IMG/VR virus record: IMGVR_UViG_3300030098_007301
Coordinates: 99,966 to 163,965 of that record
Origin: a virus
Length of the DNA: 64,000 nt
Direction: 5' to 3' (one strand)
In this document: positions 1 to 64,000 of the stretch, in pieces
How the letters are laid out: every line of letters begins with the position of its first letter
Numbering within the stretch: position 1 is the first letter of the stretch
Notes under the pieces: generated by a model
Seen by the model: the letters and a program-made list of their open reading frames with translations, nothing else
Database searches by the model: none
Told to the model about the DNA's origin: nothing
Made by a program: the position numbers and the translations under genes

Positions 1-30
1 ATTGTTGTAGGTCATGAAAAAATGAGGATA

Positions 31-402
31 TTAACTTGATTTAGGGTAAGTGGCTTTTACGCCACTGCAACTCTGAAACCATTGAGAGCTCTTGGCGCTT
101 TCGCCGAAAACTCCTGACTGTATATCCCAATAAAGCATATCTAATTGATCCGAAACTGGGGCATACCCTGACACCGCTTCAACTCGTTGATTTTTATACT
201 GCGCAGCTTCTATTTCTGCCTCTATAATATCCCACGTAGACTCAAACTCTTCCTTTGATTTTAAAGGCGCGTTTCCCGTAGGCCAATTTGCAGCTAAGTC
301 TTCGTATGTATCGTCACTAGTTGAACAAGGACCCCACCATGTTTTAGGTCCGACATAATATCCCAATCTTCTTAGGACAAGTGGTAAATGCATTTTTCCC
401 AT
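31..402 (-). CDS. Tail fibre assembly/chaperone-like small protein
   Basis: 123 aa directly downstream of tail fibre genes; C-terminal Y..V.DQLDMLY.D...W....VK..YPK pattern typical of fibre-associated phage proteins. Confidence 0.55.
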   Translation of the reverse strand: MGKMHLPLVLRRLGYYVGPKTWWGPCSTSDDTYEDLAANWPTGNAPLKSKEEFESTWDIIEAEIEAAQYKNQRVEAVSGYAPVSDQLDMLYWDIQSGVFGESAKSSQWFQSCSGVKATYPKSS

Positions 403-421
403 AATTATTTATATATGTTTA

Positions 422-3400
422 TCAAGCTACTCTCCAAATTTGTACGCTAACATAAGTGTCGTAATCGTAATCTATTCCTGCAATAGGACTAGTACTACCA
501 CCTTCTAAAGGCCTTCCTCCTCCATAAGTGTTTGTCTCGGCTAAGTTTGCCCAGTGGTAAGCTACTAGCTTGTGGCCGTTCGTGGTAATAGCGAAAGTAC
601 CTTCGGACATAGTTACTGCTGAATTAAGAGTTGAATTACCCCTAGCACTCATAGGTGCTGACAGCATTAATTGGTTGCTATTATTTACATTAGCTAAATT
701 TATTTGTTGTTCATCTATATCATAAGCTACAGCCCAAACTCTAGCGTAATAAGTTCCCGCTTGCAGGGTGATCTGATTGCTGCCTAAGGAAGCCCAAGCA
801 CTAGCGGTGGTATAATTGTTTACAACGGTAGTATTTAAAATTCTAGTGTTCCATTGCCCCCCAGAAAGAGCCCCTCCTGAACTTCCGTCATTATAACGTT
901 GAGCAAATAATGCGTAGTCACTATAATTTAAAAGGCCTCCTGCCCATTCGGCTGTCCCTGCGCTTGCATACGCTAAGAATTTAAGGTCGGCGCCGTCTGC
1001 CGGTATATGTTTATATCCGTTTGCAGTGCTGTGCGATATTGTTCCGCTAGTGGTTATAGTGCCGCCGGTTATAGCACCGGAAGTTGCTACTGAAGTAACT
1101 GTGCCGCTTCCTCCGCTAACGGTTTGCCAAGTATTATCTCCTCTTAAAAATTTAGTTGTTATTGATGAGCCGCTACCCAATCTAGCGGCGGCAACTGTGC
1201 CGGAACTAATATTACTACCATTTAAACTTGTTAAGCTCGCGCCGCTTCCACTAAATGTTGTAGCAGTGGCTGTGCCGGTAATAGTGACCCCTGCACCAGT
1301 TGTTTCGAATTTCTTTATATTGTCGTGAAAGATATCAACCCCAGCATTACCACGAGCTATTATAGCGTCTTCCCCGCCTTGGGTATAAATAAATACATCA
1401 TCTGCGCCTCGGATAACTACATCATCGTTTTCTGATGTTACATATAAATCACCTGTAGTGGTTCCCTGAATATAACTATGTGAACCATCGTGGTAAATTT
1501 CCAGATCATTACCAGTTCCCATTATAATTTTTTTATTGTCTACGAACTTTAATTGACCTGAGCTTAATACCATTTGGTCAGCGTTAGCTATTCTAAAAGA
1601 GACAGTTTGACCAGAAGCTGCGTTAAAGTAACTTCCTCCATCGGCGTCTTGTAGGACGGCATATTTACCTTCTACATTACCTAAAGCTCTATGCCCAAAT
1701 GCGGCAAAACCAGTGTAGAACATTTTGCCAATTCTAGCTTTACCTATAAGGCCAAATTCGTCAGCATTCCCCCCGACTTCAAGTAACGCAGCTGGATCTG
1801 TAGTACCAATACCGACGTTACCGTCACTCTGAATCCGCATTCTCTCTGCCGTAGTCCCCGGCGAACTAGTCCCTCCTGCTCCAGCCCCAAAGCTTAGTCC
1901 ATAATTATTTGAATCTCCATTAAATTGTACATAACCTTGGTAAGTGCTGTCTGTTTTAGCCTGCAAACGAACTCCTGCACTTGTCCAATCTGTTCCTGCG
2001 CTTTTACGTACATACTCCTCGAGTAAATACATAGTATTAGAACCAACGTCAGACTGGGAACGGATCGCAACCGAAACGTCACCAGAAGAGGATCCTAAGT
2101 CGGTAGACTCAATATCTAATTTCCCATAAGGTGATGTTCTACTTATCCCAAGATTACCAGCGTCATCAAGAGTCATTCGCCCATTAGAACCGCCAGTTCT
2201 AAAATCCAAGTGGTCCGAAGTATCGAGCTTAATTCCTGCTGTTGCAGTACCATCTGCATGTGACCAATATAATCCTGTATTATTCGGAAATCTTGCTTCT
2301 TTTTTGAAGTCCCAAGTACCGCTAGTAGAGTTAACAACCTCTGTCCCTTCTGCGACTAATGATAAATTATTTGTACCAATACCGCCGATAACAGCTTTAT
2401 CTGTATCCCATGTTAATGTTCCGTGAGCAGCTCCAGAACCCCATTGGACTACTCCATCTGCGCTAACATAAAACCTAGTAGTGTTCGCTGCATCATTTAA
2501 GACGTTAAATTGGCCACATACGCTCAGGTCATGACCGCCACTTCCTGCATTTTTAAATGTAGTTACATAATCAGCACTCGAAGATGATCCTAAAAATTGA
2601 TATGCCCTAGCCCCCGTAGATTTCCAGTCAATATAATGAGCGGTAGAGTTATCGTTATAAAATCTAAAAAACCCTGTGTTGTTGGCTCCGTTACCAAGAA
2701 CCAGATTGTTGTTACTGGTTATTGTTAAGGTTCCCGTAAGGGTAACAGGATGTAACAAACTAATAGCTGAAGTGGTGAACGAAAAAACATTTGTGGAACC
2801 AGCACCTATTATTCTGTTGTGATCGCCGTCTACCCAGAGGCGAAGGCTACTGCCTCCCGTGTTGACAGTTGCAATTCCATCCGCATTTGTGTTGGCATCT
2901 TGTCGGTTTTCTATTGTCCCAAACCCACCATTGGCGGTGGCATTAACCAATAAACTGCTACTTGTGCTAACTATTCCACTAAAATTTCCAGCTCCAACGA
3001 CCTCAAGTTTTCTTTGTCCCGGATCGGTTGTCCCTATACCAACATTACCGTTAGAGTTAATAGCCATCCTAACACTTGTGCCCGGGACCCCAGATGAATT
3101 AGAAATTTGAAATATAGAGCTCGACGACCTATCTATCCCCACCTCCCAGTTAGCGGCATTATCCCCAAATGAAATATACGGGTCATTATTTGTAGAGAAA
3201 ATTCGGAGCCTTGTAGCGCCACTACTTTTAGTTACAGTCAAGTCTCCCGTAAAGGTTCCGTCTGTACCAAAAAAAGCCCCATTATTTCTAACATTAAGAA
3301 CGGTAGCCCCAGATTGGTTTAATAAGTTCAGTAATATATTATCAACAAGATCATTACCACCTTTTGCGGTCAGAGCTACAGCAGACCCTGCTGCCGAAGT

Positions 3401-3427
3401 TACAGTTGTATTTACTAATGATGCCAT
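422..3427 (-). CDS. Tail fibre protein
   Basis: 1001 aa Gly/Ser/Thr-rich; GNVGIGTTDP repeats; DLEIYHDGSHSYI and KKFETT modules shared with the upstream giant fibre. Confidence 0.8.
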   Translation of the reverse strand: MASLVNTTVTSAAGSAVALTAKGGNDLVDNILLNLLNQSGATVLNVRNNGAFFGTDGTFTGDLTVTKSSGATRLRIFSTNNDPYISFGDNAANWEVGIDRSSSSIFQISNSSGVPGTSVRMAINSNGNVGIGTTDPGQRKLEVVGAGNFSGIVSTSSSLLVNATANGGFGTIENRQDANTNADGIATVNTGGSSLRLWVDGDHNRIIGAGSTNVFSFTTSAISLLHPVTLTGTLTITSNNNLVLGNGANNTGFFRFYNDNSTAHYIDWKSTGARAYQFLGSSSSADYVTTFKNAGSGGHDLSVCGQFNVLNDAANTTRFYVSADGVVQWGSGAAHGTLTWDTDKAVIGGIGTNNLSLVAEGTEVVNSTSGTWDFKKEARFPNNTGLYWSHADGTATAGIKLDTSDHLDFRTGGSNGRMTLDDAGNLGISRTSPYGKLDIESTDLGSSSGDVSVAIRSQSDVGSNTMYLLEEYVRKSAGTDWTSAGVRLQAKTDSTYQGYVQFNGDSNNYGLSFGAGAGGTSSPGTTAERMRIQSDGNVGIGTTDPAALLEVGGNADEFGLIGKARIGKMFYTGFAAFGHRALGNVEGKYAVLQDADGGSYFNAASGQTVSFRIANADQMVLSSGQLKFVDNKKIIMGTGNDLEIYHDGSHSYIQGTTTGDLYVTSENDDVVIRGADDVFIYTQGGEDAIIARGNAGVDIFHDNIKKFETTGAGVTITGTATATTFSGSGASLTSLNGSNISSGTVAAARLGSGSSITTKFLRGDNTWQTVSGGSGTVTSVATSGAITGGTITTSGTISHSTANGYKHIPADGADLKFLAYASAGTAEWAGGLLNYSDYALFAQRYNDGSSGGALSGGQWNTRILNTTVVNNYTTASAWASLGSNQITLQAGTYYARVWAVAYDIDEQQINLANVNNSNQLMLSAPMSARGNSTLNSAVTMSEGTFAITTNGHKLVAYHWANLAETNTYGGGRPLEGGSTSPIAGIDYDYDTYVSVQIWRVA

Positions 3428-6400
3428 TTAAATCCTTTTCTTCAATTCCTGAACTTCCTTATAAAGTTCTTTAAATCCTCCCAACAGTACTGTCACTGCT
3501 CGACTATAATTTACACTGGAAGGATTACCTTTTTCGTCCTTCTCGACCAATTCCGGAAACAATTCCGCAAGTTCTTCCGCGATTAAACCGATTTCTTTTT
3601 TCTTCTTATTTTCTTTTCTGTTGTATTTTACTGGGCGGATTTTATTTATTATATCCAAACTTGGAGTATAAGTTTCAACATTTTCTTTTATAGCGATACT
3701 TGAAGTTTCAGTTAAGGTTCCTGTCACGGTAACTCCGCCACTCGTAGTTTCAAATTTCTTGCTGTTGTCATAGTATAACTCAACGGCACCATTTGCAGTC
3801 GCATTTAGTAAGTGCTCAGTAGAAGACTTGAACCTAATATTGCTGTTTGTGTCTAAAATTATGTCACCAGTTGATGCTTCTTTTATATAACTGTTAGAAC
3901 CATCGTGGTAAATTTGCAGATCGTCACCATTACCGTATACAGATTTAACATTATCCCGCATTCGGACTAAGTCCATTGACTCATCCCATTCCCAATATCG
4001 CCCAGAGGTAGCACCAAAAAAACGAACATCATGACCTGCATCATCTACGCCTACCCTCACGATTCCATTTACATGCAATGAAGCTTCTGGCGAAGTTGTT
4101 CCTATGCCAACCCTATCCCCATCGCCGTCAACTGTTAATATAGGAGTAAGAGCACTACCAGCATTATTATACTCTCCCATATCTAAACGTGAGCCAGTCT
4201 TTCTTATACCTAAGCGGTGGTAAGCCGTGTCTGTTCCATGGAATTGTATTTCTGCTCCCGCCGAAGTGCCACGACTAATCATCAAGTCACCAACAGGGTC
4301 TCCACCTATACCAACATTTCCGTCATCTGATATCACTAATTTAGGACTCGCAAAATTAGCTCCAGTTGAAAAAACAAAAGCATTATTAATTGCGTCGTCA
4401 TTACCTATTGTCCATCTATCTGCGTAAGTATCAGCGGCAACAGTTTCTCTGAAAAAGATTTTAGTTTCGCCACTCGAAGAAATCCTTATAGCGCCATTAA
4501 TAATATCTAGTCTTTGCCCCGGAGTTATGGTTCCTATACCTACGCTACCGTCAGAAGTAATTCGCATCGCTTCATCACTCGCAGTAATTCCGTTAGTTTT
4601 GAAACGGACGTAGTCTGTTGAAGCAAGAGTAAGTCCGTAGCCGGTGTTAACTGCGTTAATTTCAAATTGGTTAGTTCTGTCGGTTCCTCCGCCAGTAGCT
4701 CCCCATAAATTTATATATGATGTTTTTGAATTATTAGTTAAGGATATAGTTGGGCCAACTGCATCATTTTGCTTAATATGTAATATTGTTCCCGGATTGT
4801 TTGTTCCTATTCCGACATTGCCGTCATTCTTAACGACCATTCGTGACGCACTATTAAGTCTGTCGTAAATTTCTAAAGAACTGCCTGCAGATATATTTGT
4901 ACCGATTTCCCAACGATTTGCTACTGTTCCACCTACGTTAGACTTAAACCAAACTGAAGCATTTGCATTAGCTGTGCTTGACTCTATATGAACTATTGAA
5001 GTCGTTCCTTGGACATGAAGTTTTTGGGCTGGACTTGTTGTTCCTATGCCGACACTCCCTGTAGTTTTCGCAATAGTGAAAGGAACTAAAGTGCTAGTAA
5101 CATCCGTTATTCTAAAGCCATTTGTAAAGTCAGCACTAATGTCATAGACATAGTTTGAGCTTGTAGAATCTTCAAGCCGAAGCGCTGCAGTTCCTCCGAA
5201 CTTGATGTGAATTGGTTTAGCGGCGACATTACTCACTGACGAATTACCAAATATTCCAGTCGTAGCTCTAAGTTGGCCATTTACTTCCAGCTTATTAGCG
5301 GCATTTGGAGAGACGTTAATTCCTACTGACGTTCCGTTGTCAGTTATTTGGGAGTTTCCTATCGTATCACTGTCGGTCCACTTAGTTACCTTATTGGCTG
5401 TACCTGAACCATCTACTGCTCCGGCCCCGATTGCGGTTTCTATAACATTCCCGGATGAATCTACAGATAATTTATAAGCAGCAGTCCCCGTATGAGTTCC
5501 CGATCCGTATTTATATAACGTGAACATCCCTGTTACGCCTGACAAATTTAACAATAAGTCACTAGCTGAGACTGCCCCTGTGCCTGCGTGCCTACCTATT
5601 TGAAACCTTTGATGCGACTCTGCGTTGTCATTCCCATTACTATCTAGATTTATGAAAAGTCCACCGTATGTGTTAATTCTTATATCGTCATCCGCATTAC
5701 CCGAAGAATTACGAGAGGAAATAGAATGGTGGGCATTATTGTCACCAAAAAAGGTGATATAATCACCCTTTGTTTCAAAGTTAATGTTACCGTCGACAGT
5801 TAGGTCGCTATTAATGTAAGTAGCACCGTTTACATAAAGCTTTGCGCTGGGGTTCGTTATTCCTATACCGACATTGCCGCTGTCTTGAACTGTAAGAGTT
5901 TGAGTATTATTCTCTGTGCCTATATAAACTCTTCCAGCTGTTCCAAGCCCATCTGCGCGAAGATAGACATCATTGGACGTATCAATATAGAACATTCCTC
6001 TATGCCAAGAGGTAGAGTTAGCAGCGTTTTCATAATCCTTGTTCCAGACCTCAACATACGATTCCCTAACTGTAGTGCCATTTGGCATCACGCGTAATGC
6101 CATAGCGTTGTCTGCAAGAGGTCTTAAATGAGCGTAATGATCAGCAGTTTGAGCTTTTCCTAAAGTAAATCCAAGGCTCCCGCCTTGAACTGTTATTTTA
6201 GTAGCAGTAGTATTCGCGGTTGAGTCCTCTACATGAAGTCTTGTAGCTGGAGTATTTGTTCCTATACCAATATTACCACCGAAACGAATTACAAAACGAT
6301 CAGCGTAAGTTGTATTGCTACCAGTCACGCCTGAGAATCTGAGGTCTCCTTGACTGTGACCATTACTTTCTCCTGTGGTGTTAGCACCGGGAGTAACTAC

Positions 6401-9400
6401 ATTTATCCTCCAATAGTCTTTATTTAATCCACCGTAATCATCTATAGGTCGATTGCTTCCAAAAGCTAGCATTTGATACGTATTGTTAGAAACAATATTT
6501 TGAGTGATTCTTTGTTTTCCAACTACGTCTAATTTTTCTACTGGACTATTTGTTCCTACGCCAACACTTCCATTAGAAAGATATAAAACATTAGATACTC
6601 CCCCAACATCAAATTGAATTTTATTACTATTGTGACTTCCTAATATTCTAGTATTTTCATTATTCCAATCTATAGATTCACCATTTGGCAATCTTAAGCC
6701 TCCCCCTACCAATTCTAATAATTTACCCGGGTCTGTTGTTCCTATACCAACAAAACCAGCCGAAGAGCCTGTTCCACCACGAATTGTCATGGCTACAGTG
6801 TCTGCTGGGGCAAATTGTATTAAATTTCCATCTGTGGCTGACTGGTAATAAGTAGTAAACTTCAACTTGTTTTGCCCCGACTGATCAAATACTATATCAG
6901 CCGTTTGGGTTCCGCCGCTGGAATGTTCAAAATGAATCTTGGGTGCAGTGGCACTACCAGCGGTTGTAGCCCTAAGTTTGAGAAGATCAGGGCCAGTACC
7001 TTGAACATGAAGAAGATAACCCGGATTATTTGTTCCTATACCTACAAGGCCCTCTTTATTAATAACCATTCTTTGCCGGATGCCTTGCGTCGCAGCACCA
7101 GCCGTTGCAAAAATTAATTCACCATCAATCCAACTATCGCTATTCCCTGTACCTAATGGTGATCTAGCATAAATAGCTGCCGTCGCCGCCTTATAAGGAC
7201 TAGATCCAGTTTCCCTTTTTGCGAAAAGAAGCATTGGGGAGAACCCGCCTGCGGTAGTGTCGTCATTATATAATATTAAACCGGGTTTTGTTGGACCAGT
7301 CGTCGTTCCATCTGAAATAGCGATTAACGCTCTAAAATCATCAGTATTAGTAACAGAAGGATCATAGTCGCTGTGGCTACCTGTGTTGGCGATATAAATA
7401 TCATTACCGCCATATGCAGTTCCCGGTATTGTATAATTAGCGCCTATTTGTAATTTACCAGTGGGGTTACCTGTGCCTATGCCAACATTACCAACAGAGG
7501 TAATACGCATATGCTCAGTACCGTTATTTGTGAGAAATTTGATATAATCATCATCCTTACATTGAATTGTCCAATGGGTACCTGCGTCTAAAAATCCTAC
7601 CATGCCACCGTTTGCATATATATAACCATCTGTATTACCCGCGCTATCTTCAAACTGTATTCCTGTATCAGCACCTGAGCCTTTTATTTTAAGCGATGAA
7701 TTATAACCTCCGCCTGCTATTTCTAACTTTGAATCAGGACCTGTTGTACCTATACCAACTTTTCCATCTTGCTGGATGGTCATTTTAGCATTAGTTATCG
7801 ACATAGGGTCACTATTATGACCTGCAGTAAACATTAACTTTTCAGTCCCAGCAGTACCATTACCTACTTGCAATATAGCGCAACCATAATTACCCGCTGC
7901 CCGCTGCAAATAAATAGCTGAAGATACAGCATCATTAGCTCCAGTTTTAAATAGATTTAATAAAGCTGCTGGAGCGTCTGTTCCTATACCAACATTACCG
8001 TCAGCCAAGATACGCATCTTTTCAGACATCGTTCCATCTTTTCTGGTCTCAAAAAATAGATCAGCAGTCCTATTCGCTGAAGTAGAAAAATCTTCTATGG
8101 CGATCGCGCGAACTGATGCACCGTTGATTCCGTTTGCAGGGCAAAAATATAGATTAGAGGTATTGTTAGCGGTAGCCGTATTATTGGAAAGGTAAAAATT
8201 AGCAGTAGTAGCATGAGTGCTTTGAAAAATTGCAACATCAGTGTTGCTGGTTTGAACTTTTAGTCTTGCATTTGGATTATTTATCCCTATACCTACATTA
8301 CCTCCAACAACATGCATGGTTTCGGTATCAGTGCCCGCCACTATAGTACTAAACGTTAAACGGCCATCTTCTTCTGTATCAGTATTATCAACAATAAATG
8401 ATTCGATTGTACTGTACCGCGTATTATTTCCTCCATCATCTTCAGCATCAAAACGAATAAAATTAGCAAGACCAGCATTAGTAGCAAAATCTGTTCTAAA
8501 AGTAATACCAACTGGCCCCACTCCATTATTATCAAAAAACACTTCTTGAGCAGAAGCTGAATCTGTATGTATATGGAAAATAGTTGCGGGAGCATCTGTT
8601 CCTATGCCAACATTACCGTCATTTTGTATTGTTAAAGCTTCTGTAGTATTATTAGTAAAGAATGATATATTAGAGTTTTCATAGTTTTGAATTCTCAAAG
8701 CAGAGGAGTTGTAACCTATCCTTGCTCCGTCTGTAGCTGTAGCTCCTAATCCCCCATCTGTAATTCTAATGTAACCAAAACCATCTGCACTTCCATGAAC
8801 ATGTAAAGCGTTGGCTGGATTTGTTGTCCCTATACCAACATTACCATCCCTTGTGAGCGACATTATGTCAGATTTAGTACCAGAAAAATTACGCCTAAAG
8901 GTTAAACCATCTACCCCACTTATGCCTATATAATAACCTTTTCTCTCTCCTGTCCTTTCTATGTAAATTCCGTTTTCAGCAGAAGTGCCAGTTTGTTTTA
9001 TCGCTAGGGCTGCGGTCCCCAAGTCATTAGCAGCGTCAGAGAATGAACCCCCAATATGTAAATCTGCTTTAGGGGCGATTTGTCCTATACCAACATTACC
9101 GTCGCCAATAATACGCACTTTTTCTGAAGATGTACCAGCATTGTCTGTGGAGAACGAAATGTAACCGGTATTGTTAGCTCCCGTAGTCCCCCCTTGAATC
9201 ATTGCTACTCCACCGACATTATTTCCAAAAAGTATTGTACCAACAATATCTGTGGTATTGTTATTGGCATGTTTTAAGAATATTTCCGCCCCTTCGTCAT
9301 GCGCCCCATCACTTAAAAGTTGTAATAGCGAAGCTGGAGCATCTGTTCCTATACCGACATTTCCGTCAGATTGGATACGCATTCTTTCCGCTAACGTATT

Positions 9401-12400
9401 GCTTGCTTCAGTATGAAAAGTTAGATTACTGTTTCCTGCTGAACCATAAAAGTTAGCGATAACTGCGTCGGCTGAAGCCCCCGCGGTACCCGCTACAGAT
9501 AACCCCAAACTAACAAATTGCCCGTTTGCAGCAGTGCTATAGTTACTTAACTTTAAAGCATTATCGTTCTGGGCATTGCTTATTGAAGTCGCTGATGAAC
9601 TTTTTTCAACTTGCAAAGGGTTTCCGGGGTCAGCTACTCCTATGCCAACTCCAGTAGATTTAACCACTAAATGATTGTCATTAAAACTTGCGCTAGCATT
9701 AAATTTCAAAGCGGTAGCGGAATGGTCCCATCCTATTTTTGCATTAGTAGCGGTATCCGCTAATAAGAAATAGATATCATGCGAAGCCCCTCCTTTTATC
9801 TCTACGCCAACGTGATTGTCAGTCTGAACTCTAAGAGGTATATCGTTCCCAGCGATATATACGTGAAGCCTTTCAGCTGGAACTGTTGTTCCTATACCGA
9901 CTTGACCGCCATTTAGGAAACTAACTGTCGGCGTAGCGCCACCTGCTAAAAAGTCTAACCTGTCTTCGGTGGCGGTTTTTACAAACTGTATATCGAAGGC
10001 GTTTGCTGCCGCTCCGTTCTTGCTATTAAATCGAAGTTTAGCGTTTCCTGTTGAGGTATTTAATTTGCCAATATTTAAAATAGGGGAGGTATAGTTTAGC
10101 GTTAATTCCCCCGCCATTTGAACTGAAGTATTACTTGGAACTGTGATAATGGAGTCCCCAATCGTATCGGAGTCTGTCCATCTTGGGATAGTATTAGCGG
10201 TACCGGAGCCATCGACATATCCTGCTCCAATCGCCGTCTCTATAATATTTCCGCTGGAGTCTACCGATAATCGGTAAGCAGTAGTTCCTGTATGAGTTCC
10301 GCTGCCGTAAGAATTAAATTGGAGTTGGCCGTCGCCCTTAATAGCCAGTCGAGTGGCCGTGTCAGTAACATCGTAAAATTCTAAAACTCCATTAACAGTT
10401 TGACCATCTACAATTCTCCAATTCTGAGTTGTGCTTCCCGTCTTCTTAATTTCAAAACCTACTGTAGAATTAGATGCAACTTCAGCTTTTACTATAGTGG
10501 TCCCTAAAGTTTTATTAAGATGAAGGAGCTCATCAGGAGAAGTTGTTCCTATGCCAACTTTACCGTCAGATAAAATGCGCATCCGTTCTGAACCGCCAGT
10601 ATCAAAAATTGTCTCGTTAGTTCGTAAGCGGAAGGTCCTAAAACCAGTATTTGCAGTATTGGATGAGAGAACCTGAATTTCGTTTGAAACGCTATCGGGA
10701 TCAACGCGCCAGTTACCTTGTGTGCCTAATACGTTGAATTTTGATAAAGGCGCATTTGTACCTATGCCGACATTACTGTCAGATGTAATACGCATCGCCT
10801 CGTCTATCGTATATTGAGTGCCGGTCCGGGTAACATTAAAAGTTAGAGCTTCGTTCCAATAATTTCCATAAGCAGTAGTTTTAACTGAACGTATATAAAT
10901 TCCGTAGCCAGCTGTCCCAAGACCTCCTAAACGTATTCCTGTATAACCACCTATACCTCCAAGTTCATTTCCTCCAAAATATGCAGCATCTTCTGATGCG
11001 TTAGAGGAGTTTGACCCTGATGTAGAAGGCATTACCTGAAGTCTATTAAGGGGAACAGTTAAACCTACGCCAACATTACCATTAGTCAGAAGTGACATTA
11101 TGTGGACTGGCGTGGCAGTCGGATTAACGGAAGACAAGTCACAAGTAAACGCCAACCTGTCTCCTGTTGCAGTAGTGTCTGCTAGGGCTTGTATTCCCCA
11201 CCACTGTCTATGGTTAGTTGAGTTATTATACGAATTGGAACTGAAATATAGTTTAGGAGAATTGAAAGCGGCTCCTGTGAAATGTTGAAATAGCTGAACA
11301 TATCCATGATGGAACAAATCACCATTGTTCATTCCAACATTTACGTCTAAAGCTGCAACTCGGCTATTGCCAGAATCTGGTTGATTTCTGTGGTAAATTC
11401 TTGCGGTAGGAAGATCGTCTGTGAAACCGCCGTTATGATAAATATCTAACTTTGCTGCTCCGGGCTGATCTGTTCCTATACCAGCACGACCATTGTTTTT
11501 GACAAAGAAGCCTGTTCCCGCTCCTGTATAGGTAGCTAAGGCGTATACCGTGGTTCCCGTGTTCGATGAACAGTCTATGCTTAGGCCATAGCCATTAGCG
11601 TTTGAGTTTTTGATAATAACAGCCCAGTCAGCAGCATTTTCCAGCACGTTGAGCTTTACTCCCGGGTCCGTTGTTCCTATGCCAACTTTACCGTCATTCT
11701 TAATTATGAATGGAGCCGAAGCGTGATGAACATAAAAGAACGTTGAAGCAGGACAATCAGTATCCGAATTATCTTGATTGATAACAAACGGATGATAATG
11801 AAGCCCAGCTTTTCCGCCATCTTGAATCCAAAAAGTATTATTAGAAGATGAGTCAGTTGTTTTGAAAGTTAATCCAGTGCTACCAGCTGTTCCTTTTATT
11901 TCTAATTTTGCATCTGGATCAGTTACGCCTATACCAACATTTCCGTCGGACTTAATGCGCATTCTCTCCAGAATATTTGGAACACTCCCAGAAGCATCTG
12001 AAGTAAAAAACCTCATATCGGAAGTATGAGTTGCTCCCGGCTCCGTTACTTGAATTCTAGCTGTTGGGTTAGCGTGAGTTGTTGTTCTTGTGAAATCTAT
12101 TACTCTAACGTTGCCACTTGATGACCCTATTTCTATTCCGTCATTATCAGCAGAAGCAATAACCTCTAAAGTCTTGCCCGGAGACGCTGTTCCTATTCCA
12201 ACGCTAGCATGACTAACATTTATAACTTTTTCTATATTATCTGTCCCGTGTTCCCTTGCTCCAATATGAACCATGCCTCCATATTGCCCGTCTCCAGCAT
12301 TAGGTCGACTCGCCCATACCCCTGCTAAAACAGTTTGTGTTTCGCTACTGTTGTATGCTCCTCCAAAAGCAATGCCTCCAGCATGGGCATTCGCATAGGT

Positions 12401-14803
12401 ATTAGACGAAGATATTACTACATTTAAATTCAAGCCATTCCAACCACCTGTAGTAGCACCTAAAACGTGCAATCTATGACTAGGTGAATTTGTTCCTATA
12501 CCAACGTTGCCACCCCCTTTAATAGTTAAAGGAGTTATTGCTGTGCTGCTAGTTTTTGTTCTAAAACGTATATCACCGTTACTGTTATTATATGCGTTAT
12601 CTATATAAAGAATTGATGTAGCATTATCGTAAGACAAAAGTCCATGGAAAGCACTCTCTTCACCTAGTTGAATTGCTCCTCCGTCATTCCCTGCAGAATC
12701 CGGACCCCAACCTTTCGCTAATATTTGGGCTGCTGAACTATCAACGACTTCTAAACGTCTGCTTGGACTAGTTGTTCCTATACCAACGTTGCCATTAGAC
12801 AGAATTGATAAAGCTGCAGTTCCAGCATTAGTGCCAACAGTTGCGTTTACATTAATGTCAAAACCTTGACTGGTTATAAGCTGTTGACTGCCAGTAGATT
12901 TAGCGGCCAATAATAAACCCCTTGTTGCAGAATTTTGTATTTGTAACGTTGCTGTCGTGCTTCCCGCATACGGCCTCCAGTCGGTTGGGGTTCCTTCTGA
13001 TACAGTTAAATGATGATTTGTGGCGGCTGCATTAGTGACGTCAAATACTCCGGCTCCTCCTACTGTTATAAATTTATATACGGGATTATCTGTTCCTATG
13101 CCAACATTGCCGTTGTCATTTATCCTCATCCTCTCTACCGTATCAGTAGAAAAACCTACCTCAAAAGCTAGCCCCGCTCTTGCATTACCTGTGTTTAAGT
13201 TAACTGCTTGAATCCTAGCTCGTGTCCTAAACGAATCTTGAAATTTAATCCCCCATTTATCCGACGCAGTATTTCTGTTATTATCAAGTGTTAATACGTC
13301 TAAATCTGCACCCCCAGCATGAGTAATCTCTGTTTTGCCGTTGTTTAGAACAGTGAATATCGCCCCGTCAGCATTATTCATCACGTTAAGCGCGATGTAA
13401 CTAGCAGACGCATCACGCCCTCTAATAGCTAAAGCGGTGTTTGCAGTAGTAGTAGCTGCGTCAACAAATAAACGACCATAAGCGGAGCTTGTTGAACCAA
13501 TAGAAACATTGCCGGTAGTATTTATGGCAAATGTAGCATCGGCATCATTCACCCCTTGAGGAATAATAAAAAGGCTATCGTCATTTCCATTATTTCTTAT
13601 CTGCCACTTTCTGTCACTCCCCCTGAAGAAATCAATTCCTATGTCATTGTTGCCCGCTGCAGACTGCAATTTAATCATTGCAGATACAGAGCTATAAACT
13701 TGAAATATGCTATCGGGACTAGTTGTTCCTATACCAACATTACCGTCAGACTTAATCCGCATTTTTTCTGTAGCGGAAGCGGAGCCATCAGGCGTAGTTA
13801 AGAAAAGTAAGCTGCTAGGCATGTCGTTAGCAGCAGCTGTAGCCTCCATGGAAGCAAAAATTGTTGCCATCGACTGGAAACTACTTCCATTGTAACCCTG
13901 AAAAGCTAAAGCTGGACCTTGAGCTGCGGGCAACCCCGCAGTGGGATTACTAAGGTCTTTAGCTCTTAACTCAACAACAGCTATACCTCCGTTTTCTCTA
14001 GTTTCGAAAGCGGCTGCTGCCTGATTAGTTGTCTGAATAACCTCTAATTTTCTAGCTGGAGATGCAGTTCCTATACCAAAATTGCCGCCAGTAATATAAG
14101 AAACGTTATCTGAATCTAATCTTATGGTTTCAACTCCCCCGTCCTTCTTTATGGAGAGCCTTCCGTCTCCAAGAGTTTGACGAAATACTAATAAGCTATC
14201 TCCGTCATGAGCGGATATTTGTAAAGGGTTAGCATTGTCTTCAATACTTTTTATGCTAAGGGTATTGTTAGGATCGGCAGCTTGATTGATTCCGACTGCT
14301 ACTCCGTTATCTTGTATAATACCCGAAGTTATAGTATCCTCATCAGACCACCGAGCTACATAATTAGCAACGCCGGAACCTCCAACGCCGGATAAAACAG
14401 ACTCAATACTTTTCCAATTAACGCCGGTTGTTCCCTCATTAGTGAGGACCATCCCTCCCTCTCCAATCGAATTATTAGAGTCATAAATGTTTCCAGATAT
14501 GCCTAGTTTATTAACATTAAGCCGATTACCGTCAGTAAAAGTTAAATCAGCATCACCGCCGAAAGTTCCCGCGTTATTAAACTGGACTTGAGTGTTATCT
14601 CCGCCGGGAGTGCCTCCACCTCCGCCTCCACCAGCTAGCTGAGACCATTGAGAAGTGCCTCCAACTGTTCTTCTAACAAACTGAGTAAGATTGCCGGTGT
14701 TAATATAATACGCGCCATCCAATACCCCGGTAAGAGTCGCATCACTGTTTGGTGAACCGACATTACCTACAAATCTATCTCCTGCGTATCTTATTGTTGC
14801 CAT
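3428..14803 (-). CDS. Giant repeat tail fibre with C-terminal peptidase S74-type intramolecular chaperone
   Basis: 3791 aa; about 35 GNVGIGT-like repeat junctions counted by eye; C-terminus SSIAIKENV...IRPVKY...IGLIAEEL..LFPELV...VNY plus coiled coil is the S74 chaperone signature. Confidence 0.88.
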   Translation of the reverse strand: MATIRYAGDRFVGNVGSPNSDATLTGVLDGAYYINTGNLTQFVRRTVGGTSQWSQLAGGGGGGGTPGGDNTQVQFNNAGTFGGDADLTFTDGNRLNVNKLGISGNIYDSNNSIGEGGMVLTNEGTTGVNWKSIESVLSGVGGSGVANYVARWSDEDTITSGIIQDNGVAVGINQAADPNNTLSIKSIEDNANPLQISAHDGDSLLVFRQTLGDGRLSIKKDGGVETIRLDSDNVSYITGGNFGIGTASPARKLEVIQTTNQAAAAFETRENGGIAVVELRAKDLSNPTAGLPAAQGPALAFQGYNGSSFQSMATIFASMEATAAANDMPSSLLFLTTPDGSASATEKMRIKSDGNVGIGTTSPDSIFQVYSSVSAMIKLQSAAGNNDIGIDFFRGSDRKWQIRNNGNDDSLFIIPQGVNDADATFAINTTGNVSIGSTSSAYGRLFVDAATTTANTALAIRGRDASASYIALNVMNNADGAIFTVLNNGKTEITHAGGADLDVLTLDNNRNTASDKWGIKFQDSFRTRARIQAVNLNTGNARAGLAFEVGFSTDTVERMRINDNGNVGIGTDNPVYKFITVGGAGVFDVTNAAATNHHLTVSEGTPTDWRPYAGSTTATLQIQNSATRGLLLAAKSTGSQQLITSQGFDINVNATVGTNAGTAALSILSNGNVGIGTTSPSRRLEVVDSSAAQILAKGWGPDSAGNDGGAIQLGEESAFHGLLSYDNATSILYIDNAYNNSNGDIRFRTKTSSTAITPLTIKGGGNVGIGTNSPSHRLHVLGATTGGWNGLNLNVVISSSNTYANAHAGGIAFGGAYNSSETQTVLAGVWASRPNAGDGQYGGMVHIGAREHGTDNIEKVINVSHASVGIGTASPGKTLEVIASADNDGIEIGSSSGNVRVIDFTRTTTHANPTARIQVTEPGATHTSDMRFFTSDASGSVPNILERMRIKSDGNVGIGVTDPDAKLEIKGTAGSTGLTFKTTDSSSNNTFWIQDGGKAGLHYHPFVINQDNSDTDCPASTFFYVHHASAPFIIKNDGKVGIGTTDPGVKLNVLENAADWAVIIKNSNANGYGLSIDCSSNTGTTVYALATYTGAGTGFFVKNNGRAGIGTDQPGAAKLDIYHNGGFTDDLPTARIYHRNQPDSGNSRVAALDVNVGMNNGDLFHHGYVQLFQHFTGAAFNSPKLYFSSNSYNNSTNHRQWWGIQALADTTATGDRLAFTCDLSSVNPTATPVHIMSLLTNGNVGVGLTVPLNRLQVMPSTSGSNSSNASEDAAYFGGNELGGIGGYTGIRLGGLGTAGYGIYIRSVKTTAYGNYWNEALTFNVTRTGTQYTIDEAMRITSDSNVGIGTNAPLSKFNVLGTQGNWRVDPDSVSNEIQVLSSNTANTGFRTFRLRTNETIFDTGGSERMRILSDGKVGIGTTSPDELLHLNKTLGTTIVKAEVASNSTVGFEIKKTGSTTQNWRIVDGQTVNGVLEFYDVTDTATRLAIKGDGQLQFNSYGSGTHTGTTAYRLSVDSSGNIIETAIGAGYVDGSGTANTIPRWTDSDTIGDSIITVPSNTSVQMAGELTLNYTSPILNIGKLNTSTGNAKLRFNSKNGAAANAFDIQFVKTATEDRLDFLAGGATPTVSFLNGGQVGIGTTVPAERLHVYIAGNDIPLRVQTDNHVGVEIKGGASHDIYFLLADTATNAKIGWDHSATALKFNASASFNDNHLVVKSTGVGIGVADPGNPLQVEKSSSATSISNAQNDNALKLSNYSTAANGQFVSLGLSVAGTAGASADAVIANFYGSAGNSNLTFHTEASNTLAERMRIQSDGNVGIGTDAPASLLQLLSDGAHDEGAEIFLKHANNNTTDIVGTILFGNNVGGVAMIQGGTTGANNTGYISFSTDNAGTSSEKVRIIGDGNVGIGQIAPKADLHIGGSFSDAANDLGTAALAIKQTGTSAENGIYIERTGERKGYYIGISGVDGLTFRRNFSGTKSDIMSLTRDGNVGIGTTNPANALHVHGSADGFGYIRITDGGLGATATDGARIGYNSSALRIQNYENSNISFFTNNTTEALTIQNDGNVGIGTDAPATIFHIHTDSASAQEVFFDNNGVGPVGITFRTDFATNAGLANFIRFDAEDDGGNNTRYSTIESFIVDNTDTEEDGRLTFSTIVAGTDTETMHVVGGNVGIGINNPNARLKVQTSNTDVAIFQSTHATTANFYLSNNTATANNTSNLYFCPANGINGASVRAIAIEDFSTSANRTADLFFETRKDGTMSEKMRILADGNVGIGTDAPAALLNLFKTGANDAVSSAIYLQRAAGNYGCAILQVGNGTAGTEKLMFTAGHNSDPMSITNAKMTIQQDGKVGIGTTGPDSKLEIAGGGYNSSLKIKGSGADTGIQFEDSAGNTDGYIYANGGMVGFLDAGTHWTIQCKDDDYIKFLTNNGTEHMRITSVGNVGIGTGNPTGKLQIGANYTIPGTAYGGNDIYIANTGSHSDYDPSVTNTDDFRALIAISDGTTTGPTKPGLILYNDDTTAGGFSPMLLFAKRETGSSPYKAATAAIYARSPLGTGNSDSWIDGELIFATAGAATQGIRQRMVINKEGLVGIGTNNPGYLLHVQGTGPDLLKLRATTAGSATAPKIHFEHSSGGTQTADIVFDQSGQNKLKFTTYYQSATDGNLIQFAPADTVAMTIRGGTGSSAGFVGIGTTDPGKLLELVGGGLRLPNGESIDWNNENTRILGSHNSNKIQFDVGGVSNVLYLSNGSVGVGTNSPVEKLDVVGKQRITQNIVSNNTYQMLAFGSNRPIDDYGGLNKDYWRINVVTPGANTTGESNGHSQGDLRFSGVTGSNTTYADRFVIRFGGNIGIGTNTPATRLHVEDSTANTTATKITVQGGSLGFTLGKAQTADHYAHLRPLADNAMALRVMPNGTTVRESYVEVWNKDYENAANSTSWHRGMFYIDTSNDVYLRADGLGTAGRVYIGTENNTQTLTVQDSGNVGIGITNPSAKLYVNGATYINSDLTVDGNINFETKGDYITFFGDNNAHHSISSRNSSGNADDDIRINTYGGLFINLDSNGNDNAESHQRFQIGRHAGTGAVSASDLLLNLSGVTGMFTLYKYGSGTHTGTAAYKLSVDSSGNVIETAIGAGAVDGSGTANKVTKWTDSDTIGNSQITDNGTSVGINVSPNAANKLEVNGQLRATTGIFGNSSVSNVAAKPIHIKFGGTAALRLEDSTSSNYVYDISADFTNGFRITDVTSTLVPFTIAKTTGSVGIGTTSPAQKLHVQGTTSIVHIESSTANANASVWFKSNVGGTVANRWEIGTNISAGSSLEIYDRLNSASRMVVKNDGNVGIGTNNPGTILHIKQNDAVGPTISLTNNSKTSYINLWGATGGGTDRTNQFEINAVNTGYGLTLASTDYVRFKTNGITASDEAMRITSDGSVGIGTITPGQRLDIINGAIRISSSGETKIFFRETVAADTYADRWTIGNDDAINNAFVFSTGANFASPKLVISDDGNVGIGGDPVGDLMISRGTSAGAEIQFHGTDTAYHRLGIRKTGSRLDMGEYNNAGSALTPILTVDGDGDRVGIGTTSPEASLHVNGIVRVGVDDAGHDVRFFGATSGRYWEWDESMDLVRMRDNVKSVYGNGDDLQIYHDGSNSYIKEASTGDIILDTNSNIRFKSSTEHLLNATANGAVELYYDNSKKFETTSGGVTVTGTLTETSSIAIKENVETYTPSLDIINKIRPVKYNRKENKKKKEIGLIAEELAELFPELVEKDEKGNPSSVNYSRAVTVLLGGFKELYKEVQELKKRI

Positions 14804-14805
14804 AT

Positions 14806-15861
14806 TTATGAAAAGCTAAATGTAAATCCGTAAAATGCTCCACTATTATATTCCGGTTCGTAAGTAGAGGCTTTTATTCTTATTTCGTAATTTCCCGCCG
14901 CTAAATTATTTTGAGTAAAAGTTCCTATTCCGTTTGTAGTTGTATATCCATTTACCCTGCTTCCTTGTTCAACCCATTTAGTAGATTGAGCCCTAGGCTC
15001 TCCTTTAGTGTTTGGTGTTTGATTTGTGTTGACGATTGATTGACTTCCCACGTTATAAAGCTTCACTTGTTGAACATCTATATTGTAAGATAAATCATTT
15101 TCTCCTAAATCTTCTTGATTTTTTAATGTAGAATTATCTAATAATCTATCATCCATAGGAGCCCTTCCTGAGCATATCATAGTGTCTGTAGTAGAATTAT
15201 ATAAAGATAAAGTCATCGTGTTCGAAAAAATAGATTTGTCTCCCGGTTCACCTACGTCAATTTGAGCTGGTATTCGTCCGTTCACGCTGCCGTCAAAAAT
15301 ATGAGAAGTATCGCTACCCAATCCCGAAATTTTTATAGTTAATGTTTTAGTACTAGATAAAGTAAAGCTTCCCGTGGCTTCTCCGCTTTGGGTGAATTTA
15401 TTAAAATGCTCATGCGCAAAATCAAATCCATAGTCTTCAGAATCAAAATAACCACTAGTGTAAGCGGTTGTTAAATCCGATTCATTTTGGATGCTTACAT
15501 TTAAACCGTCAGAAGAAACTTCCCAAGGGTTCAATCTATGCCATTGAGATAAATCTATATTGTTTCCTAGCGAGTCATCGCCTCCATGTAAAAACCAACC
15601 GTAGTAAATGTAAGATGAAGAAGGTAAGGCTTTTGAATAATCATTAACAATTAGCTCATCATACTCTGTATAATATTCATCTTCCAACCCATCTACTTCC
15701 ACGCTAAAAGGAAAACTAGAACTTTGCTTTAAGGAGAAGTTTTGTTGGGTTGGGCTTCCGTTCCCATGGCTCCAAAATGCTCCAGTTTGCCAAGAAATAG
15801 TAGGAGCCTCTTCGGAAGAATCCTGCTTCTTAACAAAAGCTGTTGGAAAAGTTAGTCCCAT
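14806..15861 (-). CDS. Putative virion structural protein
   Basis: 351 aa, beta-rich composition, tightly coupled between structural genes. Confidence 0.5.
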   Translation of the reverse strand: MGLTFPTAFVKKQDSSEEAPTISWQTGAFWSHGNGSPTQQNFSLKQSSSFPFSVEVDGLEDEYYTEYDELIVNDYSKALPSSSYIYYGWFLHGGDDSLGNNIDLSQWHRLNPWEVSSDGLNVSIQNESDLTTAYTSGYFDSEDYGFDFAHEHFNKFTQSGEATGSFTLSSTKTLTIKISGLGSDTSHIFDGSVNGRIPAQIDVGEPGDKSIFSNTMTLSLYNSTTDTMICSGRAPMDDRLLDNSTLKNQEDLGENDLSYNIDVQQVKLYNVGSQSIVNTNQTPNTKGEPRAQSTKWVEQGSRVNGYTTTNGIGTFTQNNLAAGNYEIRIKASTYEPEYNSGAFYGFTFSFS

Positions 15862-16835
15862 TAGAAATTATATCCAGTAACGGCTGAAGCCCATATCTTA
15901 TTGTCTATGTTAATAAAAGTGTATAAATTAGTTTTATCTCCTGCTAGCTTAGGAGCAGCATTGCCGTATTCCGCCCCCCAATAAACTGTTGTAGACCCCC
16001 CATTAAAATTCACTGTTATTTCAGATGAAGTACTATTAGTAACGTACATTGTTAGAGTCTGTCCGTTAACGTCATTCGTAAATGTGTAGTTGGTTGCACC
16101 TCCTCTAGTTCCATATTGAACATTTCCAGCGCTCCAATCGACGGTATCATTAGTAGTATTGTCTGTTGGGTTTTCTTCGTATGCGCGTTTCCTATGTATA
16201 ACGTTATCTACTGTAATGGTTCCCCCAGCCGCAACAGTTATGTTTCCGTCTTGAAAATTTACATTTCCTGAGACGGGAGTGTCACTTAAATCTAAAGCTT
16301 GAGCATTAACGTCTATATGACGATTACCTGAAAGTGTTAAATCTTGATAACCTAATAGCTGTAAATCTGTACCGTTTCCATCTGAATTAAAAATCCTAGA
16401 TCGGTCTAAGCCTCCAATTGAGGTATTATTTCCGAACCCAATATTCCCAGCTCCTGTGATGTTGAGCCCCTGCATTTTTAAGTCTAAGGTTGCGACGCAG
16501 TTACCCATGTCGTCTCCACCTACCGCATTGGCTATACCACTTCCTGTTACTAATTTACCATCAGTTAGCCTTACTTGAAGATAGGGGTTTTGAGTGACTG
16601 TGTTAGAAGCCGTATCCCAATTTGAGTCACTGTTATTTAAATATACGTCTTTATTGACGCCAGAAACTTGTGTGGCGCTTATGGGATTGAGGGCGTATTC
16701 GGCGACTTCTTGCGCTGTAGTTTTTAAGGTGGTATAAGGGCCACCTACGTTACCTGAAGCTATAGGGAACAGACAATTATCTGTGATCCCGACGGTCCCC
16801 ATTGCTGTGAGTTGAGATATCTTTTTATTAGCCAT
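15861..16835 (-). CDS. Putative tail/fibre-associated structural protein
   Basis: MANKKISQLT N-terminus common in phage fibre-type proteins; Gly/Asn/Thr-rich; C-terminal DWSAGNVQ beta domain. Confidence 0.6.
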   Translation of the reverse strand: MANKKISQLTAMGTVGITDNCLFPIASGNVGGPYTTLKTTAQEVAEYALNPISATQVSGVNKDVYLNNSDSNWDTASNTVTQNPYLQVRLTDGKLVTGSGIANAVGGDDMGNCVATLDLKMQGLNITGAGNIGFGNNTSIGGLDRSRIFNSDGNGTDLQLLGYQDLTLSGNRHIDVNAQALDLSDTPVSGNVNFQDGNITVAAGGTITVDNVIHRKRAYEENPTDNTTNDTVDWSAGNVQYGTRGGATNYTFTNDVNGQTLTMYVTNSTSSEITVNFNGGSTTVYWGAEYGNAAPKLAGDKTNLYTFINIDNKIWASAVTGYNF

Positions 16836-16868
16836 TTTTCCTTAAACCTTATTAATATATACACTCTT

Positions 16869-18287
16869 TTAATAAGGCGGAATCAGATTTGTTACTAATA
16901 AATCATTGCTTTCTTGCTGCAAATAAAAATTATCATCGTCACCGCCTTCTAAAAGAATAAAATCTTCTATTTTTTCCGCCCCTAGTACGCCGCTAATGAA
17001 AAATCCGTTATTTTGATTGTCAGGATTAACTTCCACACTGAATGAAGCGTCAAAAATCTTATTATCTCCAATGCTTGAGCTGTAGCTAAAGTTCTCTAAT
17101 TTTGCGCCGACAAAGCTATATCTTAGGGCTTCGTCGTTTCTCTTTATGGGAATCGCACCTGCATTTATAGGGGCAGCTGTGCTTCCTGTGCATCCATTTG
17201 GGTCTACGCTTATTGTAAAATCGTATCCACTATTAATTTCTACTAAGTCTACTAGTGAGCCGCTGTTCCCGGATTGGACGATGCCCTGTATGGATAAATT
17301 TGCAAAAATCGGCGAATTAGGCCGGTTATCGACAGGGAACTTATATCCCATGTTATCCAGTGGAACTTTATTTAAGTTAAGGTCAATGTTGTAACTTTGT
17401 ATATGTAGCTTGTCAAAATCGACTCCAAGTCCTGAAAACGAGTCAGTGGTTATGGAGATATCCCCCGGCTGAAGAGCAGGGTAGCCTTCTTCTGCCAATA
17501 TCCGAGGAATGACGACGTCGCTAATGTTAAATGGAGTTCCTGTCTTAGTATTAATATCAGGAGCCTTAAACCCGCTGCCGCTTAAATTAAAATCTATATT
17601 GTAAGCATTATAAGCTACTGAAGCGCTTGGAAAATCTCCTACTGCTCCCCTTGTGGAGTAAGATTGTAAATAACAATTGCCAAATCCTATCACATGGTAT
17701 CCGGGGGCATTATCGTCTATACCTTGATATAAATCAGCTTGGGTAAAGTTTTCTTTAAAATATTCTTGATCTAAATCGTCTCCGCTTTGATTTACGGCTA
17801 CATAAAAATTACGACAATCTTTATACTGGTTGATAGCAAAATCTAACCCCGGGACCTTAACCGATCTATTTTTATTTTCTTCAAAGAAGCCCGATAGTAA
17901 AGAAACCCCTAAGTTGTTAGAATAAAATGGGGCGCCCCCTTTATTAAATTCAAATTGGGGATAATTTACATTTAAGCCAATCCTAGCTTCGTTTTTAGTG
18001 CCGCATAAAAGGTAGTCAAAGTTAAGGCTAACAGTTGGATAGTTAATTATAGGCCTATCCACTAGCCCTCTTTGATTAAGTTGAGTTACGTTAGTATGGG
18101 GAATATTTATGGAATAACTGACCGACTGGACTCTATCTATCGGATGGAGTAAATTAATTTTTTGAAATAAGTCGGAATGATCGTTAGTAGGAGCCCCTCC
18201 GGTATAATGTACAAAATTATAACCAGTTTCCGGTGCAGGTCCTACAAATAAGCCCTGACAATTGTAAATGACATTGGGCTTTGGCAT
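16869..18287 (-). CDS. Putative tail tube-like structural protein
   Basis: 472 aa with two similar halves (VQSVSYSIN...P.V.L.F and IQSYNIDLN...PI.A.L.I); lies right after the portal gene. Confidence 0.45.
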   Translation of the reverse strand: MPKPNVIYNCQGLFVGPAPETGYNFVHYTGGAPTNDHSDLFQKINLLHPIDRVQSVSYSINIPHTNVTQLNQRGLVDRPIINYPTVSLNFDYLLCGTKNEARIGLNVNYPQFEFNKGGAPFYSNNLGVSLLSGFFEENKNRSVKVPGLDFAINQYKDCRNFYVAVNQSGDDLDQEYFKENFTQADLYQGIDDNAPGYHVIGFGNCYLQSYSTRGAVGDFPSASVAYNAYNIDFNLSGSGFKAPDINTKTGTPFNISDVVIPRILAEEGYPALQPGDISITTDSFSGLGVDFDKLHIQSYNIDLNLNKVPLDNMGYKFPVDNRPNSPIFANLSIQGIVQSGNSGSLVDLVEINSGYDFTISVDPNGCTGSTAAPINAGAIPIKRNDEALRYSFVGAKLENFSYSSSIGDNKIFDASFSVEVNPDNQNNGFFISGVLGAEKIEDFILLEGGDDDNFYLQQESNDLLVTNLIPPY

Positions 18288-20161
18288 TATTTATCTCCCT
18301 CATAAACACTCGCGTAAAGAATTCCAGCTAAAAAATCATCCACCTGATGCTCTAAAGCAACTTCTTGAATTTTCTTAACTCTTTCGTGGTCTCTGTCGGT
18401 TGGTTCCGCTGCATATCTTCCTGCTTTTGCGAGCCAACTGTCAGGTTCTTCATTAGCTATAACAATATTAGTAATTTCCCTAGCTACTTCTTTTTGTTGC
18501 TTACTGAGCCTTTTCCTGCCATGTAACTGTCGCAACGAAGCTTCTACTTCAATATTTAACTTGTCAGAAAGATTCAGATTCTCTTGAATTTTAGATAAAC
18601 TAAAGTTAAGTGCAGCTTTTGTACCTACTGGAGTTTTTGTATCAGTTTCTTTTGGCGCTTGAGCTCCGGTAGGCCTACCGTTCATTTGAGCGGCTTTAGC
18701 GCCACCAATAATCGGCTCGTACAAACCTTCGTTCCTAAACTCCTTAAATTTCTTTTGGGATTCCAGTGACTCTTCTTGGGTCGGGAACCTGCCAGACTCT
18801 ATAGCTTGAACGCCTTCTTCAGGGGTCAAAACTCCAAGTTCAATAAGTCTACTATATATCCTAGAATAAACCGATGTATCTCTCAAATCCACATCTTCAA
18901 AATGAGCAGTTGGGTAATTTTTAAAACCCATTTCTTTAGAAATTCTTCTAATTTCTGGCATTAGGAAGTTTTCAAGAAAAACTCTACGTCCTTGTTTTAG
19001 GCGTTCCATAAACACTTGAACCTTTATACTAGTATTAGCGAACTTCTCATCGCTAAGCAAAATATTGTTAAGGCCCATTTGAATGTCTTGATTTACTACA
19101 TCATATTTTCTTGGATCTAAAATATTGCCTATATCGGGAATGACAAATTTCGCATCTGTAGTATAATCAGATATTAAAACTCTACCGACAGATTCATTCT
19201 CGAAGAGTTTTTGCATAGCCATAAGGTTCTTTTGGTTAACTCCTCCATCGGCAGGTTTAGCGCCCATTGTTACCAGAAGAATAGCTTGATTAGTGGTGCG
19301 GGCTACAGCCATATCCATTTGCTTCATCTCCTGCTTCCAGTTGATATCCTCTAAGACTGGATACCCCATAGGCACCGCAAAAGGTTCATAATCTTGCTTC
19401 TTATAAAACACCGCGCAAAGCTTTGTAGCGTCGAGTGGAATAGTTATAGCGGTCGCTCCAACTTTTTTTGTATTTTCTATGAGTTTTTTTGTCTCCGGCG
19501 GAAGGCTGTCAAAAACTTCTCTATCTTCTTCCGTTTGAGGGAATCTAAGTCTTTGCAGTTCGTAATCAGTAACTACTTTATAATAAATACCAGTACTAAA
19601 AGACACGCTTCCTTGAAGCTGTATGTCAGAAGGGTTTAAGATAATATACTTGGACGGTATTTCTAAATTGTCGGAAGCTTCGGATAGTCCAAAGGTTTGA
19701 TTTAATTTTAAAGCGTCAGATCGGTCCATTTTAGCGTTGAACCTGTAAACGAAAACATTTCCTGATCGATAATACTCTCTGAAAAACCTACTTTGTAGAT
19801 CATCAATGTTTATTCTAGTGAGCAACGTCTCGAAGAAATCCCTAGACTTCTTACTTCCTCCTGTATAATAAAGATCACTAATTGAAAACTCGGTCATCAA
19901 GTCAATAGTGTTTCTAAATACTGAAAAATTATAATACGCTTTCTGGCACAATATAATAGTGTCCCTAATGTCTATATTAGAATTATTTTTGACTCCATGG
20001 GAATATTTAAACGGAATCATGCCGTTTTCGATATTCCTGAATCTATCCGTCCGAGGTATATCGGCAGCAGCGTTTCTGCGGGTTCTCGTCTGGCTAGCCT
20101 TTGCTTCATGCATGGCCATCAGTGGTTCCGCACCTTGTTCCATTTTCTTCCTTACAGCCAT
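18287..20161 (-). CDS. Portal protein
   Basis: 624 aa directly downstream of terminase; AYYNFSVFRNTIDLMTEF, FFREYYRSGNVF and LNP.DI features; helical C-terminus. Confidence 0.7.
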   Translation of the reverse strand: MAVRKKMEQGAEPLMAMHEAKASQTRTRRNAAADIPRTDRFRNIENGMIPFKYSHGVKNNSNIDIRDTIILCQKAYYNFSVFRNTIDLMTEFSISDLYYTGGSKKSRDFFETLLTRINIDDLQSRFFREYYRSGNVFVYRFNAKMDRSDALKLNQTFGLSEASDNLEIPSKYIILNPSDIQLQGSVSFSTGIYYKVVTDYELQRLRFPQTEEDREVFDSLPPETKKLIENTKKVGATAITIPLDATKLCAVFYKKQDYEPFAVPMGYPVLEDINWKQEMKQMDMAVARTTNQAILLVTMGAKPADGGVNQKNLMAMQKLFENESVGRVLISDYTTDAKFVIPDIGNILDPRKYDVVNQDIQMGLNNILLSDEKFANTSIKVQVFMERLKQGRRVFLENFLMPEIRRISKEMGFKNYPTAHFEDVDLRDTSVYSRIYSRLIELGVLTPEEGVQAIESGRFPTQEESLESQKKFKEFRNEGLYEPIIGGAKAAQMNGRPTGAQAPKETDTKTPVGTKAALNFSLSKIQENLNLSDKLNIEVEASLRQLHGRKRLSKQQKEVAREITNIVIANEEPDSWLAKAGRYAAEPTDRDHERVKKIQEVALEHQVDDFLAGILYASVYEGDK

Positions 20162-20181
20162 AATTTACTTTAAATTTACAC

Positions 20182-22014
20182 TTAACCAAACATTTTGGGA
20201 GTAAATGTATAGTTAATTTGCTCCTGCTTAGTATTTTTAAGGTCATTATAAGCTTTAATAGCCCAATTTCCCAACATTAAAGTAGTATAGTTATCTTTTC
20301 TCGCTCTGTTGGCAGATGTGCTTCTTTTTAAATGCTGAGGAAGATCAAATGTCTGAATTCCTTTGGCCGTAGTTTTAACCTCCACAAGCGCGCATTGTTT
20401 TTTCGTTTGGTAAACAATATCGTCTTGAAATTCGATCAGGTCTCCTTTGTCCTGATACGGCATCAGTTTCAATGGGACAGCTTGAGCTGAGACTTTGTCA
20501 AAGAAGCTGCCACACGCAGCCGTTCGGGAGGCAAACCAAATCCTTTTATGATCAATAGAAGCTTGCAGGTATTCATTGGCCTCTCTTAGAAAAATGCTAG
20601 AAAACAATTGTTTGAAGCAAATCATTTGCTCTTTTACATTATATTGACTTTTCGCCTTGAGAAGCATCTGCTGGTAATCGTTTCCAGTTTTATCGCTGTT
20701 AAATTCAAAAAATTTCAAGTCTATGTTAGCGCTTCTAAATAACTCTGATTCATTTGCGCTATCTATAAATTGATATCCAGCATTATCTATAATCAACAAA
20801 ACAATATTAAAATTAGTCATTAAATAATGAAGATATTTTATATGATCTTTTAAGTCTCCTCCAGCTACAGCATATGCATGGACCAAAGTTGACTCGTTGC
20901 TTTTCTCTTCATCAAGCTCTAAAACCGACATTGCAAAGTAATCCGAACTTGGACTGTTACTAAAACTAGGGTCGATAGCCAGAATATATTCTTTATCTTT
21001 TTCTCCTTTTATTAAAGTGTGTTGCTTCTCTCCATCTGGGATTGTGCAATCATGCATTTTCTTTGCGCTAAAATAGCTGTCACTACCATCAGTGAATTGA
21101 GCGCAATATTCCCGCTGAAACGAAGAATTAGAAGATCCACCGGATTGAGCTTCTTCAATTACGGTACTGTCAATCATATCGCTAGGAATAGAATCAAAAG
21201 CCATCTGGGATATAAAATAACTAGACTGCTGTATGTCTTCAGAGTAGATGTTATTCATCCATTCCTTATAGGTTTTAAAAAGGTTTTCAAAACTAAAGCT
21301 AGCAGAAGACAAGGCTATCATTTTAGAATTGTTTCCAAATTGAACCCTATCCTCCTCTTTCATGTCTCCTTTCTTTATTAACTCATCTTCTATCTCCCGT
21401 ATCTTAATACGCTCGGCCATATCTTGAGGAGCGACCAAAAAAGGCATTAGAACCGTTTTAATAGTTTCTTCAGGCAATAATAAAAATTCATCAAGCACCA
21501 ATATATTCGCACGAAAACCACGAATCTTTTCACCGCTTAAAGGGATAGCTGTAATAGTGCCTTCATTTATTTTCCACTCAAACTGGTCATTACGCTTAGA
21601 CTTAGCGCCGAAAGCGTGAGCTAACATTTGAGCCTCTTTAGACTCTACTATCTTTTCAAGATTGTTGAATATAAACCTAGCCGTACGAAAAGTAGGTCCT
21701 GCAATGAGTATTTTAGTTCTAGGTTCAAAAATGCACTGCAGGAAACAATACACGGCCGCAATAAAACTTTTACCGCATCCACGCCCCCATACGCACATGC
21801 TAAAGTTACGATTGAAAAATGCTTTTAGAGTTATCTCTTGGTATAAGGCTAATTTAATTCCCGAAAGTAATTCGGTAGTAAATCCAAGATTAGAGCGCAT
21901 AAACTTGGCTAATGTAATTTTAGCCTGACGATCTGGAAGTTCCCCTTTTAAATTAAGAAACTCTTCATTTAAATTGGGTATGGACTTGGAATATTTTTCA
22001 GGGCAGTACCACAT
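20182..22014 (-). CDS. terL: Terminase large subunit
   Basis: Walker A GRGCGKS, Walker B RGFRANILVLDEF, motif III LSSA, FQREYCAQF linker, RNase H-like ILAIDPS...SD and C-terminal KDNY. Confidence 0.9.
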   Translation of the reverse strand: MWYCPEKYSKSIPNLNEEFLNLKGELPDRQAKITLAKFMRSNLGFTTELLSGIKLALYQEITLKAFFNRNFSMCVWGRGCGKSFIAAVYCFLQCIFEPRTKILIAGPTFRTARFIFNNLEKIVESKEAQMLAHAFGAKSKRNDQFEWKINEGTITAIPLSGEKIRGFRANILVLDEFLLLPEETIKTVLMPFLVAPQDMAERIKIREIEDELIKKGDMKEEDRVQFGNNSKMIALSSASFSFENLFKTYKEWMNNIYSEDIQQSSYFISQMAFDSIPSDMIDSTVIEEAQSGGSSNSSFQREYCAQFTDGSDSYFSAKKMHDCTIPDGEKQHTLIKGEKDKEYILAIDPSFSNSPSSDYFAMSVLELDEEKSNESTLVHAYAVAGGDLKDHIKYLHYLMTNFNIVLLIIDNAGYQFIDSANESELFRSANIDLKFFEFNSDKTGNDYQQMLLKAKSQYNVKEQMICFKQLFSSIFLREANEYLQASIDHKRIWFASRTAACGSFFDKVSAQAVPLKLMPYQDKGDLIEFQDDIVYQTKKQCALVEVKTTAKGIQTFDLPQHLKRSTSANRARKDNYTTLMLGNWAIKAYNDLKNTKQEQINYTFTPKMFG

Positions 22015-22952
22015 TATAACAATTTTAGATCATAGGCTAGTTGCAGGTCATGCTTTTCATCTAATACATCCGATAGTAAAAGTTTTTTAACTATCCTAAT
22101 ACATTCATCCCGACCATTGACAAAGAGAAACTGAATATGAGGAAATTCCTGTATTAAGTCTCTAACATTATGGAAAATAAAATCAGGAGTTACTCGGGTA
22201 TTTTTTTTATAAACATGTTTTAGTCTGTTAAATGCCAAACAGTCTTCTAATTTTCTTTCTACTAAAATAACCATGTAAGCGTCTTCTTCGGCCGCTCTAT
22301 TTATTTCATTTTTAAATCTTTCTAAACCTGAACTTAAAGTCCCTATCAAATCCGGCACTGACTTCCTTTCTATATAGGTATTATTAGTTTTCTCTTTGTC
22401 GTTTAAACAATAGTCTCCAAATTTCAAACCTTTAACTTCAGTTGGAAAATCATCTATCCTTAAAGGCTTTTGCTCGCGCGAATCAATGTAAATTAAATGT
22501 TCATTTGAATAAGTTTCCTTGTATTCTTTTTTTACAGGGATTTTTTTAAACTTGTTTTCATATCCTATTTCTTCACAAAGCTTATAATAACTATCAAAAA
22601 TTATTTCATAATATTGGACCGGAGGCATTGGCAATGTCCGCAGCTCTACTTGAGTAGGAGCATATTTTATATTTTTTTCATCTTTTCTTTTTTGAAGAAT
22701 GTCTCGGCAATAAGCTTGAGCTTTATCTATTGAGACCTTTTTTAGCCAACTTTTCAAGTTAGTTTTACTATTAAAATCCAAAGAAAAATATTGTTCTTTA
22801 TTTTTAAATTTTATCAAGTCTCCCGTATGTCTATCTTTCCTAGGGAAATACTTATGATAATAATCCGATATAGATAATTTATGGGCCTTGATATGAAGAT
22901 GTAGTCCTCTATCTTTATCAAATTCTTTACCGCATTCTTGACATTTAACCAT
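22014..22952 (-). CDS. C2H2 zinc finger plus ERCC4-type nuclease
   Basis: CQEC...H...H N-terminus; IDSREQ, GDY and IERKS..DL ERCC4/XPF catalytic motifs. Confidence 0.8.
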   Translation of the reverse strand: MVKCQECGKEFDKDRGLHLHIKAHKLSISDYYHKYFPRKDRHTGDLIKFKNKEQYFSLDFNSKTNLKSWLKKVSIDKAQAYCRDILQKRKDEKNIKYAPTQVELRTLPMPPVQYYEIIFDSYYKLCEEIGYENKFKKIPVKKEYKETYSNEHLIYIDSREQKPLRIDDFPTEVKGLKFGDYCLNDKEKTNNTYIERKSVPDLIGTLSSGLERFKNEINRAAEEDAYMVILVERKLEDCLAFNRLKHVYKKNTRVTPDFIFHNVRDLIQEFPHIQFLFVNGRDECIRIVKKLLLSDVLDEKHDLQLAYDLKLL

Positions 22953-24054
22953 TTAAAACTTCTTCCTCACTAATACCCATTATACGAGATTTTATATCTT
23001 CCATAGAACTAAGCCTTTCTATTTCTGAAGATATATTTTTCTTGCGTATTTCAGCTATCTTTATCATTTTATTACGAGACTCCTCGTCTTTCCAAAGTTC
23101 TACAAGGTTTAGTATAGACGCTGACTCTTGTAAAACCTTGCTTAACCTCTGGCTCCTTTTCTCCTTCAACTCGTTAAGGAGTTTAGTCTGCCTATTGACA
23201 CATTGATTGTATTCAGTTTGCGCAGTATTGATCGCCTCCACTAAGCTCATAGCCATCCTGCGGCCTTCTGTGTCTTCTGCGTTTTGATCTAATAAAGTCT
23301 GGAGTCTCTCTACTCTTCTTTGGATATTCGAAGCTATAACTACTTCCGCCGATAAAACAATGTACTGATCTACTTCTTCTTGGGAGAGATCTGATTTGTC
23401 CCACGTATATCTCACAAAGCTACTCTCAAATAATTCCCTATCAGTCTCTACTGCGTAAGTACTTATCTGATGAAGAAATCTAAAGGTATGCATATAAGCA
23501 ATTAAAGTGCTCATATTCTTTTTTATCTTTGGGGTTATTTTATCTTTATCTATTCCATTATGAACATACTTGTTGACCCTTACTATCGCTCTTGATTCTG
23601 ATTTAGGAGGAGTATAGCCTCCCTCTACAGGAACGTCATCATTACTATCTGAATATTTAATTTGATTAGGTAGGGTGTTGATAAACTCCGCTACGACCTT
23701 ATATCTTAAATCTAAAGCTGAAATTTTATTGTCTTCGAAGATTAACCGAGCCATGTCCATTGGCTTCATGGCGCTACAATTATTTGAAATGAATTCTTTT
23801 TGGTCTTCGTTAAGTTCTACTTTTTCTTTTGGGTAATATTTATTAGTGACTTTAGCTTCTAAGCTTTTTTCTGCCAAAAACTTTTTAACAGCCCTCCCAT
23901 ATTTAGATCTTCCGTCCTTCATCTCCTCTGGAACATCAGGGAAGACTAGAGCTATAAGCTCCTTGACGTAAGGTGGATCATCTCCTCTTCTATTCCATTC
24001 TTCTAATATAGCTAATTCTTGATCCTTGTTTAAACTTATATTTTTATTACTCAT
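22945..24054 (-). CDS. Hypothetical coiled-coil protein (possible terminase small subunit)
   Basis: 369 aa helical protein with C-terminal coiled coil, two genes upstream of terL; function inferred from position only. Confidence 0.4.
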   Translation of the reverse strand: MSNKNISLNKDQELAILEEWNRRGDDPPYVKELIALVFPDVPEEMKDGRSKYGRAVKKFLAEKSLEAKVTNKYYPKEKVELNEDQKEFISNNCSAMKPMDMARLIFEDNKISALDLRYKVVAEFINTLPNQIKYSDSNDDVPVEGGYTPPKSESRAIVRVNKYVHNGIDKDKITPKIKKNMSTLIAYMHTFRFLHQISTYAVETDRELFESSFVRYTWDKSDLSQEEVDQYIVLSAEVVIASNIQRRVERLQTLLDQNAEDTEGRRMAMSLVEAINTAQTEYNQCVNRQTKLLNELKEKRSQRLSKVLQESASILNLVELWKDEESRNKMIKIAEIRKKNISSEIERLSSMEDIKSRIMGISEEEVLNG

Positions 24055-24734
24055 AGTATTTCTATCTCGCCGCTAGCTATAATCTTTTTGACTTTTAAGA
24101 TAATTGATTTTTTTACATTTTTTATTTGTTTGTAGCCCGGAACTCTATTTTTCTCATTAGTCTTATACCCCATTAAAGTAGCAGCATCTTCTTCAGACAT
24201 GTTGTCGATGTATAAAGCTTTATAAATTTTCCACTCGCTAGACTTAAGAATTTCTTTCATTTTTTCGTTAAGCTTTTCCATTAATGCAAAAATGTCTATA
24301 TCGCTATATTCAGCAGCGTTAATTTCTATTTCGTGGTCGTTTATGGAAACTGGGAGTTTTGCGTCATAGGCTTGTTTTCTCGTCTTCATCCAATTTGCAA
24401 AAAGAGGGCATGCTTCTGATTGTCTGCCGTATATGTAACACAAATCACCCGACTCAGCAGCAGCGCATTTCAAACAAGGTCGACAATAATTTCCATAGTT
24501 GTTACGGATTAAATTTTTTATCTGATTAGATATAATCCTGTTTATCCATGGATTAAGCGGCTTCTGTGGGTCGTAAAGATGCCACTTTTTAAATATATGA
24601 ATTCTTAGAATTTGTGAGACATCATCAAAATCCATCCACGAGAGCGCGGTCAAATTCCATTTGGATTTTCTTTTTTTTATCTCTGCATCTATTTGTTCTA
24701 TATGGTCTTCAAATTTTAGCTTACGTTTCGGCAT
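24051..24734 (-). CDS. Phage RNA polymerase sigma factor-like protein
   Basis: Region-2-like DFDDVSQ...KKWHLYDP.KPL.PWINRIISNQIKNLIR; region-4-like LKSSEWKIY...MSEEDAATLMG; Cys-rich insert between them. Confidence 0.7.
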   Translation of the reverse strand: MPKRKLKFEDHIEQIDAEIKKRKSKWNLTALSWMDFDDVSQILRIHIFKKWHLYDPQKPLNPWINRIISNQIKNLIRNNYGNYCRPCLKCAAAESGDLCYIYGRQSEACPLFANWMKTRKQAYDAKLPVSINDHEIEINAAEYSDIDIFALMEKLNEKMKEILKSSEWKIYKALYIDNMSEEDAATLMGYKTNEKNRVPGYKQIKNVKKSIILKVKKIIASGEIEIL

Positions 24735-25110
24735 TACGACGGGATGACCCAGCTTCCCTTAAAAAATCCTGCTCTGCAGTATCTTTTGAATAACTAGGAT
24801 CTACTTCCCTCCTGTAGCCGTCGTCTATTTTTTTTTCATTTGAACCTGCTAATTCTTCTATTTTAAAATGATTCATTCTAGAAGAACCTTCTATATTAAA
24901 GTCTAGTTTATCTATACTCGTAGAAAAATATTCCTCCTCTTCTTCCTCCTCTATTTTTGTATTTTGTACCGTAGCTACAGGTTTGAATACTTTTTTTGCG
25001 GTGGAGGCGGTACTGATTTTAGTAAAAGAACTACCACAAGAAGCACAAAATTGAGGCTTATTCAAAGAGTACTCCGTGCCGGAGCCGCAAGATGGGCAAT
25101 AAAGTTTCAT
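24721..25110 (-). CDS. Zinc-ribbon protein
   Basis: YCPSCG...FCASCG followed by an acidic tail. Confidence 0.65.
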   Translation of the reverse strand: MKLYCPSCGSGTEYSLNKPQFCASCGSSFTKISTASTAKKVFKPVATVQNTKIEEEEEEEYFSTSIDKLDFNIEGSSRMNHFKIEELAGSNEKKIDDGYRREVDPSYSKDTAEQDFLREAGSSRRNAET

Positions 25111-25180
25111 ATTTTTTATTACACAAAATATATTATTAAAAAATAAAGGTTTTTCAAAAAAAGTGTATTATACTATAAGT

Positions 25181-25465
25181 ATGCGTAGCTCTAAGTTCAC
25201 AAATGCGGATGGCGTTGAATATGAGTTATTGTGGAAAAAACCACACTATAAGTACAACGCGGAGGGATTGTGCTGTTCCCCGGAGGCTGATGATCCTAAA
25301 ATATTAATTGATCCTACATTAAAAAATAGAAGGAAAATGAGTGTGTTAATAGAAGAAATCACTCACGCTTTCTTTTGGGAAAAAAGCGAAAGGGAAGTCC
25401 GAAAGTTCTCTTCTACTTTAGCTAAATTAATTCAAAAAAACATTAAGGAACCTCGTTCTCATTAA
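25181..25465 (+). CDS. Zincin-like small protein (EExxH variant of HExxH)
   Basis: GLC...KILID...VLIEEITHAFF; ATG 12 nt after a GTGTAT motif. Confidence 0.5.
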   Translation: MRSSKFTNADGVEYELLWKKPHYKYNAEGLCCSPEADDPKILIDPTLKNRRKMSVLIEEITHAFFWEKSEREVRKFSSTLAKLIQKNIKEPRSH

Positions 25466-26204
25466 TTTTACTTACTATAAATTTAGTTAGTTCTGACCGA
25501 ACAATGTCTTCTTCGTTAAATTCAAATGTATGAATTCCCATCTGACGACTATCCTCATCATTAAAAATATGATAAAGCTTTTCAAACCCTCCGCGGTTTC
25601 CGTTTTTTAAATCAGTCTGCATTGGGTCCGCCATTATAAAACATCTAGAGTATTTACCGATACGAGTTAGCACTGTAACTATTTCTCTAAAAGAACTATT
25701 TTGAGCTTCGTCCAGTAAAATAGCTTTACCATTCCAACTCATGCCTCTAGCGAAATTAACTGGATGAATAGACACTCTCTTTTCTTTTTGTAGTTTTTTT
25801 ACAGTTTCTTCGTTTAAAAGCTCGTCTAGTTTATCCATAAAAGGTAGATTATAATAATGAAGCTTTTCGTCAGCGTCTCCGGGAAGAAAGCCTAATCGGG
25901 AATCAGAGCTCTCTACCGCCGACCTCATATATATCACATCGGACACTTTAGATTGATTAAGAAGCTGTAAAGCTGCATATACAGCAGTTAAAGTTTTAGA
26001 GCTCCCCGCAGGTCCTTTACATAAAACAAGCCGTGTGTTTTTACTTTGAGATATCTCGATAAAACGTTTTTGTTTTTCTGTCCAAGGTAATTCTTCTATA
26101 TAAAAATTATCCCTAGGTTTCATTGGGTCTCGCTGGTGAATCTTAACCCTTCCGTCCGCAACCTCGAGGGAATCGAAATCCCCTGCGCTTTTTACTTTTG
26201 GCAT
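25443..26204 (-). CDS. phoH: PhoH-like ATPase
   Basis: GPAGSSKT, LGFLPGD..EK, RGMS, LLDEAQN, LTRIG, D..QTD and DIVRS motifs; alternative start at 26213. Confidence 0.92.
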   Translation of the reverse strand: MPKVKSAGDFDSLEVADGRVKIHQRDPMKPRDNFYIEELPWTEKQKRFIEISQSKNTRLVLCKGPAGSSKTLTAVYAALQLLNQSKVSDVIYMRSAVESSDSRLGFLPGDADEKLHYYNLPFMDKLDELLNEETVKKLQKEKRVSIHPVNFARGMSWNGKAILLDEAQNSSFREIVTVLTRIGKYSRCFIMADPMQTDLKNGNRGGFEKLYHIFNDEDSRQMGIHTFEFNEEDIVRSELTKFIVSKINENEVP

Positions 26205-26249
26205 CAATATCATTTTACACTAAAAAAGTGTAATACCCTAAAGAAACTT

Positions 26250-26759
26250 ATGAACGAGGTAACAAATACAATTCCTGAAGTTATAAATATAGCCAATGAA
26301 TTTGGTCAGCTAACCGCAGGAGAAATAAATAAAGAAAAAGTAGAGGGTTTTTTAGAGGGACTAATTGGTGAGTATGGTTGGCTTCTTTTAATAGCTATAG
26401 TGACTATTATGGCCAGAGACATGATAATGAATTTTGCGCAGGGCATACTTGTGTTTATGGGTAATAATTTTAATAACGATGACATTATTTATATTTCTGG
26501 TCGTCAAGCGCGTATAGTTCGCGTCGGAATTCGTAATACGGTTTTTTACATGACAGACCGCAAAACTAAGATGTTGGTGCCCAATGAGCAATTAAAACAA
26601 CTTACGATTGAAAAAACTTTACCTAAAAATGGAGGAGAGCCTTATTTACCAAAAGCTAGCGATCCCGGTTTTGTTGGCTGGGAGGAAGTTCCTATAAATC
26701 CTCCACCCATGCAAGTTGAAGTAGTTAGTAAGACTACTTCTCCGCGAACTAAAAAATGA
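26250..26759 (+). CDS. MscS-like mechanosensitive channel beta-domain membrane protein (short)
   Basis: TM segment then NFAQGI...F..DDII.I.G...IVRVGIRNT......MLVPNEQL. Confidence 0.6.
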   Translation: MNEVTNTIPEVINIANEFGQLTAGEINKEKVEGFLEGLIGEYGWLLLIAIVTIMARDMIMNFAQGILVFMGNNFNNDDIIYISGRQARIVRVGIRNTVFYMTDRKTKMLVPNEQLKQLTIEKTLPKNGGEPYLPKASDPGFVGWEEVPINPPPMQVEVVSKTTSPRTKK

Positions 26760-26980
26760 AAAAGATATTATTATTAAGTGTTTTTCTTTTATCTGGGTGC
26801 ATGTCTATTGATGAAAAAGGCAGACTGGAAAAGGTTAGGTTTTCTGTCCCTGCGTTTTTTCAGGTAGAAATGGACTATTATAAAGATAGAGAAAATTTAG
26901 GGAGACCAGTTGTAAATACTAACGCCCCTCCAAAAATAGGTAATCCATATCCAAAATTAATGGAAATGACTCGAAAATAA
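26756..26980 (+). CDS. Small lipoprotein
   Basis: MKKILLLSVFLLSGC lipobox. Confidence 0.65.
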   Translation: MKKILLLSVFLLSGCMSIDEKGRLEKVRFSVPAFFQVEMDYYKDRENLGRPVVNTNAPPKIGNPYPKLMEMTRK

Positions 26981-27000
26981 GTGTAAAAGAATATAGAGAA

Positions 27001-27564
27001 ATGAAAGAAATAGATTTCACTGAACAAATCGTTAAATGGCGCGAAGAACAGGAAGCCGCCATGACTAAAAAGCAGTACGAAAAAGTCGATACTAAAGAGC
27101 TGAAACGTGACAATAAAAAAGAAAAAAAGGAACACGAAAAAGACGCTCTCAAAGATGACGATAGCAAAATCAAAAAATTAAAGAAGGGTAAACCTTCTGA
27201 GAAGAAGAGCGTAGAAGTTCATGATATAAAGAAAGACGAGAAATACGATAAGAAAAAGCTCAAAGAAATGAAGAGCGCAGTTCTTTCTACTAAAACAAAA
27301 AATGATCTACCCGATTCGGATTTTGCTTATATCGAGCCGGGAGGGGAAAAAGATTCTGAGGGGAAAACGACACCCCGATCATTACGTCACCTTCCAATTA
27401 ATGATGCTGCTCATGTGCGTAATGCATTAGCTAGGTTAGACCAAACCAAAATCAGTGAAGAGGCCAAAAAGTCAGCTCTGAAAAAAATTAAAGCTGCGGC
27501 CAAGAAGTTCGGAATTAAGGTCAGTGAGGCATCAGCTTCTATAGATTATTCTGATCTATACTAA
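27001..27564 (+). CDS. Lys-rich protein with C-terminal DLPDSDFA...HVRNALAR domain (DUF6582-like, head associated)
   Basis: LPDSDFAYIEPGG...RHLPINDAAHVRNALARL motif of phage head-related proteins. Confidence 0.55.
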   Translation: MKEIDFTEQIVKWREEQEAAMTKKQYEKVDTKELKRDNKKEKKEHEKDALKDDDSKIKKLKKGKPSEKKSVEVHDIKKDEKYDKKKLKEMKSAVLSTKTKNDLPDSDFAYIEPGGEKDSEGKTTPRSLRHLPINDAAHVRNALARLDQTKISEEAKKSALKKIKAAAKKFGIKVSEASASIDYSDLY

Positions 27565-27581
27565 TTAATAAGAAATGAAAC

Positions 27582-27614
27582 AAAAAGCCCCGCGCAATGC
27601 GGGGCTTTATTTTT
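27582..27614. terminator. Bidirectional intrinsic terminator
   Basis: AAAAAGCCCCGC-GCAAT-GCGGGGCTTTATTTTTT between convergent genes. Confidence 0.75.
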
Positions 27615-27745
27615 TGGCGTATAGAAGGATTAAATTATCTTTAAGATAAAACCTCTGTAAAATACGTCCAATTTATTGAGTAGTGTAGTCACGCTAAAAC
27701 ACTTAATTGTGTAGGTGTTTTAAAACACTTAACTCGAAAAGGATT

Positions 27746-28132
27746 TTACTCGCCGGGTTTATTTTCGTCAATAACTTTATCGCGTTTATTTGCGAATTCT
27801 TTTTTTATGCCTTCCATCCTTTTCTTCATTTCCTCCCGGTGCTTTTTTCTTAACTCATGCAGCTCCTTGTGGAGCTCCTTCATCTTCTCTCGAAGCTCAT
27901 TCAATTCTTCGCTGTCTATTTTTTTACCCTTCCAATGGTGTCGGCGTTTTTTGCTTTCGATATGCTTTTTTCTTTTTTCTGCCGCCGCTTTAAATCTTTC
28001 TTTGAGTTTTTCTTTGTCTACTTTTTCGGGACGAGGTTTGCCTTTGTGTTTATTAGGTTTAGCTTCGGCCGTTGTTAACACTGATGCAATAATAGCAATC
28101 AGTCCATACTTGAAGATATTTTTTACCATCAT
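27746..28132 (-). CDS. Secreted K/E/R-rich helical protein
   Basis: Signal peptide ending AEA then charged coiled coil; GTGTAT motif upstream. Confidence 0.6.
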   Translation of the reverse strand: MMVKNIFKYGLIAIIASVLTTAEAKPNKHKGKPRPEKVDKEKLKERFKAAAEKRKKHIESKKRRHHWKGKKIDSEELNELREKMKELHKELHELRKKHREEMKKRMEGIKKEFANKRDKVIDENKPGE

Positions 28133-28172
28133 GGTGTTACTTTATTATACACTTCTGCGTGTAATAAGTTAT

Positions 28173-28385
28173 ATGAAGAAAAGAGATATTTTAATAGTAG
28201 TCCTAGGAGTCGCCCTGCTGGTTTCTGTTATCTGGATGATGCAAGGAGACGAAATTAAAGAAAAAGTTGCTGAGAGCGCAAAAGAGGCGGCAAAAGAAGC
28301 GGTTGTAGACAAGGTCGTAGATGAGGTATCGAATAAAGCTAAAGAAAAATTAAAAGAAGAAGTTTTAGATAAGCTGTTACCGTGA
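28173..28385 (+). CDS. Small single-pass membrane protein
   Basis: MKKRDILIVVLGVALLVSVIWM then K/E helix; ATG 8 nt after GTGTAA. Confidence 0.6.
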   Translation: MKKRDILIVVLGVALLVSVIWMMQGDEIKEKVAESAKEAAKEAVVDKVVDEVSNKAKEKLKEEVLDKLLP

Positions 28386-28729
28386 ATAAGTTTCACATAT
28401 ACCTCAAAGAGCTAAGGTCAAGAAAATACGACAACATCACTAAGCTCTCGAGGCTCCTAAAGGTTAATTATCAGATGTGGCGCAAAATAGAAAGGGGAAT
28501 AAACCCACCTCCCCAAAAATCTTTATTAACTAATTTTTGCAATTTGGTAGGAGTTAAAGAGTACGAAAAAAACCAACTGTTCGCTTTAGCAAGAAAGTGG
28601 GTTCCTCATCCAGATACTAATTCAGCAAATCATGGCTTATATCATGATGGACTAGGTCCAGACTGGGTTCAAGCTATTATAAAGGAAAATACTCCTGATT
28701 ATCCTCACAAGTATTGGGGAAAGCGTTAA
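28382..28729 (+). CDS. XRE-type helix-turn-helix protein
   Basis: YLKELR...ITKLSRLLKV....WRKIERG..PP. Confidence 0.6.
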   Translation: MNKFHIYLKELRSRKYDNITKLSRLLKVNYQMWRKIERGINPPPQKSLLTNFCNLVGVKEYEKNQLFALARKWVPHPDTNSANHGLYHDGLGPDWVQAIIKENTPDYPHKYWGKR

Positions 28730-29454
28730 GCTGATGGGTACTCGGGAATATTGTCTTCTCTATATATTTTAGATCTTAGCGGAGAATGTTTTTCAACTTC
28801 TTTTTTATCCTCTTCCGGATAATGATTATAAAAAAAATAAGGGCTGTTACCATATGATCTATCTATATCTTCAGAAGTTAGGGGTTCGTTAAATATTTTC
28901 ACTTTAGGGGGTTCATCTTTAGGATAAGGTACAATAAAGTCAGGATTATGCCAACGCAAAAGATTATTAGGGGGTATGGCATAGTTCCCATCATCCAATT
29001 CCAAAAAGTGGTAACACTTTGAATCTTGATCGTTAGCGTACCCAATATTGAGTTCATTAAGGTCTCCCTCGTAATCGTCGATAGTAAAAAGATACTTACC
29101 AGAACGCCACTTTCTATCCCTGCAGAATATGTCCACCCTACGGTTTTGCAAAAAGCCGAATGTTGTAACTGCGATATCATTATCCTGACAATCCCATGTT
29201 TGCAATAGGGATAGTCTTTGCTCTTCGTTTTCAGATAATGCGTCATAGTCCTCTTTATGACAAAACGCCGAAATTGGCATCTGCCAAAAAACCGCCCCAA
29301 ACTGCGCTTGAAAATGAAAGTGCATAGGGCGGTTTATCATAGATTTTACACCAAATATATAACCTTCTGTTAGTCCATTGTCTTCTGGACCGAATATATA
29401 CTTGTTGCGAATGAAGCACTGGATGTAGGGGGTGTTTGCATTTAGTTGCGCCAT
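28726..29454 (-). CDS. Conserved phage hypothetical protein
   Basis: MAQLNANTP, GAVFWQMPISAF, WDC, GKYLFTID and ELDDGNYA.PNN pattern. Confidence 0.65.
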   Translation of the reverse strand: MAQLNANTPYIQCFIRNKYIFGPEDNGLTEGYIFGVKSMINRPMHFHFQAQFGAVFWQMPISAFCHKEDYDALSENEEQRLSLLQTWDCQDNDIAVTTFGFLQNRRVDIFCRDRKWRSGKYLFTIDDYEGDLNELNIGYANDQDSKCYHFLELDDGNYAIPPNNLLRWHNPDFIVPYPKDEPPKVKIFNEPLTSEDIDRSYGNSPYFFYNHYPEEDKKEVEKHSPLRSKIYREDNIPEYPSA

Positions 29455-29486
29455 ATCTGTATAGTTTACGTGTAATATTATTGTGT

Positions 29487-29777
29487 ATGCCAAGTGAAAA
29501 TAAAAAAATATCTTTTGGGGACTTGGATGGATTCCTCAAATTTGCTCCAATTATCGGTATAGGTATATTAGCCTATCTTCAAACATTATTTCCTAGCAAA
29601 GTGGAGTTCGAAAAACTAGAAGACCATTTGATTCAAATGGATAAAAAAATAACCGAAATCACTATACTGCAAAAAGATACTTCAAATAATACGTCTGCCA
29701 TAAGGGATTTAAATACAAGGTTGCGGCAAATAGAAATTGAGTTAGCTTCCCATCACGCAAAAGAAATTAAAAAATGA
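29487..29777 (+). CDS. Membrane-anchored coiled-coil protein (possibly lysis related)
   Basis: One TM segment then heptad coiled coil; ATG 11 nt after GTGTAA. Confidence 0.5.
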   Translation: MPSENKKISFGDLDGFLKFAPIIGIGILAYLQTLFPSKVEFEKLEDHLIQMDKKITEITILQKDTSNNTSAIRDLNTRLRQIEIELASHHAKEIKK

Positions 29778-30085
29778 CTAATTCAGTATTATTAGCGGCG
29801 GCTTTATTTTTTCAACCTGATTTAGAAATTAAAATTAACGGTTTAGTTTGTTCTTCTTGTGGAATCGGTATTAAGAGGGGCTTTAAGAAGTCTCCCGAAA
29901 TATTAGATATTAAATTTGATACTCGCAAACAGGTCGCCTTAATAGATTTAAAAGAAAGTGATGCCGGTAGGGTATATTGGATTAAAAACGATAAAATTAT
30001 AAAAATCGTAAAAGACGCCGGTTATGAAGTCACTAGTATCAAAAGGCTCTGGAATAAAAAGCCTAACCGATATAACAAGCCGTAG
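29774..30085 (+). CDS. Heavy-metal-associated (HMA, CopZ/MerP-like) domain protein
   Basis: IKINGLVCSSC...I...V..AGYEV HMA pattern. Confidence 0.7.
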   Translation: MTNSVLLAAALFFQPDLEIKINGLVCSSCGIGIKRGFKKSPEILDIKFDTRKQVALIDLKESDAGRVYWIKNDKIIKIVKDAGYEVTSIKRLWNKKPNRYNKP

Positions 30086-30090
30086 TTCCT

Positions 30091-30126
30091 AAAAAAAATC
30101 GCAGCCCCTACGAAAGGAGCTGCGAC
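30091..30126 (-). terminator. Intrinsic terminator
   Basis: TCGCAGC...GCTGCGA stem followed by a T-run on the minus strand. Confidence 0.6.
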
Positions 30127-30146
30127 TTAGGAACTTAATGTTTTTA

Positions 30147-30359
30147 TTACGAGCTGCCTGCGCCCACGTTACCATCTACCGTACCTATACCCACGTTAGC
30201 CTCAGGCTCTGGCGTTGGTTCTGGCTCTGGCTCAGGGGCGGGCTCTGGCGCTGGTGCTGGAGCCGAAGACCCGGCTCCTACATTACCTTCGTCTGCTGGT
30301 AGACCCATGCGGGTCTTCCAGTAGTTTTCATCTCTTTTATGTGCTTCTCTTGGGTCCAT
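30147..30359 (-). CDS. Pro/Glu-rich small protein
   Basis: PAPEPEPE linker flanked by two GNVGAGSS copies. Confidence 0.55.
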   Translation of the reverse strand: MDPREAHKRDENYWKTRMGLPADEGNVGAGSSAPAPAPEPAPEPEPEPTPEPEANVGIGTVDGNVGAGSS

Positions 30360-30377
30360 AATATTTTATCTCCTAAA

Positions 30378-30812
30378 TTAATCTGGGTAAACTTGACCAG
30401 TTACTACTGCTCCTGAAAAAGCAGGAACACAAGCTAAAGCCCATGCTTGAGCACCGTTACGAATATCGGAGCTATTAGCCATCCAGCCAGAAACACTATT
30501 AGCTGTCCAACTCCAGTCATTTGGTAAAGCTGGCCCGAGTCTTTTAGTTCCAGTTACTTCGCCGCTAACACCAGTAAGATCTTCGTACTGATAATGATCA
30601 GTGCCGCTGACCATTCCGCAGCTATACTGATTCCAACGTTCAATAGGTGGCTTGCCAGCGTTATAATAGTCTACGTCATGATAACCCCAAATATTGACAA
30701 CAGCATTCTGATCTTCTTTTTTTGATGCAGCAGTATTAACCTCAACAATACCGAAATCCCAGTAATTAAGTGTTGAGCCAGCGTCGGTTGTAATTGATTT
30801 ATAAAGTCCCAT
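30378..30812 (-). CDS. Hypothetical protein, paralog of 30815..31243
   Basis: Shares YEDLTGVSGEVTG.KRLGPALP..W.W..N.VSGWM with its neighbour. Confidence 0.7.
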   Translation of the reverse strand: MGLYKSITTDAGSTLNYWDFGIVEVNTAASKKEDQNAVVNIWGYHDVDYYNAGKPPIERWNQYSCGMVSGTDHYQYEDLTGVSGEVTGTKRLGPALPNDWSWTANSVSGWMANSSDIRNGAQAWALACVPAFSGAVVTGQVYPD

Positions 30813-30814
30813 GA

Positions 30815-31243
30815 TTATTCTCCTTCAGTTAATGCGTCTGTTGCTCCAGAAAAGAAAGGCACGCAGTTCTTTAACCAAACGTATGCTCCGCTTCTAATAT
30901 CGTCGCTTCTCTGCATCCAGCCGGATACACCGTTCTCAGCCCAATCCCAACCATCGGGAAGAGCAGGGCCAAGGCGTTTTGATCCGGTTACTTCACCAGA
31001 AACGCCTGTAAGATCTTCGTAGTCGTAATAATCTATTGCGCCAGAATATGCACAATTATACATATGACCATCAACAGAGGGAGCGCCTTGATCTCGATAA
31101 GTTTCGTTAGTAAATCCCAAGGTATTGATATTGGAGCCGTAGTCCGGACCAGTAGTGCCTTGGAACCAATTCTCAACACGGCTGATTTTCCAATAATCAG
31201 CTTGTTGACCGTCATCCTTGGTATAATTTAGGTTAAGTCCCAT
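30815..31243 (-). CDS. Hypothetical protein, paralog of 30378..30812
   Basis: Same shared block; GTGTAA motif upstream. Confidence 0.7.
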   Translation of the reverse strand: MGLNLNYTKDDGQQADYWKISRVENWFQGTTGPDYGSNINTLGFTNETYRDQGAPSVDGHMYNCAYSGAIDYYDYEDLTGVSGEVTGSKRLGPALPDGWDWAENGVSGWMQRSDDIRSGAYVWLKNCVPFFSGATDALTEGE

Positions 31244-31277
31244 GTTACAACATATTACACAATAAAATGCGAAAGTT

Positions 31278-32246
31278 CTATTTTTTTTGCAAAAATACCT
31301 CTAATACTCTATTTAAGTCGGCTACAAATTTTTCCTTACTAACTACTCTTTGGCGGCTTTTTAAATATTCAGAAGTTTCCTTTATTAAATTATCGTCCTC
31401 CAGCTTTTCGGCCGCTTCATCTAATGAGTAGTAATAAAATGGGTAATCTTTGCCGAGATACTCAACAACCGAGTCCAGAGGGTTGATTAGTATAGGGGTT
31501 TGGCGAGATATACATTCAACAACAGCGTTATTTGCTATAGAGTCATATAAATCAAGAAATACTACTGACTCAGACATAATTTTATCATATCCAGTATTAG
31601 AGAGATAATTTTCCCGGTGAATATTATTTTGTTTGTGTCTGGTTTTTAAATTAACATTTTTCAAAAAATAAGGATCCTGTCCGTATTCATCCGGGCCTCC
31701 TAAAACTACTTTTTTATAATTAGTCTTAAGCCTGAAAAATGAATCAAAGTTCCTGAGCCACCAGCCGACATGTATAACCCGGCGGCCAAAGTTCTCAAAA
31801 TCAAACTTAATCTCACATTCTTCAGAGGGATGATGCACAAAGCCAATAGGAATATGTATATCTAAATGAGATAGAGAATTTCTAGCTTTTTCTGCATAAG
31901 ATTTACTAAAGGTGATAAGTCCAATACAATTCTCCATAAAAGCTCTGTAATGTTTATTACCATAAAGAGAAAAAATGTTTTGTTCCCATCTAGGGCCATT
32001 TGGGCCCAAAGAAGTACAAGGGTTATGGAACATGTTAATCCATTTGTGATTCATGTGAGGAAAGCGGCCGAAGTTCATTTTTTTACCTCTACCTACGTTA
32101 AAAGTATGCTCGATCATTCCATCGAGCATAACTTCAGCTTTTTCATCATGAAAATGCTTCAGTATCAGTCTAGTAACTCCATTCCAGCCCCATCTATGTA
32201 TCGTCTCCGGAAACGGTTGGTGATTGTATAGATTTATTTTTGCCAT
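31278..32246 (-). CDS. GT-B fold glycosyltransferase-like protein
   Basis: HVGWWLRN and VFLDLYDSIANNAVVECISRQTPIL...VEYLG.DYPFYY C-terminal GT-B pattern. Confidence 0.6.
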   Translation of the reverse strand: MAKINLYNHQPFPETIHRWGWNGVTRLILKHFHDEKAEVMLDGMIEHTFNVGRGKKMNFGRFPHMNHKWINMFHNPCTSLGPNGPRWEQNIFSLYGNKHYRAFMENCIGLITFSKSYAEKARNSLSHLDIHIPIGFVHHPSEECEIKFDFENFGRRVIHVGWWLRNFDSFFRLKTNYKKVVLGGPDEYGQDPYFLKNVNLKTRHKQNNIHRENYLSNTGYDKIMSESVVFLDLYDSIANNAVVECISRQTPILINPLDSVVEYLGKDYPFYYYSLDEAAEKLEDDNLIKETSEYLKSRQRVVSKEKFVADLNRVLEVFLQKK

Positions 32247-32460
32247 AATAAGATTTTTTATACCCTTTTACCTTTTCAGGGTTATTTTTTTGCCATTCTT
32301 TGACTTTATCAACTATTTTGCCTTTATTTTTTTGATAGTAAGACTTAGCTGTTTTATTATCGCAATCTTTGCAATAGTATTTTAATCCATCCTTGGTACT
32401 ACTTTGCTTCCTAAAACGGTCTAATGACTTAGCTTCTTTGCATTTAGTACAGATTTTCAT
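32194..32460 (-). CDS. Zinc-binding domain like the N-terminus of HNH/EndoVII nucleases (no nuclease domain)
   Basis: KICTKCKEAK..D.F......DGL..YCKDC. Confidence 0.6.
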   Translation of the reverse strand: MKICTKCKEAKSLDRFRKQSSTKDGLKYYCKDCDNKTAKSYYQKNKGKIVDKVKEWQKNNPEKVKGYKKSYYGKNKSIQSPTVSGDDT

Positions 32461-32623
32461 ATATCCGAATTATATTTAAAAGCCAGCGGCTTTTATAAAG
32501 TATTTTTGAAAAATATATTTAAGGATAGAGTCGGGTATTTTTGAAAAAGTTAAATAAAAAAGGGCGTGGAGAATGAAATTAGACACCCCCCTCCGCCCCT
32601 GCGTATTACAAGAAGAATTCTTT

Positions 32624-32818
32624 TTAGTAAAGGGGGGGCGGTGGTGGAGGTGGGTGGGGGGTAGGGTACTCAGAAGGCCGGAGGCCTTCCGGTTCGCCAT
32701 AGTCCATCTCGTTATCCTCGAGCTTGGGTGGCGGCCCATATGGGAAGTTATTGGCTCCCCCGTTAAAGTAGTTGCCGGTGTTGTCTGTCAAGGCGTGGAA
32801 TCTCATGGTGCTATTCAT
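32624..32818 (-). CDS. Small proline-tailed hypothetical protein
   Basis: Overlaps the upstream stop; poly-Pro tail comes from a G-rich tract. Confidence 0.4.
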   Translation of the reverse strand: MNSTMRFHALTDNTGNYFNGGANNFPYGPPPKLEDNEMDYGEPEGLRPSEYPTPHPPPPPPPLY

Positions 32819-33038
32819 TTAGTTTGCCCAGCCAATCAATTTCCTCGCTGTACTCAATCTCCGCGAGCGTGTTCTGGACGTTGCTCAACTTCTCCTCCAT
32901 GTCCGCGATGCGTTTCTGAAGGTACTTAACGTGGTCGTAATCATTGCCCCACGACTCGGCGAGGGCTTGAAGGGTTCCACGTACGCTGGCAATCTCTGCC
33001 CCTTGTTTGCTGATGTTCTCTCTCGTTTCTAGTCTCAT
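32811..33038 (-). CDS. Early small coiled-coil protein
   Basis: Own promoter 10 nt upstream; GTTATGAG start. Confidence 0.7.
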   Translation of the reverse strand: MRLETRENISKQGAEIASVRGTLQALAESWGNDYDHVKYLQKRIADMEEKLSNVQNTLAEIEYSEEIDWLGKLNE

Positions 33039-33048
33039 AACTGGAAAA

Positions 33049-33077
33049 ATAGTAACTTAAATCTCAGACTTTTGCAA
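33049..33077 (-). promoter_or_regulatory. Early sigma70-type promoter
   Basis: TTGCAA-17-TACTAT-10 nt-ATG. Confidence 0.65.
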
Positions 33078-33100
33078 GTAAAAAATAAAAAAAAGGTGAC

Positions 33101-33313
33101 CTATTCGGCCACCATGCTCAGGATTCTATCCCAGCGGAATCGCTTCCACTCTCCGGTCTCGACGCACTTGCCGGTGATTCCCGCACAATCGTCGTTCTCC
33201 TCGCGGTTCGCGAACTGCTCCTCAATCTCGACGCTGTAGTTGAACGCCAAGCCCTTGAGATTATCCCGTCCTTCGTGGACGGCCGGTCTGTAATAAATAA
33301 GGAACTTCCTCAT
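33101..33313 (-). CDS. WYL-like/SH3-fold small protein
   Basis: ITGKCVETGEWKRFRWDRILSM resembles the WYL C...R.FR.DRI motif. Confidence 0.5.
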   Translation of the reverse strand: MRKFLIYYRPAVHEGRDNLKGLAFNYSVEIEEQFANREENDDCAGITGKCVETGEWKRFRWDRILSMVAE

Positions 33314-33322
33314 AACGCAAAT

Positions 33323-33351
33323 AGTATGCCTTAAATCTCAGTAGATTGCAA
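33323..33351 (-). promoter_or_regulatory. Early sigma70-type promoter
   Basis: TTGCAA-17-CATACT-9 nt-ATG. Confidence 0.6.
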
Positions 33352-33359
33352 GCCCTAAA

Positions 33360-33599
33360 TCAATCTTTTTTCAATCTTTTTTCATTTAATTCTTCTGGTA
33401 CTTCCTTAACTATCTTGATCTCTTCATGCCTACCGTGGAAGTCTTTGGCGCGATCTAGGTTCTTCCCCCAGTCTCCGTTGTTTCTTCGGCAGTTGAAACG
33501 CTTCTTGGGTTGGTAGTGTTTGACCTTCCCGCGCGCTGGGGGGATCGCTCCCCCCTCAATTACGCGCTGGGTTGCTTTACTAGGCTTCTTGTACTTCAT
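33360..33599 (-). CDS. Basic hypothetical protein
   Basis: ATGA overlap with the upstream gene. Confidence 0.55.
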   Translation of the reverse strand: MKYKKPSKATQRVIEGGAIPPARGKVKHYQPKKRFNCRRNNGDWGKNLDRAKDFHGRHEEIKIVKEVPEELNEKRLKKD

Positions 33600-34642
33600 G
33601 CTTTATTCCTCTTCCTGCTTGCTGATGCCAAACGTCCAGCCCACTTGATGCTACCGTCGGCCTTGGTGGGCATCGCACCCACCAAGTCAGGGCGATCAAT
33701 ACGTAGGTATTCGCTGCGCTCCTCGTCCGTTGACCAACTAGTAGCCACGGTCTCAAGGTATTCGGCATCTTCAATTGATAACTTGGCCACGCGCTTGACT
33801 GCGCGGGTGACGCTTGACGTATCAGCCTTCTTGACGTAATCGGTGCTGATAGCTGGGGTAATCTCTGCCACCTTGCCGTAGGTAGTCGCCAAGGTCTGAA
33901 AAGAAAACCCAAAGGTCATCATTGGCGCACCAGAACCATAATAGGTATGTTGGCTGATGAGCCTGAGATTTTTCAGCTTGGCCTTCTTCAGAATTTTTTG
34001 GAAATCCTTAATGGTCTGCTCCGTCTTGGCCACCGCGTCCTTGCGAGCTTTCTCGGTGACATAACCCTTCATCTTCCTGCGCCAGTTGGCATCGAACGTG
34101 AAGAATATCAACCCTGACTCGTTGAGGTTACGCGCAAACACTTGAAGGGCGTTCCTGACTTCGCTGGTTGGTGAGCCGCAAAAGTCTAGCCAAACAAAAT
34201 CGGCGTTGAACTCCCCGCCTCGCCCCGTCTCCTTGAGCTTGTTGCCGATAGGCAACCCCGCGTACTTGTTGTGCATCATTTCGTTAATGCACCCGTAAAC
34301 GTAATCCGTTTGAACTCTCACGCCGTTAATATCGCGAGAGTCGGCAACGTATTCCCCCTGACGCTTTACGCCTTTTCTGTCCCCAACGGGAACGGATGAA
34401 TCGTCGTAAACCTTGCGGTCATGCTCGACCACAATATTCAAAACCCGTCGAGTACCTGTGGCCTTCGCGGAGTGCAAAGGCGTTTCCTCAAACGAGTTTG
34501 TAAGGCCAGCCAATGAAACCGTGCGAACGGACGCTGGCTTGACCTTGGACATGAACTCAGCGACTTGCTGGTTGATGCTGGCGCGAACTACGCGCTTGTT
34601 TGCTTCCCGTAGGAACTTCTTCGTCTGCGTTGATCTACTCAT
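33596..34642 (-). CDS. Putative SAM-dependent methyltransferase-like protein
   Basis: SLAG, IVVEHD, ADFVWLDFCG and GLIFFTF in Rossmann methyltransferase order. Confidence 0.4.
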   Translation of the reverse strand: MSRSTQTKKFLREANKRVVRASINQQVAEFMSKVKPASVRTVSLAGLTNSFEETPLHSAKATGTRRVLNIVVEHDRKVYDDSSVPVGDRKGVKRQGEYVADSRDINGVRVQTDYVYGCINEMMHNKYAGLPIGNKLKETGRGGEFNADFVWLDFCGSPTSEVRNALQVFARNLNESGLIFFTFDANWRRKMKGYVTEKARKDAVAKTEQTIKDFQKILKKAKLKNLRLISQHTYYGSGAPMMTFGFSFQTLATTYGKVAEITPAISTDYVKKADTSSVTRAVKRVAKLSIEDAEYLETVATSWSTDEERSEYLRIDRPDLVGAMPTKADGSIKWAGRLASASRKRNKA

Positions 34643-34710
34643 AACAATGTTGCTTTCGCTTCCCTAAATATGCCTACCAATTCAAAAAATGTAAAGTATA
34701 AAAATAACTT

Positions 34711-34929
34711 TTATGAATTCTTTTTGTGGGCGTACTCATCAGGACTGATACCTAAAGCGGCCAATATACGCCTTCTTGTACCCACTGAATAAATCCTTCG
34801 CCCCCTATCTTCGCTAGCGCGATTAATGAAGTTGCTGTTTTGAGCCCCCTCAATCTGTTTGCCCATCTCCCTTTCCCTCTGCAAACGCGATACGTTCCGC
34901 TTCTTGCCTTTTCTACTCTTTTTTTTCAT
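34711..34929 (-). CDS. Basic small protein (MKKKSRKGKKRN start)
   Basis: GTTATG start; N-terminus identical to the neighbour. Confidence 0.55.
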   Translation of the reverse strand: MKKKSRKGKKRNVSRLQREREMGKQIEGAQNSNFINRASEDRGRRIYSVGTRRRILAALGISPDEYAHKKNS

Positions 34930-34936
34930 AACCGCT

Positions 34937-35179
34937 TTAACCATTATGCGCACCGTTTTTAGATTCTGCAAGCATTACTTTGCCAGCGGTGTCGAATTTT
35001 CGCCTTCTCCACGTTTCGGCGGCCCGCGCTAACTCCGACCATTCTGTGATCGCCGATCCCGCTTCCCCCGCCCAACTGTTTATCAGCTTGACCTTGCTCT
35101 CGCATTGCTGCACCGACTCCAAGAACCGTTGTTTCTTGCTCATGTTCCGTTTCTTACCTTTTCTACTTTTCTTTTTCAT
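34937..35179 (-). CDS. Basic small protein (MKKKSRKGKKRN start)
   Basis: ATG downstream of a TTGCAA-17-TACCTT promoter-like site. Confidence 0.55.
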   Translation of the reverse strand: MKKKSRKGKKRNMSKKQRFLESVQQCESKVKLINSWAGEAGSAITEWSELARAAETWRRRKFDTAGKVMLAESKNGAHNG

Positions 35180-35274
35180 AATAGCCTCGTAACTGCCAAC
35201 TAAGGTAGTTAAAAATTCAGATGATTGCAACCCCTAAATCAAAAAAAATAAAAATAAATTTTATGAGAATCTAC

Positions 35275-35303
35275 TTGACTTTTCGCGCTAGTTATGGTAT
35301 AAT
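35275..35303 (+). promoter_or_regulatory. Near-consensus sigma70 promoter with no adjacent ORF
   Basis: TTGACT-17-TATAAT with extended TG, pointing into repeat element 1. Confidence 0.6.
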
Positions 35304-35370
35304 CCCGCCCGGGTTTAAAAAAAAATTTAAAAATAAAATATAAAAAAATAAATCTTAGTTTCTGAAGTCG

Positions 35371-35447
35371 TAAGTCGTTGACTATCAATGACTTAGGCCT
35401 TCGGCGCCCTGCGCGCGGGTCGTAAGTCGTTGATTACCAGTGACTTA
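35371..35447. repeat. Paired 25-bp palindrome element 1 (IHF-consensus boxes)
   Basis: TAAGTCGTTGACTATCAATGACTTA, 27-bp GC-rich spacer, TAAGTCGTTGATTACCAGTGACTTA. Confidence 0.9.
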
Positions 35448-35538
35448 CGTATCTGAAAACCTCCATTTTTCGAAAGAACCGTGCCAAATTCGGGTAAAAA
35501 ATAAAAATAAAAAAAATGAAAAAAATCACTTTTTAGGC

Positions 35539-35566
35539 TTGCGTTTTTCTGTGGCTGTGTTATACT
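35539..35566 (+). promoter_or_regulatory. Early sigma70-type promoter
   Basis: TTGCGT-16-TATACT-10 nt-ATG. Confidence 0.65.
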
Positions 35567-35576
35567 GTTCCCAGTT

Positions 35577-35732
35577 ATGAGAGATACGATTCAAGTTGAA
35601 GAGGTTTTCGAGTCCAGCACTAAGATGGTTTCCTGCACTTGTTGCGGGTGCGGCGAGCAGCACCACATCGATCACGATGAGGCCGCCGAATGGCACAATC
35701 TTGAAAATTTCATGTGCTGGGAGTGTGAATAA
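35577..35732 (+). CDS. 51-aa zinc-ribbon mini-protein (not in ORF track)
   Basis: MRDTIQVEEVF...CCGC...CWECE; own promoter. Confidence 0.7.
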   Translation: MRDTIQVEEVFESSTKMVSCTCCGCGEQHHIDHDEAAEWHNLENFMCWECE

Positions 35733-35734
35733 AA

Positions 35735-35869
35735 ATGAGTGATAATATAAAATCTTTTGGTGGTGCGCTGCTACGTCAAGCGCAGATGAAAGAATGGAAA
35801 GCAATCCCTGAAGCCGAACGCCCCACATGGGAGCAGTTTAAGCGCGGATTAAAAAAGAAAAAAAAGTGA
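35735..35869 (+). CDS. 44-aa mini-protein (not in ORF track)
   Basis: MSDNIKSFGGALLRQ...KKKKK; fills the gap between a stop and the next promoter. Confidence 0.5.
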   Translation: MSDNIKSFGGALLRQAQMKEWKAIPEAERPTWEQFKRGLKKKKK

Positions 35870-35879
35870 GTTTTAAGGG

Positions 35880-35907
35880 TTGACTTTTTCCAAAAATCTG
35901 ATAAGAT
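35880..35907 (+). promoter_or_regulatory. Early sigma70-type promoter
   Basis: TTGACT-16-TAAGAT-10 nt-ATG. Confidence 0.7.
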
Positions 35908-35917
35908 AATTCCCGTT

Positions 35918-36151
35918 ATGAGAGATATGAAAACCTACACGTTGTATTGGAAAAACGAAGACACCAACAGGGTGAGCAGCAAGGACTTCACCAGCGAACC
36001 CGGTGTTGACCATTCGGCAATGGATAAGGCTTTGGAGCTGGCCCAAGAGGCTGACACCAATATGTGGCCTTGGATTCTAGAAGAGGACGGTTGCACCGTT
36101 GCCCACGGTTGGGGCGGTGATATGCTGGGAGCCTACCGTTTCCAAGGTTAA
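35918..36151 (+). CDS. Early small acidic protein (MRD family)
   Basis: GTTATGAGAGAT start with own promoter. Confidence 0.75.
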   Translation: MRDMKTYTLYWKNEDTNRVSSKDFTSEPGVDHSAMDKALELAQEADTNMWPWILEEDGCTVAHGWGGDMLGAYRFQG

Positions 36152-36160
36152 AAATAGTTG

Positions 36161-36188
36161 TTGACTTTTCCTGAAATTCTGATATACT
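36161..36188 (+). promoter_or_regulatory. Early sigma70-type promoter
   Basis: TTGACT-16-TATACT-10 nt-ATG. Confidence 0.75.
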
Positions 36189-36198
36189 TTTTTCCGTT

Positions 36199-36393
36199 AT
36201 GAGAGATACGTTTGATAACTTAAGTTGCGAAGAGGTTTTCGAGTTGAACGCGGTTTGTGGCCAATGGCAACAAGAGGCCACTGAGTACATCAAGCCCGCC
36301 CAAAAAGCCGAGCTTGCGGAGCGCCAGCGCAAGGCCGCCGCCGAGATGTTTTGGTTCATCCAAAAACGCCGCCAGCAAGGGGATTGGTTCTAA
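36199..36393 (+). CDS. Early small protein with SCEEVFELNA motif
   Basis: MRD start, own promoter, motif shared with 38988 and 39527. Confidence 0.75.
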   Translation: MRDTFDNLSCEEVFELNAVCGQWQQEATEYIKPAQKAELAERQRKAAAEMFWFIQKRRQQGDWF

Positions 36394-36409
36394 TAAAAAA
36401 ACCAAGTCA

Positions 36410-36486
36410 TAAGTCGTTGAACATCAATGACTTAGGGCCTCAGGGGAGGGCGCCCAAAACGTAAGTCGTTGTCAATCAGTGACTTA
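36410..36486. repeat. Paired palindrome element 2
   Basis: TAAGTCGTTGAACATCAATGACTTA-27-TAAGTCGTTGTCAATCAGTGACTTA. Confidence 0.9.
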
Positions 36487-36597
36487 CGACTTTAAAAATC
36501 AAAAAAAATGACTTTTTAGGATGGGTTTCCGTGCCAACCTGTGCGAATTATTAAAAAAACTTTTTTGAATAAAAATAAAAAAAATGACTTTTTAGGG

Positions 36598-36625
36598 TTG
36601 CAATTTTCTGAAGCTGTGATATACT
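36598..36625 (+). promoter_or_regulatory. Early sigma70-type promoter
   Basis: TTGCAA-16-TATACT-10 nt-ATG. Confidence 0.7.
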
Positions 36626-36635
36626 GTTTTGCGTT

Positions 36636-36806
36636 ATGAGGGAAACCTTAAAAGAAAACAAAAAGTTGGTCTGCCAAGTATGTCAGAGAGAAGACGGAGC
36701 CAAGAGCGAATGGGAAGGCACAATCGAAGTTTGGGAGTGGTGGAATCCATGCGACCACGGTACAATCTGCGACGAATGCCACGAAGACATGATCGACGAA
36801 AGGTAA
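36636..36806 (+). CDS. 56-aa zinc-finger mini-protein (not in ORF track)
   Basis: MRETLKENKKLVCQVC...ICDECHED; own promoter. Confidence 0.7.
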   Translation: MRETLKENKKLVCQVCQREDGAKSEWEGTIEVWEWWNPCDHGTICDECHEDMIDER

Positions 36807-36825
36807 AAAAAGTTAAAAATAGTTG

Positions 36826-36854
36826 TTGACTTTTCACCTAAAGTATGATTTAAT
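36826..36854 (+). promoter_or_regulatory. Early sigma70-type promoter
   Basis: TTGACT-17-TTTAAT-10 nt-ATG. Confidence 0.65.
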
Positions 36855-36864
36855 AGACGGAGTT

Positions 36865-37017
36865 ATGAGAGACAAGAAGCAAATAAAAGAAGCGGCCAAG
36901 AAGGTTTGGAAAAACTATTCTATAATGACACTCAACGGTAACACCTACTTCATCAACGAAGACCGGAAACACCGCCGCCGTCAACTGTCTGGATACTATG
37001 GAAAAAATCCAAAATAG
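36865..37017 (+). CDS. Early small basic protein (MRD family)
   Basis: Start MRDKKQ, 10 nt after the -10 box. Confidence 0.65.
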   Translation: MRDKKQIKEAAKKVWKNYSIMTLNGNTYFINEDRKHRRRQLSGYYGKNPK

Positions 37018-37020
37018 TTG

Positions 37021-37048
37021 TTGACTTTTCAAAAAATTCTGATATACT
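37021..37048 (+). promoter_or_regulatory. Early sigma70-type promoter
   Basis: TTGACT-16-TATACT-10 nt-ATG. Confidence 0.75.
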
Positions 37049-37058
37049 AATTCCTGTT

Positions 37059-37340
37059 ATGAGAGATACGAATAAATTCTTAAACGCCACCTTCAAAGTG
37101 GAGAAGAACCCAACCTACACCGGCAATCACTACATGGCCCGTGTCAACCGAGTGTTGAGCAACACTTACCCGCTTGGTACAACTGAGCAGGAGATGATCG
37201 ACAAGTATCACAATCGCGTCGTGTTGGAAAAAGACATCGACGGAAACAAAGTGCTAGCCGGTGACATTCACCGTGTCGTTGAGGTTTCCTTTTACGAGGA
37301 TTCGATTGCCGATAATGACTTGAGAATCACACACGACTAA
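37059..37340 (+). CDS. Early hypothetical protein (MRD family)
   Basis: 93 aa with own promoter. Confidence 0.75.
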   Translation: MRDTNKFLNATFKVEKNPTYTGNHYMARVNRVLSNTYPLGTTEQEMIDKYHNRVVLEKDIDGNKVLAGDIHRVVEVSFYEDSIADNDLRITHD

Positions 37341-37393
37341 TGGCCGCGCTTACCTCAACAATAATTTTTTTAATACTTTTAACACTTTTCGTG

Positions 37394-37422
37394 TTGACTT
37401 ACCCGCAAAACTGATATATACT
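37394..37422 (+). promoter_or_regulatory. Early sigma70-type promoter
   Basis: TTGACT-17-TATACT-10 nt-ATG. Confidence 0.75.
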
Positions 37423-37432
37423 TTTTTCTGTT

Positions 37433-37651
37433 ATGAGAATTATAGACTACGCAAACGAAAACAAAATAGCCGAAGCCAAAGTCACAATCGCTGAAACTGA
37501 AGGCTCTCTGAATCACCTTGCAAACTCCACATACTTAACCGTTGAGGAAATGCGCGAAACCTGCAAGCGGCTTGCCGAACAACTGACCGAATCACGGGCG
37601 AAGATACACAACGCCATGCACGGTGAGCCAACCTCAATGGACGGAGAATAA
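37433..37651 (+). CDS. Early small helical protein
   Basis: 72 aa with own promoter. Confidence 0.7.
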   Translation: MRIIDYANENKIAEAKVTIAETEGSLNHLANSTYLTVEEMRETCKRLAEQLTESRAKIHNAMHGEPTSMDGE

Positions 37652-37655
37652 AAAA

Positions 37656-38138
37656 ATGAAAAAAATAATAATAACACTTTGCTTGGTTCCGGTTGCCTTA
37701 CAACTTTTTTTAATCGCTAACTCTGTTTATGCTTACGCTCACACACACAACAACAAAAGCCTCACCCGTGAGGAAAAAATCGTTGCCATCACTATACTGG
37801 CAGAAGCCAGAGGGGAAGGGGAAAAAGGAATGTATGCGGTGGGTGCTGTCATTGCTCAACGAGCATTTGAAAGAAAACAAACGCCCACAGAGGTATGCCT
37901 TAAAAAATGGCAATTTAGTTGTTGGAACGGCAAAAGATTAAAAGACCTTGAGCATTTGTTGAAAGTGCCACAGGCAAAATACGCCATCACCGTTGCAAAG
38001 AATGTGAAAACTTTAAGCCGCGAATATGTTGGATATGCTAACCACTATCATGCAACTTGGATGAAAAAACTACCTTACTGGGCCAAAGGTCAAAAGCCCG
38101 TCAAGGTTATAGGTCAACACGCTTTTTACAAACTATGA
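37656..38138 (+). CDS. SleB/Hydrolase_2 family cell wall hydrolase with N-terminal signal/anchor
   Basis: TILAEARGEG..GM.AV..VI..R, QFSCWN, HYHA, PYWA and IG.HAFY motifs. Confidence 0.85.
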   Translation: MKKIIITLCLVPVALQLFLIANSVYAYAHTHNNKSLTREEKIVAITILAEARGEGEKGMYAVGAVIAQRAFERKQTPTEVCLKKWQFSCWNGKRLKDLEHLLKVPQAKYAITVAKNVKTLSREYVGYANHYHATWMKKLPYWAKGQKPVKVIGQHAFYKL

Positions 38139-38320
38139 AAACCTTTAATCCATTTGATAAGCCAGAACTCCGTGAAAAATTTCAGCTAAAGCCTCGTGCC
38201 GTTGACACTATGGGAACCTTTGCTATGCCTGAGATTTTTAACTGGGACAAAAAAATCGGTGCGCCATTCTCCAATAAATCAAAATCAACCAACAGGCAAA
38301 AACCAAGAAAAAGAAAATGA
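38135..38320 (+). CDS. Small basic protein
   Basis: ATGA-coupled; ends KSTNRQKPRKRK. Confidence 0.5.
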   Translation: MKTFNPFDKPELREKFQLKPRAVDTMGTFAMPEIFNWDKKIGAPFSNKSKSTNRQKPRKRK

Positions 38321-38481
38321 AACAAAAAGCTAAAAATAGAAAACGGAAATTTACCACAGCAACCCAAAAGAAAAAGATTTATATGGATGCTAATTGCGAA
38401 ATCCCTGTCTCGGCGACCTACTTCGGCCCGCATACCCTAAAAGGACTCGGAAGGAAAAACTACGAAGGAGGGAATTACTAG
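38317..38481 (+). CDS. 54-aa basic mini-protein (not in ORF track)
   Basis: ATGA-coupled MKQKAKNRKRKF... Confidence 0.45.
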   Translation: MKQKAKNRKRKFTTATQKKKIYMDANCEIPVSATYFGPHTLKGLGRKNYEGGNY

Positions 38482-38483
38482 AA

Positions 38484-38630
38484 ATGAGCAGCAAGCCAAC
38501 TGGAGGCATGGGAGAGGGTAGTAGCTCCTGCATGGTTACTACAAAATGGACAACGGCAACGCGGCCAGCTTATAAAGGCAAACATCGAAAAGCAAAAGCT
38601 ACTAATCGACAAAAGCCAAAAAAGAGATAA
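38484..38630 (+). CDS. 48-aa basic mini-protein
   Basis: Starts 2 nt after the previous stop; ends KATNRQKPKKR. Confidence 0.45.
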   Translation: MSSKPTGGMGEGSSSCMVTTKWTTATRPAYKGKHRKAKATNRQKPKKR

Positions 38631-38703
38631 TTTTAACAAGGTATATAGTGTGCGGCAATGGGGAAAGCCGTCTTGTTATAAAAGACCCCAACTCTCATAA
38701 CAC

Positions 38704-38744
38704 CGCCCCGTCGAGACCTCGCATGCTCGGCGGGGCAATTTTTT
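38704..38744 (+). terminator. Intrinsic terminator
   Basis: GCCCCGTCGAG...CTCGGCGGGGC then T-run. Confidence 0.7.
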
Positions 38745-38781
38745 AATGTCAAGAAAAAAAGAATAAGTTTTTTCTATGTCG

Positions 38782-38858
38782 TAAGTTACTGAGTATCAAG
38801 GACTTAGGGCCTCGGCGCCCTGCGCGCAAGCGCTAAGTCACTGAATACCAATGACTTA
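38782..38858. repeat. Paired palindrome element 3
   Basis: TAAGTTACTGAGTATCAAGGACTTA-27-TAAGTCACTGAATACCAATGACTTA. Confidence 0.9.
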
Positions 38859-38949
38859 CGTTTTTAAAAGTGTTGTTTTTCAATAGGTTTTCATGCCAAG
38901 TTGGCGTAAAAATTAAAAATAAAAAAAATAAAAAAGTGAGTTTTTTCTG

Positions 38950-38977
38950 TTGACTTTTTCTGAGATTGTGATATGCT
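38950..38977 (+). promoter_or_regulatory. Early sigma70-type promoter
   Basis: TTGACT-16-TATGCT-10 nt-ATG. Confidence 0.7.
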
Positions 38978-38987
38978 CATTTCTGTT

Positions 38988-39167
38988 ATGAGAGATATGA
39001 TTACTTGTGAGGAGGTTTTCGGTTTGAACGCGGACGCTGTGGCTGCCCACGGCGAGGACGCATGGGTCGCCGGTGTGACCGTTGCCAACGGTTTCGATGG
39101 CGTCGAGGACGAGGCCGATGATCGGTGCTGGTGTAAGTTTTTTGAGTCATGCGCGGAATGCGCTTGA
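38988..39167 (+). CDS. Early acidic mini-protein with TCEEVFGLNA motif and C-terminal Cys cluster
   Basis: MRDMITCEEVF...CWC....CAEC. Confidence 0.7.
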   Translation: MRDMITCEEVFGLNADAVAAHGEDAWVAGVTVANGFDGVEDEADDRCWCKFFESCAECA

Positions 39168-39191
39168 CTTTTTTTTAAATTCTGGTAGACT
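39164..39191 (+). promoter_or_regulatory. Early sigma70-type promoter
   Basis: TTGACT-16-TAGACT-9 nt-ATG. Confidence 0.7.
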
Positions 39192-39200
39192 TTTTTTGTT

Positions 39201-39470
39201 ATGAGAGATATGTTTGATAATATGTACACGGTTCGGATCGCCAACTCTGGCGATGAGGCTGGTTTCCCGCGTTCTCACGATGGTCTGGAAAAGGCCATCA
39301 TGTTGGCCTCGCGTGAGGGTACTGAGGTCACCTTTGATGGTGATGTCGTGTGGCCGGAGGAGGAGCCGGATATGGATGAGTCCATGGACGGGGATTTTGA
39401 TTCCGCGATGGCCAGTGCCGGTTTCGGCACGGATGAGGATTACGGCTGCTACGGTGGCGATGAGTGGTAA
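39201..39470 (+). CDS. Highly acidic early protein
   Basis: MRD start; DESMDGDFDSAMASAGFGTDEDYG tail. Confidence 0.75.
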   Translation: MRDMFDNMYTVRIANSGDEAGFPRSHDGLEKAIMLASREGTEVTFDGDVVWPEEEPDMDESMDGDFDSAMASAGFGTDEDYGCYGGDEW

Positions 39471-39488
39471 AAAACTCATTTTTTTTTG

Positions 39489-39516
39489 TTGACTTTTTTT
39501 CTGATTCTGTTACTCT
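39489..39516 (+). promoter_or_regulatory. Early sigma70-type promoter
   Basis: TTGACT-16-TACTCT-10 nt-ATG. Confidence 0.6.
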
Positions 39517-39526
39517 TTTTTCTGTT

Positions 39527-39721
39527 ATGGGAATTATGAAATCATTATTCATGGAACTCTCCTGCGAGGAGGAGTTTGAGTTGAACGCGTGGTGTGATGA
39601 GCGTCGCGAGGCGGACATTGCCGCGCAGGACGCGGACATGGTCGCGGAGGAGATGGCCCGCCAGTCCGACGCGCTGATCGCCGAGGACGCCGCCCTCGAC
39701 CTGCTGATCGCCGCCGGTTAA
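39527..39721 (+). CDS. Early acidic mini-protein with SCEEEFELNA motif
   Basis: GTTATG start 10 nt after the -10 box. Confidence 0.7.
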   Translation: MGIMKSLFMELSCEEEFELNAWCDERREADIAAQDADMVAEEMARQSDALIAEDAALDLLIAAG

Positions 39722-39740
39722 TCAAAAACCGTGCCAAGTC

Positions 39741-39764
39741 ACCCCGCCAAGGCGGGGTTTTTTT
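39741..39764 (+). terminator. Intrinsic terminator
   Basis: ACCCCGCC-AA-GGCGGGGT then T-run. Confidence 0.75.
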
Positions 39765-39793
39765 ATTTTTTATTTTTTAGGATTTTGAAGTCG

Positions 39794-39869
39794 TAAGTCG
39801 TTGATAGTCAAGGACTTAGGGCCGCGGGCCTACCCCACCGTGCGTAAGTGACTGATAGTCAATGACTTA
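39794..39869. repeat. Paired palindrome element 4
   Basis: TAAGTCGTTGATAGTCAAGGACTTA-26-TAAGTGACTGATAGTCAATGACTTA. Confidence 0.9.
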
Positions 39870-39969
39870 CGTGTTTTTTTATTAATTTTTTTAAAAAAAT
39901 AATTTTAGAAAATTTTCAGAATATATTAAGAAGTTATTATTTATTATTTATTTAATCCTTATTTACTTC

Positions 39970-40149
39970 TTATTTAATCAGAATAAAATCAGAAATTTCT
40001 GTTACATGAATTCTTTTTTTCTTACACTTATCGCATGAGCCTTTACGCCATGTACCGCATCTAATAGTTATTTGAGGATCGCGGCTTTCTTTTTTCGCTG
40101 ATCTTATTTCTTTGCGTTGGGCTTTTGTCCCGCACTCATAACAAATCAT
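39970..40149 (-). CDS. 59-aa zinc-finger mini-protein (not in ORF track)
   Basis: MICYECG...CDKCKK; ATGA-coupled to 40146..40361. Confidence 0.55.
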   Translation of the reverse strand: MICYECGTKAQRKEIRSAKKESRDPQITIRCGTWRKGSCDKCKKKRIHVTEISDFILIK

Positions 40150-40361
40150 GAGAATATTTGATTAACTTGCGATTCTAATTTTTTAATATGAGAAATTACC
40201 TCAACCTTGCCAGCGTGGTTCTTTTTCCAGCGGCGAAAGTCTCTTTTGATTTCCTGCTTCAAGCCGCGAACAATTATTTCGCGAGTCTTGACCGCATCAA
40301 GTTTAATGCTGCGGGTTGCCTTTCTTTTCTCTGCCTTTCTTTGGGCGTGCTTAGTTTTCAT
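40146..40361 (-). CDS. Basic small protein
   Basis: 71 aa ORF, ATG in AT-rich context. Confidence 0.55.
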   Translation of the reverse strand: MKTKHAQRKAEKRKATRSIKLDAVKTREIIVRGLKQEIKRDFRRWKKNHAGKVEVISHIKKLESQVNQIFS

Positions 40362-40374
40362 TGTTATAAATTAA

Positions 40375-40710
40375 AAATGGTGGTTGGATTATTTGTATAC
40401 CAACACCTTTTCAGTTCCCGAGAAACAAAGTTTCTTATCAACCTACTTCGGACTCACCCACGTTTTCGCGCTGCCACTTGGCCGTTGTTACTTCCGCAGG
40501 TGCTACGTTACCCCCTTGGGAGGGATTATTCCGTCACACCGCCTCTCCCCGTCGAGAGAGGAAATTATTGAGTTGCTGCCGCACCACCAGCAGTAAAACG
40601 GGCGCGAGACAATCATGATCAAAAAACTCGCAGGGGTCTTTAACTCCGTCAACTCAAATTTTCAAAAAGCGTCTGGGTTGTTTTAAGTCAGCCCAGTCTG
40701 ACCCCCTTTT
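40375..40710. ncRNA. Candidate structured non-coding RNA
   Basis: About 440-nt intergenic gap with at least six stems, some nested; family not recognised. Confidence 0.3.
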
Positions 40711-40807
40711 TACTATGAAAGAAGAAACATAACATTGTTAGCTAACCTCCACTAACAGGGCACAAGATGAACACATACAAATAAATCCCCCGAAGGGAAA
40801 AGTTATC

Positions 40808-41077
40808 TTACTGCACTTGGGCAGCAGCGTCAACTACTTTTTTCGTCAACTGCGAATCTTGTAGTTTTTCGATAATCGTGTTAAGCATTACGCGCTGCTT
40901 GGCAACGGTTAGCTTGGTTTGATTAACGTTGAGATCCTCGGCCAACTCAACAAAGCCTAAAGCATCATTAATTTGCCTCAGTTCTGTGATAGCCTTGCTG
41001 CGAGTATCTTCGCGACGTTGAATCTCTGCTCTCCCCGCCTTCGTGCGGGCCTGTAGGTAATGCGCTGGAATATCCAT
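40808..41077 (-). CDS. Early helical protein
   Basis: Start MDIPAHY, 10 nt after the -10 box. Confidence 0.7.
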   Translation of the reverse strand: MDIPAHYLQARTKAGRAEIQRREDTRSKAITELRQINDALGFVELAEDLNVNQTKLTVAKQRVMLNTIIEKLQDSQLTKKVVDAAAQVQ

Positions 41078-41087
41078 CACTTGAAAT

Positions 41088-41116
41088 AGTATAGAACAGT
41101 CGGGGTACGCTGTCAA
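41088..41116 (-). promoter_or_regulatory. Early sigma70-type promoter
   Basis: TTGACA-17-TATACT-10 nt-ATG. Confidence 0.8.
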
Positions 41117-41532
41117 GCGTAATAAATGTTCATTGTCCCGTCTGCTGCTTTTTTGCAGACAACCCGTGCCGCTTTATGCAACGGCGTGCCCTTGTGGTAA
41201 TCCACAAACGTCTCAACCTTGTAGGGGTTGTAAAAGGCCTGTGCGAACTTGTATCCGCGCGGAAAATACTGAGCCTTATCAAAATTGACATCAGTAAACT
41301 TGCCGACCACATAAGCGTGGACGTTCTTCTGCTTCTCCTTCAGAACCCTTGCACGGCCTGCTGGCTGCACCCGAAACTTGCAATCGCGCAAGTCAACGCT
41401 GTCCGCATGACAATATAACTTGCCATCCTGTGCATCGCATATAGTCCAACACTTGTAAGTGAGGTTGCGATACACCTTGACGCGATCTGGAGCGATGCTC
41501 GGTGCGTCTTCCCATGAAATGTACTTCCTCAT
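41113..41532 (-). CDS. Conserved phage hypothetical protein
   Basis: VKVYRNL...F.V..AGR.RVLKEKQKNVHAYV.G...YNPYK...F pattern seen in many phages. Confidence 0.75.
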   Translation of the reverse strand: MRKYISWEDAPSIAPDRVKVYRNLTYKCWTICDAQDGKLYCHADSVDLRDCKFRVQPAGRARVLKEKQKNVHAYVVGKFTDVNFDKAQYFPRGYKFAQAFYNPYKVETFVDYHKGTPLHKAARVVCKKAADGTMNIYYA

Positions 41533-41542
41533 AACGGAGATA

Positions 41543-41571
41543 ATTAAATCATACTTTTCGCGTATGGTCAA
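41543..41571 (-). promoter_or_regulatory. Early sigma70-type promoter
   Basis: TTGACC-17-TTTAAT-10 nt-ATG. Confidence 0.65.
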
Positions 41572-41596
41572 CCCCTTTTTTTTATTTTTTTTCCTG

Positions 41597-41625
41597 TTGA
41601 CAAGTTACCCCGCATAGTGCATACT
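41597..41625 (+). promoter_or_regulatory. Early sigma70-type promoter (divergent)
   Basis: TTGACA-17-CATACT-10 nt-ATG. Confidence 0.7.
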
Positions 41626-41635
41626 TTTCTTGGTT

Positions 41636-41890
41636 ATGAAAATGAAAGACATTAAAAACGGTTCAATATACTTCAACGTCAAAAAGAATCGCCCTGAGCG
41701 CGTAATATCTAATAACTTTAGTAAGTCGCGAGTCGTAACTGAATACCACAATAGAAATCAGACTGCGGTTCCTGCTAGATATTTGCGTTTAGCTAATAAT
41801 ATCGAAGTAGAAAACTACTTGGATAAAAAAGGAAACTTTATCACTTCTTTCTTTGGGAAATTATTCACCCCGAAGAAGGTGAACGCTTGA
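41636..41890 (+). CDS. Early small protein (SH3-like beta pattern)
   Basis: 84 aa with own promoter. Confidence 0.65.
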   Translation: MKMKDIKNGSIYFNVKKNRPERVISNNFSKSRVVTEYHNRNQTAVPARYLRLANNIEVENYLDKKGNFITSFFGKLFTPKKVNA

Positions 41891-42013
41891 GGGGGTTGAA
41901 TTACCTTTAAGCGTCCCGCTTTGGATTGTTTCGCCTTGGTTCTGCGTTTCCCAAGGTTTTTTTGCCAAAGCGGGAGAATCTCCTGAGACAGTTATACGTC
42001 TCCTCATAACACT

Positions 42014-42041
42014 AACCCGCGGCCTACGCCGCGGGTTTTTT
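42014..42041 (+). terminator. Intrinsic terminator
   Basis: AACCCGCGGC-CTAC-GCCGCGGGTT then T-run. Confidence 0.8.
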
Positions 42042-42047
42042 ATGTCG

Positions 42048-42125
42048 TAAGTGCTTGATGGTCAGTGACTTAAGGGCGCCGCGCCCCCCCGCGCCGGACC
42101 TAAGTCGTTGGTAATCAGTGACTTA
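42048..42125. repeat. Paired palindrome element 5
   Basis: TAAGTGCTTGATGGTCAGTGACTTA-28-TAAGTCGTTGGTAATCAGTGACTTA. Confidence 0.9.
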
Positions 42126-42277
42126 CGTTTTTAAAAAGTCATTTTTTTCGAAAGAATCGTGCCAAGTTCGGACTAAATAAAAAAATATTTTTTTTTAAAT
42201 AATGATGATTTAGGGGTTGCATTACTTCCGAAAGTGTGAGATGATTAATTCGTTCTGAGGAAGAACTAAAAATTGTT

Positions 42278-43171
42278 ATGGCTAGAAATACAAGACCAAC
42301 AAGCGACCAGTTCGACTACAGAGTCGAGCAGTCGCCTCTGTATGACCGGCACGGCAAGCCCGTGAAGGTCGGGGGATCTCCCATTTTTGGGAATTTCCGC
42401 ACAGACAATAATGTCTGCTTGGGTACGTCTACTGAGGCGTACGAGATCGTCAACAACGATTCAGTTGTTGAAGTTGTTGAAGATGCCTTCGGTGCTGCCG
42501 GTATGGGCGACTTCGAGCGCGAAATTGTAGTTGCACGCGATGGTGCGCGTTTCTACGGGGTTTACGACTTCCCGCAAGTCGAACGTCAAGTTGCCAATGT
42601 CGGCGATGTTGTTTCCCTACGTCTAACCCTCAACAACTCCTTCGACCGGAGTTGCGGTTTGAACTGGGCCATCGGGCTGCTCCGCAAGGTTTGCTCCAAT
42701 GGTATGTGTTCGCTGGTGGCCGACACCAACGTCACCAAAAAGCACAGCTCAAAGCTGGATCTGTCCTTCATCAAGGAAGGAATCAACGCATCGGTCGAAA
42801 AGTTCGACGCGTCTATTGAGGCTTTTAAAAACCTCAGCAATCGTGAGATCACCCAAAAAGAGGGCGGTCTTATTCTGGACAACCTCGCCATCAAGAAGGT
42901 GCTTTCCGAGTCGCTTCGGGACTCCATCCAGATGGTCTGGGATTCGCCTTCCTTCGGGGAGGATCAAGGTCGCAACCTGTACAACCTGTACAACGCGACC
43001 ACGGAACACCTCACCCGCGAGGTGCAACCGACTCGGTTTGAGTACGCCAACCGCGTAAACCGCAACGTGCTGACGCACTTGTCGCGGGCGAGACAGGACG
43101 CGAACCACTTCGCCAAGCTGACGCTGCCGACTCCTGAGAAGGAGAAGGCCGCCGAGGTCGTGGCTCTGTAA
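42278..43171 (+). CDS. DUF932 family phage/plasmid protein
   Basis: RTD...LG.....Y.IV.N, L.NSFD.S, R.VCSNG, KH and NLYNLYNA.TE motifs. Confidence 0.8.
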   Translation: MARNTRPTSDQFDYRVEQSPLYDRHGKPVKVGGSPIFGNFRTDNNVCLGTSTEAYEIVNNDSVVEVVEDAFGAAGMGDFEREIVVARDGARFYGVYDFPQVERQVANVGDVVSLRLTLNNSFDRSCGLNWAIGLLRKVCSNGMCSLVADTNVTKKHSSKLDLSFIKEGINASVEKFDASIEAFKNLSNREITQKEGGLILDNLAIKKVLSESLRDSIQMVWDSPSFGEDQGRNLYNLYNATTEHLTREVQPTRFEYANRVNRNVLTHLSRARQDANHFAKLTLPTPEKEKAAEVVAL

Positions 43172-43184
43172 GGGGAACACCTGC

Positions 43185-43216
43185 AACCCCCGCCCGAAAG
43201 GGTGGGGGTTTTTTTT
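43185..43216 (+). terminator. Intrinsic terminator
   Basis: AACCCCCGCCC-GAAA-GGGTGGGGGTT then T-run. Confidence 0.8.
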
Positions 43217-43245
43217 ATCGAAAAAACTTGACAAAAAAAGAGGCC

Positions 43246-43322
43246 TAAGTGACTGACTATCAATGACTTAGGGGGCGCCGGGGTAGGCGCGCGGTCGTAA
43301 GTGCTTGGTATTCAATGACTTA
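43246..43322. repeat. Paired palindrome element 6
   Basis: TAAGTGACTGACTATCAATGACTTA-27-TAAGTGCTTGGTATTCAATGACTTA. Confidence 0.9.
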
Positions 43323-43350
43323 CGACTTGAAAAAACTCAGATTTAAAAAA

Positions 43351-43425
43351 TGGACGCGAGGGTCGGAATCGAACCGACGAATAAGACTTTTGCAGAGTCC
43401 CGCCTTACCACTTGGCTACCCCTCG
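43351..43425 (-). tRNA. tRNA-Cys (GCA)
   Basis: TAGCCAAGTGGTAAGGC D arm, GGACT-CTGCAAA-AGTCT anticodon arm, GTCGG-TTCGATT-CCGAC T arm, U73 and encoded CCA; one acceptor-stem mismatch. Confidence 0.85.
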
Positions 43426-43446
43426 CCGTTATTATTTGATTATTAT

Positions 43447-43668
43447 TTAATCAGACTTATTTGGGTTGGCAAAATTCTGATTATATAAACGCTCACTATT
43501 TGGTAACATATGCCTCCGGTCACATTTCTTACCTAAGACATTTACTTTTCTTTTGCAAAAAGTTAAAAAGCCTTTGCTTATTGCTGGTATCATTCCCTCT
43601 AGGCTCTTTTTAGAAACTCCAAAAGGTTCTTCGGTTTGGTGTGTATCGTTATTATTATCTCGTTGCAT
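43447..43668 (-). CDS. Hypothetical protein
   Basis: 73 aa overlapping the upstream stop. Confidence 0.4.
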   Translation of the reverse strand: MQRDNNNDTHQTEEPFGVSKKSLEGMIPAISKGFLTFCKRKVNVLGKKCDRRHMLPNSERLYNQNFANPNKSD

Positions 43669-44077
43669 CGTAATCTGTTAAATTTTCTGCTGTTATCTTT
43701 CCAAGGTTAAAAAAATCATATTTATTCTGCGTAACCAAAAAGGTCATTGGTTTGAACTCTGCTAATCTTAACTGTGCATACTCTCTGGCGAAGGGCATTA
43801 TGCCGCCCTTGGTTCCTTTATATAATGACAAGTTCCCTTCTTGCTTTATTGCATTAGCTGACATTTCGACTAATGAATCCTGCAATTTTTTTTGGGTAGT
43901 CCAAAAATATCCCAAATAAGGTTTTACATCTTCATTCGACCAAATTAAATCGTCACCCGATGTTGCTTTCCAATTCCAGAATCCCCAGTAGTGGTTAATA
44001 ATTTCATTTTTATCATCACCACGAATTCCGACTGCTATCTTTTTCTCTCCGTCTCTCTGTATAACGTATTCTATCAT
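43655..44077 (-). CDS. Hypothetical protein
   Basis: 140 aa from MIEYVIQ, Trp-rich. Confidence 0.6.
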   Translation of the reverse strand: MIEYVIQRDGEKKIAVGIRGDDKNEIINHYWGFWNWKATSGDDLIWSNEDVKPYLGYFWTTQKKLQDSLVEMSANAIKQEGNLSLYKGTKGGIMPFAREYAQLRLAEFKPMTFLVTQNKYDFFNLGKITAENLTDYDATR

Positions 44078-44148
44078 TCTCTCTCCTGTTGATAAATTAG
44101 CCAAAGACCCAAAGCGATCCCCACGACAAAAATCATTCCCTCCACAGG

Positions 44149-44895
44149 TCAAATCGTAGCTTTTGCATTGTATCCTGTAAAGCCTTTTTTCTTATTCGCG
44201 GAAAGGGCTTTGCTCGCTTCGCTCCCTGCTGGCTGACTGCCATGAATCACCAAAGCGAAATCATCCGAACCAGAGATAGCCAAGTCGTCGGTGTGGTCAA
44301 CGTCCAAGCCGAGAGCCTTTGCCTCATCTGTGGAGAAAAACACCTTTGCGCTTTTAACCATTGTCGAGGGAATTAAATTGTCATACTTTCCACCACGCGA
44401 GCAGGTAAAAACAAAATTCTTTGGCAAGCCGCCGTTTTTCTTAACATAGTCCAGTAAAAACTTGATGCTTTTAGTATAGGAATAAAAAACGATATTCGGA
44501 AAGAAACTCGCCACTTTCATCCATGCGTTGAAATAAAGCTGTGAAAAGTAATCGCCGCCAATGTGGACACGCAACGTGCCTCCCCGCCTCAATCCAGTTT
44601 CTTTTATACTGTTGACTATCAAATCAACAATCTGGCTAATGGTCTTACCCTTTAACAAATCAAAATTATCCCAACGTGTCTTGCGTACATTGGGCCGTCT
44701 GGCTTCGTCCATCGCAGCATAACAGCGAAACGCTTGGCCATCAACCGGCGTTTGTTTGTCGGTGATTTTGCCTGTCTCCCTGTGTGCAAAAGTCAAACAA
44801 CTTTTCGCGCCGGGGCAGGTGTGGCCGCTTGGTAACGAGTAGTGCCAAATGCCCTTGAGCTTGGCGTTTTCAAATGTGAATTTAAGTAGTCCCAT
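44149..44895 (-). CDS. Gene product 88-like (radical-SAM-like Cys motif) protein
   Basis: SLPSGHTCPGA..C...CYA, LRVHIGGDYFS..Y...W and FYSYTKS. Confidence 0.75.
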   Translation of the reverse strand: MGLLKFTFENAKLKGIWHYSLPSGHTCPGAKSCLTFAHRETGKITDKQTPVDGQAFRCYAAMDEARRPNVRKTRWDNFDLLKGKTISQIVDLIVNSIKETGLRRGGTLRVHIGGDYFSQLYFNAWMKVASFFPNIVFYSYTKSIKFLLDYVKKNGGLPKNFVFTCSRGGKYDNLIPSTMVKSAKVFFSTDEAKALGLDVDHTDDLAISGSDDFALVIHGSQPAGSEASKALSANKKKGFTGYNAKATI

Positions 44896-44906
44896 AACTG
44901 AAAAAA

Positions 44907-44935
44907 ATAATACTTTGTTTAATGGTTCAGGTCAA
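44907..44935 (-). promoter_or_regulatory. Early sigma70-type promoter
   Basis: TTGACC-17-TATTAT-11 nt-ATG. Confidence 0.65.
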
Positions 44936-45174
44936 CCAAAAAGTTTGTCCCATCCTTTCGGACTGGTTCCAGAAATTAGAAACTCCCTGTCGCCGCTATC
45001 TAATGACTTTAAAGCCATTATACTATTGGTTTGACGCATCCGAAAAAGTTCCGGCCCTTTAACTGTGACGCTATACTCCTCCCCCGTAACCCTGCACGGG
45101 CCGGTGAAAGTGTAAGTGTGGCCCTGCTCGCCGTATGCCTCCGTGTACTGTAGTTTGTCAATATACCTTTCCAT
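44932..45174 (-). CDS. Conserved small phage protein
   Basis: C.VTG...L...DREFLISG.SP..WD.LF motif. Confidence 0.7.
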   Translation of the reverse strand: MERYIDKLQYTEAYGEQGHTYTFTGPCRVTGEEYSVTVKGPELFRMRQTNSIMALKSLDSGDREFLISGTSPKGWDKLFG

Positions 45175-45184
45175 AACGCCGCTA

Positions 45185-45213
45185 ATCCTATGCTAAAAAA
45201 GGTTCCCCGTCAA
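45185..45213 (-). promoter_or_regulatory. Early sigma70-type promoter
   Basis: TTGACG-17-TAGGAT-10 nt-ATG. Confidence 0.7.
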
Positions 45214-45285
45214 CCCCAAAAAACATAAAAATAAAATTTTTATTTTACTTGACAAGCGATTTTTTTTGTGATTAAAAAAGGTACC

Positions 45286-45362
45286 TAAGTCGTTGATAAT
45301 CAGTGACTTAGGGGTCGCGCGCCCATGCTCCGCGTCGTAAGTCGTTGATAGTCAATGGGTTA
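45286..45362. repeat. Paired palindrome element 7
   Basis: TAAGTCGTTGATAATCAGTGACTTA-27-TAAGTCGTTGATAGTCAATGGGTTA. Confidence 0.9.
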
Positions 45363-45560
45363 CGCACTTTTTTTTCTTAATTTTTAAATTTTACTTTTTT
45401 AATGTTTTAATATCACTATATCTATCTATACCCTATACTTATACCTTTATTTGTTATTTATTTATTTCGGGTTCATTATTTCGCAATCACTTATTTGTAT
45501 TTTATTTATTTACTATTTATTATTTCGCAATTATTATTTGGCAATTTTATATTCGCAGGC

Positions 45561-45592
45561 AAAAAAAATCCCCCACTCTTTCGAGTGGGGGA
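45561..45592 (-). terminator. Intrinsic terminator
   Basis: TCCCCCACTC-GAAA-GAGTGGGGGA then T-run on the minus strand. Confidence 0.8.
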
Positions 45593-45627
45593 AGTAGTGT
45601 TATGAGGACTACTACTGAGGGGGGATT

Positions 45628-45816
45628 CTACTTACGCTTCCGCTTCTTGGAAAACTTCAACGTACTAGCATCTTTATTTGAAGCGGTAAAGGTAGACTTT
45701 GCTACCGACTGCCACTCGCTGCGATGCTGATTAAACTTACGCAACTTCTCTACTGAATCCACGGTGAGAGAATTGCCCTCTTGAGTTACATTAACACGAT
45801 ATGTTGTATTTCTCAT
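45628..45816 (-). CDS. Small hypothetical protein
   Basis: 62 aa downstream of the ruvB-like gene. Confidence 0.6.
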   Translation of the reverse strand: MRNTTYRVNVTQEGNSLTVDSVEKLRKFNQHRSEWQSVAKSTFTASNKDASTLKFSKKRKRK

Positions 45817-45831
45817 ACAATCATTATAGTA

Positions 45832-46809
45832 TTAACTCGGATTACCTTTTTCCAATAATTGTGGATTTTTTTCAAACATTTCTTTGGCGGCAACTGATAA
45901 CTGTCTACCATGAGTAGATACCTCAATAAAATTTAATTTTTGCAAGTATATCTCGGCATCAGATTGAATTGCTGCTCTAGTCATTTGTAATTTGGCGGCC
46001 AAATTATATAGACGCACCGTACCCTCACGATGTAAGGTTCTCAGGTAACGGAGTTCGGTCTTGTTCAAACCGTGCGGCATGATATCTAAAATCTGACATA
46101 ATTCCTGCCAATCAGATAATTTAAAAGTTTTAGTATTATTCGCCGCTACATAAGATTTGATATTAGTTGCCATCTTTTGAGCAGCACGACCATTACCCCG
46201 TAAAGCAGGAGCAATATGTTTTGATACGATATCACCAGAGAATTTAATCTTCTCAGTATTAAGTAGAAGTATCTGACCTAATTCGTCATAAGAATAATCA
46301 TCCAAATCAATCCTCTCCATCCTGTCAATCAAAGCATGGAATACTTCTTGTGGTTCAGTAGTGGCGAACAAAAATGTGAGTTTTTTAAAATCAATCTCAA
46401 TATCCGCGCCTTCATAACTAAAAGTATTAGAGTTATGTTTATTAGGATTGGTGATAGTAAGCAATGCCATTGTTACATCCTTGGGTAACATATGACACTC
46501 ATCGAATAAAAATGTAGCATCTTCATTCTGCATATAGGGAACCATAATCTGCTCAACAAATTGTCTGAGATTTTTAATCGTAGCGCAATTCAACTCGATG
46601 TAACGCTTGGGTTGCATCGTGTTAGGCATGACAAGATTCCGCGCAAATGCCCTTGCGAGCATCGTTTTACCCGCGCCCTTGGGCGCGGTAAGCATGATGT
46701 TAGGGACAATCCCTGTCCTTTCAAACGCTCTGATATAAAACTCAAACTTACGCTTGGCGGGATACTGTCCGATAACCGATGGAAACAATGTGTTAGATGT
46801 AGTAGTCAT
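45832..46809 (-). CDS. ruvB: RuvB-like AAA+ Holliday junction branch migration ATPase
   Basis: VIGQ, Walker A PKGAGKT, Walker B FLFDECH, ATT, DR, RG..R sensor, GL...E..YL and C-terminal E.YL....FI.....GR winged helix. Confidence 0.8.
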   Translation of the reverse strand: MTTTSNTLFPSVIGQYPAKRKFEFYIRAFERTGIVPNIMLTAPKGAGKTMLARAFARNLVMPNTMQPKRYIELNCATIKNLRQFVEQIMVPYMQNEDATFLFDECHMLPKDVTMALLTITNPNKHNSNTFSYEGADIEIDFKKLTFLFATTEPQEVFHALIDRMERIDLDDYSYDELGQILLLNTEKIKFSGDIVSKHIAPALRGNGRAAQKMATNIKSYVAANNTKTFKLSDWQELCQILDIMPHGLNKTELRYLRTLHREGTVRLYNLAAKLQMTRAAIQSDAEIYLQKLNFIEVSTHGRQLSVAAKEMFEKNPQLLEKGNPS

Positions 46810-46819
46810 AACTGAGTAG

Positions 46820-46848
46820 ATAATAGAAGATTCGGGGTCGTAAGTCAA
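46820..46848 (-). promoter_or_regulatory. Early sigma70-type promoter
   Basis: TTGACT-17-TATTAT-10 nt-ATG. Confidence 0.75.
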
Positions 46849-46872
46849 CCCCGAAAATCATATTTTTTTATT

Positions 46873-47148
46873 TTACCAATCTCCATCGTTGACATTTAGC
46901 TCAACTGGAGGATTTGGTTCCAGAGTAGGTTGAGTTACTTCTACCTTTGGCTCCGGTTTAATCTCAGTTTTTTGAGTATTGTCAGTTACATTAAGACTGA
47001 TACTTTTAGCTTCCTCTGCATTACTGGCAATGATATCATATCCTGCTAACCACTTCTTACTTACATGAATAACAGCATCGTCTGTAAGGAACTTTCTCAT
47101 ATCCCCAAGACGAACTCCAATGTATTGATTACTTCCTTTTGACTTCAT
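46873..47148 (-). CDS. Hypothetical protein
   Basis: 91 aa ORF. Confidence 0.6.
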   Translation of the reverse strand: MKSKGSNQYIGVRLGDMRKFLTDDAVIHVSKKWLAGYDIIASNAEEAKSISLNVTDNTQKTEIKPEPKVEVTQPTLEPNPPVELNVNDGDW

Positions 47149-47351
47149 AGGTCAGGTAATATCATAAATTTTTCGGGCTTCCAATGCAAGCTAAAAAAAT
47201 ACAAAATTTGCTAAAATCGAAAAAAAATTTTTTATGAATCGCAAAAGAATCATTATTTAGCATTTCTAAAAGTTATGAGATTTTAATAATTTGAGATTTT
47301 AATAAGTGAAAAATCTGAGTTTTTTGGCCGCTCCATATTTGATATTTTTTG

Positions 47352-47458
47352 ATTCACAATTAACTACTATATTTAGCCAAATATAATTCACAATTACAGT
47401 ATTTCGGAAAATCGCATTCACAATTAGACTGGTATTTGCAAAAATCCCATTCACAATT
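47352..47458. repeat. Four direct ATTCACAATT repeats in an AT-rich non-coding gap (possible origin)
   Basis: Copies at 47352, 47386, 47416 and 47449. Confidence 0.55.
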
Positions 47459-47972
47459 CATAAATTTATATTTTATCTCGCCGCTATCTAGTTATTTAGC
47501 ATTATACTGAACTGGTTTGAACTGGTTTGGAACTTGAACTTAAACTGGTTTTGGTTTTAGTTTGGGTTTTATATTATATAGGGGTAAAAGGGAGGTAGGA
47601 GGGAAAAGGGGTTAATAATAAACAAATTTTATTATTAGTTCTTATTTTTAAAAATAAAAAAAGAACAGTACCCATTCAATACTGTTCTTTATCTACTCTA
47701 AACTATGATATTGTTATTTTAGCTTATTTATTATATCTTTACTTATCTTACTCCAATCGTCCTTTTCATAATGGCTATGTCTTTCATCCTTCCATATCCA
47801 ATAGATTCCTAATAATAATCCTACTATAATCTCCACATTAGTTCCTCATAATCTATGTATAAACACTACATTTTCTTATCTCTTTTTATATATACAAAAT
47901 AAAAGCCACTTAAAAATACTGTAAAACATATAAAATATGTAGGTAAATTAAATTAAGTTGGCTTAAAATCCG

Positions 47973-48008
47973 AAAAAAACTCCCCCTTTTCGGTTAGGAA
48001 AAGAGGGA
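47973..48008 (-). terminator. Intrinsic terminator
   Basis: TCCCTCTTTTC...GAAAAGGGGGA then T-run on the minus strand. Confidence 0.65.
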
Positions 48009-48036
48009 ATTTGATTGATGAACGGGGTATATTGTA

Positions 48037-48354
48037 TTAACCCTCGGTTGTTACATTAGGGTCGCCAACTACTTGTGGGCCGTCTTGCCCCGTAGCTTGC
48101 TGTCCCTGCTGTCCAAATGTCTGAGACAGGACTTGGATAGTCCCTGTCGCATCAGCGAGCTTACCAGACCATTTGGTGATTTCCTCGACTACATTAGTAT
48201 GGTCGCCCAATCCGACTGAGCGATTAAATAGCATTTCTAAAACTGCCAATGCTTCTTCTCTGTCGGCTGACAACTTTGCCAAGGTAGCGTTAAATAGCGG
48301 CGGCAACTGTTGTGTCTGCCCCGCTCCTTCTTGAGTATTGGTATCTTCTGCCAT
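48037..48354 (-). CDS. Conserved hypothetical phage protein
   Basis: 105 aa; VGLGDH..VVEEI motif. Confidence 0.65.
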   Translation of the reverse strand: MAEDTNTQEGAGQTQQLPPLFNATLAKLSADREEALAVLEMLFNRSVGLGDHTNVVEEITKWSGKLADATGTIQVLSQTFGQQGQQATGQDGPQVVGDPNVTTEG

Positions 48355-48529
48355 ACTGTTAATATATTAGTTTGTGATTTATGAAATTCTAATTTTTTAT
48401 GTGATTATCCTAATTTTTCCATCGCCATCTTTAGTTGACGCATTAAATCCTGTCATTACTTCGTATATACGCGAAGCTGTTACATCATTAACTCCTTTGA
48501 TATTCAACTCTATATAGCGGCGAATATCC

Positions 48530-48739
48530 TCAATCTTCATCTTCTTCGTTTTCTTTTTCGGCATATCTAATTACTTCTTTTGCTAATTCAGTACATTGCC
48601 TGTCATGTTTCTCGTCTATTAACTGTCTTTTCCAAAGTGGTAACTCTGAATATAGTTTTGTATAAGCTGCTTTATAGCGGCGAGGCCAATCATTTTTCAT
48701 AAACGAAGGGAGGCTGCTCCCCGTTTTCATTTTTGTCAA
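48530..48739 (-). CDS. Hypothetical protein
   Basis: Part of a tightly packed minus-strand run; start uncertain. Confidence 0.5.
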   Translation of the reverse strand: MTKMKTGSSLPSFMKNDWPRRYKAAYTKLYSELPLWKRQLIDEKHDRQCTELAKEVIRYAEKENEEDED

Positions 48740-48917
48740 CTAAAACCACATTAGGTTCTGGTACGTTATCAAAAATCCATTTCTTTATCTCGTTATACTC
48801 CATTTTATCAAAAAAAGAATTAACGATTTCTGAAACTTGGGTTTTATCAAGTATAAAATCTACTTCTAGCTCCCGTTGCTCTTGTACTATATACCCTACT
48901 GCCTTTCTAATTTTCAT
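48690..48917 (-). CDS. Hypothetical protein
   Basis: Tightly packed run. Confidence 0.55.
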   Translation of the reverse strand: MKIRKAVGYIVQEQRELEVDFILDKTQVSEIVNSFFDKMEYNEIKKWIFDNVPEPNVVLVDKNENGEQPPFVYEK

Positions 48918-49209
48918 TTGCGAAATGTTGCGCTTTTAGTATTCGATAGGTATGAAATTCCTTGAACTTTTCAACGTAGTCCTGAGCATCGCCTCTGTCA
49001 TTGAACTCTGCATCGGGTTCTGTCCCATTTATATCTATAACGTAATAGACATAATTGTCAGGGTTCTCGTACTTTGCAGTAGTGCAACCACATAAAAATA
49101 AAAAATATGAAATCAGAAATATGTTTTTTATCATAGATGTCTCCATAAAGCCCACGCTCCAGTTCCTAATACCATCAAATATATTATCAAAGTTATAATA
49201 AAGTTCCAA
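48907..49209 (-). CDS. Putative lipoprotein
   Basis: Internal MIKNIFLISYFLFLCGC lipobox suggests a downstream true start. Confidence 0.5.
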   Translation of the reverse strand: MELYYNFDNIFDGIRNWSVGFMETSMIKNIFLISYFLFLCGCTTAKYENPDNYVYYVIDINGTEPDAEFNDRGDAQDYVEKFKEFHTYRILKAQHFANEN

Positions 49210-49358
49210 TTTAACTGAGCTTTTACTATCCCATCATCCATCGCCCTTTCAAAAATACGATTAGCTTGAACATCGTCGCATCCAGTATCTTTTTTAATTT
49301 TTTCTATAATTTCTTTTCTACTCATCGTCGGGGTTGTCTGAAAGATAGCCATTTGCAA
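49131..49358 (-). CDS. Small membrane protein
   Basis: C-terminal TM helix. Confidence 0.5.
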   Translation of the reverse strand: MQMAIFQTTPTMSRKEIIEKIKKDTGCDDVQANRIFERAMDDGIVKAQLNWNFIITLIIYLMVLGTGAWALWRHL

Positions 49359-49560
49359 CGCGAATTGCGGTAGCCTTTATTCGTTTGTTAGGTTTGAAAA
49401 AGCCTTCCTGACCTAAATAATCTATGGTCTTTTCCATTCTGCTATCCATATCATTCGGGTTTTTGTATATAAATTGAGCTTCGTAATGCTTGCGCTTTTC
49501 GTATATTGATACCGAAAAACCACAAACTCTTATATTATCATGCTTATCCCCCTTGGCCAT
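49318..49560 (-). CDS. Hypothetical protein
   Basis: Tightly packed run. Confidence 0.55.
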   Translation of the reverse strand: MAKGDKHDNIRVCGFSVSIYEKRKHYEAQFIYKNPNDMDSRMEKTIDYLGQEGFFKPNKRIKATAIRVANGYLSDNPDDE

Positions 49561-49813
49561 TTAATATATCTTCTGTTTCTGAAAGTGATTTGTTTAATAT
49601 TGATTTGAGCCGCAAAAGCTCTCCACGATAAAATTCCCTCGTATATCCATCATTGTGAGTGCTTAAATAGTTTATCTTACAATGTTGAAGATAGTCGGTG
49701 AAGTCATTAGTAACTGACTTTTGATAATCTTCAAAAGAATCAATTTCCCATTCCTTTTCAAAAGAAGGGTCTTTTCCTCTTGTTGGTTTAGTATGTCGGT
49801 ATTCCTGTTTCAT
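49544..49813 (-). CDS. Hypothetical protein
   Basis: Tightly packed run. Confidence 0.55.
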   Translation of the reverse strand: MKQEYRHTKPTRGKDPSFEKEWEIDSFEDYQKSVTNDFTDYLQHCKINYLSTHNDGYTREFYRGELLRLKSILNKSLSETEDILNGQGG

Positions 49814-49829
49814 TACTCGAAATAAATCT

Positions 49830-50294
49830 CTAATTAGCTAATTCTGGAAACAGTTTTTGTCTGTCGTCTTTGATAATAATATGAGTGTTTCCTGTCATGT
49901 CTTGAATTTGCTCCCTGACATACTTTAGTACGGCATTCATCTCATCAAGAGTAAATTCGCTTGGCAACTCTCCAGTATAGGAAAAAGTGCGTGTGCGTGG
50001 ATTGCCTTTAGGCCATGCTGAAATCATTGGTAATGTTACTTTCAGCGTTGAATCACAATACCAATACTTTTGATTGTTGCCCCAAGTTTTTTCTTTGAGC
50101 GGCGATTTAAAGTAAACAGTCGCATGACCGTTCTTTTGGCTTGTCATTCTGACTGACGCTCCCTGCGGAAATTGGTCAGTTGATGTTTTGTCGAATATGT
50201 CATCGGGATTTATAGTTGGATTCCTTTGAACTAATCCATTCTTTTCCCATTGTACTCTTGGTATTCCTGTTTTTCTATTCACAATTAGTCCCAT
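49830..50294 (-). CDS. Hypothetical protein
   Basis: 154 aa ORF. Confidence 0.6.
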   Translation of the reverse strand: MGLIVNRKTGIPRVQWEKNGLVQRNPTINPDDIFDKTSTDQFPQGASVRMTSQKNGHATVYFKSPLKEKTWGNNQKYWYCDSTLKVTLPMISAWPKGNPRTRTFSYTGELPSEFTLDEMNAVLKYVREQIQDMTGNTHIIIKDDRQKLFPELAN

Positions 50295-50470
50295 TTAAAT
50301 TTACTCGCTTTCACTTGCATTTTGAATATAAATTGTTTTTGTCTGGCTAATGCCCTATTAGTTCTTTTACGTTTTGATTGTTGAATTTTTCTTTTCATTC
50401 CTTTATTCCCATTCTTTTATCCATTTTACAAAAAAGTATCCTGCTGTTATTGCAATAATTAAAGTTTCCA

Positions 50471-50992
50471 CTAGAACCAAGATGGTTTTTGTCGTTTCGT
50501 CCATTCTACAAAAGGTTTATCGTGCTTGTAATATGCCCTATACTTGTCTACTGATGAAAGATTGTCAAATCCATCAACCTGTCGGCAAGTCATGTTCTCG
50601 GAGATTGCAATAGCGAAGTCTGTCTGCTCTCCAATCGGCGCGAGGGAGTCCTTGACGTTCTCGTAGCACCATGCAATGAAATTAAGCGAGAAGTGCCGCG
50701 CCCTGTTAGGCCAACGATATGTACGCTCATTGCCCATTTCTAAAGCATGAGAACATAACCACTCCATGTTATCGGTAGTTTCGTATGTCCATAGTGTGCA
50801 AGGATGTTTTGAATAACCATGCGTCCTTGGCTCGCCTTTTTGATTGCGTGGAACGTCATCTTGAGCCAATCGTTCAAGTGAGAAACCGTTTGCCAGCATT
50901 TGTGCTGACTCAACAATCATCTTGTTGATATGCTTATCGCATAGATTTCTAGCGGCGATTATCGGATTTTTGTCAGTAGCGAAGATATTCAT
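50471..50992 (-). CDS. Pyrimidine-dimer DNA glycosylase (DenV/endonuclease V-like) family protein
   Basis: MNIF.....P..AA..LCDKHI.KMIVESAQML, HPCT.W and YR.YY..DK...W..R..P.W. Confidence 0.75.
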   Translation of the reverse strand: MNIFATDKNPIIAARNLCDKHINKMIVESAQMLANGFSLERLAQDDVPRNQKGEPRTHGYSKHPCTLWTYETTDNMEWLCSHALEMGNERTYRWPNRARHFSLNFIAWCYENVKDSLAPIGEQTDFAIAISENMTCRQVDGFDNLSSVDKYRAYYKHDKPFVEWTKRQKPSWF

Positions 50993-51005
50993 AACGTAAG
51001 TTATG

Positions 51006-51215
51006 CTACCCTAAATCGGGAGCGAAGTCAACGTCATTACCCTTTTGAGACTCATTTTTAATGTAGTCTAATGATTCCACTACATTAGTTCTTCCCCATC
51101 TAGTAGTAATTACTGATAAATTTCTCGCCCCTCGCTCAATGGAAACTACTGTATCTAAATTAAATAGTATATCTTCCCTTGTATCAGCGTCAGTTAGTGT
51201 TATTAAATGTGCCAT
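51006..51215 (-). CDS. FlbD-like small protein
   Basis: ITLT......ILFNLDTVVSIE......I......VVES...I pattern. Confidence 0.45.
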   Translation of the reverse strand: MAHLITLTDADTREDILFNLDTVVSIERGARNLSVITTRWGRTNVVESLDYIKNESQKGNDVDFAPDLG

Positions 51216-51445
51216 TCTTTTTTTAACTTTTCTATCTCAAATTGTACTTTAGTCGCATTGACTGATACTGTCGGAACCTTTTTGTATCTCCAATGTTCTA
51301 TATCCTTGAAGTCCTTTTTGATTTGAGCCAAATACGCTTTGGTGATTCTCGTTATAGTTTCCTTTGAGTAATCTTCGTATATAATACATTCCTTTGCTAT
51401 CGCTATTCTTATGTCTGTTAGTTTTATGCGCTTTGATTTGGGCAT
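51203..51445 (-). CDS. Hypothetical protein
   Basis: Tightly packed run. Confidence 0.5.
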   Translation of the reverse strand: MPKSKRIKLTDIRIAIAKECIIYEDYSKETITRITKAYLAQIKKDFKDIEHWRYKKVPTVSVNATKVQFEIEKLKKEWHI

Positions 51446-51469
51446 TTATATGTTTATCTACTTCATCTA

Positions 51470-51739
51470 TCATTTGGTAGTCGGAGTGAATCTAAACTCA
51501 AATATAGTTCCTGCTCGCAATTCTTCTTCGCCGTTTATCCATATATCACCTTCAATCAAAAGCGAGTTTGCCTCAATAGAAATTGCTGTAATCTCTAAAA
51601 TATATTCTTTCTTATTCTTCAAAATCATCGTGTGGTGATGCAAGTCTCTAAAATGTATGTTTGCATCTACATAATTTTTCTTTTCCTTTACTCCTTCTAT
51701 CTCTTTAGATAGTGATAATACTTTTAATTTTCCTGTCAT
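51470..51739 (-). CDS. Hypothetical protein
   Basis: ATGA coupling. Confidence 0.55.
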   Translation of the reverse strand: MTGKLKVLSLSKEIEGVKEKKNYVDANIHFRDLHHHTMILKNKKEYILEITAISIEANSLLIEGDIWINGEEELRAGTIFEFRFTPTTK

Positions 51740-51930
51740 GGTTTTATCAACATTAGTTTAGCTTTACCGTCATCGGGAACTATATCCCGCTCCATTGTAA
51801 TGGGGTAGTAAACAGTTGTCACGCCATTTGTATCCGCAAAAGATATTGTTTTATACTGGATTGCTTTGTCGCTTTTGCATCCCACTAGCATCAACGCCGA
51901 AAACGAAAAAAATAATTTTATGATTCTCAT
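51736..51930 (-). CDS. Small lipoprotein
   Basis: MRIIKLFFSFSALMLVGC lipobox. Confidence 0.6.
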   Translation of the reverse strand: MRIIKLFFSFSALMLVGCKSDKAIQYKTISFADTNGVTTVYYPITMERDIVPDDGKAKLMLIKP

Positions 51931-52172
51931 GGGTTTAATTTAGCCTCGCGGATTTTATCTAATATAGCTGGAATCGGTTCTGTTACTGATACCGTAGCAC
52001 CCTTCATCATAACCTCGGTATATGTCTGAGGATATCCTGCTAAATCTTTTTCGACGTTGCCGCCTATGTCGTGATAACAGTTTTCTCGGAATCCATTGAT
52101 TCTTTCGGTGTTTAATGCTACTTGGCCTTGGTAGCCATTCTGGTCTGGTGTTAATGATAATGTAATATACAT
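51927..52172 (-). CDS. FlbD-like small protein
   Basis: YITL...VALNTERI...T.V.M.G..VSVTE....IL.KI pattern. Confidence 0.45.
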   Translation of the reverse strand: MYITLSLTPDQNGYQGQVALNTERINGFRENCYHDIGGNVEKDLAGYPQTYTEVMMKGATVSVTEPIPAILDKIREAKLNP

Positions 52173-52174
52173 AA

Positions 52175-52981
52175 TTACTTTTTCTTTTTAAAATATCTTG
52201 ATGTACCCGCTTGCCCTTTTTCGTACTTTGCCCTTAATGCAACTGCTTCTTTTACTGCATCTTTTATGTTTGTCGCCTTTAAAGGAACGAGAGTGCGTCT
52301 ACTCGTTTGAACTTGTTCTCCCCTCTTACCTTCCCAAAATACTTTTTTGTACTGACCTTTTTCATCCTTCTCGCATCCAAGATATTTCATATAACCCCCA
52401 TCTGTCTTTTTACTTCTTATCTGGATTTTAGCATGATATCTATTAGTTGAATGATGCTGGTAAACGTAGGGAACGTCAGGAATTTTTATCATCCTTTCCC
52501 TATTTTTTTTATTACTATATTCTTTAGTTTGAGTAAAGCAACCCTGCTTACTATAATCAGTCGTTTTCTTAAAAGTACCTTTCGACAATTTTATGATTTC
52601 ATCTAGTTTGTCAGGGGTCAACATTCGGTTTTTTAATACTCTAGGCTGCATTGTGCGGTAAAATATAACTTCATTAAAATCATCTTTTATCTCTAGTGCA
52701 GCATCGGCATATTGTGGTAATTTAACAAACAATCCACTCCCCGATTTTTTAGCCTTACTTTTTTTATTCCTATACCAAATCAACATTCTATTCACGGCAT
52801 CGGTACGGTCTTTAGCTCTCAAAAGTCGAGTCCAAAATGCTCCCCTTTCATCGAAGCTCATAGTCCAAATTTTTCTCTGCATACCGTAAGGCTTCTTATA
52901 GTTTTCGCCTAAATTTAGTCGAACACTATACAATTTGCCCTCTCCTTTTTTCAACTTTGGTAGTTCTCTATACTTCGACAT
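52175..52981 (-). CDS. Basic hypothetical protein, possibly DNA-binding
   Basis: 268 aa Lys-rich. Confidence 0.6.
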   Translation of the reverse strand: MSKYRELPKLKKGEGKLYSVRLNLGENYKKPYGMQRKIWTMSFDERGAFWTRLLRAKDRTDAVNRMLIWYRNKKSKAKKSGSGLFVKLPQYADAALEIKDDFNEVIFYRTMQPRVLKNRMLTPDKLDEIIKLSKGTFKKTTDYSKQGCFTQTKEYSNKKNRERMIKIPDVPYVYQHHSTNRYHAKIQIRSKKTDGGYMKYLGCEKDEKGQYKKVFWEGKRGEQVQTSRRTLVPLKATNIKDAVKEAVALRAKYEKGQAGTSRYFKKKK

Positions 52982-52991
52982 AATTAAATCT

Positions 52992-53228
52992 TCAATCTGG
53001 TTTTCGGTTTTCTTTTATCGCTTTATCTCTCCACTTCTCCTGCAATTTATCCAAGTCTTTGACTAAACCTATCTCCATCTTTAAAGTATAACAGTTTTGA
53101 TGACTCGCTATGCTATTGATTAAGGCATCAAATCTTTCTTTGGCTATCGGTAAATGCGGTTTTAATTCATTCAACCTATTGGATGCCTTACCATACTTCA
53201 TTTTAATTTTACTCATTATCCTTAACAA
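52992..53228 (-). CDS. Hypothetical protein
   Basis: Tightly packed run. Confidence 0.5.
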   Translation of the reverse strand: MLRIMSKIKMKYGKASNRLNELKPHLPIAKERFDALINSIASHQNCYTLKMEIGLVKDLDKLQEKWRDKAIKENRKPD

Positions 53229-53574
53229 ATTTCGTTATATCTAGTTGCTCTTGAAAATTTGTTTCATACTCAAATGGTTCGTAGTCAGGGTCTAAAAACG
53301 GATGCGCTTGAAATTCGTTTGATGTAATCTCTACGCGAGATTGTTTGTTCTTCCAAGGACGCTTGGCATCTTTGCATCTTTGACAATTAAATTTAATAAT
53401 CGGGCCATCAAAATCAGAATATACTTTTACTATATCAACTTCTTCTGTCGTACAATTTGGAATCTCTCGCTTTACCTCATCATCACGGTAGCAATCTTCG
53501 CAAAATACCCATGTGATTATATCCCGCGAGTTTGGGTTTTGATACTTATAGTAGTTTTCTTTTACTTTACCCAT
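53209..53574 (-). CDS. Zinc-binding hypothetical protein
   Basis: CEDC...CQRC. Confidence 0.55.
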   Translation of the reverse strand: MGKVKENYYKYQNPNSRDIITWVFCEDCYRDDEVKREIPNCTTEEVDIVKVYSDFDGPIIKFNCQRCKDAKRPWKNKQSRVEITSNEFQAHPFLDPDYEPFEYETNFQEQLDITKFVKDNE

Positions 53575-53945
53575 TGTGGATTATACTTCTCTTGTAACGA
53601 AACCCATGCTTTCGTATATAGTTTCTCGTACTTACTTCTCTCGTACTTGTCCCAAAACATTTTGTTATACTGCTCTCTGTCATCTTTAACAGCAGGAAAC
53701 TCTGAGTGTACTATATGTTGCGCTCGACTCGGTGAACACTTGATGCACTTGTCGTGGAAGAAAAAGCGACTCTTTGCTTCACCATTCAGTTCTCCCATTT
53801 CAATAGCTAATTGAATTGTGGAATCCCACTTGCCTTCAATCGGCTCACCACAAGAGTAACATTCTGCTTTAGTATAAGATAACATTTTAATTACAGTTTT
53901 GACAAATCCAAAAGTCTTTAGAGTCGTGCCAGAGTATATCTTCAA
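53562..53945 (-). CDS. Zinc-binding hypothetical protein
   Basis: CYSC...HDKC..C; start uncertain. Confidence 0.55.
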   Translation of the reverse strand: MKIYSGTTLKTFGFVKTVIKMLSYTKAECYSCGEPIEGKWDSTIQLAIEMGELNGEAKSRFFFHDKCIKCSPSRAQHIVHSEFPAVKDDREQYNKMFWDKYERSKYEKLYTKAWVSLQEKYNPQWVK

Positions 53946-54049
53946 TAAACCAAGTTATCTGCTTGTCGCATTTAGCGCAAAAAGTCGTATAGCAAATAGT
54001 ATTATCGGTGCTGCAATCAACTGCTCCTGCCTCTTTTATATCCTTGAGG

Positions 54050-54403
54050 TCAATCATCTAACCTATGTATAAATATCGGCGTGAAATCTCCAACGTGTGC
54101 GCTAACAACATTGAACTCCATGTACTCATGCGCTTCATGCTCTGTCATGCTGTCACGTTCCATTAAAATTTTCATGCACTTATCGTAATCATAAACTACA
54201 ATACAGTTTGCATCGTAACCTATAATCGCAGCATCAAAACCATCAGCAAAAACCGCATCGGGATTTATGTCTGATATGATATCGGTGCAAGTATAGTGCT
54301 GCACTTCTTTCTTCTTTTCTATTGGATTAAAAATTTCTTCGTTTATCACTTTATAGTCCTTTGTTGTTGACTCCTTCATTCCTACTCCGATTGGAAAACA
54401 CAT
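54050..54403 (-). CDS. Conserved phage hypothetical protein
   Basis: ADGFDAAIIG...VYDY.KC..IL...EA.EY.EFNV..A.VG..TPIF widespread motif. Confidence 0.7.
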   Translation of the reverse strand: MCFPIGVGMKESTTKDYKVINEEIFNPIEKKKEVQHYTCTDIISDINPDAVFADGFDAAIIGYDANCIVVYDYDKCMKILMERDSMTEHEAHEYMEFNVVSAHVGDFTPIFIHRLDD

Positions 54404-54526
54404 TTCACTTAAATAACTTAATATTTTTGTTTAACAATAAATTCACAATCGCACATATAAATAATCCTAACAAATATTCTCCGCTATAAATTATATAAAT
54501 TGAAAAGATTGAGAATAATATAAATA

Positions 54527-55210
54527 TCACTTCTCCAATACGTTGCTCCAATAACGTGAGTTTTTACGCTTCTGGTTTTTGTCCCAGTACAAGCACCGCG
54601 CCATGTAAGGTGCGATACCTCGCTGCTCGCTACGGTCAAGCCAATCCGCTTCAATCGCATCGTATAGCTTCGCGTCCTTCGTTTGATTCAACCCATATAC
54701 TTGGAACAAGTGAGTGTCCATGCAAACTACTTGGGCTTCAAGCGGGAACAACATCTCTATTGCGAAGGAAGTTTTTGCCTTACCCAAACCAAGAATCTTC
54801 TTGGCAAGCCTATCACGCCACTCACTCCATTCTTCGCCAGAATTGCGATTGATATAGTCGCTAGGGTCATTCCAAAAAGTATCAGAAAAAAGGCCAATAT
54901 AATTAGTTCTGTTATTCTGCATACCCACTCTGGTATCTCTAATACGTTTAAATAAATCATCTGCATCATAATTCCAAAGTTCTAGTTGATTAGTCTTTTC
55001 AAGTGTCCACTTGCCAAATTGCTTGATTGCATTGTACCCCTTGCAGTTGTTCTTCCAACTCGTATGCACCGACATGAAGGCGAACAAGTAGCGGCGAAAA
55101 GCGGCGTTGTTTGATTGGGGTTTCAATTCGCCCCAGTAATCGTTGTAGGATTCTATATCCTTATCTTTGATTGAATCAAAGAAGCTCTCAACTTTTGTAG
55201 TAGTAATCAT
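54527..55210 (-). CDS. HhH-GPD superfamily DNA glycosylase/AP lyase
   Basis: Helix-hairpin-helix ILGLGKAKTSFA followed by catalytic-type VVCMDTHL. Confidence 0.7.
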   Translation of the reverse strand: MITTTKVESFFDSIKDKDIESYNDYWGELKPQSNNAAFRRYLFAFMSVHTSWKNNCKGYNAIKQFGKWTLEKTNQLELWNYDADDLFKRIRDTRVGMQNNRTNYIGLFSDTFWNDPSDYINRNSGEEWSEWRDRLAKKILGLGKAKTSFAIEMLFPLEAQVVCMDTHLFQVYGLNQTKDAKLYDAIEADWLDRSEQRGIAPYMARCLYWDKNQKRKNSRYWSNVLEK

Positions 55211-55335
55211 AAAAATAAAAAATATGTTTTGCGGTTAGTGTTTTTTAGCAGTCAAAAATCCTGCCAGAGACTTATATTGGACTAAATCACGAAAAACCCA
55301 AATGCTCTGACAGAATCATTGTTATGACTACTACA

Positions 55336-56178
55336 TCACTTTTTAGTGGAAAGCGAATCCACTAAATCCTTTTTTGCTGCCTCGTAGCCAGCATCAAAGC
55401 CATTATCCCAATGCGTATTCTCATCGGAACCCTCATCATCTAATTCGACATACTCACCGTAATCATCACACATTGGTTCTTCCAACTTCTTTTCAAAATG
55501 CGAAACCACCTTGTACTTTGCGGTGCGTAACTTTTGCTGGTCGCAATCCAACGGAACGCTAACAACGTCACGGGGGTCGATTTCAACAACCATTAAATGC
55601 CCTCCATTGCCGTATCCTTTAGCGTATTCCAAGCTACCCGCATGAAAACCATGAGAACATCCAATGTTAGCGTCATCGCAGACATTATTACGAATCATTT
55701 CATGCTCATCACCGACTTGGTTGCGGAATTTGCCAGAATGCCAATCAGTATAATCGTCTCTCACGCCTTTATAGGCGAGAAAATTACCATCGGGAGTCAG
55801 CGGCATCGCCTTGTGTTCAAGGAATGCGTACAACTCGTTAACTGCTCGGCGTGATGGATTCTCCATCAGCTTATCCAAAAACCTCACCAGAGGCTTATAA
55901 GGCAATCCCTGACGCATAAAATCGAGGACTCGACCTACAACGTGATTGTGAATCGCTTCACCTTTATAGCGAACCTCGCCATCGGAAACCGAAATGTTTC
56001 CATCTGCGAATTTTTCGACCGCTTTTGGAATGTCGAATAAGTTAGGCAATTCATCAAATCGTTCCTCTGAAAGAAGTTTGGTTGCCTCGTTGAATGATGG
56101 ATTTGTACCTTCCATCGTTAGTGCTTTGCCATCTACTATAATGGTCAGCGAGTTATCAGTTAATATATACGGTAACAT
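55336..56178 (-). CDS. rIIB: rIIB-like protein
   Basis: FL..L.ENPS, LY.FL, LTPDG.FLAYK.V, M.RN.V.DD...CS.G.H.G...YA and V.IDP.DVVSVP.D...K.R..KY.V. Confidence 0.88.
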   Translation of the reverse strand: MLPYILTDNSLTIIVDGKALTMEGTNPSFNEATKLLSEERFDELPNLFDIPKAVEKFADGNISVSDGEVRYKGEAIHNHVVGRVLDFMRQGLPYKPLVRFLDKLMENPSRRAVNELYAFLEHKAMPLTPDGNFLAYKGVRDDYTDWHSGKFRNQVGDEHEMIRNNVCDDANIGCSHGFHAGSLEYAKGYGNGGHLMVVEIDPRDVVSVPLDCDQQKLRTAKYKVVSHFEKKLEEPMCDDYGEYVELDDEGSDENTHWDNGFDAGYEAAKKDLVDSLSTKK

Positions 56179-56196
56179 AGTATTCCTTTCCTGTTA

Positions 56197-58602
56197 TTAG
56201 TTAGCTTTCAAAAATGTATTCTCTGAGAATTTTACAAGTAAATCAGCGTTTGACTGTTTTGTTTTTTCTATCTTTTTTTTAAGATTATATGTTGCCTCAA
56301 CTATACTTATATAGTTCAAGGTAGCTTCCATCGCTTCACGGTGATTTCTCCAACCAAAATGAGAATCATCCATAAACCTAACCATTGGATATCTCTCCAT
56401 CAGTTCAAGATTCACCTTACACAAATCAAAAGTAGGTTCAATATCATCTAATATAGAGCGTGTATTAGGACGCATGATATTATCTTTACCCTCATCATTG
56501 TCTCTGAGATATCCCCTATGATAATTTTCTTCATCGTATTTAGAAGCACCAACGAGTCGAAATGCCGCTTCCAATTTATCCAAGTCTCTATCGGTTTTTC
56601 GTATCATCTTGGTATAATTATCGAGATAATCCTTCGCGGGAGATTCTACCAAACCAGAATGAAAATCGTCATTCCTTTCATTCATTTCCAAAAATGCCTC
56701 GGTGAACATATCGTTCCTATCGCACTTTTTCTCATGGAAATTAGCGAATACCCTGTCATATAATCTCTGCTTGAGATTATTGTCATTCAAGTAACTGGCA
56801 AAAGCAGCAGTAGCCCAATCCTCGAAATATACCCACTTGGAATCTTTTGCTTCGATAGCATTCTCATTCTTTTCAGTACCCTTTAAAGCGTAAATCTCAG
56901 GAACGTCGATACCGCAATCTTCTAATGCTTTTACTTTGTTATGCAATGCTTGAGGATGACTGGAACCTTCAACGTGCTTACCCCAATAAAATTTATCTAC
57001 GATAACGTAAACACCTCCATTATCTAAATCTACCTCATTTGACTGAAAGTAATCGCTGCGACAAGTATGATAATTTCCATAACTAGCAGTTTTATCCAGA
57101 GAAAAAACCTTGGTGCTATGTTTTGAGTTTTTAGTGGTAGTGCCGCCCGATACAGTTGAATTGCTTGGGTATATATCACGCAATACAACCTTGGGATACT
57201 CTGACAATTTCTTTGTCGCAAAGTCGAACTTGGTTTCATCGTAAAACTCCTGCTTGGCTTTACTATTGCGGAAATTTAACAAGTAAACGCTATCGTACAC
57301 GGGAGTATCCTTGTGGTTTTCATCACGCTTATCGTAATTTTCCACTAAAGGCGCGATACGATTCAATCTACCATGATGCGAAGGCATATCATCTATAATT
57401 ACTAAAGTGTTAGACTTTACATAGATGTTTTGAGCTTCGTCGCCCTTCACTCTCCTGCGAGTACCATAACCATTAGGTTTACTAAAATACTTTAACTCAA
57501 TAAGCTCATCCTTCCATTTTCTCTTGGAGAACTCGCCATTAGTAACCTTGATACCATTCCATAAAATACCCTTGGTTTCGACTATCTTACGAATCTTTTG
57601 CCCAAAACCTCCATGTCGAAAAGCCTCATTATATAAGTGCTTTACCTCCCATAAAGTATCGCATTCTTCAAACTTCTCGCCCAAAACACTTGGCAACTCT
57701 TTGATAATCTCGTTGAGCTTGTTAATAATGACTTTTTTGGTGGAGTCAGTATATTGTAATGCTTCCCGTGAAGCGGAAATTTCTAAATCACCGATAGCAA
57801 AATCAATTACAACGCCTGACGAAATCAAATCAGTTTTTTCATCCTGCCAACCTATGTTTAACGCACCAGAAGATAATGGATAGGCAATGTTGCCCATGAC
57901 CGCATAAGAATCACCTTTTACAAGATTCCAGTTGTCCTTGCCAACCACAATCTCATCGCGTTTCAAATCATTCTTTAGTTGCTCTTGGTTTGCTCCGCGA
58001 ACATTTGGAATAACTTTGAAATACTTATATAGATTAGTAGCTTTACGATAAAACTCATCATAATCATCAGACTTTACCGGAATGACAATTTCAATACCAT
58101 CATTCTCGTCAGTCTTTTCCGAGTGAATCTTGGAGATTTGCCCAACATCAGATGGGTCGATGAAAGCGTTGTAGGTTGTTTTAGTTCCCTTAACGAATGA
58201 GTTGATTACGAAATTATCACCGTATGCAAACGCTGATTTTGAACCGAGGCCGAGTTGCCCGATTTGCTCGTTTGTGCCGCGCTTGGTAGATTCACCGTAC
58301 ATCGCGTAAATCTCAGATACTTGAGTTTCTGTTAAGCCGCGCCCAAAATCACGCACCTTGAACTCAGGAGTCATTTGAGTTGGCAAAGTCACTTTAATAG
58401 GAGTGTCTGCTTTACCCACTTCAATATGAGCGTCTACCGCATTAGTAGAATACTCGCGGATAACTGCTAAAACCTTATCAGAATATAATTGATTTCGCAG
58501 TACATTAAAGATATGGGACAACCCCGATTCTTTGATTCCGAACGAAACCGATTGGAAATCGTCGGATTGTTTTAGTGTCGCTTGCTTTGATGTAGTAATC
58601 AT
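56197..58602 (-). CDS. rIIA: rIIA-like protein (GHKL/Hsp90-like ATPase N-terminus)
   Basis: LYSDK.LAVIREY.TNA.DAH, VRDFGRGL, YGESTK and IG.LGLGSKS.FAY; adjacent to rIIB. Confidence 0.88.
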   Translation of the reverse strand: MITTSKQATLKQSDDFQSVSFGIKESGLSHIFNVLRNQLYSDKVLAVIREYSTNAVDAHIEVGKADTPIKVTLPTQMTPEFKVRDFGRGLTETQVSEIYAMYGESTKRGTNEQIGQLGLGSKSAFAYGDNFVINSFVKGTKTTYNAFIDPSDVGQISKIHSEKTDENDGIEIVIPVKSDDYDEFYRKATNLYKYFKVIPNVRGANQEQLKNDLKRDEIVVGKDNWNLVKGDSYAVMGNIAYPLSSGALNIGWQDEKTDLISSGVVIDFAIGDLEISASREALQYTDSTKKVIINKLNEIIKELPSVLGEKFEECDTLWEVKHLYNEAFRHGGFGQKIRKIVETKGILWNGIKVTNGEFSKRKWKDELIELKYFSKPNGYGTRRRVKGDEAQNIYVKSNTLVIIDDMPSHHGRLNRIAPLVENYDKRDENHKDTPVYDSVYLLNFRNSKAKQEFYDETKFDFATKKLSEYPKVVLRDIYPSNSTVSGGTTTKNSKHSTKVFSLDKTASYGNYHTCRSDYFQSNEVDLDNGGVYVIVDKFYWGKHVEGSSHPQALHNKVKALEDCGIDVPEIYALKGTEKNENAIEAKDSKWVYFEDWATAAFASYLNDNNLKQRLYDRVFANFHEKKCDRNDMFTEAFLEMNERNDDFHSGLVESPAKDYLDNYTKMIRKTDRDLDKLEAAFRLVGASKYDEENYHRGYLRDNDEGKDNIMRPNTRSILDDIEPTFDLCKVNLELMERYPMVRFMDDSHFGWRNHREAMEATLNYISIVEATYNLKKKIEKTKQSNADLLVKFSENTFLKAN

Positions 58603-58612
58603 GGCGAAGATA

Positions 58613-58641
58613 AGCATACGGCAAGCGGGGAACCTTGTCAA
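58613..58641 (-). promoter_or_regulatory. Early sigma70-type promoter
   Basis: TTGACA-17-TATGCT-10 nt-ATG. Confidence 0.75.
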
Positions 58642-58753
58642 CCCCTAAAAATGAAAAAAAATCACTTTTGAAAAAATAATTTTTATAAAGGGAAAAAAAT
58701 AAGAAATTTAGCATCGGATAAAAAACGATGCTCTAATTTCAAAAAAATTTTTT

Positions 58754-58999
58754 TTATGAATTAGCCTCGTCCAATTTATCATAATACTGATAAATTACCT
58801 TGGCATCCTCTCCCTCAAAAAAATAAAAATTATGAGGTTCCTCTAACCAATCATTCTTTTCATCATCAAACGTGTAGCTTTGCGTTTCGGGCAAATAGTG
58901 TTTATTTGACATTTTTTCATTCATAATTGGTCTATCTACGCACTCGCTATTCAAAGGCCATTCAGGAACTATGTGTTTATTTGGCGTTTTTTCATTCAC
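58754..58999 (-). CDS. Hypothetical protein with two NEK.PNKH-type repeats
   Basis: GTGA-coupled to the upstream gene. Confidence 0.5.
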   Translation of the reverse strand: MNEKTPNKHIVPEWPLNSECVDRPIMNEKMSNKHYLPETQSYTFDDEKNDWLEEPHNFYFFEGEDAKVIYQYYDKLDEANS

Positions 59000-59190
59000 A
59001 ATTCATCTACTATTACACTAGCGATGCTTTGTCTCGCGGCCTCGGAATCAAAATTTATTTGGCTCCTCTCTGTTCTTATCTGGTCTAAAACTTCTAAAAT
59101 CTTCTCGCGCAAAGAATCTTTGTCGTATTCCCAAGTAATATCTTTATTCTCCACTATATATAAGTGTTTATTTGGCATTTTTTCATTCAC
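58996..59190 (-). CDS. Hypothetical protein
   Basis: GTGA-coupled; starts MNEKMPNKH. Confidence 0.55.
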   Translation of the reverse strand: MNEKMPNKHLYIVENKDITWEYDKDSLREKILEVLDQIRTERSQINFDSEAARQSIASVIVDEL

Positions 59191-59423
59191 GATTGACTTT
59201 GTAATCTTTTTCTTATTATATGTTTCGCTTCCTTCTCAAACTCATTATATTCTTCTTCTGTCATCTTATCATATTCTTCCTCCGATAAATTCTCCATTAC
59301 GTAAAGAGATAATTCCACTTCTTCTTCCGTCGGGTATCTCATTTCATTTTCTTTACCCGGCGGAATCTCGCCTAACCAAACCACCGTTCTTCTGTCTTGA
59401 ACGTCTTCAGGATTCATTGTCAT
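59187..59423 (-). CDS. Acidic hypothetical protein
   Basis: 78 aa in a packed run. Confidence 0.55.
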   Translation of the reverse strand: MTMNPEDVQDRRTVVWLGEIPPGKENEMRYPTEEEVELSLYVMENLSEEEYDKMTEEEYNEFEKEAKHIIRKRLQSQS

Positions 59424-59425
59424 TA

Positions 59426-59698
59426 TTAGTGTTTATTTGGCCTTTTTTCATTCGCTTCTGCGAACATTGGTTGGCTGTACTCGTACCCATTATGCTTCTC
59501 TTGCTTCCGGCCTTGTTTATCTATATAAAACTCTTTATTTGGGGGTAAATCACCTTCAAAGTCATCCCAGTTAAATTCTTTTTCAAGGGCTTCAAGGTTG
59601 TTCATTCCTGCCCAAAACAAACCTCGCCCGTCTTTATCATTAGAGAGGGTAAGCATCCCTCTGCGAGCCATCTTAAATAATAGTTCTTTATAAGTCAT
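59426..59698 (-). CDS. Hypothetical protein
   Basis: 90 aa ending NEKRPNKH. Confidence 0.55.
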   Translation of the reverse strand: MTYKELLFKMARRGMLTLSNDKDGRGLFWAGMNNLEALEKEFNWDDFEGDLPPNKEFYIDKQGRKQEKHNGYEYSQPMFAEANEKRPNKH

Positions 59699-59865
59699 TT
59701 ATCACTTTTGTTAGTTAAACTCCACGCAAACATACAAACTGTAAAAATTATTAGTCCTGACGCAACTTGTAAGGCTAGTTCAATCATACTAGGTATTGAG
59801 ATGCTAAATAACAGTTCATCGCAAGTATTGAGAATATCAATACCCACCAAGCTATTATCTCTTTT

Positions 59866-60081
59866 TTAGTCATGTTTTTTTATAAATTCTGCGACTTCCT
59901 TCATCACCGCTGTGGCTTCGGTTAGTTTACGTTCCTGCTCAGGCGTAATGTGTTTATTTGGCGAAAAATCATTCGCAATTAGACATAAAACGTTGATAAG
60001 GATCATTAGGCAGGTGAAAAAGTTCAACCATGCTATAAATTTTAGCGGCCGAAGATCTCTTTTTTCTGTTGGAATAATCAT
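59866..60081 (-). CDS. Small membrane protein
   Basis: One TM helix. Confidence 0.55.
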   Translation of the reverse strand: MIIPTEKRDLRPLKFIAWLNFFTCLMILINVLCLIANDFSPNKHITPEQERKLTEATAVMKEVAEFIKKHD

Positions 60082-60090
60082 TTATGATTA

Positions 60091-62067
60091 TTATATGCCT
60101 AATGCTTTTTCTAGACTACTTTTTATCTTATCCTCCGAAAGATAATCCATTGTAAATTTCTGACTAGCTATTTGTTTATTTGCCCATTCCTGCTTCTTAT
60201 TTGTAAAATCTTCGTAAGCTTTTCTTAACTGTCTCCTAGTATCTTCAAAATCTGGTTCAACCAATTTCATCTCAGAGGAATAATTGCGGCTCCATCCAGC
60301 ACACCTTAAAGACTCCCACCTACTTTTGATAAAATAATTATTTTCATGTATATAATCTAAATGGCCTCCTTGGTCGGGAACGACAACCCTTATACCCTTC
60401 GCTAGAGCTTCAGCTATTGTAAGCCCGAACCCTTCTCCTCTCGTCGTGGTCGCATACAAATCTATGTTTTGGTACAAGCTGTTTATTTGTTTGGATGTTA
60501 TCCCTCCCCACCATAATTTAATTTGGCACTTCGGTAGTTGGCGGTAACGCATACAATTAAGCTTAAATCTTTTTATAGACTCTAGGGCTTGTGACTTTTC
60601 ACGGGGTAGATTTTGTTGCCCAAAGGTCTTTATAGTAAGCTCAACATTTTCTTCTTCAAAGAATTCACATAAAAAAGCCTGTATAAGTATATCAAAGCCT
60701 TTTCTATCTGACCATTGCGACATAGACAATATTCTAAATTTATCCGAATTAATTGTGTCGGTAGACGTTGTTAAGTTTATTGAATGAGGGACTAAGTGGA
60801 CAGGCTTATCTGTAACTGAACTTAAGTTATCTTTTTGCAAGCGGCAAAAGGTTATTAATTCGTCAAAATATTTATCGAAAAAAGCCTTCCACATTGGAGG
60901 AGCCCCTTTAGGCTCCCAAGCTACAAAAGCTATTTTTTTGCTCGCGTTGGCAATTATTTGTGATATATCAAAGCCACATTTTCCACTACTCCATTCCATA
61001 TTGTCCTCTCCCGGCTCTATATGGTAAAGTACAGTATACTTGTCGGGGATGCATTTAAGGCCTCTAACTAAGGATTTTTCTAAGTTATATGGCTCTTCTC
61101 CATAATCGCCGCCTGTTACGTTTATGGTTTTTATTGATATCTTGGGGTGATTACTTAATATTTTAAAATAACCCCTAATTGCATTAGCATAACCTGTAGG
61201 GCCGCTAAAGTTGCCAATATATACTACATTTATTTGCTCCTTTTTATTTAGGGCTTTTATTTGTTTTCTCCAATGGTTTTCGCCAAGTCCGCTGAAAAAC
61301 TCACATATAGTAGAATTGCCTCCCCCGAAGTGAGGCTCAGTTTTTTCTTCAAGTAAATTGCAATTGTGAGAAGTCCGATTTATTACATGGCTAAAAACAT
61401 CAGGCCCAGATAACCAAAGGACATCATAATCTTCTTCTATCTTTATTCTTCTTTTTAACCTTGTTGAAATTTCTTTTAAAAGATCTAGGACGATGCAATT
61501 ATCTTCAGGGGTATAAATAAGACTATTTACAATTCTCCGTCTGTCTTCTGGTTGTAAATCAATTTTGTATTTATCAGAAATTTTTTTAATTTCTTCTTCA
61601 GGGCTTTTAATGATAGAACTATTTTTAGGACTATAGATAAGTCCATTGCAAATTCTTCTTTTATCTTCCGGTTTCCCATTTCTATTTTTAAAGTTAGCTG
61701 AAGCTTCTTGTTGTTCTAGGGAAATATATCTTTCAACAACAAAAAAAGGCTTACTAGGATCTTTTTCAATTAAATCTCTAACAAAAAAAGACCTAAAAGC
61801 GGCATCATAGTCACTATAAATTCCTCCGTATTCATGGAGTATACAAAGGCGCGAAACGTCAGAAAGTATTACTGGATACTTTGCATACTCTTCAAAACAT
61901 ATAAGTAAATTTTTATCTATTTTCTCGGCGATGCTTTTTATTTCTGGCAAGTCCGAATCAGACCATTCTCTTATAGACCAGCCGGGCAAGAATTTTCTAA
62001 CGCTTTCAAAATAGCAATCGTACGTTACTTTATTTGGCCCAAACCAAATATTATGAATCAAATTCAT
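60091..62067 (-). CDS. Fused glycosyltransferase: DxD sugar-binding (GT32-like) plus GT-B (GT4-like)
   Basis: IHNIWFG and SDVSRL.IL.EYGGIYSDYD; then GYANA, RKGFDIL and RGEGFGL.IAEALA.G. Confidence 0.85.
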   Translation of the reverse strand: MNLIHNIWFGPNKVTYDCYFESVRKFLPGWSIREWSDSDLPEIKSIAEKIDKNLLICFEEYAKYPVILSDVSRLCILHEYGGIYSDYDAAFRSFFVRDLIEKDPSKPFFVVERYISLEQQEASANFKNRNGKPEDKRRICNGLIYSPKNSSIIKSPEEEIKKISDKYKIDLQPEDRRRIVNSLIYTPEDNCIVLDLLKEISTRLKRRIKIEEDYDVLWLSGPDVFSHVINRTSHNCNLLEEKTEPHFGGGNSTICEFFSGLGENHWRKQIKALNKKEQINVVYIGNFSGPTGYANAIRGYFKILSNHPKISIKTINVTGGDYGEEPYNLEKSLVRGLKCIPDKYTVLYHIEPGEDNMEWSSGKCGFDISQIIANASKKIAFVAWEPKGAPPMWKAFFDKYFDELITFCRLQKDNLSSVTDKPVHLVPHSINLTTSTDTINSDKFRILSMSQWSDRKGFDILIQAFLCEFFEEENVELTIKTFGQQNLPREKSQALESIKRFKLNCMRYRQLPKCQIKLWWGGITSKQINSLYQNIDLYATTTRGEGFGLTIAEALAKGIRVVVPDQGGHLDYIHENNYFIKSRWESLRCAGWSRNYSSEMKLVEPDFEDTRRQLRKAYEDFTNKKQEWANKQIASQKFTMDYLSEDKIKSSLEKALGI

Positions 62068-62279
62068 TAAAAACTGCCTTTAAGAATAGTTATTCCTTGC
62101 GGCGTAGGCGGATTTAAAGCTGAAGGCCCAGTGGTCTTATGTTTATTTGGCTGATTTTCGTTACTATTTGGCATCCATTCCCATTTAGTAGAATGGCATC
62201 CGGAGGTCATAAAGCCTATAAAAATAATAATTACCAACAGGCAAAAGAAAACCCTTTTTGGAAGCGTGTCTGGACTCAT
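62067..62279 (-). CDS. Putative lipoprotein
   Basis: Hydrophobic stretch then TSGC. Confidence 0.5.
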   Translation of the reverse strand: MSPDTLPKRVFFCLLVIIIFIGFMTSGCHSTKWEWMPNSNENQPNKHKTTGPSALNPPTPQGITILKGSF

Positions 62280-62632
62280 CTTTTACCCCCGTCGTATTCT
62301 ACTGCATGACCTTCTGTAACAAGCATGTTATTAAAATTTTTCTTTTTAGATTTGTCCCAAATCACTCCTAATATCCGGCCGAACTTACCCTTTTTGTCTA
62401 ACTCAGTCTTGATTACGATGCTACCTTCGGTATTGTTGATCAATTCGTCTAGGCGTTCTTTGGCCGCCAAGCCTCTTATTTTCTCTTCTTTGTCGCGTGT
62501 TCGGGACTCAGGAGCATTGATTCCATACAAACGAACCCTTTCTTTGCGAAAAGTGGAGAAACCGCAATCAATTAAGACGTCGACGGTGTCACCGTCAACA
62601 ACCCTCAAAACTTGAGCGCTATACTCATACAT
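62276..62632 (-). CDS. Staphylococcal nuclease-like (SNase) thermonuclease
   Basis: VVDGDTVD, RVRLYGINAPE, GKFGRILG and N..LV.EG.A..Y. Confidence 0.9.
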   Translation of the reverse strand: MYEYSAQVLRVVDGDTVDVLIDCGFSTFRKERVRLYGINAPESRTRDKEEKIRGLAAKERLDELINNTEGSIVIKTELDKKGKFGRILGVIWDKSKKKNFNNMLVTEGHAVEYDGGKR

Positions 62633-62642
62633 ATAAAGTATT

Positions 62643-62789
62643 TTATAGCAAATCTATTAGTTCTTCTAAAGATATTATGATATCGTTAACGATGTAAGTA
62701 GCTTCGTCTTGAGACTCTTCATTTAGATTCCTTACGTCAAGGTACGTAAGTACCTCTATCATGTCTTGGAGTTGTTCCTTATTTGACAT
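62643..62789 (-). CDS. 48-aa acidic mini-protein (not in ORF track)
   Basis: MSNKEQLQDMIEVL...; TAATG overlap with the upstream stop. Confidence 0.45.
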   Translation of the reverse strand: MSNKEQLQDMIEVLTYLDVRNLNEESQDEATYIVNDIIISLEELIDLL

Positions 62790-64000
62790 TATATGTCCCC
62801 ATCGGCTTTACGATAAGAATCTTTGACTTTACCGCCCCGTTTCATCTTTAAAAACATATTAACGCGAGCCATAGCCCACCCTCCACGAGTCATACCGGGG
62901 CGATGAGAAGTAGAAAACGCGCCTGCTCCTCTCCTATATACCTTTTTAAGCTGACCAAGAGTAACCTTCTTTTTGCTTTTAGCGTTATGTTTTTTAACTT
63001 TTTCTTTCAAGGACTTAATAATACTCTCGGAAAAAGTTATACTACCTCCCTTGCTTCCTGCGCTTCCCGGTTTATTTTTAGAAGAGCCCTTCTTCCTTTC
63101 GCTAGGTTTCGCTGGGGTTTGAGCGCCAGATTTACGGCCGGGTCTTGCGGCTAGCACCTCTTCCAAGTCCATGACTTCATCATACTCTTCCAAAGTCATT
63201 TCATACTCAGAGGCATAAGTTTTCTTCTTTTTAGCTTTTTCCATCTGTTCAGATGTAGGGGCTCCTTTTTCGCCCTTCTTTCTCATTTTTTCGCCAGAGC
63301 CTTTTTTAATTCTCTCTCTTTTTTTATGGATGTTCCTCCATAGGCTCCCTTTAGACTCTAATTTCTCCATCAAGGCTTCATGGCTAGGACCGGGCATAAA
63401 GACCGCGTCGTCTCCTTCTCCGTGACTGTGGATATCATCAAACCCCATCTCTTTGGCTTTTTTCATAGCTTCACCGGGGCTATCAAAGATAAACTCTTTT
63501 GGGGTAGATTTGGCTTCAATCTCATTAGCGATCAAATAAGCGTCAATATTAGCTTCAATCTCATTACATCCGCATCCTCCACAACCACAATCTCCTTCCC
63601 CTTCTGTTATTTCCTCTTCAACGAAGGCTAGAGCAGGATTAGCTTCAATCAGTTCGTCAAGGTCAAAAATAGTCTCACCGTCCCAATCATATCCCGGATA
63701 TGAGCCCTTAGTCATTTGAGTAACGCTTTTCTTACTCCACATTTTACATGACCAATAGCGAGCCTTTGTTTTTGGCCCGGGGTTGTCGCAGTTATGGCGA
63801 GCACGAAAATTCTTGCGCCGATTAGGGTCGTCGCGCTTTATCTCCATATTTGGGTCGCCGAAGTTAACCTTTACAACGTTTCCCTTCTCGTTCTTAACGT
63901 ATACGGAAAACTTTTTTGGGCCACCCGGCGTGCGAAAAGGTTTGTTAAGAGTTTTTTTCTCTTTTTCTGCTACGATTTGATTAGTGAGATCGACTATCAT
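62789..64000 (-). CDS. Mosaic basic protein made of several small phage domains (possibly 5-prime truncated)
   Basis: KKFSVYV..FGDPNM.IK...RRKNFRARH.C...ARYWSC; LWRNIHKKR..KG.P; LKKVYRRGAGAF..SHRPG....WAMARVN.F. Confidence 0.7.
   Translation of the reverse strand: MIVDLTNQIVAEKEKKTLNKPFRTPGGPKKFSVYVKNEKGNVVKVNFGDPNMEIKRDDPNRRKNFRARHNCDNPGPKTKARYWSCKMWSKKSVTQMTKGSYPGYDWDGETIFDLDELIEANPALAFVEEEITEGEGDCGCGGCGCNEIEANIDAYLIANEIEAKSTPKEFIFDSPGEAMKKAKEMGFDDIHSHGEGDDAVFMPGPSHEALMEKLESKGSLWRNIHKKRERIKKGSGEKMRKKGEKGAPTSEQMEKAKKKKTYASEYEMTLEEYDEVMDLEEVLAARPGRKSGAQTPAKPSERKKGSSKNKPGSAGSKGGSITFSESIIKSLKEKVKKHNAKSKKKVTLGQLKKVYRRGAGAFSTSHRPGMTRGGWAMARVNMFLKMKRGGKVKDSYRKADGDI

Follow-up and report, generated by a model that had tools for sequence, protein, structure and literature searches.

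Paired palindromes with an IHF-like consensus between early transcription units of an uncultured marine phage and its relatives

Seven paired boxes in the early region

The window (the whole 64-kb stretch of DNA analysed here) comes from an uncultured marine phage of roughly 150-170 kb. A sequence-only reading had announced seven pairs of palindromic boxes in its early region. All 14 boxes (25-bp palindromes) were recovered at the positions listed below, each with 0-3 mismatches to the consensus proposed in that reading. The same search gave no match in 100 shuffles of the sequence (none is expected by chance), and the window holds no further box outside the seven pairs.

35371..35447, no strand assigned: e1, boxes 35371-35395 and 35423-35447, spacer of 27 nt (85% GC)
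36410..36486, no strand assigned: e2, boxes 36410-36434 and 36462-36486, spacer 74% GC
38782..38858, no strand assigned: e3, boxes 38782-38806 and 38834-38858, spacer 85% GC
39794..39869, no strand assigned: e4, boxes 39794-39818 and 39845-39869, spacer of 26 nt (85% GC)
42048..42125, no strand assigned: e5, boxes 42048-42072 and 42101-42125, spacer of 28 nt (93% GC)
43246..43322, no strand assigned: e6, boxes 43246-43270 and 43298-43322, spacer 89% GC, convergent junction
45286..45362, no strand assigned: e7, boxes 45286-45310 and 45338-45362, spacer 81% GC
35509..40024, + strand: ten promoter-leader cassettes (repeat families D1, D2 and D9; consensus promoter scan)
35448..35539, + strand: conserved linker from element to promoter (alignment; repeat families D4 and D6)

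The anatomy reported earlier was also confirmed. Start-to-start distances fall within 51-53 bp (52, 52, 52, 51, 53, 52 and 52 bp for e1 to e7). The spacers of 26-28 nt reach 74-93% GC in a surrounding region of about 41-47% GC, A/T tracts flank the elements, and all seven pairs are intergenic, between units defined by promoters or terminators. Over its ~110 bp the element is symmetric about a dyad, running from a T-rich flank through a box, the GC core and the second box to an A-rich flank.

The distance d from box edge to -35 is 92, 111, 91, 92 and 91 bp for e1 to e5. e1 has a + strand promoter to its right, and a strong + strand promoter (35275-35303) reads toward it. e2 begins 16 nt past the stop codon of ORF 36199-36393 and the next -35 is at 36598. 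A terminator-like site (38717-38735) lies upstream of e3, which is followed by a promoter with its -35 at 38950; e4 is preceded by a strong + strand terminator (39741-39758) and followed by a promoter-like site (39962-39989). The + strand terminator 42014-42037 ends 10 nt upstream of e5, and TTGCAT-N17-GATGAT is found at 42217-42245, ahead of a DUF932 gene. e6 is flanked by a + strand terminator (43185-43210) and the 3' end of a tRNA-Cys (43351-43425, - strand); an outward promoter was looked for at this element and not found. To the left of e7 are minus-strand promoter-like sites at 45255-45228 (d = 30) and 45213-45185 (d = 72), and to its right a - strand terminator (45592-45569). The promoter-leader cassettes share the layout TTGACT-N16/17-TGnTATACT followed by GTTATGAGAGATA, and the start codon follows the predicted transcript start by a few nt. 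The linker holds A-tracts and a CCGTGCCAA motif and is seen again after e2, e3 and e5.

Conservation, spacing and promoter phase in related phages

Hundreds of contigs from related phages carry this element, and the IMG/VR loci provide 224 distinct pairs. Two relatives, G002 and G001 (170-kb and 144-kb records), carry 7 and 8 pairs, each set within one ~11-kb region, and e5 to e7 are syntenic with their elements. The earlier description of the spacing as five helical turns, in phase, holds for the lineage of the window and not elsewhere, where most pairs are 50 bp apart and others 43, 49, 53, 55 or 60 bp. Within a lineage the spacing is strictly constant (50, 53 or 55 bp), and the spacer cores are lineage-specific (GGCGCC in the window, CCGGGCCGGGCC in L158), which suggests co-evolution with a dedicated factor. 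The boxes might be operators for another dimeric DNA-binding protein, an early or virion protein of the phage or a regulator of its host, bound as a dimer of dimers and switching or insulating the early promoters. We regard this as possible but doubtful. A palindromic box conserved beyond the IHF consensus (see below) would suit such a protein. However, early promoters must fire ahead of phage protein synthesis.

Promoters were called as sigma-70-like sites with at least 10 of 12 consensus positions. Within 300 bp of the elements, 105 face outward versus 28 inward; a stringent promoter on both sides occurs in only one of 65 elements, and 155 of 220 have none within 120 bp. The distance from box edge to -35 is quantised at 10.25 bp (Rayleigh R = 0.50, p about 1.5e-6, 54 non-redundant cases), with no signal at 8, 9, 12 or 13 bp. 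The effect persists when only the 32 distinct distances are considered (p = 0.002), and in a Monte-Carlo over periods 7-14 it was reached in 0 of 5000 trials. Part of this ~10-bp quantisation could stem from A-tract units being added or lost as a whole. A fixed side and a helical phase to -35 are the features of a sigma-70 upstream activating element, and the option of an activator raised earlier thus gains ground as far as the link to promoters is concerned. Such phasing would suit any upstream regulator.

Box sequence, pairing and amplified copies

The match to the IHF consensus WATCARNNNNTTR was reproduced exactly as first counted: ten of the 14 boxes fit it perfectly when read in one or both orientations, and each of the remaining four departs from it at a single position. 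The whole 64-kb window contains 22 perfect matches, of which 11 are inside boxes. The box can be written YAA-N4-YTGA-TWA-TCAR-N4-TTR, in which each strand, read from the dyad outward, gives WATCAR-N4-TTR; in the family consensus all four arms are WATCAA(C/G)GACTTA. As the dyad is the W of WATCAR, a single dimer would meet the consensus in both halves. In IHF sites, which are 34-35 bp long, WATCAA begins near the centre with TTR four bp further, and the prolines intercalate at two AA steps 9 bp apart (PMC1874591). The boxes likewise have two ApA/TpT steps 9 bp apart, T8-T9 and A17-A18, of which one is inside WATCAA; T9 and A17 never vary, and position 8 is T in 79% of boxes and position 18 is A in 85%. 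However, the natural IHF sites described in PMC1874591 lack such symmetry, most of their consensus being in the 3' half, and the A/T-rich 5' half of this layout was not found in the boxes, where a second consensus copy takes its place. The box reads as a symmetric variant of the IHF site and not as the canonical layout. With both halves fitting and the kink spacing as in PMC1874591, the resemblance appears stronger than the sequence-only reading had put it.

Beyond the IHF consensus, conservation extends to A21 (87%) and C22 (81%), partly imposed by the search pattern, and to CG flanks (65-83%). The 'WA' positions are weakly conserved among phage copies, and, depending on the arm, a perfect full consensus is seen in only 8-31 of 65 copies. 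In 71 bacterial copies collected with a pattern leaving positions 12-14 free, these positions are T (87%), A or T (100%) and A (89%), which is the 'WA' of WATCAR in both directions.

The variable arm positions do not behave as a stem. Among 448 boxes, Watson-Crick pairs are present at 6/20, 7/19 and 8/18 in 41%, 27% and 66%, no more often than in shuffled columns (z = -2.9, -2.6 and -3.1), so that no covariation is detected. Pairing between the two boxes of a pair is likewise not above shuffled expectation. Spacers do not fold better than their shuffles (mean z = 0.01) despite 82% GC (flanks 41%). The 71 bacterial copies likewise have variable N4 positions, paired in just 27-48% of cases, which is no more than shuffling predicts. 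The lack of arm covariation (positions 6-8 and 18-20) and of excess spacer self-complementarity argues against an RNA or cruciform hairpin. Covariation would have favoured an RNA model, and its absence from the 448 boxes supports the earlier view of the boxes as probable protein sites on double-stranded DNA.

Single-stranded structures, whether a long hairpin acting as a processing site or stabiliser of transcript ends or a bidirectional terminator, are therefore very unlikely, although several observations point that way. A stable fold is predicted on either strand (-30 to -42 kcal/mol, z = -3.6 to -6.8), and in the window the + strand shows 16 G-U pairs and 16 mismatches vs 6 and 26 on the - strand. 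Transcription probably runs through e1 and e2, given the promoter at 35275 and the lack of a terminator before e2, and the doublet of phage DLP6 (see below) is preceded by a stop codon and followed by a terminator hairpin. However, the G-U bias is gone family-wide and four of the seven elements are directly downstream of a strong terminator. The U-tract directly after the stem, expected of a terminator, was not found: family flanks are T-rich upstream (5') and A-rich downstream (3'), the reverse of the terminator order, with a mixed pattern in the window. No match to Rfam covariance models overlaps any element at E <= 1, and a 10-bp phasing with -35 would be meaningless for RNA.

The symmetric box is also amplified in bacteria. 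One Microscillaceae genome contains 4,812 copies and one WOR-3 genome 247 (controls, 0); these copies are almost all intergenic and often arranged as doublets 46-48 bp apart. In 300 other Bacteroidota genomes there are 0-15 copies each, which is background. The phages have only 7-8 syntenic copies. This sporadic high copy number also fits a REP-like amplified element. The elements could be REP/REPIN- or MITE-like intergenic repeats, with the IHF-like sites as passengers, as in E. coli BIME/RIB, and with their homology serving module shuffling. Indeed, the modules between elements stand in a different order in G002 and in the window, and the two flanks of at least one G002 element come from different elements of the window. 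We nevertheless consider this unlikely. Within a genome, copies are free at the N positions and over most of the spacer while about 15 positions are fixed, suggesting site-by-site selection and not recent copying. Number, order and confinement to 11 kb are kept in three genomes. Hairpin-preserving covariation, reported for REPINs, is lacking in the boxes, and selfish spread leaves the helical phasing to promoters unexplained.

Cassette exchange at the elements, put forward in the sequence-only reading, is not borne out as element-specific, as breakpoints are at least as frequent at the promoter-leader repeats. Of 60 ends of HSPs (BLAST alignments), which conserved islands produce by construction, 13 fall at elements (6% of the region) and 30 at these repeats (16%), both about 3-fold enriched.

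Candidate proteins and comparison with known systems

The half-site ATCAACGACTTA is present in tandem pairs upstream of promoters in the unrelated Stenotrophomonas phage DLP6. ATCAA(C/G)(C/G)ACTTA occurs there at 27 forward and 3 reverse sites (control, 0), and 15 intergenic sites have it twice in tandem, with a 25-bp period; at the 13 clearest of these, -35 lies 11-12, 21-22 or 32 bp past the second motif. The paper on this phage lists 25 'phage promoters', so named from a repeat-finding program only, of which 22 are grouped in twos before gene clusters (PMC5349666). These probably correspond to the doublets mapped here, although the passages concerned do not quote the motif letters. The claim that no such arrangement had been described therefore needs a qualifier for the doubled motif of DLP6 (PMC5349666).

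Because the DLP6 sites are 25 bp apart, two IHF dimers with sites of 34-35 bp could probably not both fit. The extra conserved positions of the boxes, together with the ACGAC that they have in common with DLP6, hint at a more specific protein, and the identical 11-mer in an unrelated phage would favour operators for another dimeric protein. However, no candidate was found among the window proteins common to DLP6, which are SleB-like, PhoH, terminase, a DenV-like glycosylase and an 80-aa protein without recognisable fold. Moreover, the IHF geometry (kinks 9 bp apart, and a T-W-A centre unforced in the bacterial copies) would then be a coincidence.

Alternatively, the elements could be topological devices, either strong gyrase/topoisomerase sites or supercoil barriers, between heavily transcribed units. 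Positive supercoils should accumulate after terminators and at convergent junctions such as e6, where elements are found, and REP/BIME elements bind gyrase; the overall dyad symmetry of the element would agree with this. It is nonetheless most improbable, since strong conservation falls on the bases of the IHF consensus and the promoter phasing points to a bound protein facing RNA polymerase.

We favour, with a probability of roughly 50%, the elements being an architectural module upstream of promoters and candidate sites for a protein of the DNABII (IHF/HU) family. This protein is most likely supplied by the host, the simplest source given that a search of G001 and G002 for DNABII genes gave nothing above the Pfam cut-off. 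Each element would be a double-stranded platform with two high-affinity DNABII dimer sites. At each dyad, one dimer may insert its prolines into T8-T9 and A17-A18 and contact TTR on both sides. The two sites stand at a fixed lineage-specific distance across the GC-rich spacer, which may hold the protein in register and serve as a stiff linker. The platform would lie past a terminator, in DNA that is not transcribed, and usually 10-110 bp ahead of a strong sigma-70-like promoter, to which it presents a constant face of the helix and is connected by phased A-tracts. The sharp bends could shape the upstream DNA of early promoters, by activation or wrapping, and mark the boundaries of units. The anatomy of the elements, its conservation, the missing covariation and the promoter phase are observed, while a bending protein, its identity and its influence on transcription are deduced from these sequence features.

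Several points weigh against DNABII sites: the extra conserved A21, C22 and CG flanks, the weak 'WA' and low proportion of perfect arms in phage copies, the absence of a promoter near e6 and of a stringent one near most elements, and the short DLP6 period. The host raises a further difficulty. Gene starts are largely without Shine-Dalgarno and database names point to Flavobacteriia, a group not known to have a classical heterodimeric IHF; the promoters nonetheless look like the E. coli type.

Compared with E. coli IHF sites (WATCAANNNNTTR; lambda H' site), the boxes have the same element order and spacing, with an interval of 9 bp between the ApA kinks and one of 6 bp from kink to TTR. They differ by the consensus in both halves, the conserved AC within N4, the CG flanks and the pairing of sites around a GC spacer, in a host that may lack heterodimeric IHF. 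Their place upstream of phage promoters recalls lambda pL and Mu Pe, which are assisted by IHF. DLP6 presents the same 11-mer as a box arm, paired, intergenic and just upstream of a sigma-70-like promoter, with quantised promoter distances and GC-rich DNA afterwards, but its half-sites are in tandem, without palindromic partner, and spread over 110 kb.

Like REP/REPIN doublets, the boxes are intergenic imperfect palindromes, arranged as inverted doublets and reaching thousands of copies in one bacterial genome; unlike them, they lack compensatory hairpin changes and are free at the N positions. BIMEs are composite intergenic repeats at transcription-unit ends. E. coli RIB/RIP (BIME-1, two REP palindromes around an IHF site) combine palindromes, GC-rich DNA and an IHF-type site at unit ends. 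The layout is inverted here, the palindromes themselves being the IHF-type sites around a GC-rich core, in phages with 7-8 syntenic copies that are promoter-phased and without hairpin covariation. Finally, the PeSL (promoter-early stem-loop) cassettes of T4-type phages are small early genes with their own promoters, shuffled at repeats. The early region described here is similarly made of small genes with their own promoters, shuffled between relatives at repeated regulatory sequences. However, the PeSL-like part is taken by the promoter-leader repeats, and the paired boxes form a separate landmark, rarer and better conserved.

Paired palindromes in an early-type region

The window is tailed-phage DNA. 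Its gene products include a large terminase, rIIA, PhoH, a sigma-70-family protein (gene at 24051-24734) and a 3,791-aa fibre protein with an S74 chaperone domain; the portal match is weak. BLAST against cultured phages returned no close relative of the window and no copy of the paired palindromes. Relatives of the terminase are encoded on 230 IMG/VR contigs, 80 of which were kept (84-99% identity), among them two near-complete records, G001 (144 kb) and G002 (170 kb). The contigs retrieved with close terminases are all from marine metagenomes, and names attached to close terminases are Zunongwangia and Flavobacteriales. Despite these Flavobacteriia-type names the early promoters match the E. 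coli sigma-70 consensus.

Seven elements, each made of two 25-bp palindromic boxes separated by a GC-rich spacer, lie between 35371 and 45362. The paired arrangement reported in the sequence-only reading is real: pattern search recovers all 14 boxes at the same coordinates (0 in 100 shuffles) and no others in the whole 64 kb. The start-to-start distance of 51-53 bp was confirmed by measurement, with spacers of 26-28 nt and 74-93% GC against ~41-47% in the surrounding region. The count of IHF matches is also exact, 10 of the 14 boxes being perfect to WATCARNNNNTTR in at least one orientation and the other four carrying one mismatch.

Elements of the window and their neighbours
e1, 35371-35447: + strand promoter to the right, -35 beginning 92 bp past the second box
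e2, 36410-36486: + strand promoter to the right, -35 beginning 111 bp past the second box
e3, 38782-38858: + strand promoter to the right, -35 beginning 91 bp past the second box
e4, 39794-39869: + strand promoter to the right, -35 beginning 92 bp past the second box
e5, 42048-42125: + strand promoter to the right, -35 beginning 91 bp past the second box
e6, 43246-43322: flanked by a terminator and by the tRNA-Cys 3' end; no promoter found
e7, 45286-45362: - strand promoters on the left side

Strong + strand terminators end 10-46 nt ahead of e3, e4, e5 and e6. Together with the promoters beside e1-e5 and e7, they show that the elements were correctly placed between transcription units. The region that carries them is of early type. 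Its + strand holds, at 35.5-40.0 kb (35509-40024), ten repeated promoter-leader cassettes, each composed of TTGACT-N16/17-TGnTATACT and a start codon ~5 nt past the predicted transcript start, with a conserved MRD(T/M) N-terminus; these cassettes have been gained, lost and relocated between relatives. From 40 to 45.4 kb, units occur on both strands. Most well-defined gene starts in the window lack a Shine-Dalgarno sequence.

Several other features accompany the elements. A near-consensus + strand promoter at 35275-35303, TTGACT-17-TATAAT preceded by a TG, is followed by no ORF and runs straight into e1. A conserved CCGTGCCAA motif lies between element and promoter at 35470-35495, 36530-36545, 38890-38905 and 42150-42170, and also at the retrieved loci L137, L138 and L169; at e1 and e5 its - strand sequence is TGGCACG-N4-TTTCG, which resembles a sigma-54 -24/-12 element and is directed toward the element. 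The 200-bp non-coding gap from e7 to a - strand terminator (45569-45592) contains AT-rich tandem-like repeats at 45447-45548 (TTATTTGT...ATTATTTCGCAAT). The manA RNA motif (RF01745) is matched over its whole length at 40373-40559 on the - strand (47.1 bits, E = 1e-9, under the gathering score of 55.2 bits), so that + strand ORFs there may not be genes. The commonest gene near elements (20 of 83 loci) encodes an L5 gp82-like protein, at 41113-41571 (-) in the window; in SPO1-like Bacillus phages its homologues lie within the terminal repeats.

Conservation of the boxes as duplex DNA

The 25-nt pattern finds seven pairs in G002 and eight in G001, each set within one ~11-kb stretch, and e5-e7 are syntenic between the window and these relatives. 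A scan of IMG/VR gave 97 loci, and the loci analysed contain 224 distinct pairs. Spacing is constant to ~1 bp inside most contigs and varies by lineage: 50 bp (n=123), 53 (n=44), 52 (n=30), 51 (n=13), 49 (n=6) and 60 (n=5), with 43 and 55 bp added by contigs binned into bacterial MAGs. The "five helical turns" initially proposed therefore hold for the window's lineage but are not a property of the element, which ranges from 43 to 60 bp. In two loci a single pair is replaced by four to six consecutive boxes at 50- and 60-bp steps (L164, 12191-12610; L170, 2684-2880). Element orientation within contigs is only weakly shared, 78% lying in the majority direction. With each element oriented according to its promoter, conservation is highest in the two arms adjoining the GC spacer, and WATCAA(C/G)GACTTACG is common to all four arms.

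The elements could alternatively act as RNA hairpins. As single strands they fold well, as any palindrome would, but covariation, which the sequence-only reading had named as a result that would favour an RNA model, does not support it: among 448 boxes, Watson-Crick pairing at the variable positions of the arms is seen in 41% (6/20), 27% (7/19) and 66% (8/18) of cases, a little under what shuffling predicts. Box 1 pairs with box 2 no better than each box pairs within itself. Spacer self-complementarity is at the shuffled level (mean z = 0.01), which rules out the spacer itself as a hairpin, and a strand-specific G-U bias present in the window is absent family-wide. Moreover, CG flanks every box on both sides, the spacers (82% GC family-wide, against 41% in the flanks) have lineage-specific cores and no Rfam family matches the elements. 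These comparisons speak against a hairpin under selection, which is very unlikely; the constraint acts on particular bases of duplex DNA.

The 34-bp IHF site has a WATCAA beginning near its centre and a TTR four bp beyond, and two prolines insert at a pair of AA steps separated by nine bp (PMC1874591); the TTR lies six bp from the nearest kink (PMC5829579). The box has its dyad on a W at position 13, reads TCAR-N4-TTR outward on both strands and separates T8-T9 from A17-A18 by exactly nine bp. A single dimer centred on the dyad would thus meet the IHF consensus in both halves, an arrangement distinct from two offset sites. Judged on these bases, each box is built like a symmetric site for the IHF/HU (DNABII) family of DNA-bending proteins, and the element constitutes a conserved module of DNA located upstream of predicted promoters. 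No DNABII gene was found in G001 or G002. A phage-encoded HU/IHF was discarded, G002 giving a lone sub-threshold match of 13.7 bits at best and the corresponding window ORFs having no Pfam match. Compared by eye with known consensus sequences, the box is not a site for FNR, whose spacing would be 3 bp too short, nor for Fur, LexA, CRP, CtrA, matS, tetO or lambda boxA; Fis is fitted by GTGCTT...AAGCAC variants alone, and the box is not workable as a -35/-10 promoter pair.

Phasing with promoters and possible recombination at elements

Promoters were called at 10 or more of 12 consensus positions within 300 bp of the 224 elements. They are directed outward in 105 cases and inward in 28, and are most frequent 20-60 bp away from the edge of the box. 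Of 65 elements with an associated promoter, only one has promoters on both sides, and phased A-tracts often make up the linker. Distances between box edge and -35, taken from 54 non-redundant cases, cluster near 9, 19-20, 30, 40, 49, 62, 70, 78 and 90 bp. A Rayleigh test on these cases is significant at 10.25 bp (R = 0.50, p about 1.5e-6; p = 0.002 for the 32 distinct distances only) and gives no signal at 8, 9, 12 or 13 bp; Monte-Carlo runs reached the same level at any period of 7-14 bp in 0/5000. Distances in the window (91-92 and 111 bp) and in the Stenotrophomonas phage DLP6 are at most ~1-3 bp off this phase. Such phasing would be expected from a protein on one helix face relative to RNA polymerase, and could partly reflect complete A-tract units being gained or lost.

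The elements had also been proposed as platforms for cassette exchange. Comparison with G001 and G002 reveals indels and permuted modules, and one G002 element combines the left flank of e4 with the right flank of e2. Of 60 BLAST alignment ends in 34.0-46.5 kb, 13 fall at elements and 30 at promoter-leader repeats, a ~3-fold enrichment in each class, although conserved islands generate such ends by construction. Elements can therefore be junctions, and the promoter repeats equally so.

The box in DLP6, in bacteria and among known systems

DLP6 (KU682439.2; L295-L319) was found by literal string search of papers, not by BLAST. Its half-site ATCAA(C/G)(C/G)ACTTA occurs at 27 forward and 3 reverse positions (0 in control), and tandem AAATCAACGACTTA pairs with a 25-bp period occupy 15 intergenic sites. 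Most are followed by a GC-rich hairpin, then TTTACT-N16-TATAAT, with the -35 at 11-12, 21-22 or 32 bp past the motif; at most sites the T-run of the hairpin overlaps the -35. The DLP6 paper lists a doubled "phage promoter" motif, obtained with a repeat-finding program (PMC5349666), which may correspond to these pairs.

The binder may be a protein more specific than IHF, as the boxes conserve positions that IHF ignores and an identical 11-mer occurs in DLP6; however, the proteins shared with DLP6 include no candidate. A 173-aa protein assigned to a PHROG named "DNA binding protein" proves to be a DenV-like pyrimidine-dimer glycosylase, hence not a shared binder, and has no solved-structure match; an 80-aa protein adjoining e7 has no recognisable fold.

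In a scan of species-representative genomes, element-bearing short contigs are binned into many phyla and are probably phage DNA. TAA-N4-YTGA-N3-TCAR-N4-TTA is present in 4,812 copies in a Microscillaceae genome (G006; L242-L290, L320-L322) and 247 in a WOR-3 genome (G007; L232, L323), with 0 in controls. These copies read as the symmetric box TAA-N4-YTGA-TWA-TCAR-N4-TTA, the N4 positions being variable and unpaired. Positions 12-14 are T, A/T, A though unconstrained in the search pattern, which places the consensus "WA" in both directions and constitutes an unforced check. In the stretches examined, almost every copy lies between genes, and some are arranged as doublets at a distance of 46-48 bp, separated by AT-rich spacers. 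Since 300 other Bacteroidota genomes hold 0-15 copies each, amplification is sporadic, and the boxes may have a REP-like origin.

A broader reading, to which we give about one chance in four, is that the symmetric box might be a homodimeric-DNABII "super-site" serving as punctuation of genome architecture. Unrelated phage families would pair it with a rigid GC linker into a double U-turn that boosts and insulates early promoters, and some bacteria would have spread it to nearly all intergenic regions (~4,800 copies in one genome). If the DNA-bending reading is right, a large and abundant marine phage group arranges its first-expressed genes by a compact module with two bending sites, and the DNA upstream of phage promoters would offer a clear example of architecture locked in helical phase. 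It would also establish that IHF-type sites have a symmetric form, make DNABII specificity beyond enterics directly testable, reinterpret the DLP6 "phage promoters" and draw attention to a bacterium with the same site throughout its intergenic DNA. In practice, the motif can mark early-region boundaries in uncultured phage contigs. The literature searched holds no prior description of the element, the DLP6 motif list excepted. The element represents a variation on known systems, namely phage promoters aided by IHF and composite extragenic repeats with IHF sites.

Follow-up and report, generated by a model that had tools for sequence, protein, structure and literature searches.

The selection of near-leaderless mRNAs and the way they are switched off are poorly understood, and the shut-off of phage early genes is usually ascribed to proteins or nucleases. 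Small RNAs that act in trans can derive from 3' UTRs, as in the cases of CpxQ, SroC and DapZ. Franch et al. are said to have described, in 1999, antisense RNAs with YUNR U-turn loops, and Arbiol et al., in 2010, reportedly described the PeSL cassettes of T4-type phages, recombination and regulatory units that combine a terminator with an early promoter. For icaR of Staphylococcus aureus it is established that base-pairing joins a motif in the 3' UTR to the initiation region of the transcript itself (PMC3868564), and the 5' and 3' UTRs of the Bacillus subtilis hbs mRNA likewise interact (PMC5737220). Start-codon accessibility governs leaderless initiation (PMC8459731). Cluster K mycobacteriophages carry start-associated sequences (SAS; PMC3203893).

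The locus considered here lies in a stretch of 64,000 nt (the window; positions 99,966 to 163,965 of IMG/VR record IMGVR_UViG_3300030098_007301) from an uncultured marine phage family present in many ocean metagenomes. As in icaR, the 3' UTR contains a short motif rich in C and U that is complementary to the region where translation of the same mRNA begins, with blocked initiation and a double-stranded substrate as the expected consequences. In contrast to icaR, where the target is the leader Shine-Dalgarno sequence of one gene, the phage target would be the 5' terminus and AUG of a near-leaderless early class, and the phage motif, known here from sequence alone, is fixed beside the terminator and recurs at several units. 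The parallel with hbs is that the ends of one mRNA would pair, which there controls ribonuclease access; hbs, however, is one cellular gene whose leader is structured, and its pairing is protective rather than start-occluding.

Like the 3' UTR-derived small RNAs, the phage element places its putative seed just upstream of an intrinsic terminator, a stabilising 3' module, and the seed is predicted to be accessible (unpaired probability 0.55-0.98; 1-7 nt from the stem). It also opens with the YUNR word CUCA, as in fast-pairing antisense and anticodon loops. The differences from such small RNAs are that no internal promoter or processing site was found here in the DNA sequence, that the seed lies as close as 1-7 nt to the stem, and that the phage targets would be 5'-terminal starts rather than ribosome-binding sites. 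The early region resembles the PeSL arrangement in that terminator, spacer and promoter recur as a cassette around small genes, although PeSLs are not known to contain an anti-start motif. With SAS the phage word shares the character of a short asymmetric repeat tied to many non-structural gene starts, with rare copies in the opposite orientation, whereas SAS lie upstream of the start with a Shine-Dalgarno core and their inverted copies are not terminator-linked.

Results

The word GTTATGAG has 18 copies in the window where 1.7 are expected, with 0 of 100 shuffles giving as many as 18, and is the most over-represented 8-mer of the early region. Twelve copies follow a TTGAC-type -35 element and a TAnnnT -10 element and contain an ATG that opens an ORF; at these early gene starts (n=12) the word lies 7 nt 3' of the sigma70-type -10 box. 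The same spacing is found in 69 of 103 family promoters and places the predicted transcription start at or adjoining the G of the motif. As read from the DNA, these messages appear to be near-leaderless, with a -10 box at the distance of a transcription start, no ribosome-binding site, and an ATG 3 nt past the predicted +1. Starts that begin with GAGG form a minority class (25 of 103 family starts).

On the basis of promoter and motif together, nine promoter-proximal start motifs, predicted early mRNA 5' ends with a 3-nt leader, are assigned to the plus strand at 35574-39205, with the motif G at 35574, 35915, 36196, 36633, 36862, 37056, 37430, 38985 and 39198. Two others lie on the minus strand within 33034-33316 (33041 and 33316), and a further minus-strand motif, at 41528-41535 and of the GAGGA class, is the start motif of the L5 gp82-like gene. 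The ATG positions given for such starts in the preliminary description (35577, 35918, 36199, 36865, 37059, 38988 and 39201; 33313 and 41532) are all correct.

CTCATAAC, the exact complement of GTTATGAG, is found at three terminators in the window and always on the transcribed strand. The copies are where they had been reported, at 38694-38701 (+), 42003-42010 (+) and 45606-45599 (-), with AC following in all three. Downstream of each copy, at a distance of 3-6 nt and on the same strand, there is a strong intrinsic terminator (stems 38705-38736, 42014-42037 and 45592-45569), and the reported 10-nt complementarities to start motifs are exact. Element A (38692-38703, +; unpaired probability 0.58) ends a multi-promoter plus-strand early unit and is followed by terminator A (38705-38744, +), an 11-pair stem with 9 GC pairs and a T-run after it. 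Element B (42001-42012, +; unpaired probability 0.98) lies 3' of an 84-aa gene (41636-41890) and forms the linker between a hairpin (41987-42002) and terminator B (42014-42041, +). The predicted 5' end of its own unit, at 41633-41640 (+) behind a promoter at 41597-41625, carries the GTTATGAA variant.

Element C (45593-45616, -) is a small hairpin, with arms 45616-45611 and 45598-45593, whose loop holds the core, and is followed by terminator C (45561-45592, -). This hairpin had been noticed before; we find it again, and one relative has a compensatory change in its arms. The unit that ends at element C begins with the RuvB-like gene (predicted 5' end 46799-46812, -; promoter 46848-46820), at whose start a Thr-codon repeat is kept within the first 30 nt in 63 of 63 relatives. 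Immediately 5' of the core, 7 nt are complementary to codons 2-4 of this gene, and the 7+7 pairing proposed between element C and the RuvB-like start (46812-46799, -) holds without a mismatch. The own 5' end can pair with the element over 7-9 nt at all three window units.

The motif is predicted to be single-stranded, either in a linker that separates an upstream hairpin from that of the terminator or within a hairpin loop of 9-14 nt, and its predicted unpaired probability at 15 sites is 0.55-0.98 compared with about 0.5 for other 8-mers. A search of the elements with the Rfam 15 covariance models gave no match other than one at chance level (E=0.78) over terminator B, and the promoter scan of the window found no sigma70-like promoter inside the 3' UTRs that carry the elements.

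The count that the preliminary description had proposed, CATAAC shortly before terminators, gives 3 of 10 terminators in the window, where 0.07 are expected (P=5e-5), and 3 of 22 in a complete relative genome (P=4e-4). When the window and its relatives are taken together, CATAAC lies no more than 15 nt upstream of 18 of 74 distinct terminators (0.5 expected), while only 2 of 143 terminators have it in unrelated viral loci (Fisher P=9e-8), the control set being the unrelated phages returned by a general sigma70 promoter pattern scan of viral contigs. An unbiased ranking of the 6-mers upstream of terminators returns, as its top words, only sub-words of one motif, and the word in sense orientation has 0 copies before terminators. 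These statistics exclude a chance reading. At least five terminator hairpins, from different phages and unrelated to one another, have the motif 1-7 nt ahead of them. Within the window it marks only 3 of about 8 early terminators, so the element must be dispensable for some early units.

Among marine relatives that reach the UTR behind the RuvB-like operon (site C), the motif is present in 70 of 70, and the exact 8-mer is kept in 69 of the 70 orthologues. A block of 15 nt shows no or almost no variation across 53 distinct UTRs with a mean column identity of 57%, and the stem of terminator C differs between relatives, both arms changing together. At site A the UTR has diverged and the motif is an island of conservation; the stem of terminator A is invariant in five relatives. 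Judged from these alignments, the motif is under purifying selection at sites A and C. The 8-nt core is invariant in both partners, which leaves no compensatory change to score within it. In 9 of 12 independent elements a C precedes the core, a base that fits only the minority GAGG starts, so that with the majority start class only 8 bp can form. A flank-extension test showed no preference among the own 5' end, the next start and trans targets, and a second viral-contig scan with alignment yielded no further relatives.

Two analyses of site C were set aside. RNAalifold, applied to the 53-sequence alignment, in which indels misaligned the terminator columns, returned only a pairing of a C-run with a G-run and no covariation. 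An antiterminator, in which the C-run after the stop codon would pair with the 3' arm of the terminator, was dropped because the C-run stays constant while the arm changes.

The complementarity between element and start ends at the predicted +1, and the bases 3' of the motif match promoter DNA no better than chance; a complementarity that stops at the predicted 5' end of the transcript fits an RNA-RNA partner. Whole-transcript folds of five units pair the first 7-8 nt with the element at a probability of about 1, and in the element B unit the fold joins the own 5' end (41633-41640) with element B. When the element is shuffled, the 5' pairing falls to 0.25-0.65. These fold outcomes are all but built in by the complementarity. 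The core duplex has a calculated energy of -8 kcal/mol, which becomes -15 to -17 when the flanks are included, and an interaction of 8-10 bp might depend on a chaperone.

A related anti-start element, recognised by its complementarity, overlaps the stop codon of an upstream 280-aa gene (55321-55337, -). Its sequence is complementary to the start of the gene next downstream (54527-55210) and also, over 17 nt, to that of the RuvB-like gene. This element covaries with its partner in one relative, the cognate duplexes being at -17 and -22 and the crossed ones at -13.8 and -10.4. The covariation shows that the phage family maintains start-complementary elements.

The element also equals nucleotides 32-39 of the bacterial initiator tRNA (C32 U33 C34 A35 U36 A37 A38 C39), base by base with the published anticodon-loop sequence (PMC4611024), and GUUAUGAG is the full complement of that loop. 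Only Cys and Arg tRNA genes were found in the relatives, and no initiator tRNA.

As to the source, the sequencing runs that contain the window sequence are marine, and one metatranscriptome contained 7% of its words. The comparison with named phages gave no near DNA match, and the terminase has only 23-27% matches to Clostridium and Bacillus phages. The promoter-plus-start pattern has 63 single matches in bacterial genomes, where about 70 are expected (17 fixed bases, 596 Gb), and none is multi-copy; with a number near expectation, these matches give no clue to the host.

Discussion

We propose that the CTCATAAC-type tag is an anti-start element that acts at the RNA level by pairing with 5'-terminal GUUAUGAG, in cis, in trans or both, a reading whose chances we judge to be evenly balanced. 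In this view YCUCAUAAC would function as an RNA element at the 3' ends of some early transcription units. It is complementary, by Watson-Crick rules, to GUUAUGAG(R), the invariant 5' terminus of early mRNAs, whose predicted first base is the G three bases ahead of the AUG. When transcription has passed through the 3' end, the element would pair with this terminus, either on the same molecule (5'-3' closure), on other early mRNAs by way of terminator-anchored 3' fragments, or both. Pairing would bury the 5'-terminal AUG that has to be free for near-leaderless initiation, and would cover the 5' end as well. Early translation might then be largely restricted to the time of transcription, or be fed back on as 3' ends accumulate; it is from these sequence relations that we infer a possible role as a timer or shut-off.

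The identity with the initiator tRNA bears on how the shared starts arose. The preliminary description regarded the elements as terminator-anchored and as the reason why unrelated genes share first codons. The link between motif and terminator is upheld as real, strand-specific, conserved and predicted to be accessible, whereas the explanation of the shared codons is weak: conservation of the starts extends to about +15, beyond a pairing stretch of only 8-10 nt, and complementarity to the initiator tRNA is an independent reason. It may be extended tRNA pairing, and not the element, that gave rise to the shared start context. Extended pairing of this kind is known between a U at -1 and A37, where experiment supports a fourth base pair only (PMC10018350); the phage start context likewise has U at -1 and complements the anticodon loop, and here we infer mRNA-tRNA pairing over all eight loop positions. 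A more doubtful extension is that the element is a copy of the initiator tRNA loop and that 3' ends compete with fMet-tRNA for the near-leaderless starts, which would make a protein-free, class-wide timer limiting early translation to the period of transcription.

The tRNA identity could instead mean that the element is a mimic of the tRNAfMet anticodon loop, a ligand or decoy for a factor that recognises this loop (an anticodon nuclease, a synthetase or the ribosomal P site, for example), and not antisense at all. Besides the base-by-base match, some relatives have the motif as a loop of 9 nt with a closing G-C pair, and nucleotides at site C that cis pairing would bulge are nevertheless invariant. 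We think this very unlikely: there is no anticodon stem with three G-C pairs and no 7-nt loop, most copies lie in open linkers, and the loop identity is automatic if the start complements the tRNA and the element complements the start. A reading at the DNA level, in which a phage or host protein recognises the 8-bp duplex word at early starts and, inverted, at some unit ends, would draw on the over-representation of the word, on the L5 gp82-like and GP88 domains that the phage carries, and on a resemblance to operators and stoperators, with a role in shut-off, roadblock termination or looping. Mycobacteriophage L5 stoperators reuse asymmetric repressor sites at promoter and intergenic positions, as mentioned in the account of Cluster K (PMC3203893). 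Those protein sites, however, keep one orientation relative to transcription, while the orientation of the phage word is tied strictly to context, sense at starts and antisense before terminators. The common sequence ends at the predicted RNA 5' end, the motif falls in predicted single-stranded linkers or loops, and a candidate binding protein was not found, all of which makes a protein site improbable.

A different RNA-level function would be that of a read-through insulator, in which the partner of the element is the start motif of the following unit, 170-530 nt further downstream. Pairing would hide this start on transcripts that pass the terminator and leave it open only on RNAs from its own promoter. 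The adjacent downstream start is indeed what the covarying element at 55321-55337 would work on; for some elements the match to the next start extends over 10-12 nt, site A agrees at +9 both in the window and in G2, and L014 site 3178 matches over 12+3 nt. Yet the next start is mismatched at +9 in 6 of 11 sites and overall is matched no better than trans controls; sites B and C have next starts of GTTATGG type, with pairing limited to 6-7 nt. An insulator would have no need for tight placement 1-7 nt before the terminator stem, and we consider it unlikely. The prospect that the motifs are starts of opposite-strand mini-genes, raised in the preliminary description, came out negative, and together with decayed inverted copies of gene starts or chance it is hardly credible. 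Each motif, reversed, does give a start motif with an ATG, opening ORFs of 21, 48 and 42 codons in the window. These opposite-strand ORFs are short and not conserved, which is where mini-genes fail: across 15 sites they span 0-48 codons, several stopping after 0-3, orthologous sites differ (A: 21, 6 and 5 codons; B: 48 and 10; C: 42 and 5), and no promoter precedes them. Inverted relics would decay, yet the 8-mer is exact in almost every site C orthologue.

The design of the proposed anti-start element is compact, one 8-9 nt word standing at the 5' end of many unrelated early messages with its complement fixed beside terminators, and both the start word and its complement are conserved in abundant marine phages. 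If the proposal is correct, control from the 3' UTR to the initiation region would widen from single cellular genes to a whole temporal class, and the element would be a simple, portable module to control leaderless expression. The identity with the tRNA loop offers, in addition, a natural system in which to ask how far mRNA-tRNA pairing extends at initiation.

Genomic setting

The window is a portion of the genome of an uncultured marine phage, and the public runs that contain this stretch are marine metagenomes. Its gene content includes a terminase, a portal-like gene, a RuvB/clamp-loader-like AAA+ gene, DUF932, mycophage-type GP88 and L5 gp82 domains, one tRNA gene (tRNA-Cys) and, within the structural region, a single 3791-aa ORF at 3428-14803 (-). 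No near relative was found among the named phages compared with the window; its IMG/VR relatives are 145-170 kb in size, of which G1 (rated complete) and G2 were used as whole genomes. The regions upstream of the late genes are A/T-rich and without Shine-Dalgarno sequences.

A conserved motif precedes intrinsic terminators

The word CTCATAACAC, complementary to the start motif of the early genes, has exactly three copies in the window, each on the transcribed strand 3-6 nt 5' of a strong intrinsic terminator: at site A (core 38694-38701, +), site B (42003-42010, +) and site C (45606-45599, -). On re-checking, the positions given in the preliminary description were all correct. The motif-bearing terminators number 3 of 10 in the window (0.07 expected; P=5e-5), 3 of 22 in the complete G1 genome (0.14 expected; P=4e-4) and 2 of 14 in G2 (0.08 expected; P=3e-3). 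In a non-redundant family set, CATAAC lies within 15 nt of the stem at 18 of 74 terminators, against 2 of 143 in a control megabase of unrelated viral loci (Fisher P=9e-8), which confirms the enrichment that the preliminary description had asked for and excludes chance as the origin of the association. When the 6-mers that precede terminators were ranked without bias, only sub-words of one motif came out, and the sense word had zero occurrences there.

The motif is not part of a copied terminator, since the hairpins that follow it in different phages include at least five of unrelated sequence. The possibility that the motifs are the starts of opposite-strand mini-genes, named earlier as what would undo an RNA-level reading, also fails. 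Opposite-strand reading from the ATG gives only 0-48 codons, several readings ending after 0-3, and the lengths are unequal at orthologous sites (21, 6 and 5 codons at site A, 48 and 10 at B, 42 and 5 at C), with no promoter found upstream. The motif before the terminators is real, conserved and strand-specific, and acts at the RNA level in our reading.

Conservation is most evident where the surrounding sequence has diverged. In an alignment of site A from five relatives, TCATAAC and the terminator stem are almost all that the UTRs have in common. For site C, the RuvB-like protein served as query in a metagenome scan that yielded 80 marine relatives (78-95% identity); the element is kept in all 70 that reach the UTR, as the exact 8-mer in 69 and with T as its first base in the other, and the 7 bases directly 5' of it are identical in 68 of the 70. 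Mean column identity across the 53 distinct UTRs is 57%, yet a 15-nt block shows little or no variation in them, and the terminator arms covary. The small hairpin previously described around this element exists, and both of its arms show a compensatory change in one lineage. The predicted unpaired probability of the 8-mer is 0.55-0.98 at 15 sites, compared with a mean of about 0.5 for other 8-mers of the same UTRs; in minimum-energy folds the motif either links an upstream hairpin to the terminator or lies within a 9-14 nt loop.

Several neighbouring features were also observed. The stop codon of the 62-aa gene is immediately followed by a C-run (45617-45627, -, and orthologues) that is invariant in the 53 distinct UTRs and showed no covariation with the G-rich terminator arm in them. 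Some relatives carry a tandem pair of motif copies before one terminator (L011, minus strand, about 1975-2010; L014, 3160-3190), the first copy in L011 being the loop of a 5-bp hairpin. Upstream of element B, the 113-nt 3' UTR contains another hairpin of terminator type, with a T-run (41924-41960, +), so this unit may have two alternative end sites. After terminators there is a repeated intergenic module of two palindromes of about 25 nt (TAAGTC...GACTTA type) around a GC-rich core, continuing with an A/T-rich tract and then the next early promoter (35343-35458, 36382-36497, 38754-38869, 39780-39871, 42034-42127, 43229-43324 and 45269-45364). A structured intergenic region also holds a match to the whole manA RNA motif model (Rfam RF01745; 40373-40559, -; 47.1 bits, E=1.6e-9, below the gathering score of 55.2).

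Predicted pairing with mRNA 5' ends

The window holds 18 copies of the start motif GTTATGAG, against 1.7 expected. Twelve of these follow a TTGAC-type -35, a 16-17 nt spacer, a (TG)nTAnnnT -10 and 7 bases, and in these twelve the ATG of the motif is the ORF start. Family-wide, a -10 of this kind stands before 103 of 148 distinct copies, at a spacing of 7 nt in 69 of the 103, and conservation extends to about +15. Since the usual distance from the -10 and the pyrimidine-purine preference at -1/+1 locate the transcription start, we infer that transcription begins at the G of the motif or an adjacent base, leaving a 3-nt leader. The motif also opens a 348-aa ORF without a -10 box at the usual distance (34638-34645, -); such use at an internal start fits a role in initiation itself. 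The first codons of the RuvB-like gene form a Thr run, mostly of ACT (46799-46809, -, and relatives L226-L305), which has between about 2 and 8 copies in different relatives and resembles a slippage-prone repeat; other genes, e.g. 54527-55210, open similarly.

The 10-nt complements described between elements and starts were upheld, as was the 7+7 match of site C to the RuvB-like start (46812-46799, -). Complementarity is confined to bases predicted to be transcribed; the bases after the motif match promoter DNA no better than chance. The core alone gives a duplex energy of -8 kcal/mol, and inclusion of the flanks brings it to -15 to -17 kcal/mol. In folds of full-length transcripts, the first 7-8 nt pair with the element with a probability near 1 in five units. 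Pairing of the 5' end as such falls to 0.25-0.65 when the element is shuffled and stands at 0.4-0.8 in units lacking one. Because these predictions follow largely from the complementarity, we count them as consistency rather than proof. The likeliest role of the motif is that of an anti-start element acting on predicted near-leaderless early mRNAs.

Beyond the core, matches to the unit's own 5' end or to the next start reach no further than those to other starts, so that the element looks class-generic. At site C, the three bases predicted to bulge in the 7+7 pairing are invariant, and one relative has lost the G of its own start with the element unchanged; both observations point away from a purely cis role there. 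At site B of G1, T replaces C to give an 8-nt match to the unit's own GTTATGAA start, which points towards cis.

A second anti-start element of 17 nt (55337-55321, -) overlaps the upstream gene's stop codon; it complements the RuvB-like start and also the start of the next gene (54527-55210, -). In G1 its sequence is altered and matches the start of the adjacent downstream gene, which has altered with it; the energies are -17 and -22 kcal/mol for cognate duplexes, against -13.8 and -10.4 for crossed ones. In both folds the downstream start is covered by a long-range stem. The pair formed by this element and 54527-55210 (-) suggests translational coupling, with a stem that hides the start, and not trans control of the RuvB-like gene. 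Its covariation with the downstream start shows that the phage family keeps start-complementary elements under selection.

Known systems and the initiator tRNA

A YUNR word is a feature of fast-pairing loops, and the first bases of the element form one. An Rfam search of the elements gave no family matches. Among the nearest established mechanisms are the anti-SD motif of the icaR 3' UTR (PMC3868564), the hbs 5'/3' interaction (PMC5737220) and 3' UTR-derived sRNAs. A major factor in leaderless initiation is how accessible the start codon is (PMC8459731), and Cluster K mycobacteriophages have start-associated repeats of unknown function (PMC3203893).

Compared base by base with the published bacterial initiator tRNA sequence (PMC4611024), the element is identical to nucleotides 32-39, so that the start word complements the whole anticodon loop. 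There is experimental support for a pair between U at -1 and A37 (PMC10018350), and we infer pairing over the remainder of the loop. This complementarity would provide an independent reason why the start context is shared, in a host that makes no use of Shine-Dalgarno sequences.

Follow-up and report, generated by a model that had tools for sequence, protein, structure and literature searches.

The window analysed here is a 64,000-nucleotide stretch of DNA from an uncultured marine phage (IMG/VR virus record IMGVR_UViG_3300030098_007301, positions 99,966 to 163,965), and all coordinates below are those of the window. Megablast searches revealed no near relative among cultured phages and the best protein identity of its rIIB is ≤45%; the phage therefore has no annotated or experimentally studied relative. 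Its minus strand carries rIIA and rIIB followed by a gene referred to here as dsX, and elsewhere a RuvB-like gene. Just 3′ of the rIIB stop codon lies a short element, which we call the anti-start box, followed by a hairpin. The genes, promoters, start regions and box are as follows.

58613–58641, minus strand: rIIA promoter, TTGACA-17-TATGCT; 10 nt separate its end from the ATG, which predicts a leader of ∼3 nt.
58588–58605, minus strand: rIIA 5′ end and start region, GCCAUGAUUACUACAUCA; its pairs with the box are contiguous.
56197–58602, minus strand: rIIA, ATG at 58602; PHROG 612, RIIA (E = 9e-115), with a HATPase_c domain.
55336–56178, minus strand: rIIB (280 aa), stop codon TGA at 55338–55336; PHROG 609, RIIB (E = 4e-72).
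55321–55338, minus strand: anti-start box, a 17-mer extended by the U of the rIIB stop codon UGA; its core, GUAGUAGUCAUA, is almost invariant among relatives.
55200–55212, minus strand: dsX start region, UUAUGAUUACUAC.
54527–55210, minus strand: dsX (227 aa), with neither a Shine-Dalgarno sequence nor a recognisable promoter of its own.
46848–46820, minus strand: promoter of the RuvB-like gene, TTGACT-17-TATTAT, with the site complementary to the box 7 nt downstream.
46796–46812, minus strand: RuvB-like mRNA, predicted 5′-terminal nucleotides with the ATG, GUUAUGACUACUACAUC; all 17 nt are complementary to the box.
45832–46809, minus strand: RuvB-like AAA+ gene (325 aa); Pfam RuvB_C and AAA, with RuvB structures matched over its full length by phmmer (E = 3.5e-11).

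The PHROG matches bear out the rIIA and rIIB assignments of the original prediction. The TTG at 58641 from which the ORF tool begins rIIA is the −35 box of its promoter. A gene does lie downstream of rIIB as described, but its label as a glycosylase derives from a single sub-threshold Ogg-HhH match (E = 0.028), and at threshold dsX matches nothing in Pfam, PHROGs or PDB.

The box 17-mer, GAUGUAGUAGUCAUAAC on the minus strand at 55337–55321, begins within the rIIB stop codon. As originally predicted, it (GATGTAGTAGTCATAAC) is the exact reverse complement of GTTATGACTACTACATC at 46812–46796, the predicted first 17 nt of the RuvB-like mRNA. The same box pairs with the rIIA start, ATGATTACTACATCA (58602–58588), over 15 bp with one G-U, where 14 nt had been counted before, and with the dsX start, TTATGATTACTAC (55212–55200), over the 13 bp with one G-U described previously. 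The G of the box that stands opposite position +5 pairs with AUU-type and ACU-type starts alike. The remaining sequence claims also hold: the three proteins begin MTTTS, MITTS and MITTT, and the hairpin arms GTAGTCA/TGACTGC and CTGTCAGAG/CTCTGGCAG are both present.

About 60 distinct marine sequences, drawn from viral and metagenome contigs, retain box and hairpin 3′ of rIIB; the searches also turned up ∼290 additional metagenome relatives beyond those analysed. Box columns T15, C16, A17 and T18 are invariant across these relatives and A13, G14 and A19 are conserved at ≥90%. The distance from the end of the rIIB stop codon to the TCAT of the box is 3–17 nt in 36 of 39 distinct contexts, and in three lineages the stop codon lies 27–63 nt upstream.

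The original prediction had called for the chance expectation of such a match. In Markov simulations of the window, exact 17-nt inverted pairs number ∼0.75 per 64 kb, and 45–49% of simulations contain one or more; the window itself holds four such 17-mers, of which the remaining three are A-rich or promoter repeats. The match is real, but because one arises in about half of random 64-kb windows its length by itself is weak proof. If one arm must cover a start codon and its partner must fall in a same-strand intergenic spacer, a rough estimate gives a few per thousand windows, which is not compelling when many windows are scanned. What places the box beyond chance is the exclusivity of an 11-mer together with conserved, compensated pairing in relatives. 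The window contains just four exact copies of the 11-mer ATGAYTACTAC, three at gene starts and one in the box, and only 3 of its ∼90 genes share it.

The sequence that follows the box folds into a composite hairpin, and a smaller one precedes it.

55342–55366, minus strand: hairpin P0, in the last rIIB codons directly 5′ of the box; compensatory changes in lineages L010 and L025.
55305–55316, minus strand: stem P2, 5′ strand, AUUCUGUCAGAG; 12 pairs, 11 of them changed on both sides, 93% of cells paired.
55270–55304, minus strand: asymmetric internal loop CAUU / NUGUAAGU around the variable apical stem P3; loop bases invariant or >90% conserved.
55300–55296 with 55282–55278, minus strand: apical stem P3, variable.
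55258–55269, minus strand: stem P2, 3′ strand, CUCUGGCAGGAU, then UUUU.
55246–55254, minus strand: outer stem P1, 3′ arm, UGACUGCUA; an alternative partner of the box, pairing with 55333–55325.

Covariation shows the hairpin to be real: 92.5% of cells are paired and 15 of 17 pairs are changed on both sides, against 39–54% paired cells in slide controls. The loop bases are conserved while the stems covary, and the G-U pairs are compatible with the mRNA-sense strand only. P2 (12 bp) and P3 stand directly after the last stop codon of the operon as in an intrinsic terminator, and sister clades have canonical terminators in the same position. Intrinsic terminators carry a U-rich tract, some 5 or more U in 8 nt, right behind the stem; after P2 the window has UUUUU, most lineages have 2–5 U and the L001 and L081 groups have none, and the terminator scan makes no minus-strand call at the hairpin. 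Hairpin P0 is confined to the close clade of the window.

It had been proposed that the box, being embedded in the hairpin, could switch. P1 forms in the minimum free energy (MFE) structure when the downstream start is excluded from the fold, and the box pairs with the dsX start when that start is included; such a switch is plausible because the box has these alternative predicted pairings. Native duplexes of the box with its 3′ flank beat permutations (0/3000), with a register that varies from lineage to lineage; in L006, L095, L098 and L081 P1 is weak or missing.

Comparison of the relatives points to the near-leaderless rIIA 5′ end as the deepest-conserved partner of the box, and the two probably lie on the same operon mRNA. 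The rIIA transcription start, as read from the promoter consensus motifs, should fall close to the ATG, and in most lineages with a recognisable, properly spaced −35/−10 pair, including L098, the promoter ends 9–10 nt before the ATG. A box-rIIA helix of 14–18 bp is found in 18 of 23 distinct lineages, and 10 of its pairs have changed on both sides; row shuffles gave 4.5±1.5 such pairs (0/500). The helix is kept by compensation in the most distant lineages, including clades with an ordinary terminator in place of the hairpin: CUUAUGAUUACCAA pairs with UUGGUAGUCAUAGG in L006, GGUAUGAUUACUA with UAGUAGUCAUACC in L098, GGUUAUGAUUAC with GUAAUCGUAUCC in L099/L100, where a canonical terminator follows directly, and UUGCUAUG and AUUAC with GUAAU..CAUAGCAA in L102. 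The last three of these loci rank 0–1 of 33 against the starts of other loci. The L001 and L081 groups retain just 9 contiguous bp, or 15 bp in L081 if one bulge is allowed. Joining the rIIA 5′ end to the box closes a 3.3-kb intramolecular loop, which is entropically costly.

The dsX start, 125 nt downstream of the box, is the thermodynamically preferred partner in the predicted folds. In the MFE structures of 15 of 17 lineages the box is paired to the dsX start; an RNAalifold consensus independently gives the same helix with four compensated pairs, all in one lineage. The box of the L001 group has lost 2 nt, a change offset by five substitutions in dsX codons 2–3 that restore 11 bp. In the distant lineages L006 and L098 the box has no pairing to the next gene. 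The interval from the box to the dsX ATG yielded no promoter that is either properly spaced or conserved; with no promoter of its own, dsX would be expressed by read-through past the hairpin.

Permutations across lineages reached the native mean in 0/2000 cases for dsX, 15/2000 for rIIA and 3/2000 for the RuvB-like start, counts that overstate independence because the lineages share ancestry, with some six to eight clear independent compensations. Triplets of the (AGU)n/(ACU)n type underlie both the box and its targets, and since a register slid by 3 still pairs 51–62% of cells, triplet slippage can mimic covariation. Compensated pairing of the kind sought by the original prediction occurs at the rIIA and dsX starts.

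We lean towards the view that the box forms a translation-gated anti-start helix acting mainly in cis. The core at the 3′ end of the rIIA-rIIB operon would pair with an AUG and the 10–14 nt around it, at the near-leaderless rIIA 5′ end of the operon, at the dsX start, which lacks a Shine-Dalgarno sequence, and, in the sub-clade of the window, on the leaderless RuvB-like mRNA. The start codon would be hidden by this pairing. The box starts so near the rIIB stop codon, at a distance of a few nucleotides, that a ribosome terminating there would have to cover and unwind it, and translation of the operon would in this way open the mask. The dsX start is paired to an upstream segment in the favoured fold, and at a stop-to-TCAT distance of 3–17 nt a ribosome with the usual footprint would be expected to reach the box on terminating. 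Such a mask would couple dsX to rIIB and meter re-initiation on rIIA, and the mRNA may also gain protection from closure of its 5′ end. The hairpin is probably the 3′ hairpin of the operon, serving as a leaky terminator or stabiliser and also exposing the box, and in the clade of the window the 3′ arm of P1 could hold the box, as a second and weaker partner, at times when it is off a start. Complementarity, conservation, compensation, predicted structures and position relative to the stop codon were computed; from consensus motifs we infer the transcription starts and the co-transcription of rIIA, rIIB and dsX, and the effect on translation and the opening by ribosomes are what the arrangement predicts. 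With complementarity to three start codons, above all that of rIIA, the box looks like a built-in RNA switch on translation.

The original prediction had instead taken the rIIB 3′ UTR, with its RuvB-like match foremost, as the strongest single example of an antisense start-codon network. Part of that idea stands: the box is conserved, can be single-stranded and adjoins a hairpin, its complementarity to starts beats the cross-lineage controls, and further anti-start boxes precede terminators in the genome. The RuvB-like match does not, however, form the heart of the system, whose best-conserved partners are in cis. A match of 14–18 bp to the RuvB-like start is kept in 7 of 11 distinct lineages and gives the strongest duplex there (−27 to −32 kcal/mol), but in L034, L019/L015, the L081 group and L098 only 5–8 contiguous bp remain, and L034 carries the exact box of the window, yet has lost the pairing. 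The N-terminus of the RuvB-like protein is encoded by an (ACT)n run whose length varies among relatives, and such a run can create or mimic complementarity. The RuvB-like start is a likely, though secondary, target. A parallel to RegA, drawn from the association of rII with a clamp loader, is weakened because the AAA+ gene is RuvB-like across its full length.

These observations bear on a trans-acting alternative, in which box and hairpin are released by termination or processing as a stable 3′-UTR-derived sRNA, an antisense repressor of the leaderless RuvB-like, rIIA and dsX mRNAs within a genome-wide network of boxes. We regard this as possible but rather unlikely. The seed, hairpin and short U run resemble those of 3′-UTR sRNAs and P0 would frame the seed from upstream, although the U run is short or absent, the hairpin escapes the terminator scan and dsX requires read-through. 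The strength of the RuvB-like duplex and its permutation result favour such an sRNA, and the loss of pairing in four lineages, with none in L098, argues against it. Two paired RuvB-like positions are changed on both sides in L047/L048 relative to the window, but triplet-repeat extension on both sides would also give this apparent compensation. For some boxes of the genome the better match is to the 5′ end of another unit: that at 42001 matches the GUUAUGAGGA starts at 33316 and 41535 over 10 nt, as against only 7 nt for the start of its own unit (41633). A plus-strand antisense sRNA running from GTTATG (55321) to a terminator-like hairpin at 55342–55366 was rejected, with the −10-like element absent in L045 and L001 and the U run weaker in L004.

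Further units of the phage genome end in an anti-start box and a terminator, and the RuvB-like unit provides a second member of the class.

45569–45615, minus strand: end of the RuvB-like unit, with box GUAGUAGUCCUCAUAAC, 6 nt and a canonical terminator.

This box-terminator module is conserved in relatives and its terminator stems covary. Between the 5′ and 3′ ends of the RuvB-like unit itself there is no covariation, the 3′ box being invariant while the 5′ end varies. A more speculative and distinctly doubtful extension is a genome-wide closed loop, in which the box of each unit, between last stop codon and 3′ hairpin, would pair with the leaderless 5′ AUG, and a terminating 70S ribosome would melt the helix and pass to the freed AUG. 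Because 70S initiation is favoured on leaderless mRNAs, translation would keep itself going as long as ribosomes transit and would stop itself once they cease; boxes may also cross-talk between units.

Signals in the DNA offer another account, which we consider improbable: the box and three starts would be sites, one of them inverted, for a DNA-binding regulator or recombinase, with RNA pairing a by-product. The four exact 11-mers do lie at promoter-proximal positions or unit ends, inverted repeats flank the rIIA-rIIB block exactly, and sites sharing one protein would also co-vary. Nevertheless, the G-U pairs of the adjacent helices work in the sense RNA alone, and the box G faces U in all 23 rIIA lineages, which is not a matching base. 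Bulged or loop-interrupted pairings in L035, L081 and L102 preserve RNA helices and not a fixed DNA site, the box follows the stop codon and the position of the terminator, and its orientation is the same in all ∼90 contigs with no sign of inversion.

It is also improbable that the complementarity is without function, the box being a mere 5′ flank of the hairpin or terminator and the N-terminal M-(I/T)-T-T or Thr microsatellite being shared for reasons of protein or translation efficiency; chance 17-nt matches, the variable (ACT)n run and the use of part of the box by P1 would fit, but the sole further copy of the 11-mer beyond its three genes is the box, compensations outside the triplet repeat (at the 5′-terminal nucleotides, GUU/GGU/CUU/GCU with AAC/ACC/AGG/AGC; ACCAA with UUGGU) are hard to explain without selection for pairing, and the box persists where an ordinary terminator stands in for the hairpin. 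Short ORFs of 13 codons on the plus strand and of 10 codons in the hairpin on the minus strand, and a start-stop at UGAUGUAG, are not conserved in relatives and were set aside.

The cis-acting helix has partial parallels in known systems. The icaR 3′-UTR of Staphylococcus aureus reportedly pairs with the initiation region of its own mRNA (Ruiz de los Mozos et al., PLoS Genet 2013), and this pairing has been proposed to prevent initiation and influence decay. The box likewise is a conserved 3′-UTR motif complementary to the start region of what is probably the same transcript. In icaR an anti-SD UCCCC pairs with a Shine-Dalgarno sequence in a long 5′ UTR, whereas rIIA and dsX have no such sequence and the helix covers the AUG and 5′-terminal nucleotides; the box moreover adjoins the last stop codon and matches two further starts, and its effect is a prediction from sequence. 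In RNA phages, as in the MS2 coat-replicase 'Min Jou' interaction and the long-range pairs of Qbeta, ribosomes unwind a mask over a downstream start. The predicted arrangement is similar in that a start is masked by an upstream segment that ribosomes must unwind, coupling the cistrons. The MS2 mask, however, lies inside the coat coding region, whereas the box of this dsDNA phage lies 0–17 nt after a stop codon, where only a terminating ribosome would open it, and also matches the 5′ end of its own operon.

In phage T4 the start regions of e, soc, I-TevI and gene 49 are masked by hairpins in read-through transcripts. There too an upstream sequence sequesters a start codon, as predicted here, but the mask is relieved by late promoters inside the hairpin, and no conserved promoter separates box and dsX. 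CpxQ, SroC and DapZ exemplify trans-acting small RNAs derived from 3′-UTRs. The box shares with them a conserved seed just upstream of a 3′ hairpin, complementary to the starts of other mRNAs, and differs in having no canonical terminator tail, in finding its best partners in cis and in being known from sequence.

Leaderless mRNAs have no 5′ UTR to accommodate regulatory structure, and how they are controlled and stabilised is poorly understood. Here the regulatory partner has apparently been placed at the far end of the operon, by the stop codon, as a solution to control of a leaderless mRNA. If terminating ribosomes do open the mask, the arrangement would provide a simple bacterial counterpart to closed-loop translation. 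There is also a hint of a wider rule in abundant uncultured marine phages, of an anti-start box just before the 3′ hairpin of a unit, and the natural compensatory variants in this phage family permit clean experiments.

A full-text literature search found no description of this arrangement of the box, and a search of the region against all 4227 Rfam models at E values up to 10 gave chance-level matches only (best 11–15 bits against gathering thresholds of 39–90). A gapped pattern scan of viral contigs returned 22 new loci, which were discarded as chance matches; none scores with R1, a covariance model of the hairpin, and they appear unrelated by eye. R1 itself finds one copy of the hairpin in the window and only rIIB-linked copies in relatives, and the hairpin adds a new structured RNA motif linked to the rII genes.

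The window belongs to an uncultured phage whose rIIB is at most 45% identical to that of any cultured phage, and no near relative was found among deposited phages. Related loci were collected by protein-seeded scans: 12 viral contigs at first and 65 later, as well as 80 contigs from marine metagenomes. The features that concern us first are as follows.

55336–56178, minus strand: rIIB (PHROG RIIB, E 4e-72), with its TGA stop codon at 55338–55336
From 55337 (to 55321), minus strand: the anti-start box, a 17-mer that begins inside the rIIB stop codon and reads GATGTAGTAGTCATAAC
46812–46796, minus strand: the RuvB-like start site, GTTATGACTACTACATC, 7 nt 3' of a TTGACT-17-TATTAT promoter and containing the gene's ATG
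58641–58613, minus strand: the rIIA promoter, with the early-promoter layout directly on the start codon

The box GATGTAGTAGTCATAAC matches exactly the reverse complement of GTTATGACTACTACATC (46812–46796), the start of a gene whose 325-aa AAA+ product aligns to RuvB structures from end to end. It also pairs with the rIIA start (58602–58588; 15 bp including one G-U) and with that of dsX, the next gene downstream (55212–55200; 13 bp including one G-U). Since the hairpin arms named in the original prediction are present too, every statement it made about the sequence itself is confirmed.

The partner best supported among relatives is rIIA. In 18 of 23 distinct lineages the helix between the box and the rIIA 5' end runs to 14–18 contiguous pairs, and ten of its pairs show double changes, versus 4.5±1.5 in row shuffles (0/500). 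For rIIA the pairing is conserved with compensation; for the RuvB-like gene it is kept in 7 of 11 lineages. In all of the most distant lineages the bases upstream of the AUG, which are predicted to be 5'-terminal, covary with the 3' end of the box. Locus L006, whose rIIA is 45% identical, has CUUAUGAUUACCAA opposite UUGGUAGUCAUAGG, and L098 has GGUAUGAUUACUA opposite UAGUAGUCAUACC; in neither does the box pair with the next gene or with the RuvB-like start. In L099 and L100 an ordinary terminator replaces the hairpin, and GUAAUCGUAUCC, immediately 5' of it, lies opposite GGUUAUGAUUAC; L102 likewise has an ordinary terminator, with GUAAU...CAUAGCAA opposite UUGCUAUG and AUUAC. The native duplexes of these three loci rank 0–1 of 33 against the starts of other loci. 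Because L006 and L098 pair the box with rIIA only, its oldest partner on these comparisons is the rIIA 5' end, located on the same operon. Nothing was seen when more distant rII phages were examined for this pairing. We note that the sister clades L099–L102 and L131 have an ordinary GC-rich terminator 3' of rIIB and retain, between stop codon and terminator, a short box with complementarity to the 5' end of their own rIIA.

We lean towards an anti-start helix acting at the RNA level, which would be opened by ribosomes terminating on rIIB. Its action in cis would amount to 5'-3' closure of the operon mRNA at rIIA and to translational coupling at dsX; in the window's clade it may also act in trans on the RuvB-like mRNA. 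In 36 of 39 distinct contexts the rIIB stop ends 3–17 nt 5' of TCAT, which, given the size of the ribosome footprint, would place the box under the terminating ribosome. In L053 and L074 the rIIB frame stops 45–63 nt 5' of the box, reflecting either a truncated gene, a frameshift or an assembly error.

For dsX, folding from the box through the dsX start gives, in 15 of 17 lineages, a minimum free energy structure in which a box-dsX helix encloses the hairpin, and RNAalifold predicts the same helix from 56 sequences. In the L001 group two nucleotides are missing from the box (GTAGGTCAT), and five substitutions in dsX codons 2–3 (ATT ACT to ACC TGC) restore 11 bp, even though rIIB there shares 94% identity with that of the window. 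L035 and L081 have insertions in the box and an extra codon in dsX, leaving a small loop between two helices. Neither a Shine-Dalgarno sequence nor a recognisable promoter of its own was found for dsX. When the dsX start is left out of the fold, the box joins a 3' arm to form an outer stem, P1, and native duplexes of box and arm outdo permutations (0/3000). P1 varies in register from lineage to lineage, and precisely those with a neighbour other than dsX have a weak P1 or none, which fits a three-element switch peculiar to the dsX arrangement.

The RuvB-like helix reaches 14–18 bp in the seven lineages that keep it, and in L047/L048 two paired positions differ on both sides. It falls to 5–8 contiguous pairs in the other four (L034, L019/L015, the L081 group and L098); L034 has a box identical to the window's. 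The N-terminus of this protein is encoded by a microsatellite-like (ACT)n run of Thr codons, of 2 to 6 or more units among relatives (variable at L013, L015, L017, L034, L047 and L055), and with the register slid by 3, 51–62% of cells are still paired. Slippage in this run, together with the triplet-repeat box, could be a source or a mimic of the complementarity. We read the RuvB-like start as a likely but secondary target, confined to one clade. A small RNA released from the 3' UTR and acting mainly in trans we regard as a possible but distinctly less probable account than the ribosome-opened helix. A site in DNA, common to the box and the starts and read by a protein, is improbable.

The window's early promoters sit directly on start codons (TTGACT, 16–17 nt, TAnnnT, about 7 nt, then GTTATG), and from this consensus spacing early mRNA leaders of about 3 nt are predicted. 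There are 18 copies of GTTATGAG where 1.7 are expected (33034–47279). Most of them lie 7 nt 3' of TTGACT-16/17-TAnnnT promoters, with the result that M-R-(D/E/G) opens many early proteins; this points to a constraint on the first codons, from either RNA or promoter. The rIIA promoter is present in most relatives and ends 9–10 nt before the ATG where a spaced -35/-10 pair is recognisable. The loop of a 10-bp GC-rich hairpin at 46831–46855 contains the RuvB-like promoter's -35 box, and the hairpin may serve as terminator and promoter at once.

That the complementarity is incidental we doubt strongly, even though the length of the 17-nt match is by itself not evidence: exact 17-nt inverted pairs average 0.75 per Markov-simulated window, with at least one in 45–49% of them. 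If one arm has to fall on a start codon and the other in a spacer of the same strand, a rough estimate gives a few per thousand windows, still unimpressive given the large scan. More telling than length is that the exact 11-mer ATGAYTACTAC has only four copies in 64 kb, namely three gene starts and the box.

About 60 distinct sequences share a common arrangement 3' of rIIB: the box (core GTAGTAGTCATA), stem P2, an asymmetric internal loop that is conserved (CATT / NTGTAAGT), an apical stem P3 that varies, the P2 return strand and usually 2–5 T. In a 59-sequence alignment 92.5% of P2 and P3 cells are paired and 15 of 17 pairs have changes on both sides; sliding the partner by 1–3 columns drops pairing to 39–54%. 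The G-U pairs are compatible with the mRNA-sense strand only. Rfam families gave no match to the region, a covariance model found one copy in the window and elsewhere only rIIB-linked copies, and a pattern scan of viral contigs gained nothing real. The hairpin is a new structured RNA, single-copy and rIIB-linked, with the 17-mer as its 5' flank. Immediately 5' of the box, within the last rIIB codons, is a 9-bp hairpin, P0 (55342–55366), with compensatory changes in close relatives despite coding (GTGG/CCAC to GCAG/CTGC in L010 and GCGG/CCGC in L025); read on the plus strand it is a terminator-like site.

At three places a box complementary to predicted leaderless 5' ends comes directly before a canonical terminator, no more than 7 nt away:

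38692–38735: box CUCUCAUAAC (at 38692) and terminator
42001–42037: box CUCCUCAUAAC (at 42001) and terminator
45569–45615: box GUAGUAGUCCUCAUAAC (45615–45599) and terminator, closing the RuvB-like unit; the box also carries GUAGUAG and is conserved in relatives

All three boxes end in CUCAUAAC, the complement of GUUAUGAG, the 5' ends common to early mRNAs, and such a box is present at 3 of 9 strong terminators. The rIIB box thus belongs to a class, with an unusual hairpin standing in for the terminator.

A full-text literature search found no earlier description of this arrangement. To our knowledge the closest systems are icaR-type 3'-5' pairing, MS2-type ribosome-opened masking, T4 hairpin-masked starts and 3'-UTR-derived sRNAs; the box differs from each in lying at a stop codon and in being aimed at the AUG of predicted near-leaderless mRNAs, at several starts.

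Other repeats are present in the window. Five to seven copies of a roughly 80–116-nt element, with two palindromic boxes (TAAGTCGTTGA..TCAATGACTTA) flanking a GC-rich spacer, lie between transcription units at 35343–45364. Giant minus-strand genes at 1790–14090 consist of >20 repeats with a nearly fixed nucleotide junction, GTTCCTATACCAACATTACCGTC (plus strand). A 37–42-nt repeat (GTGTTTATTTGGC.TTTTTTCATTCA) occurs in six to seven copies among small genes upstream of rIIA (58887–60202 and 62139–62175).
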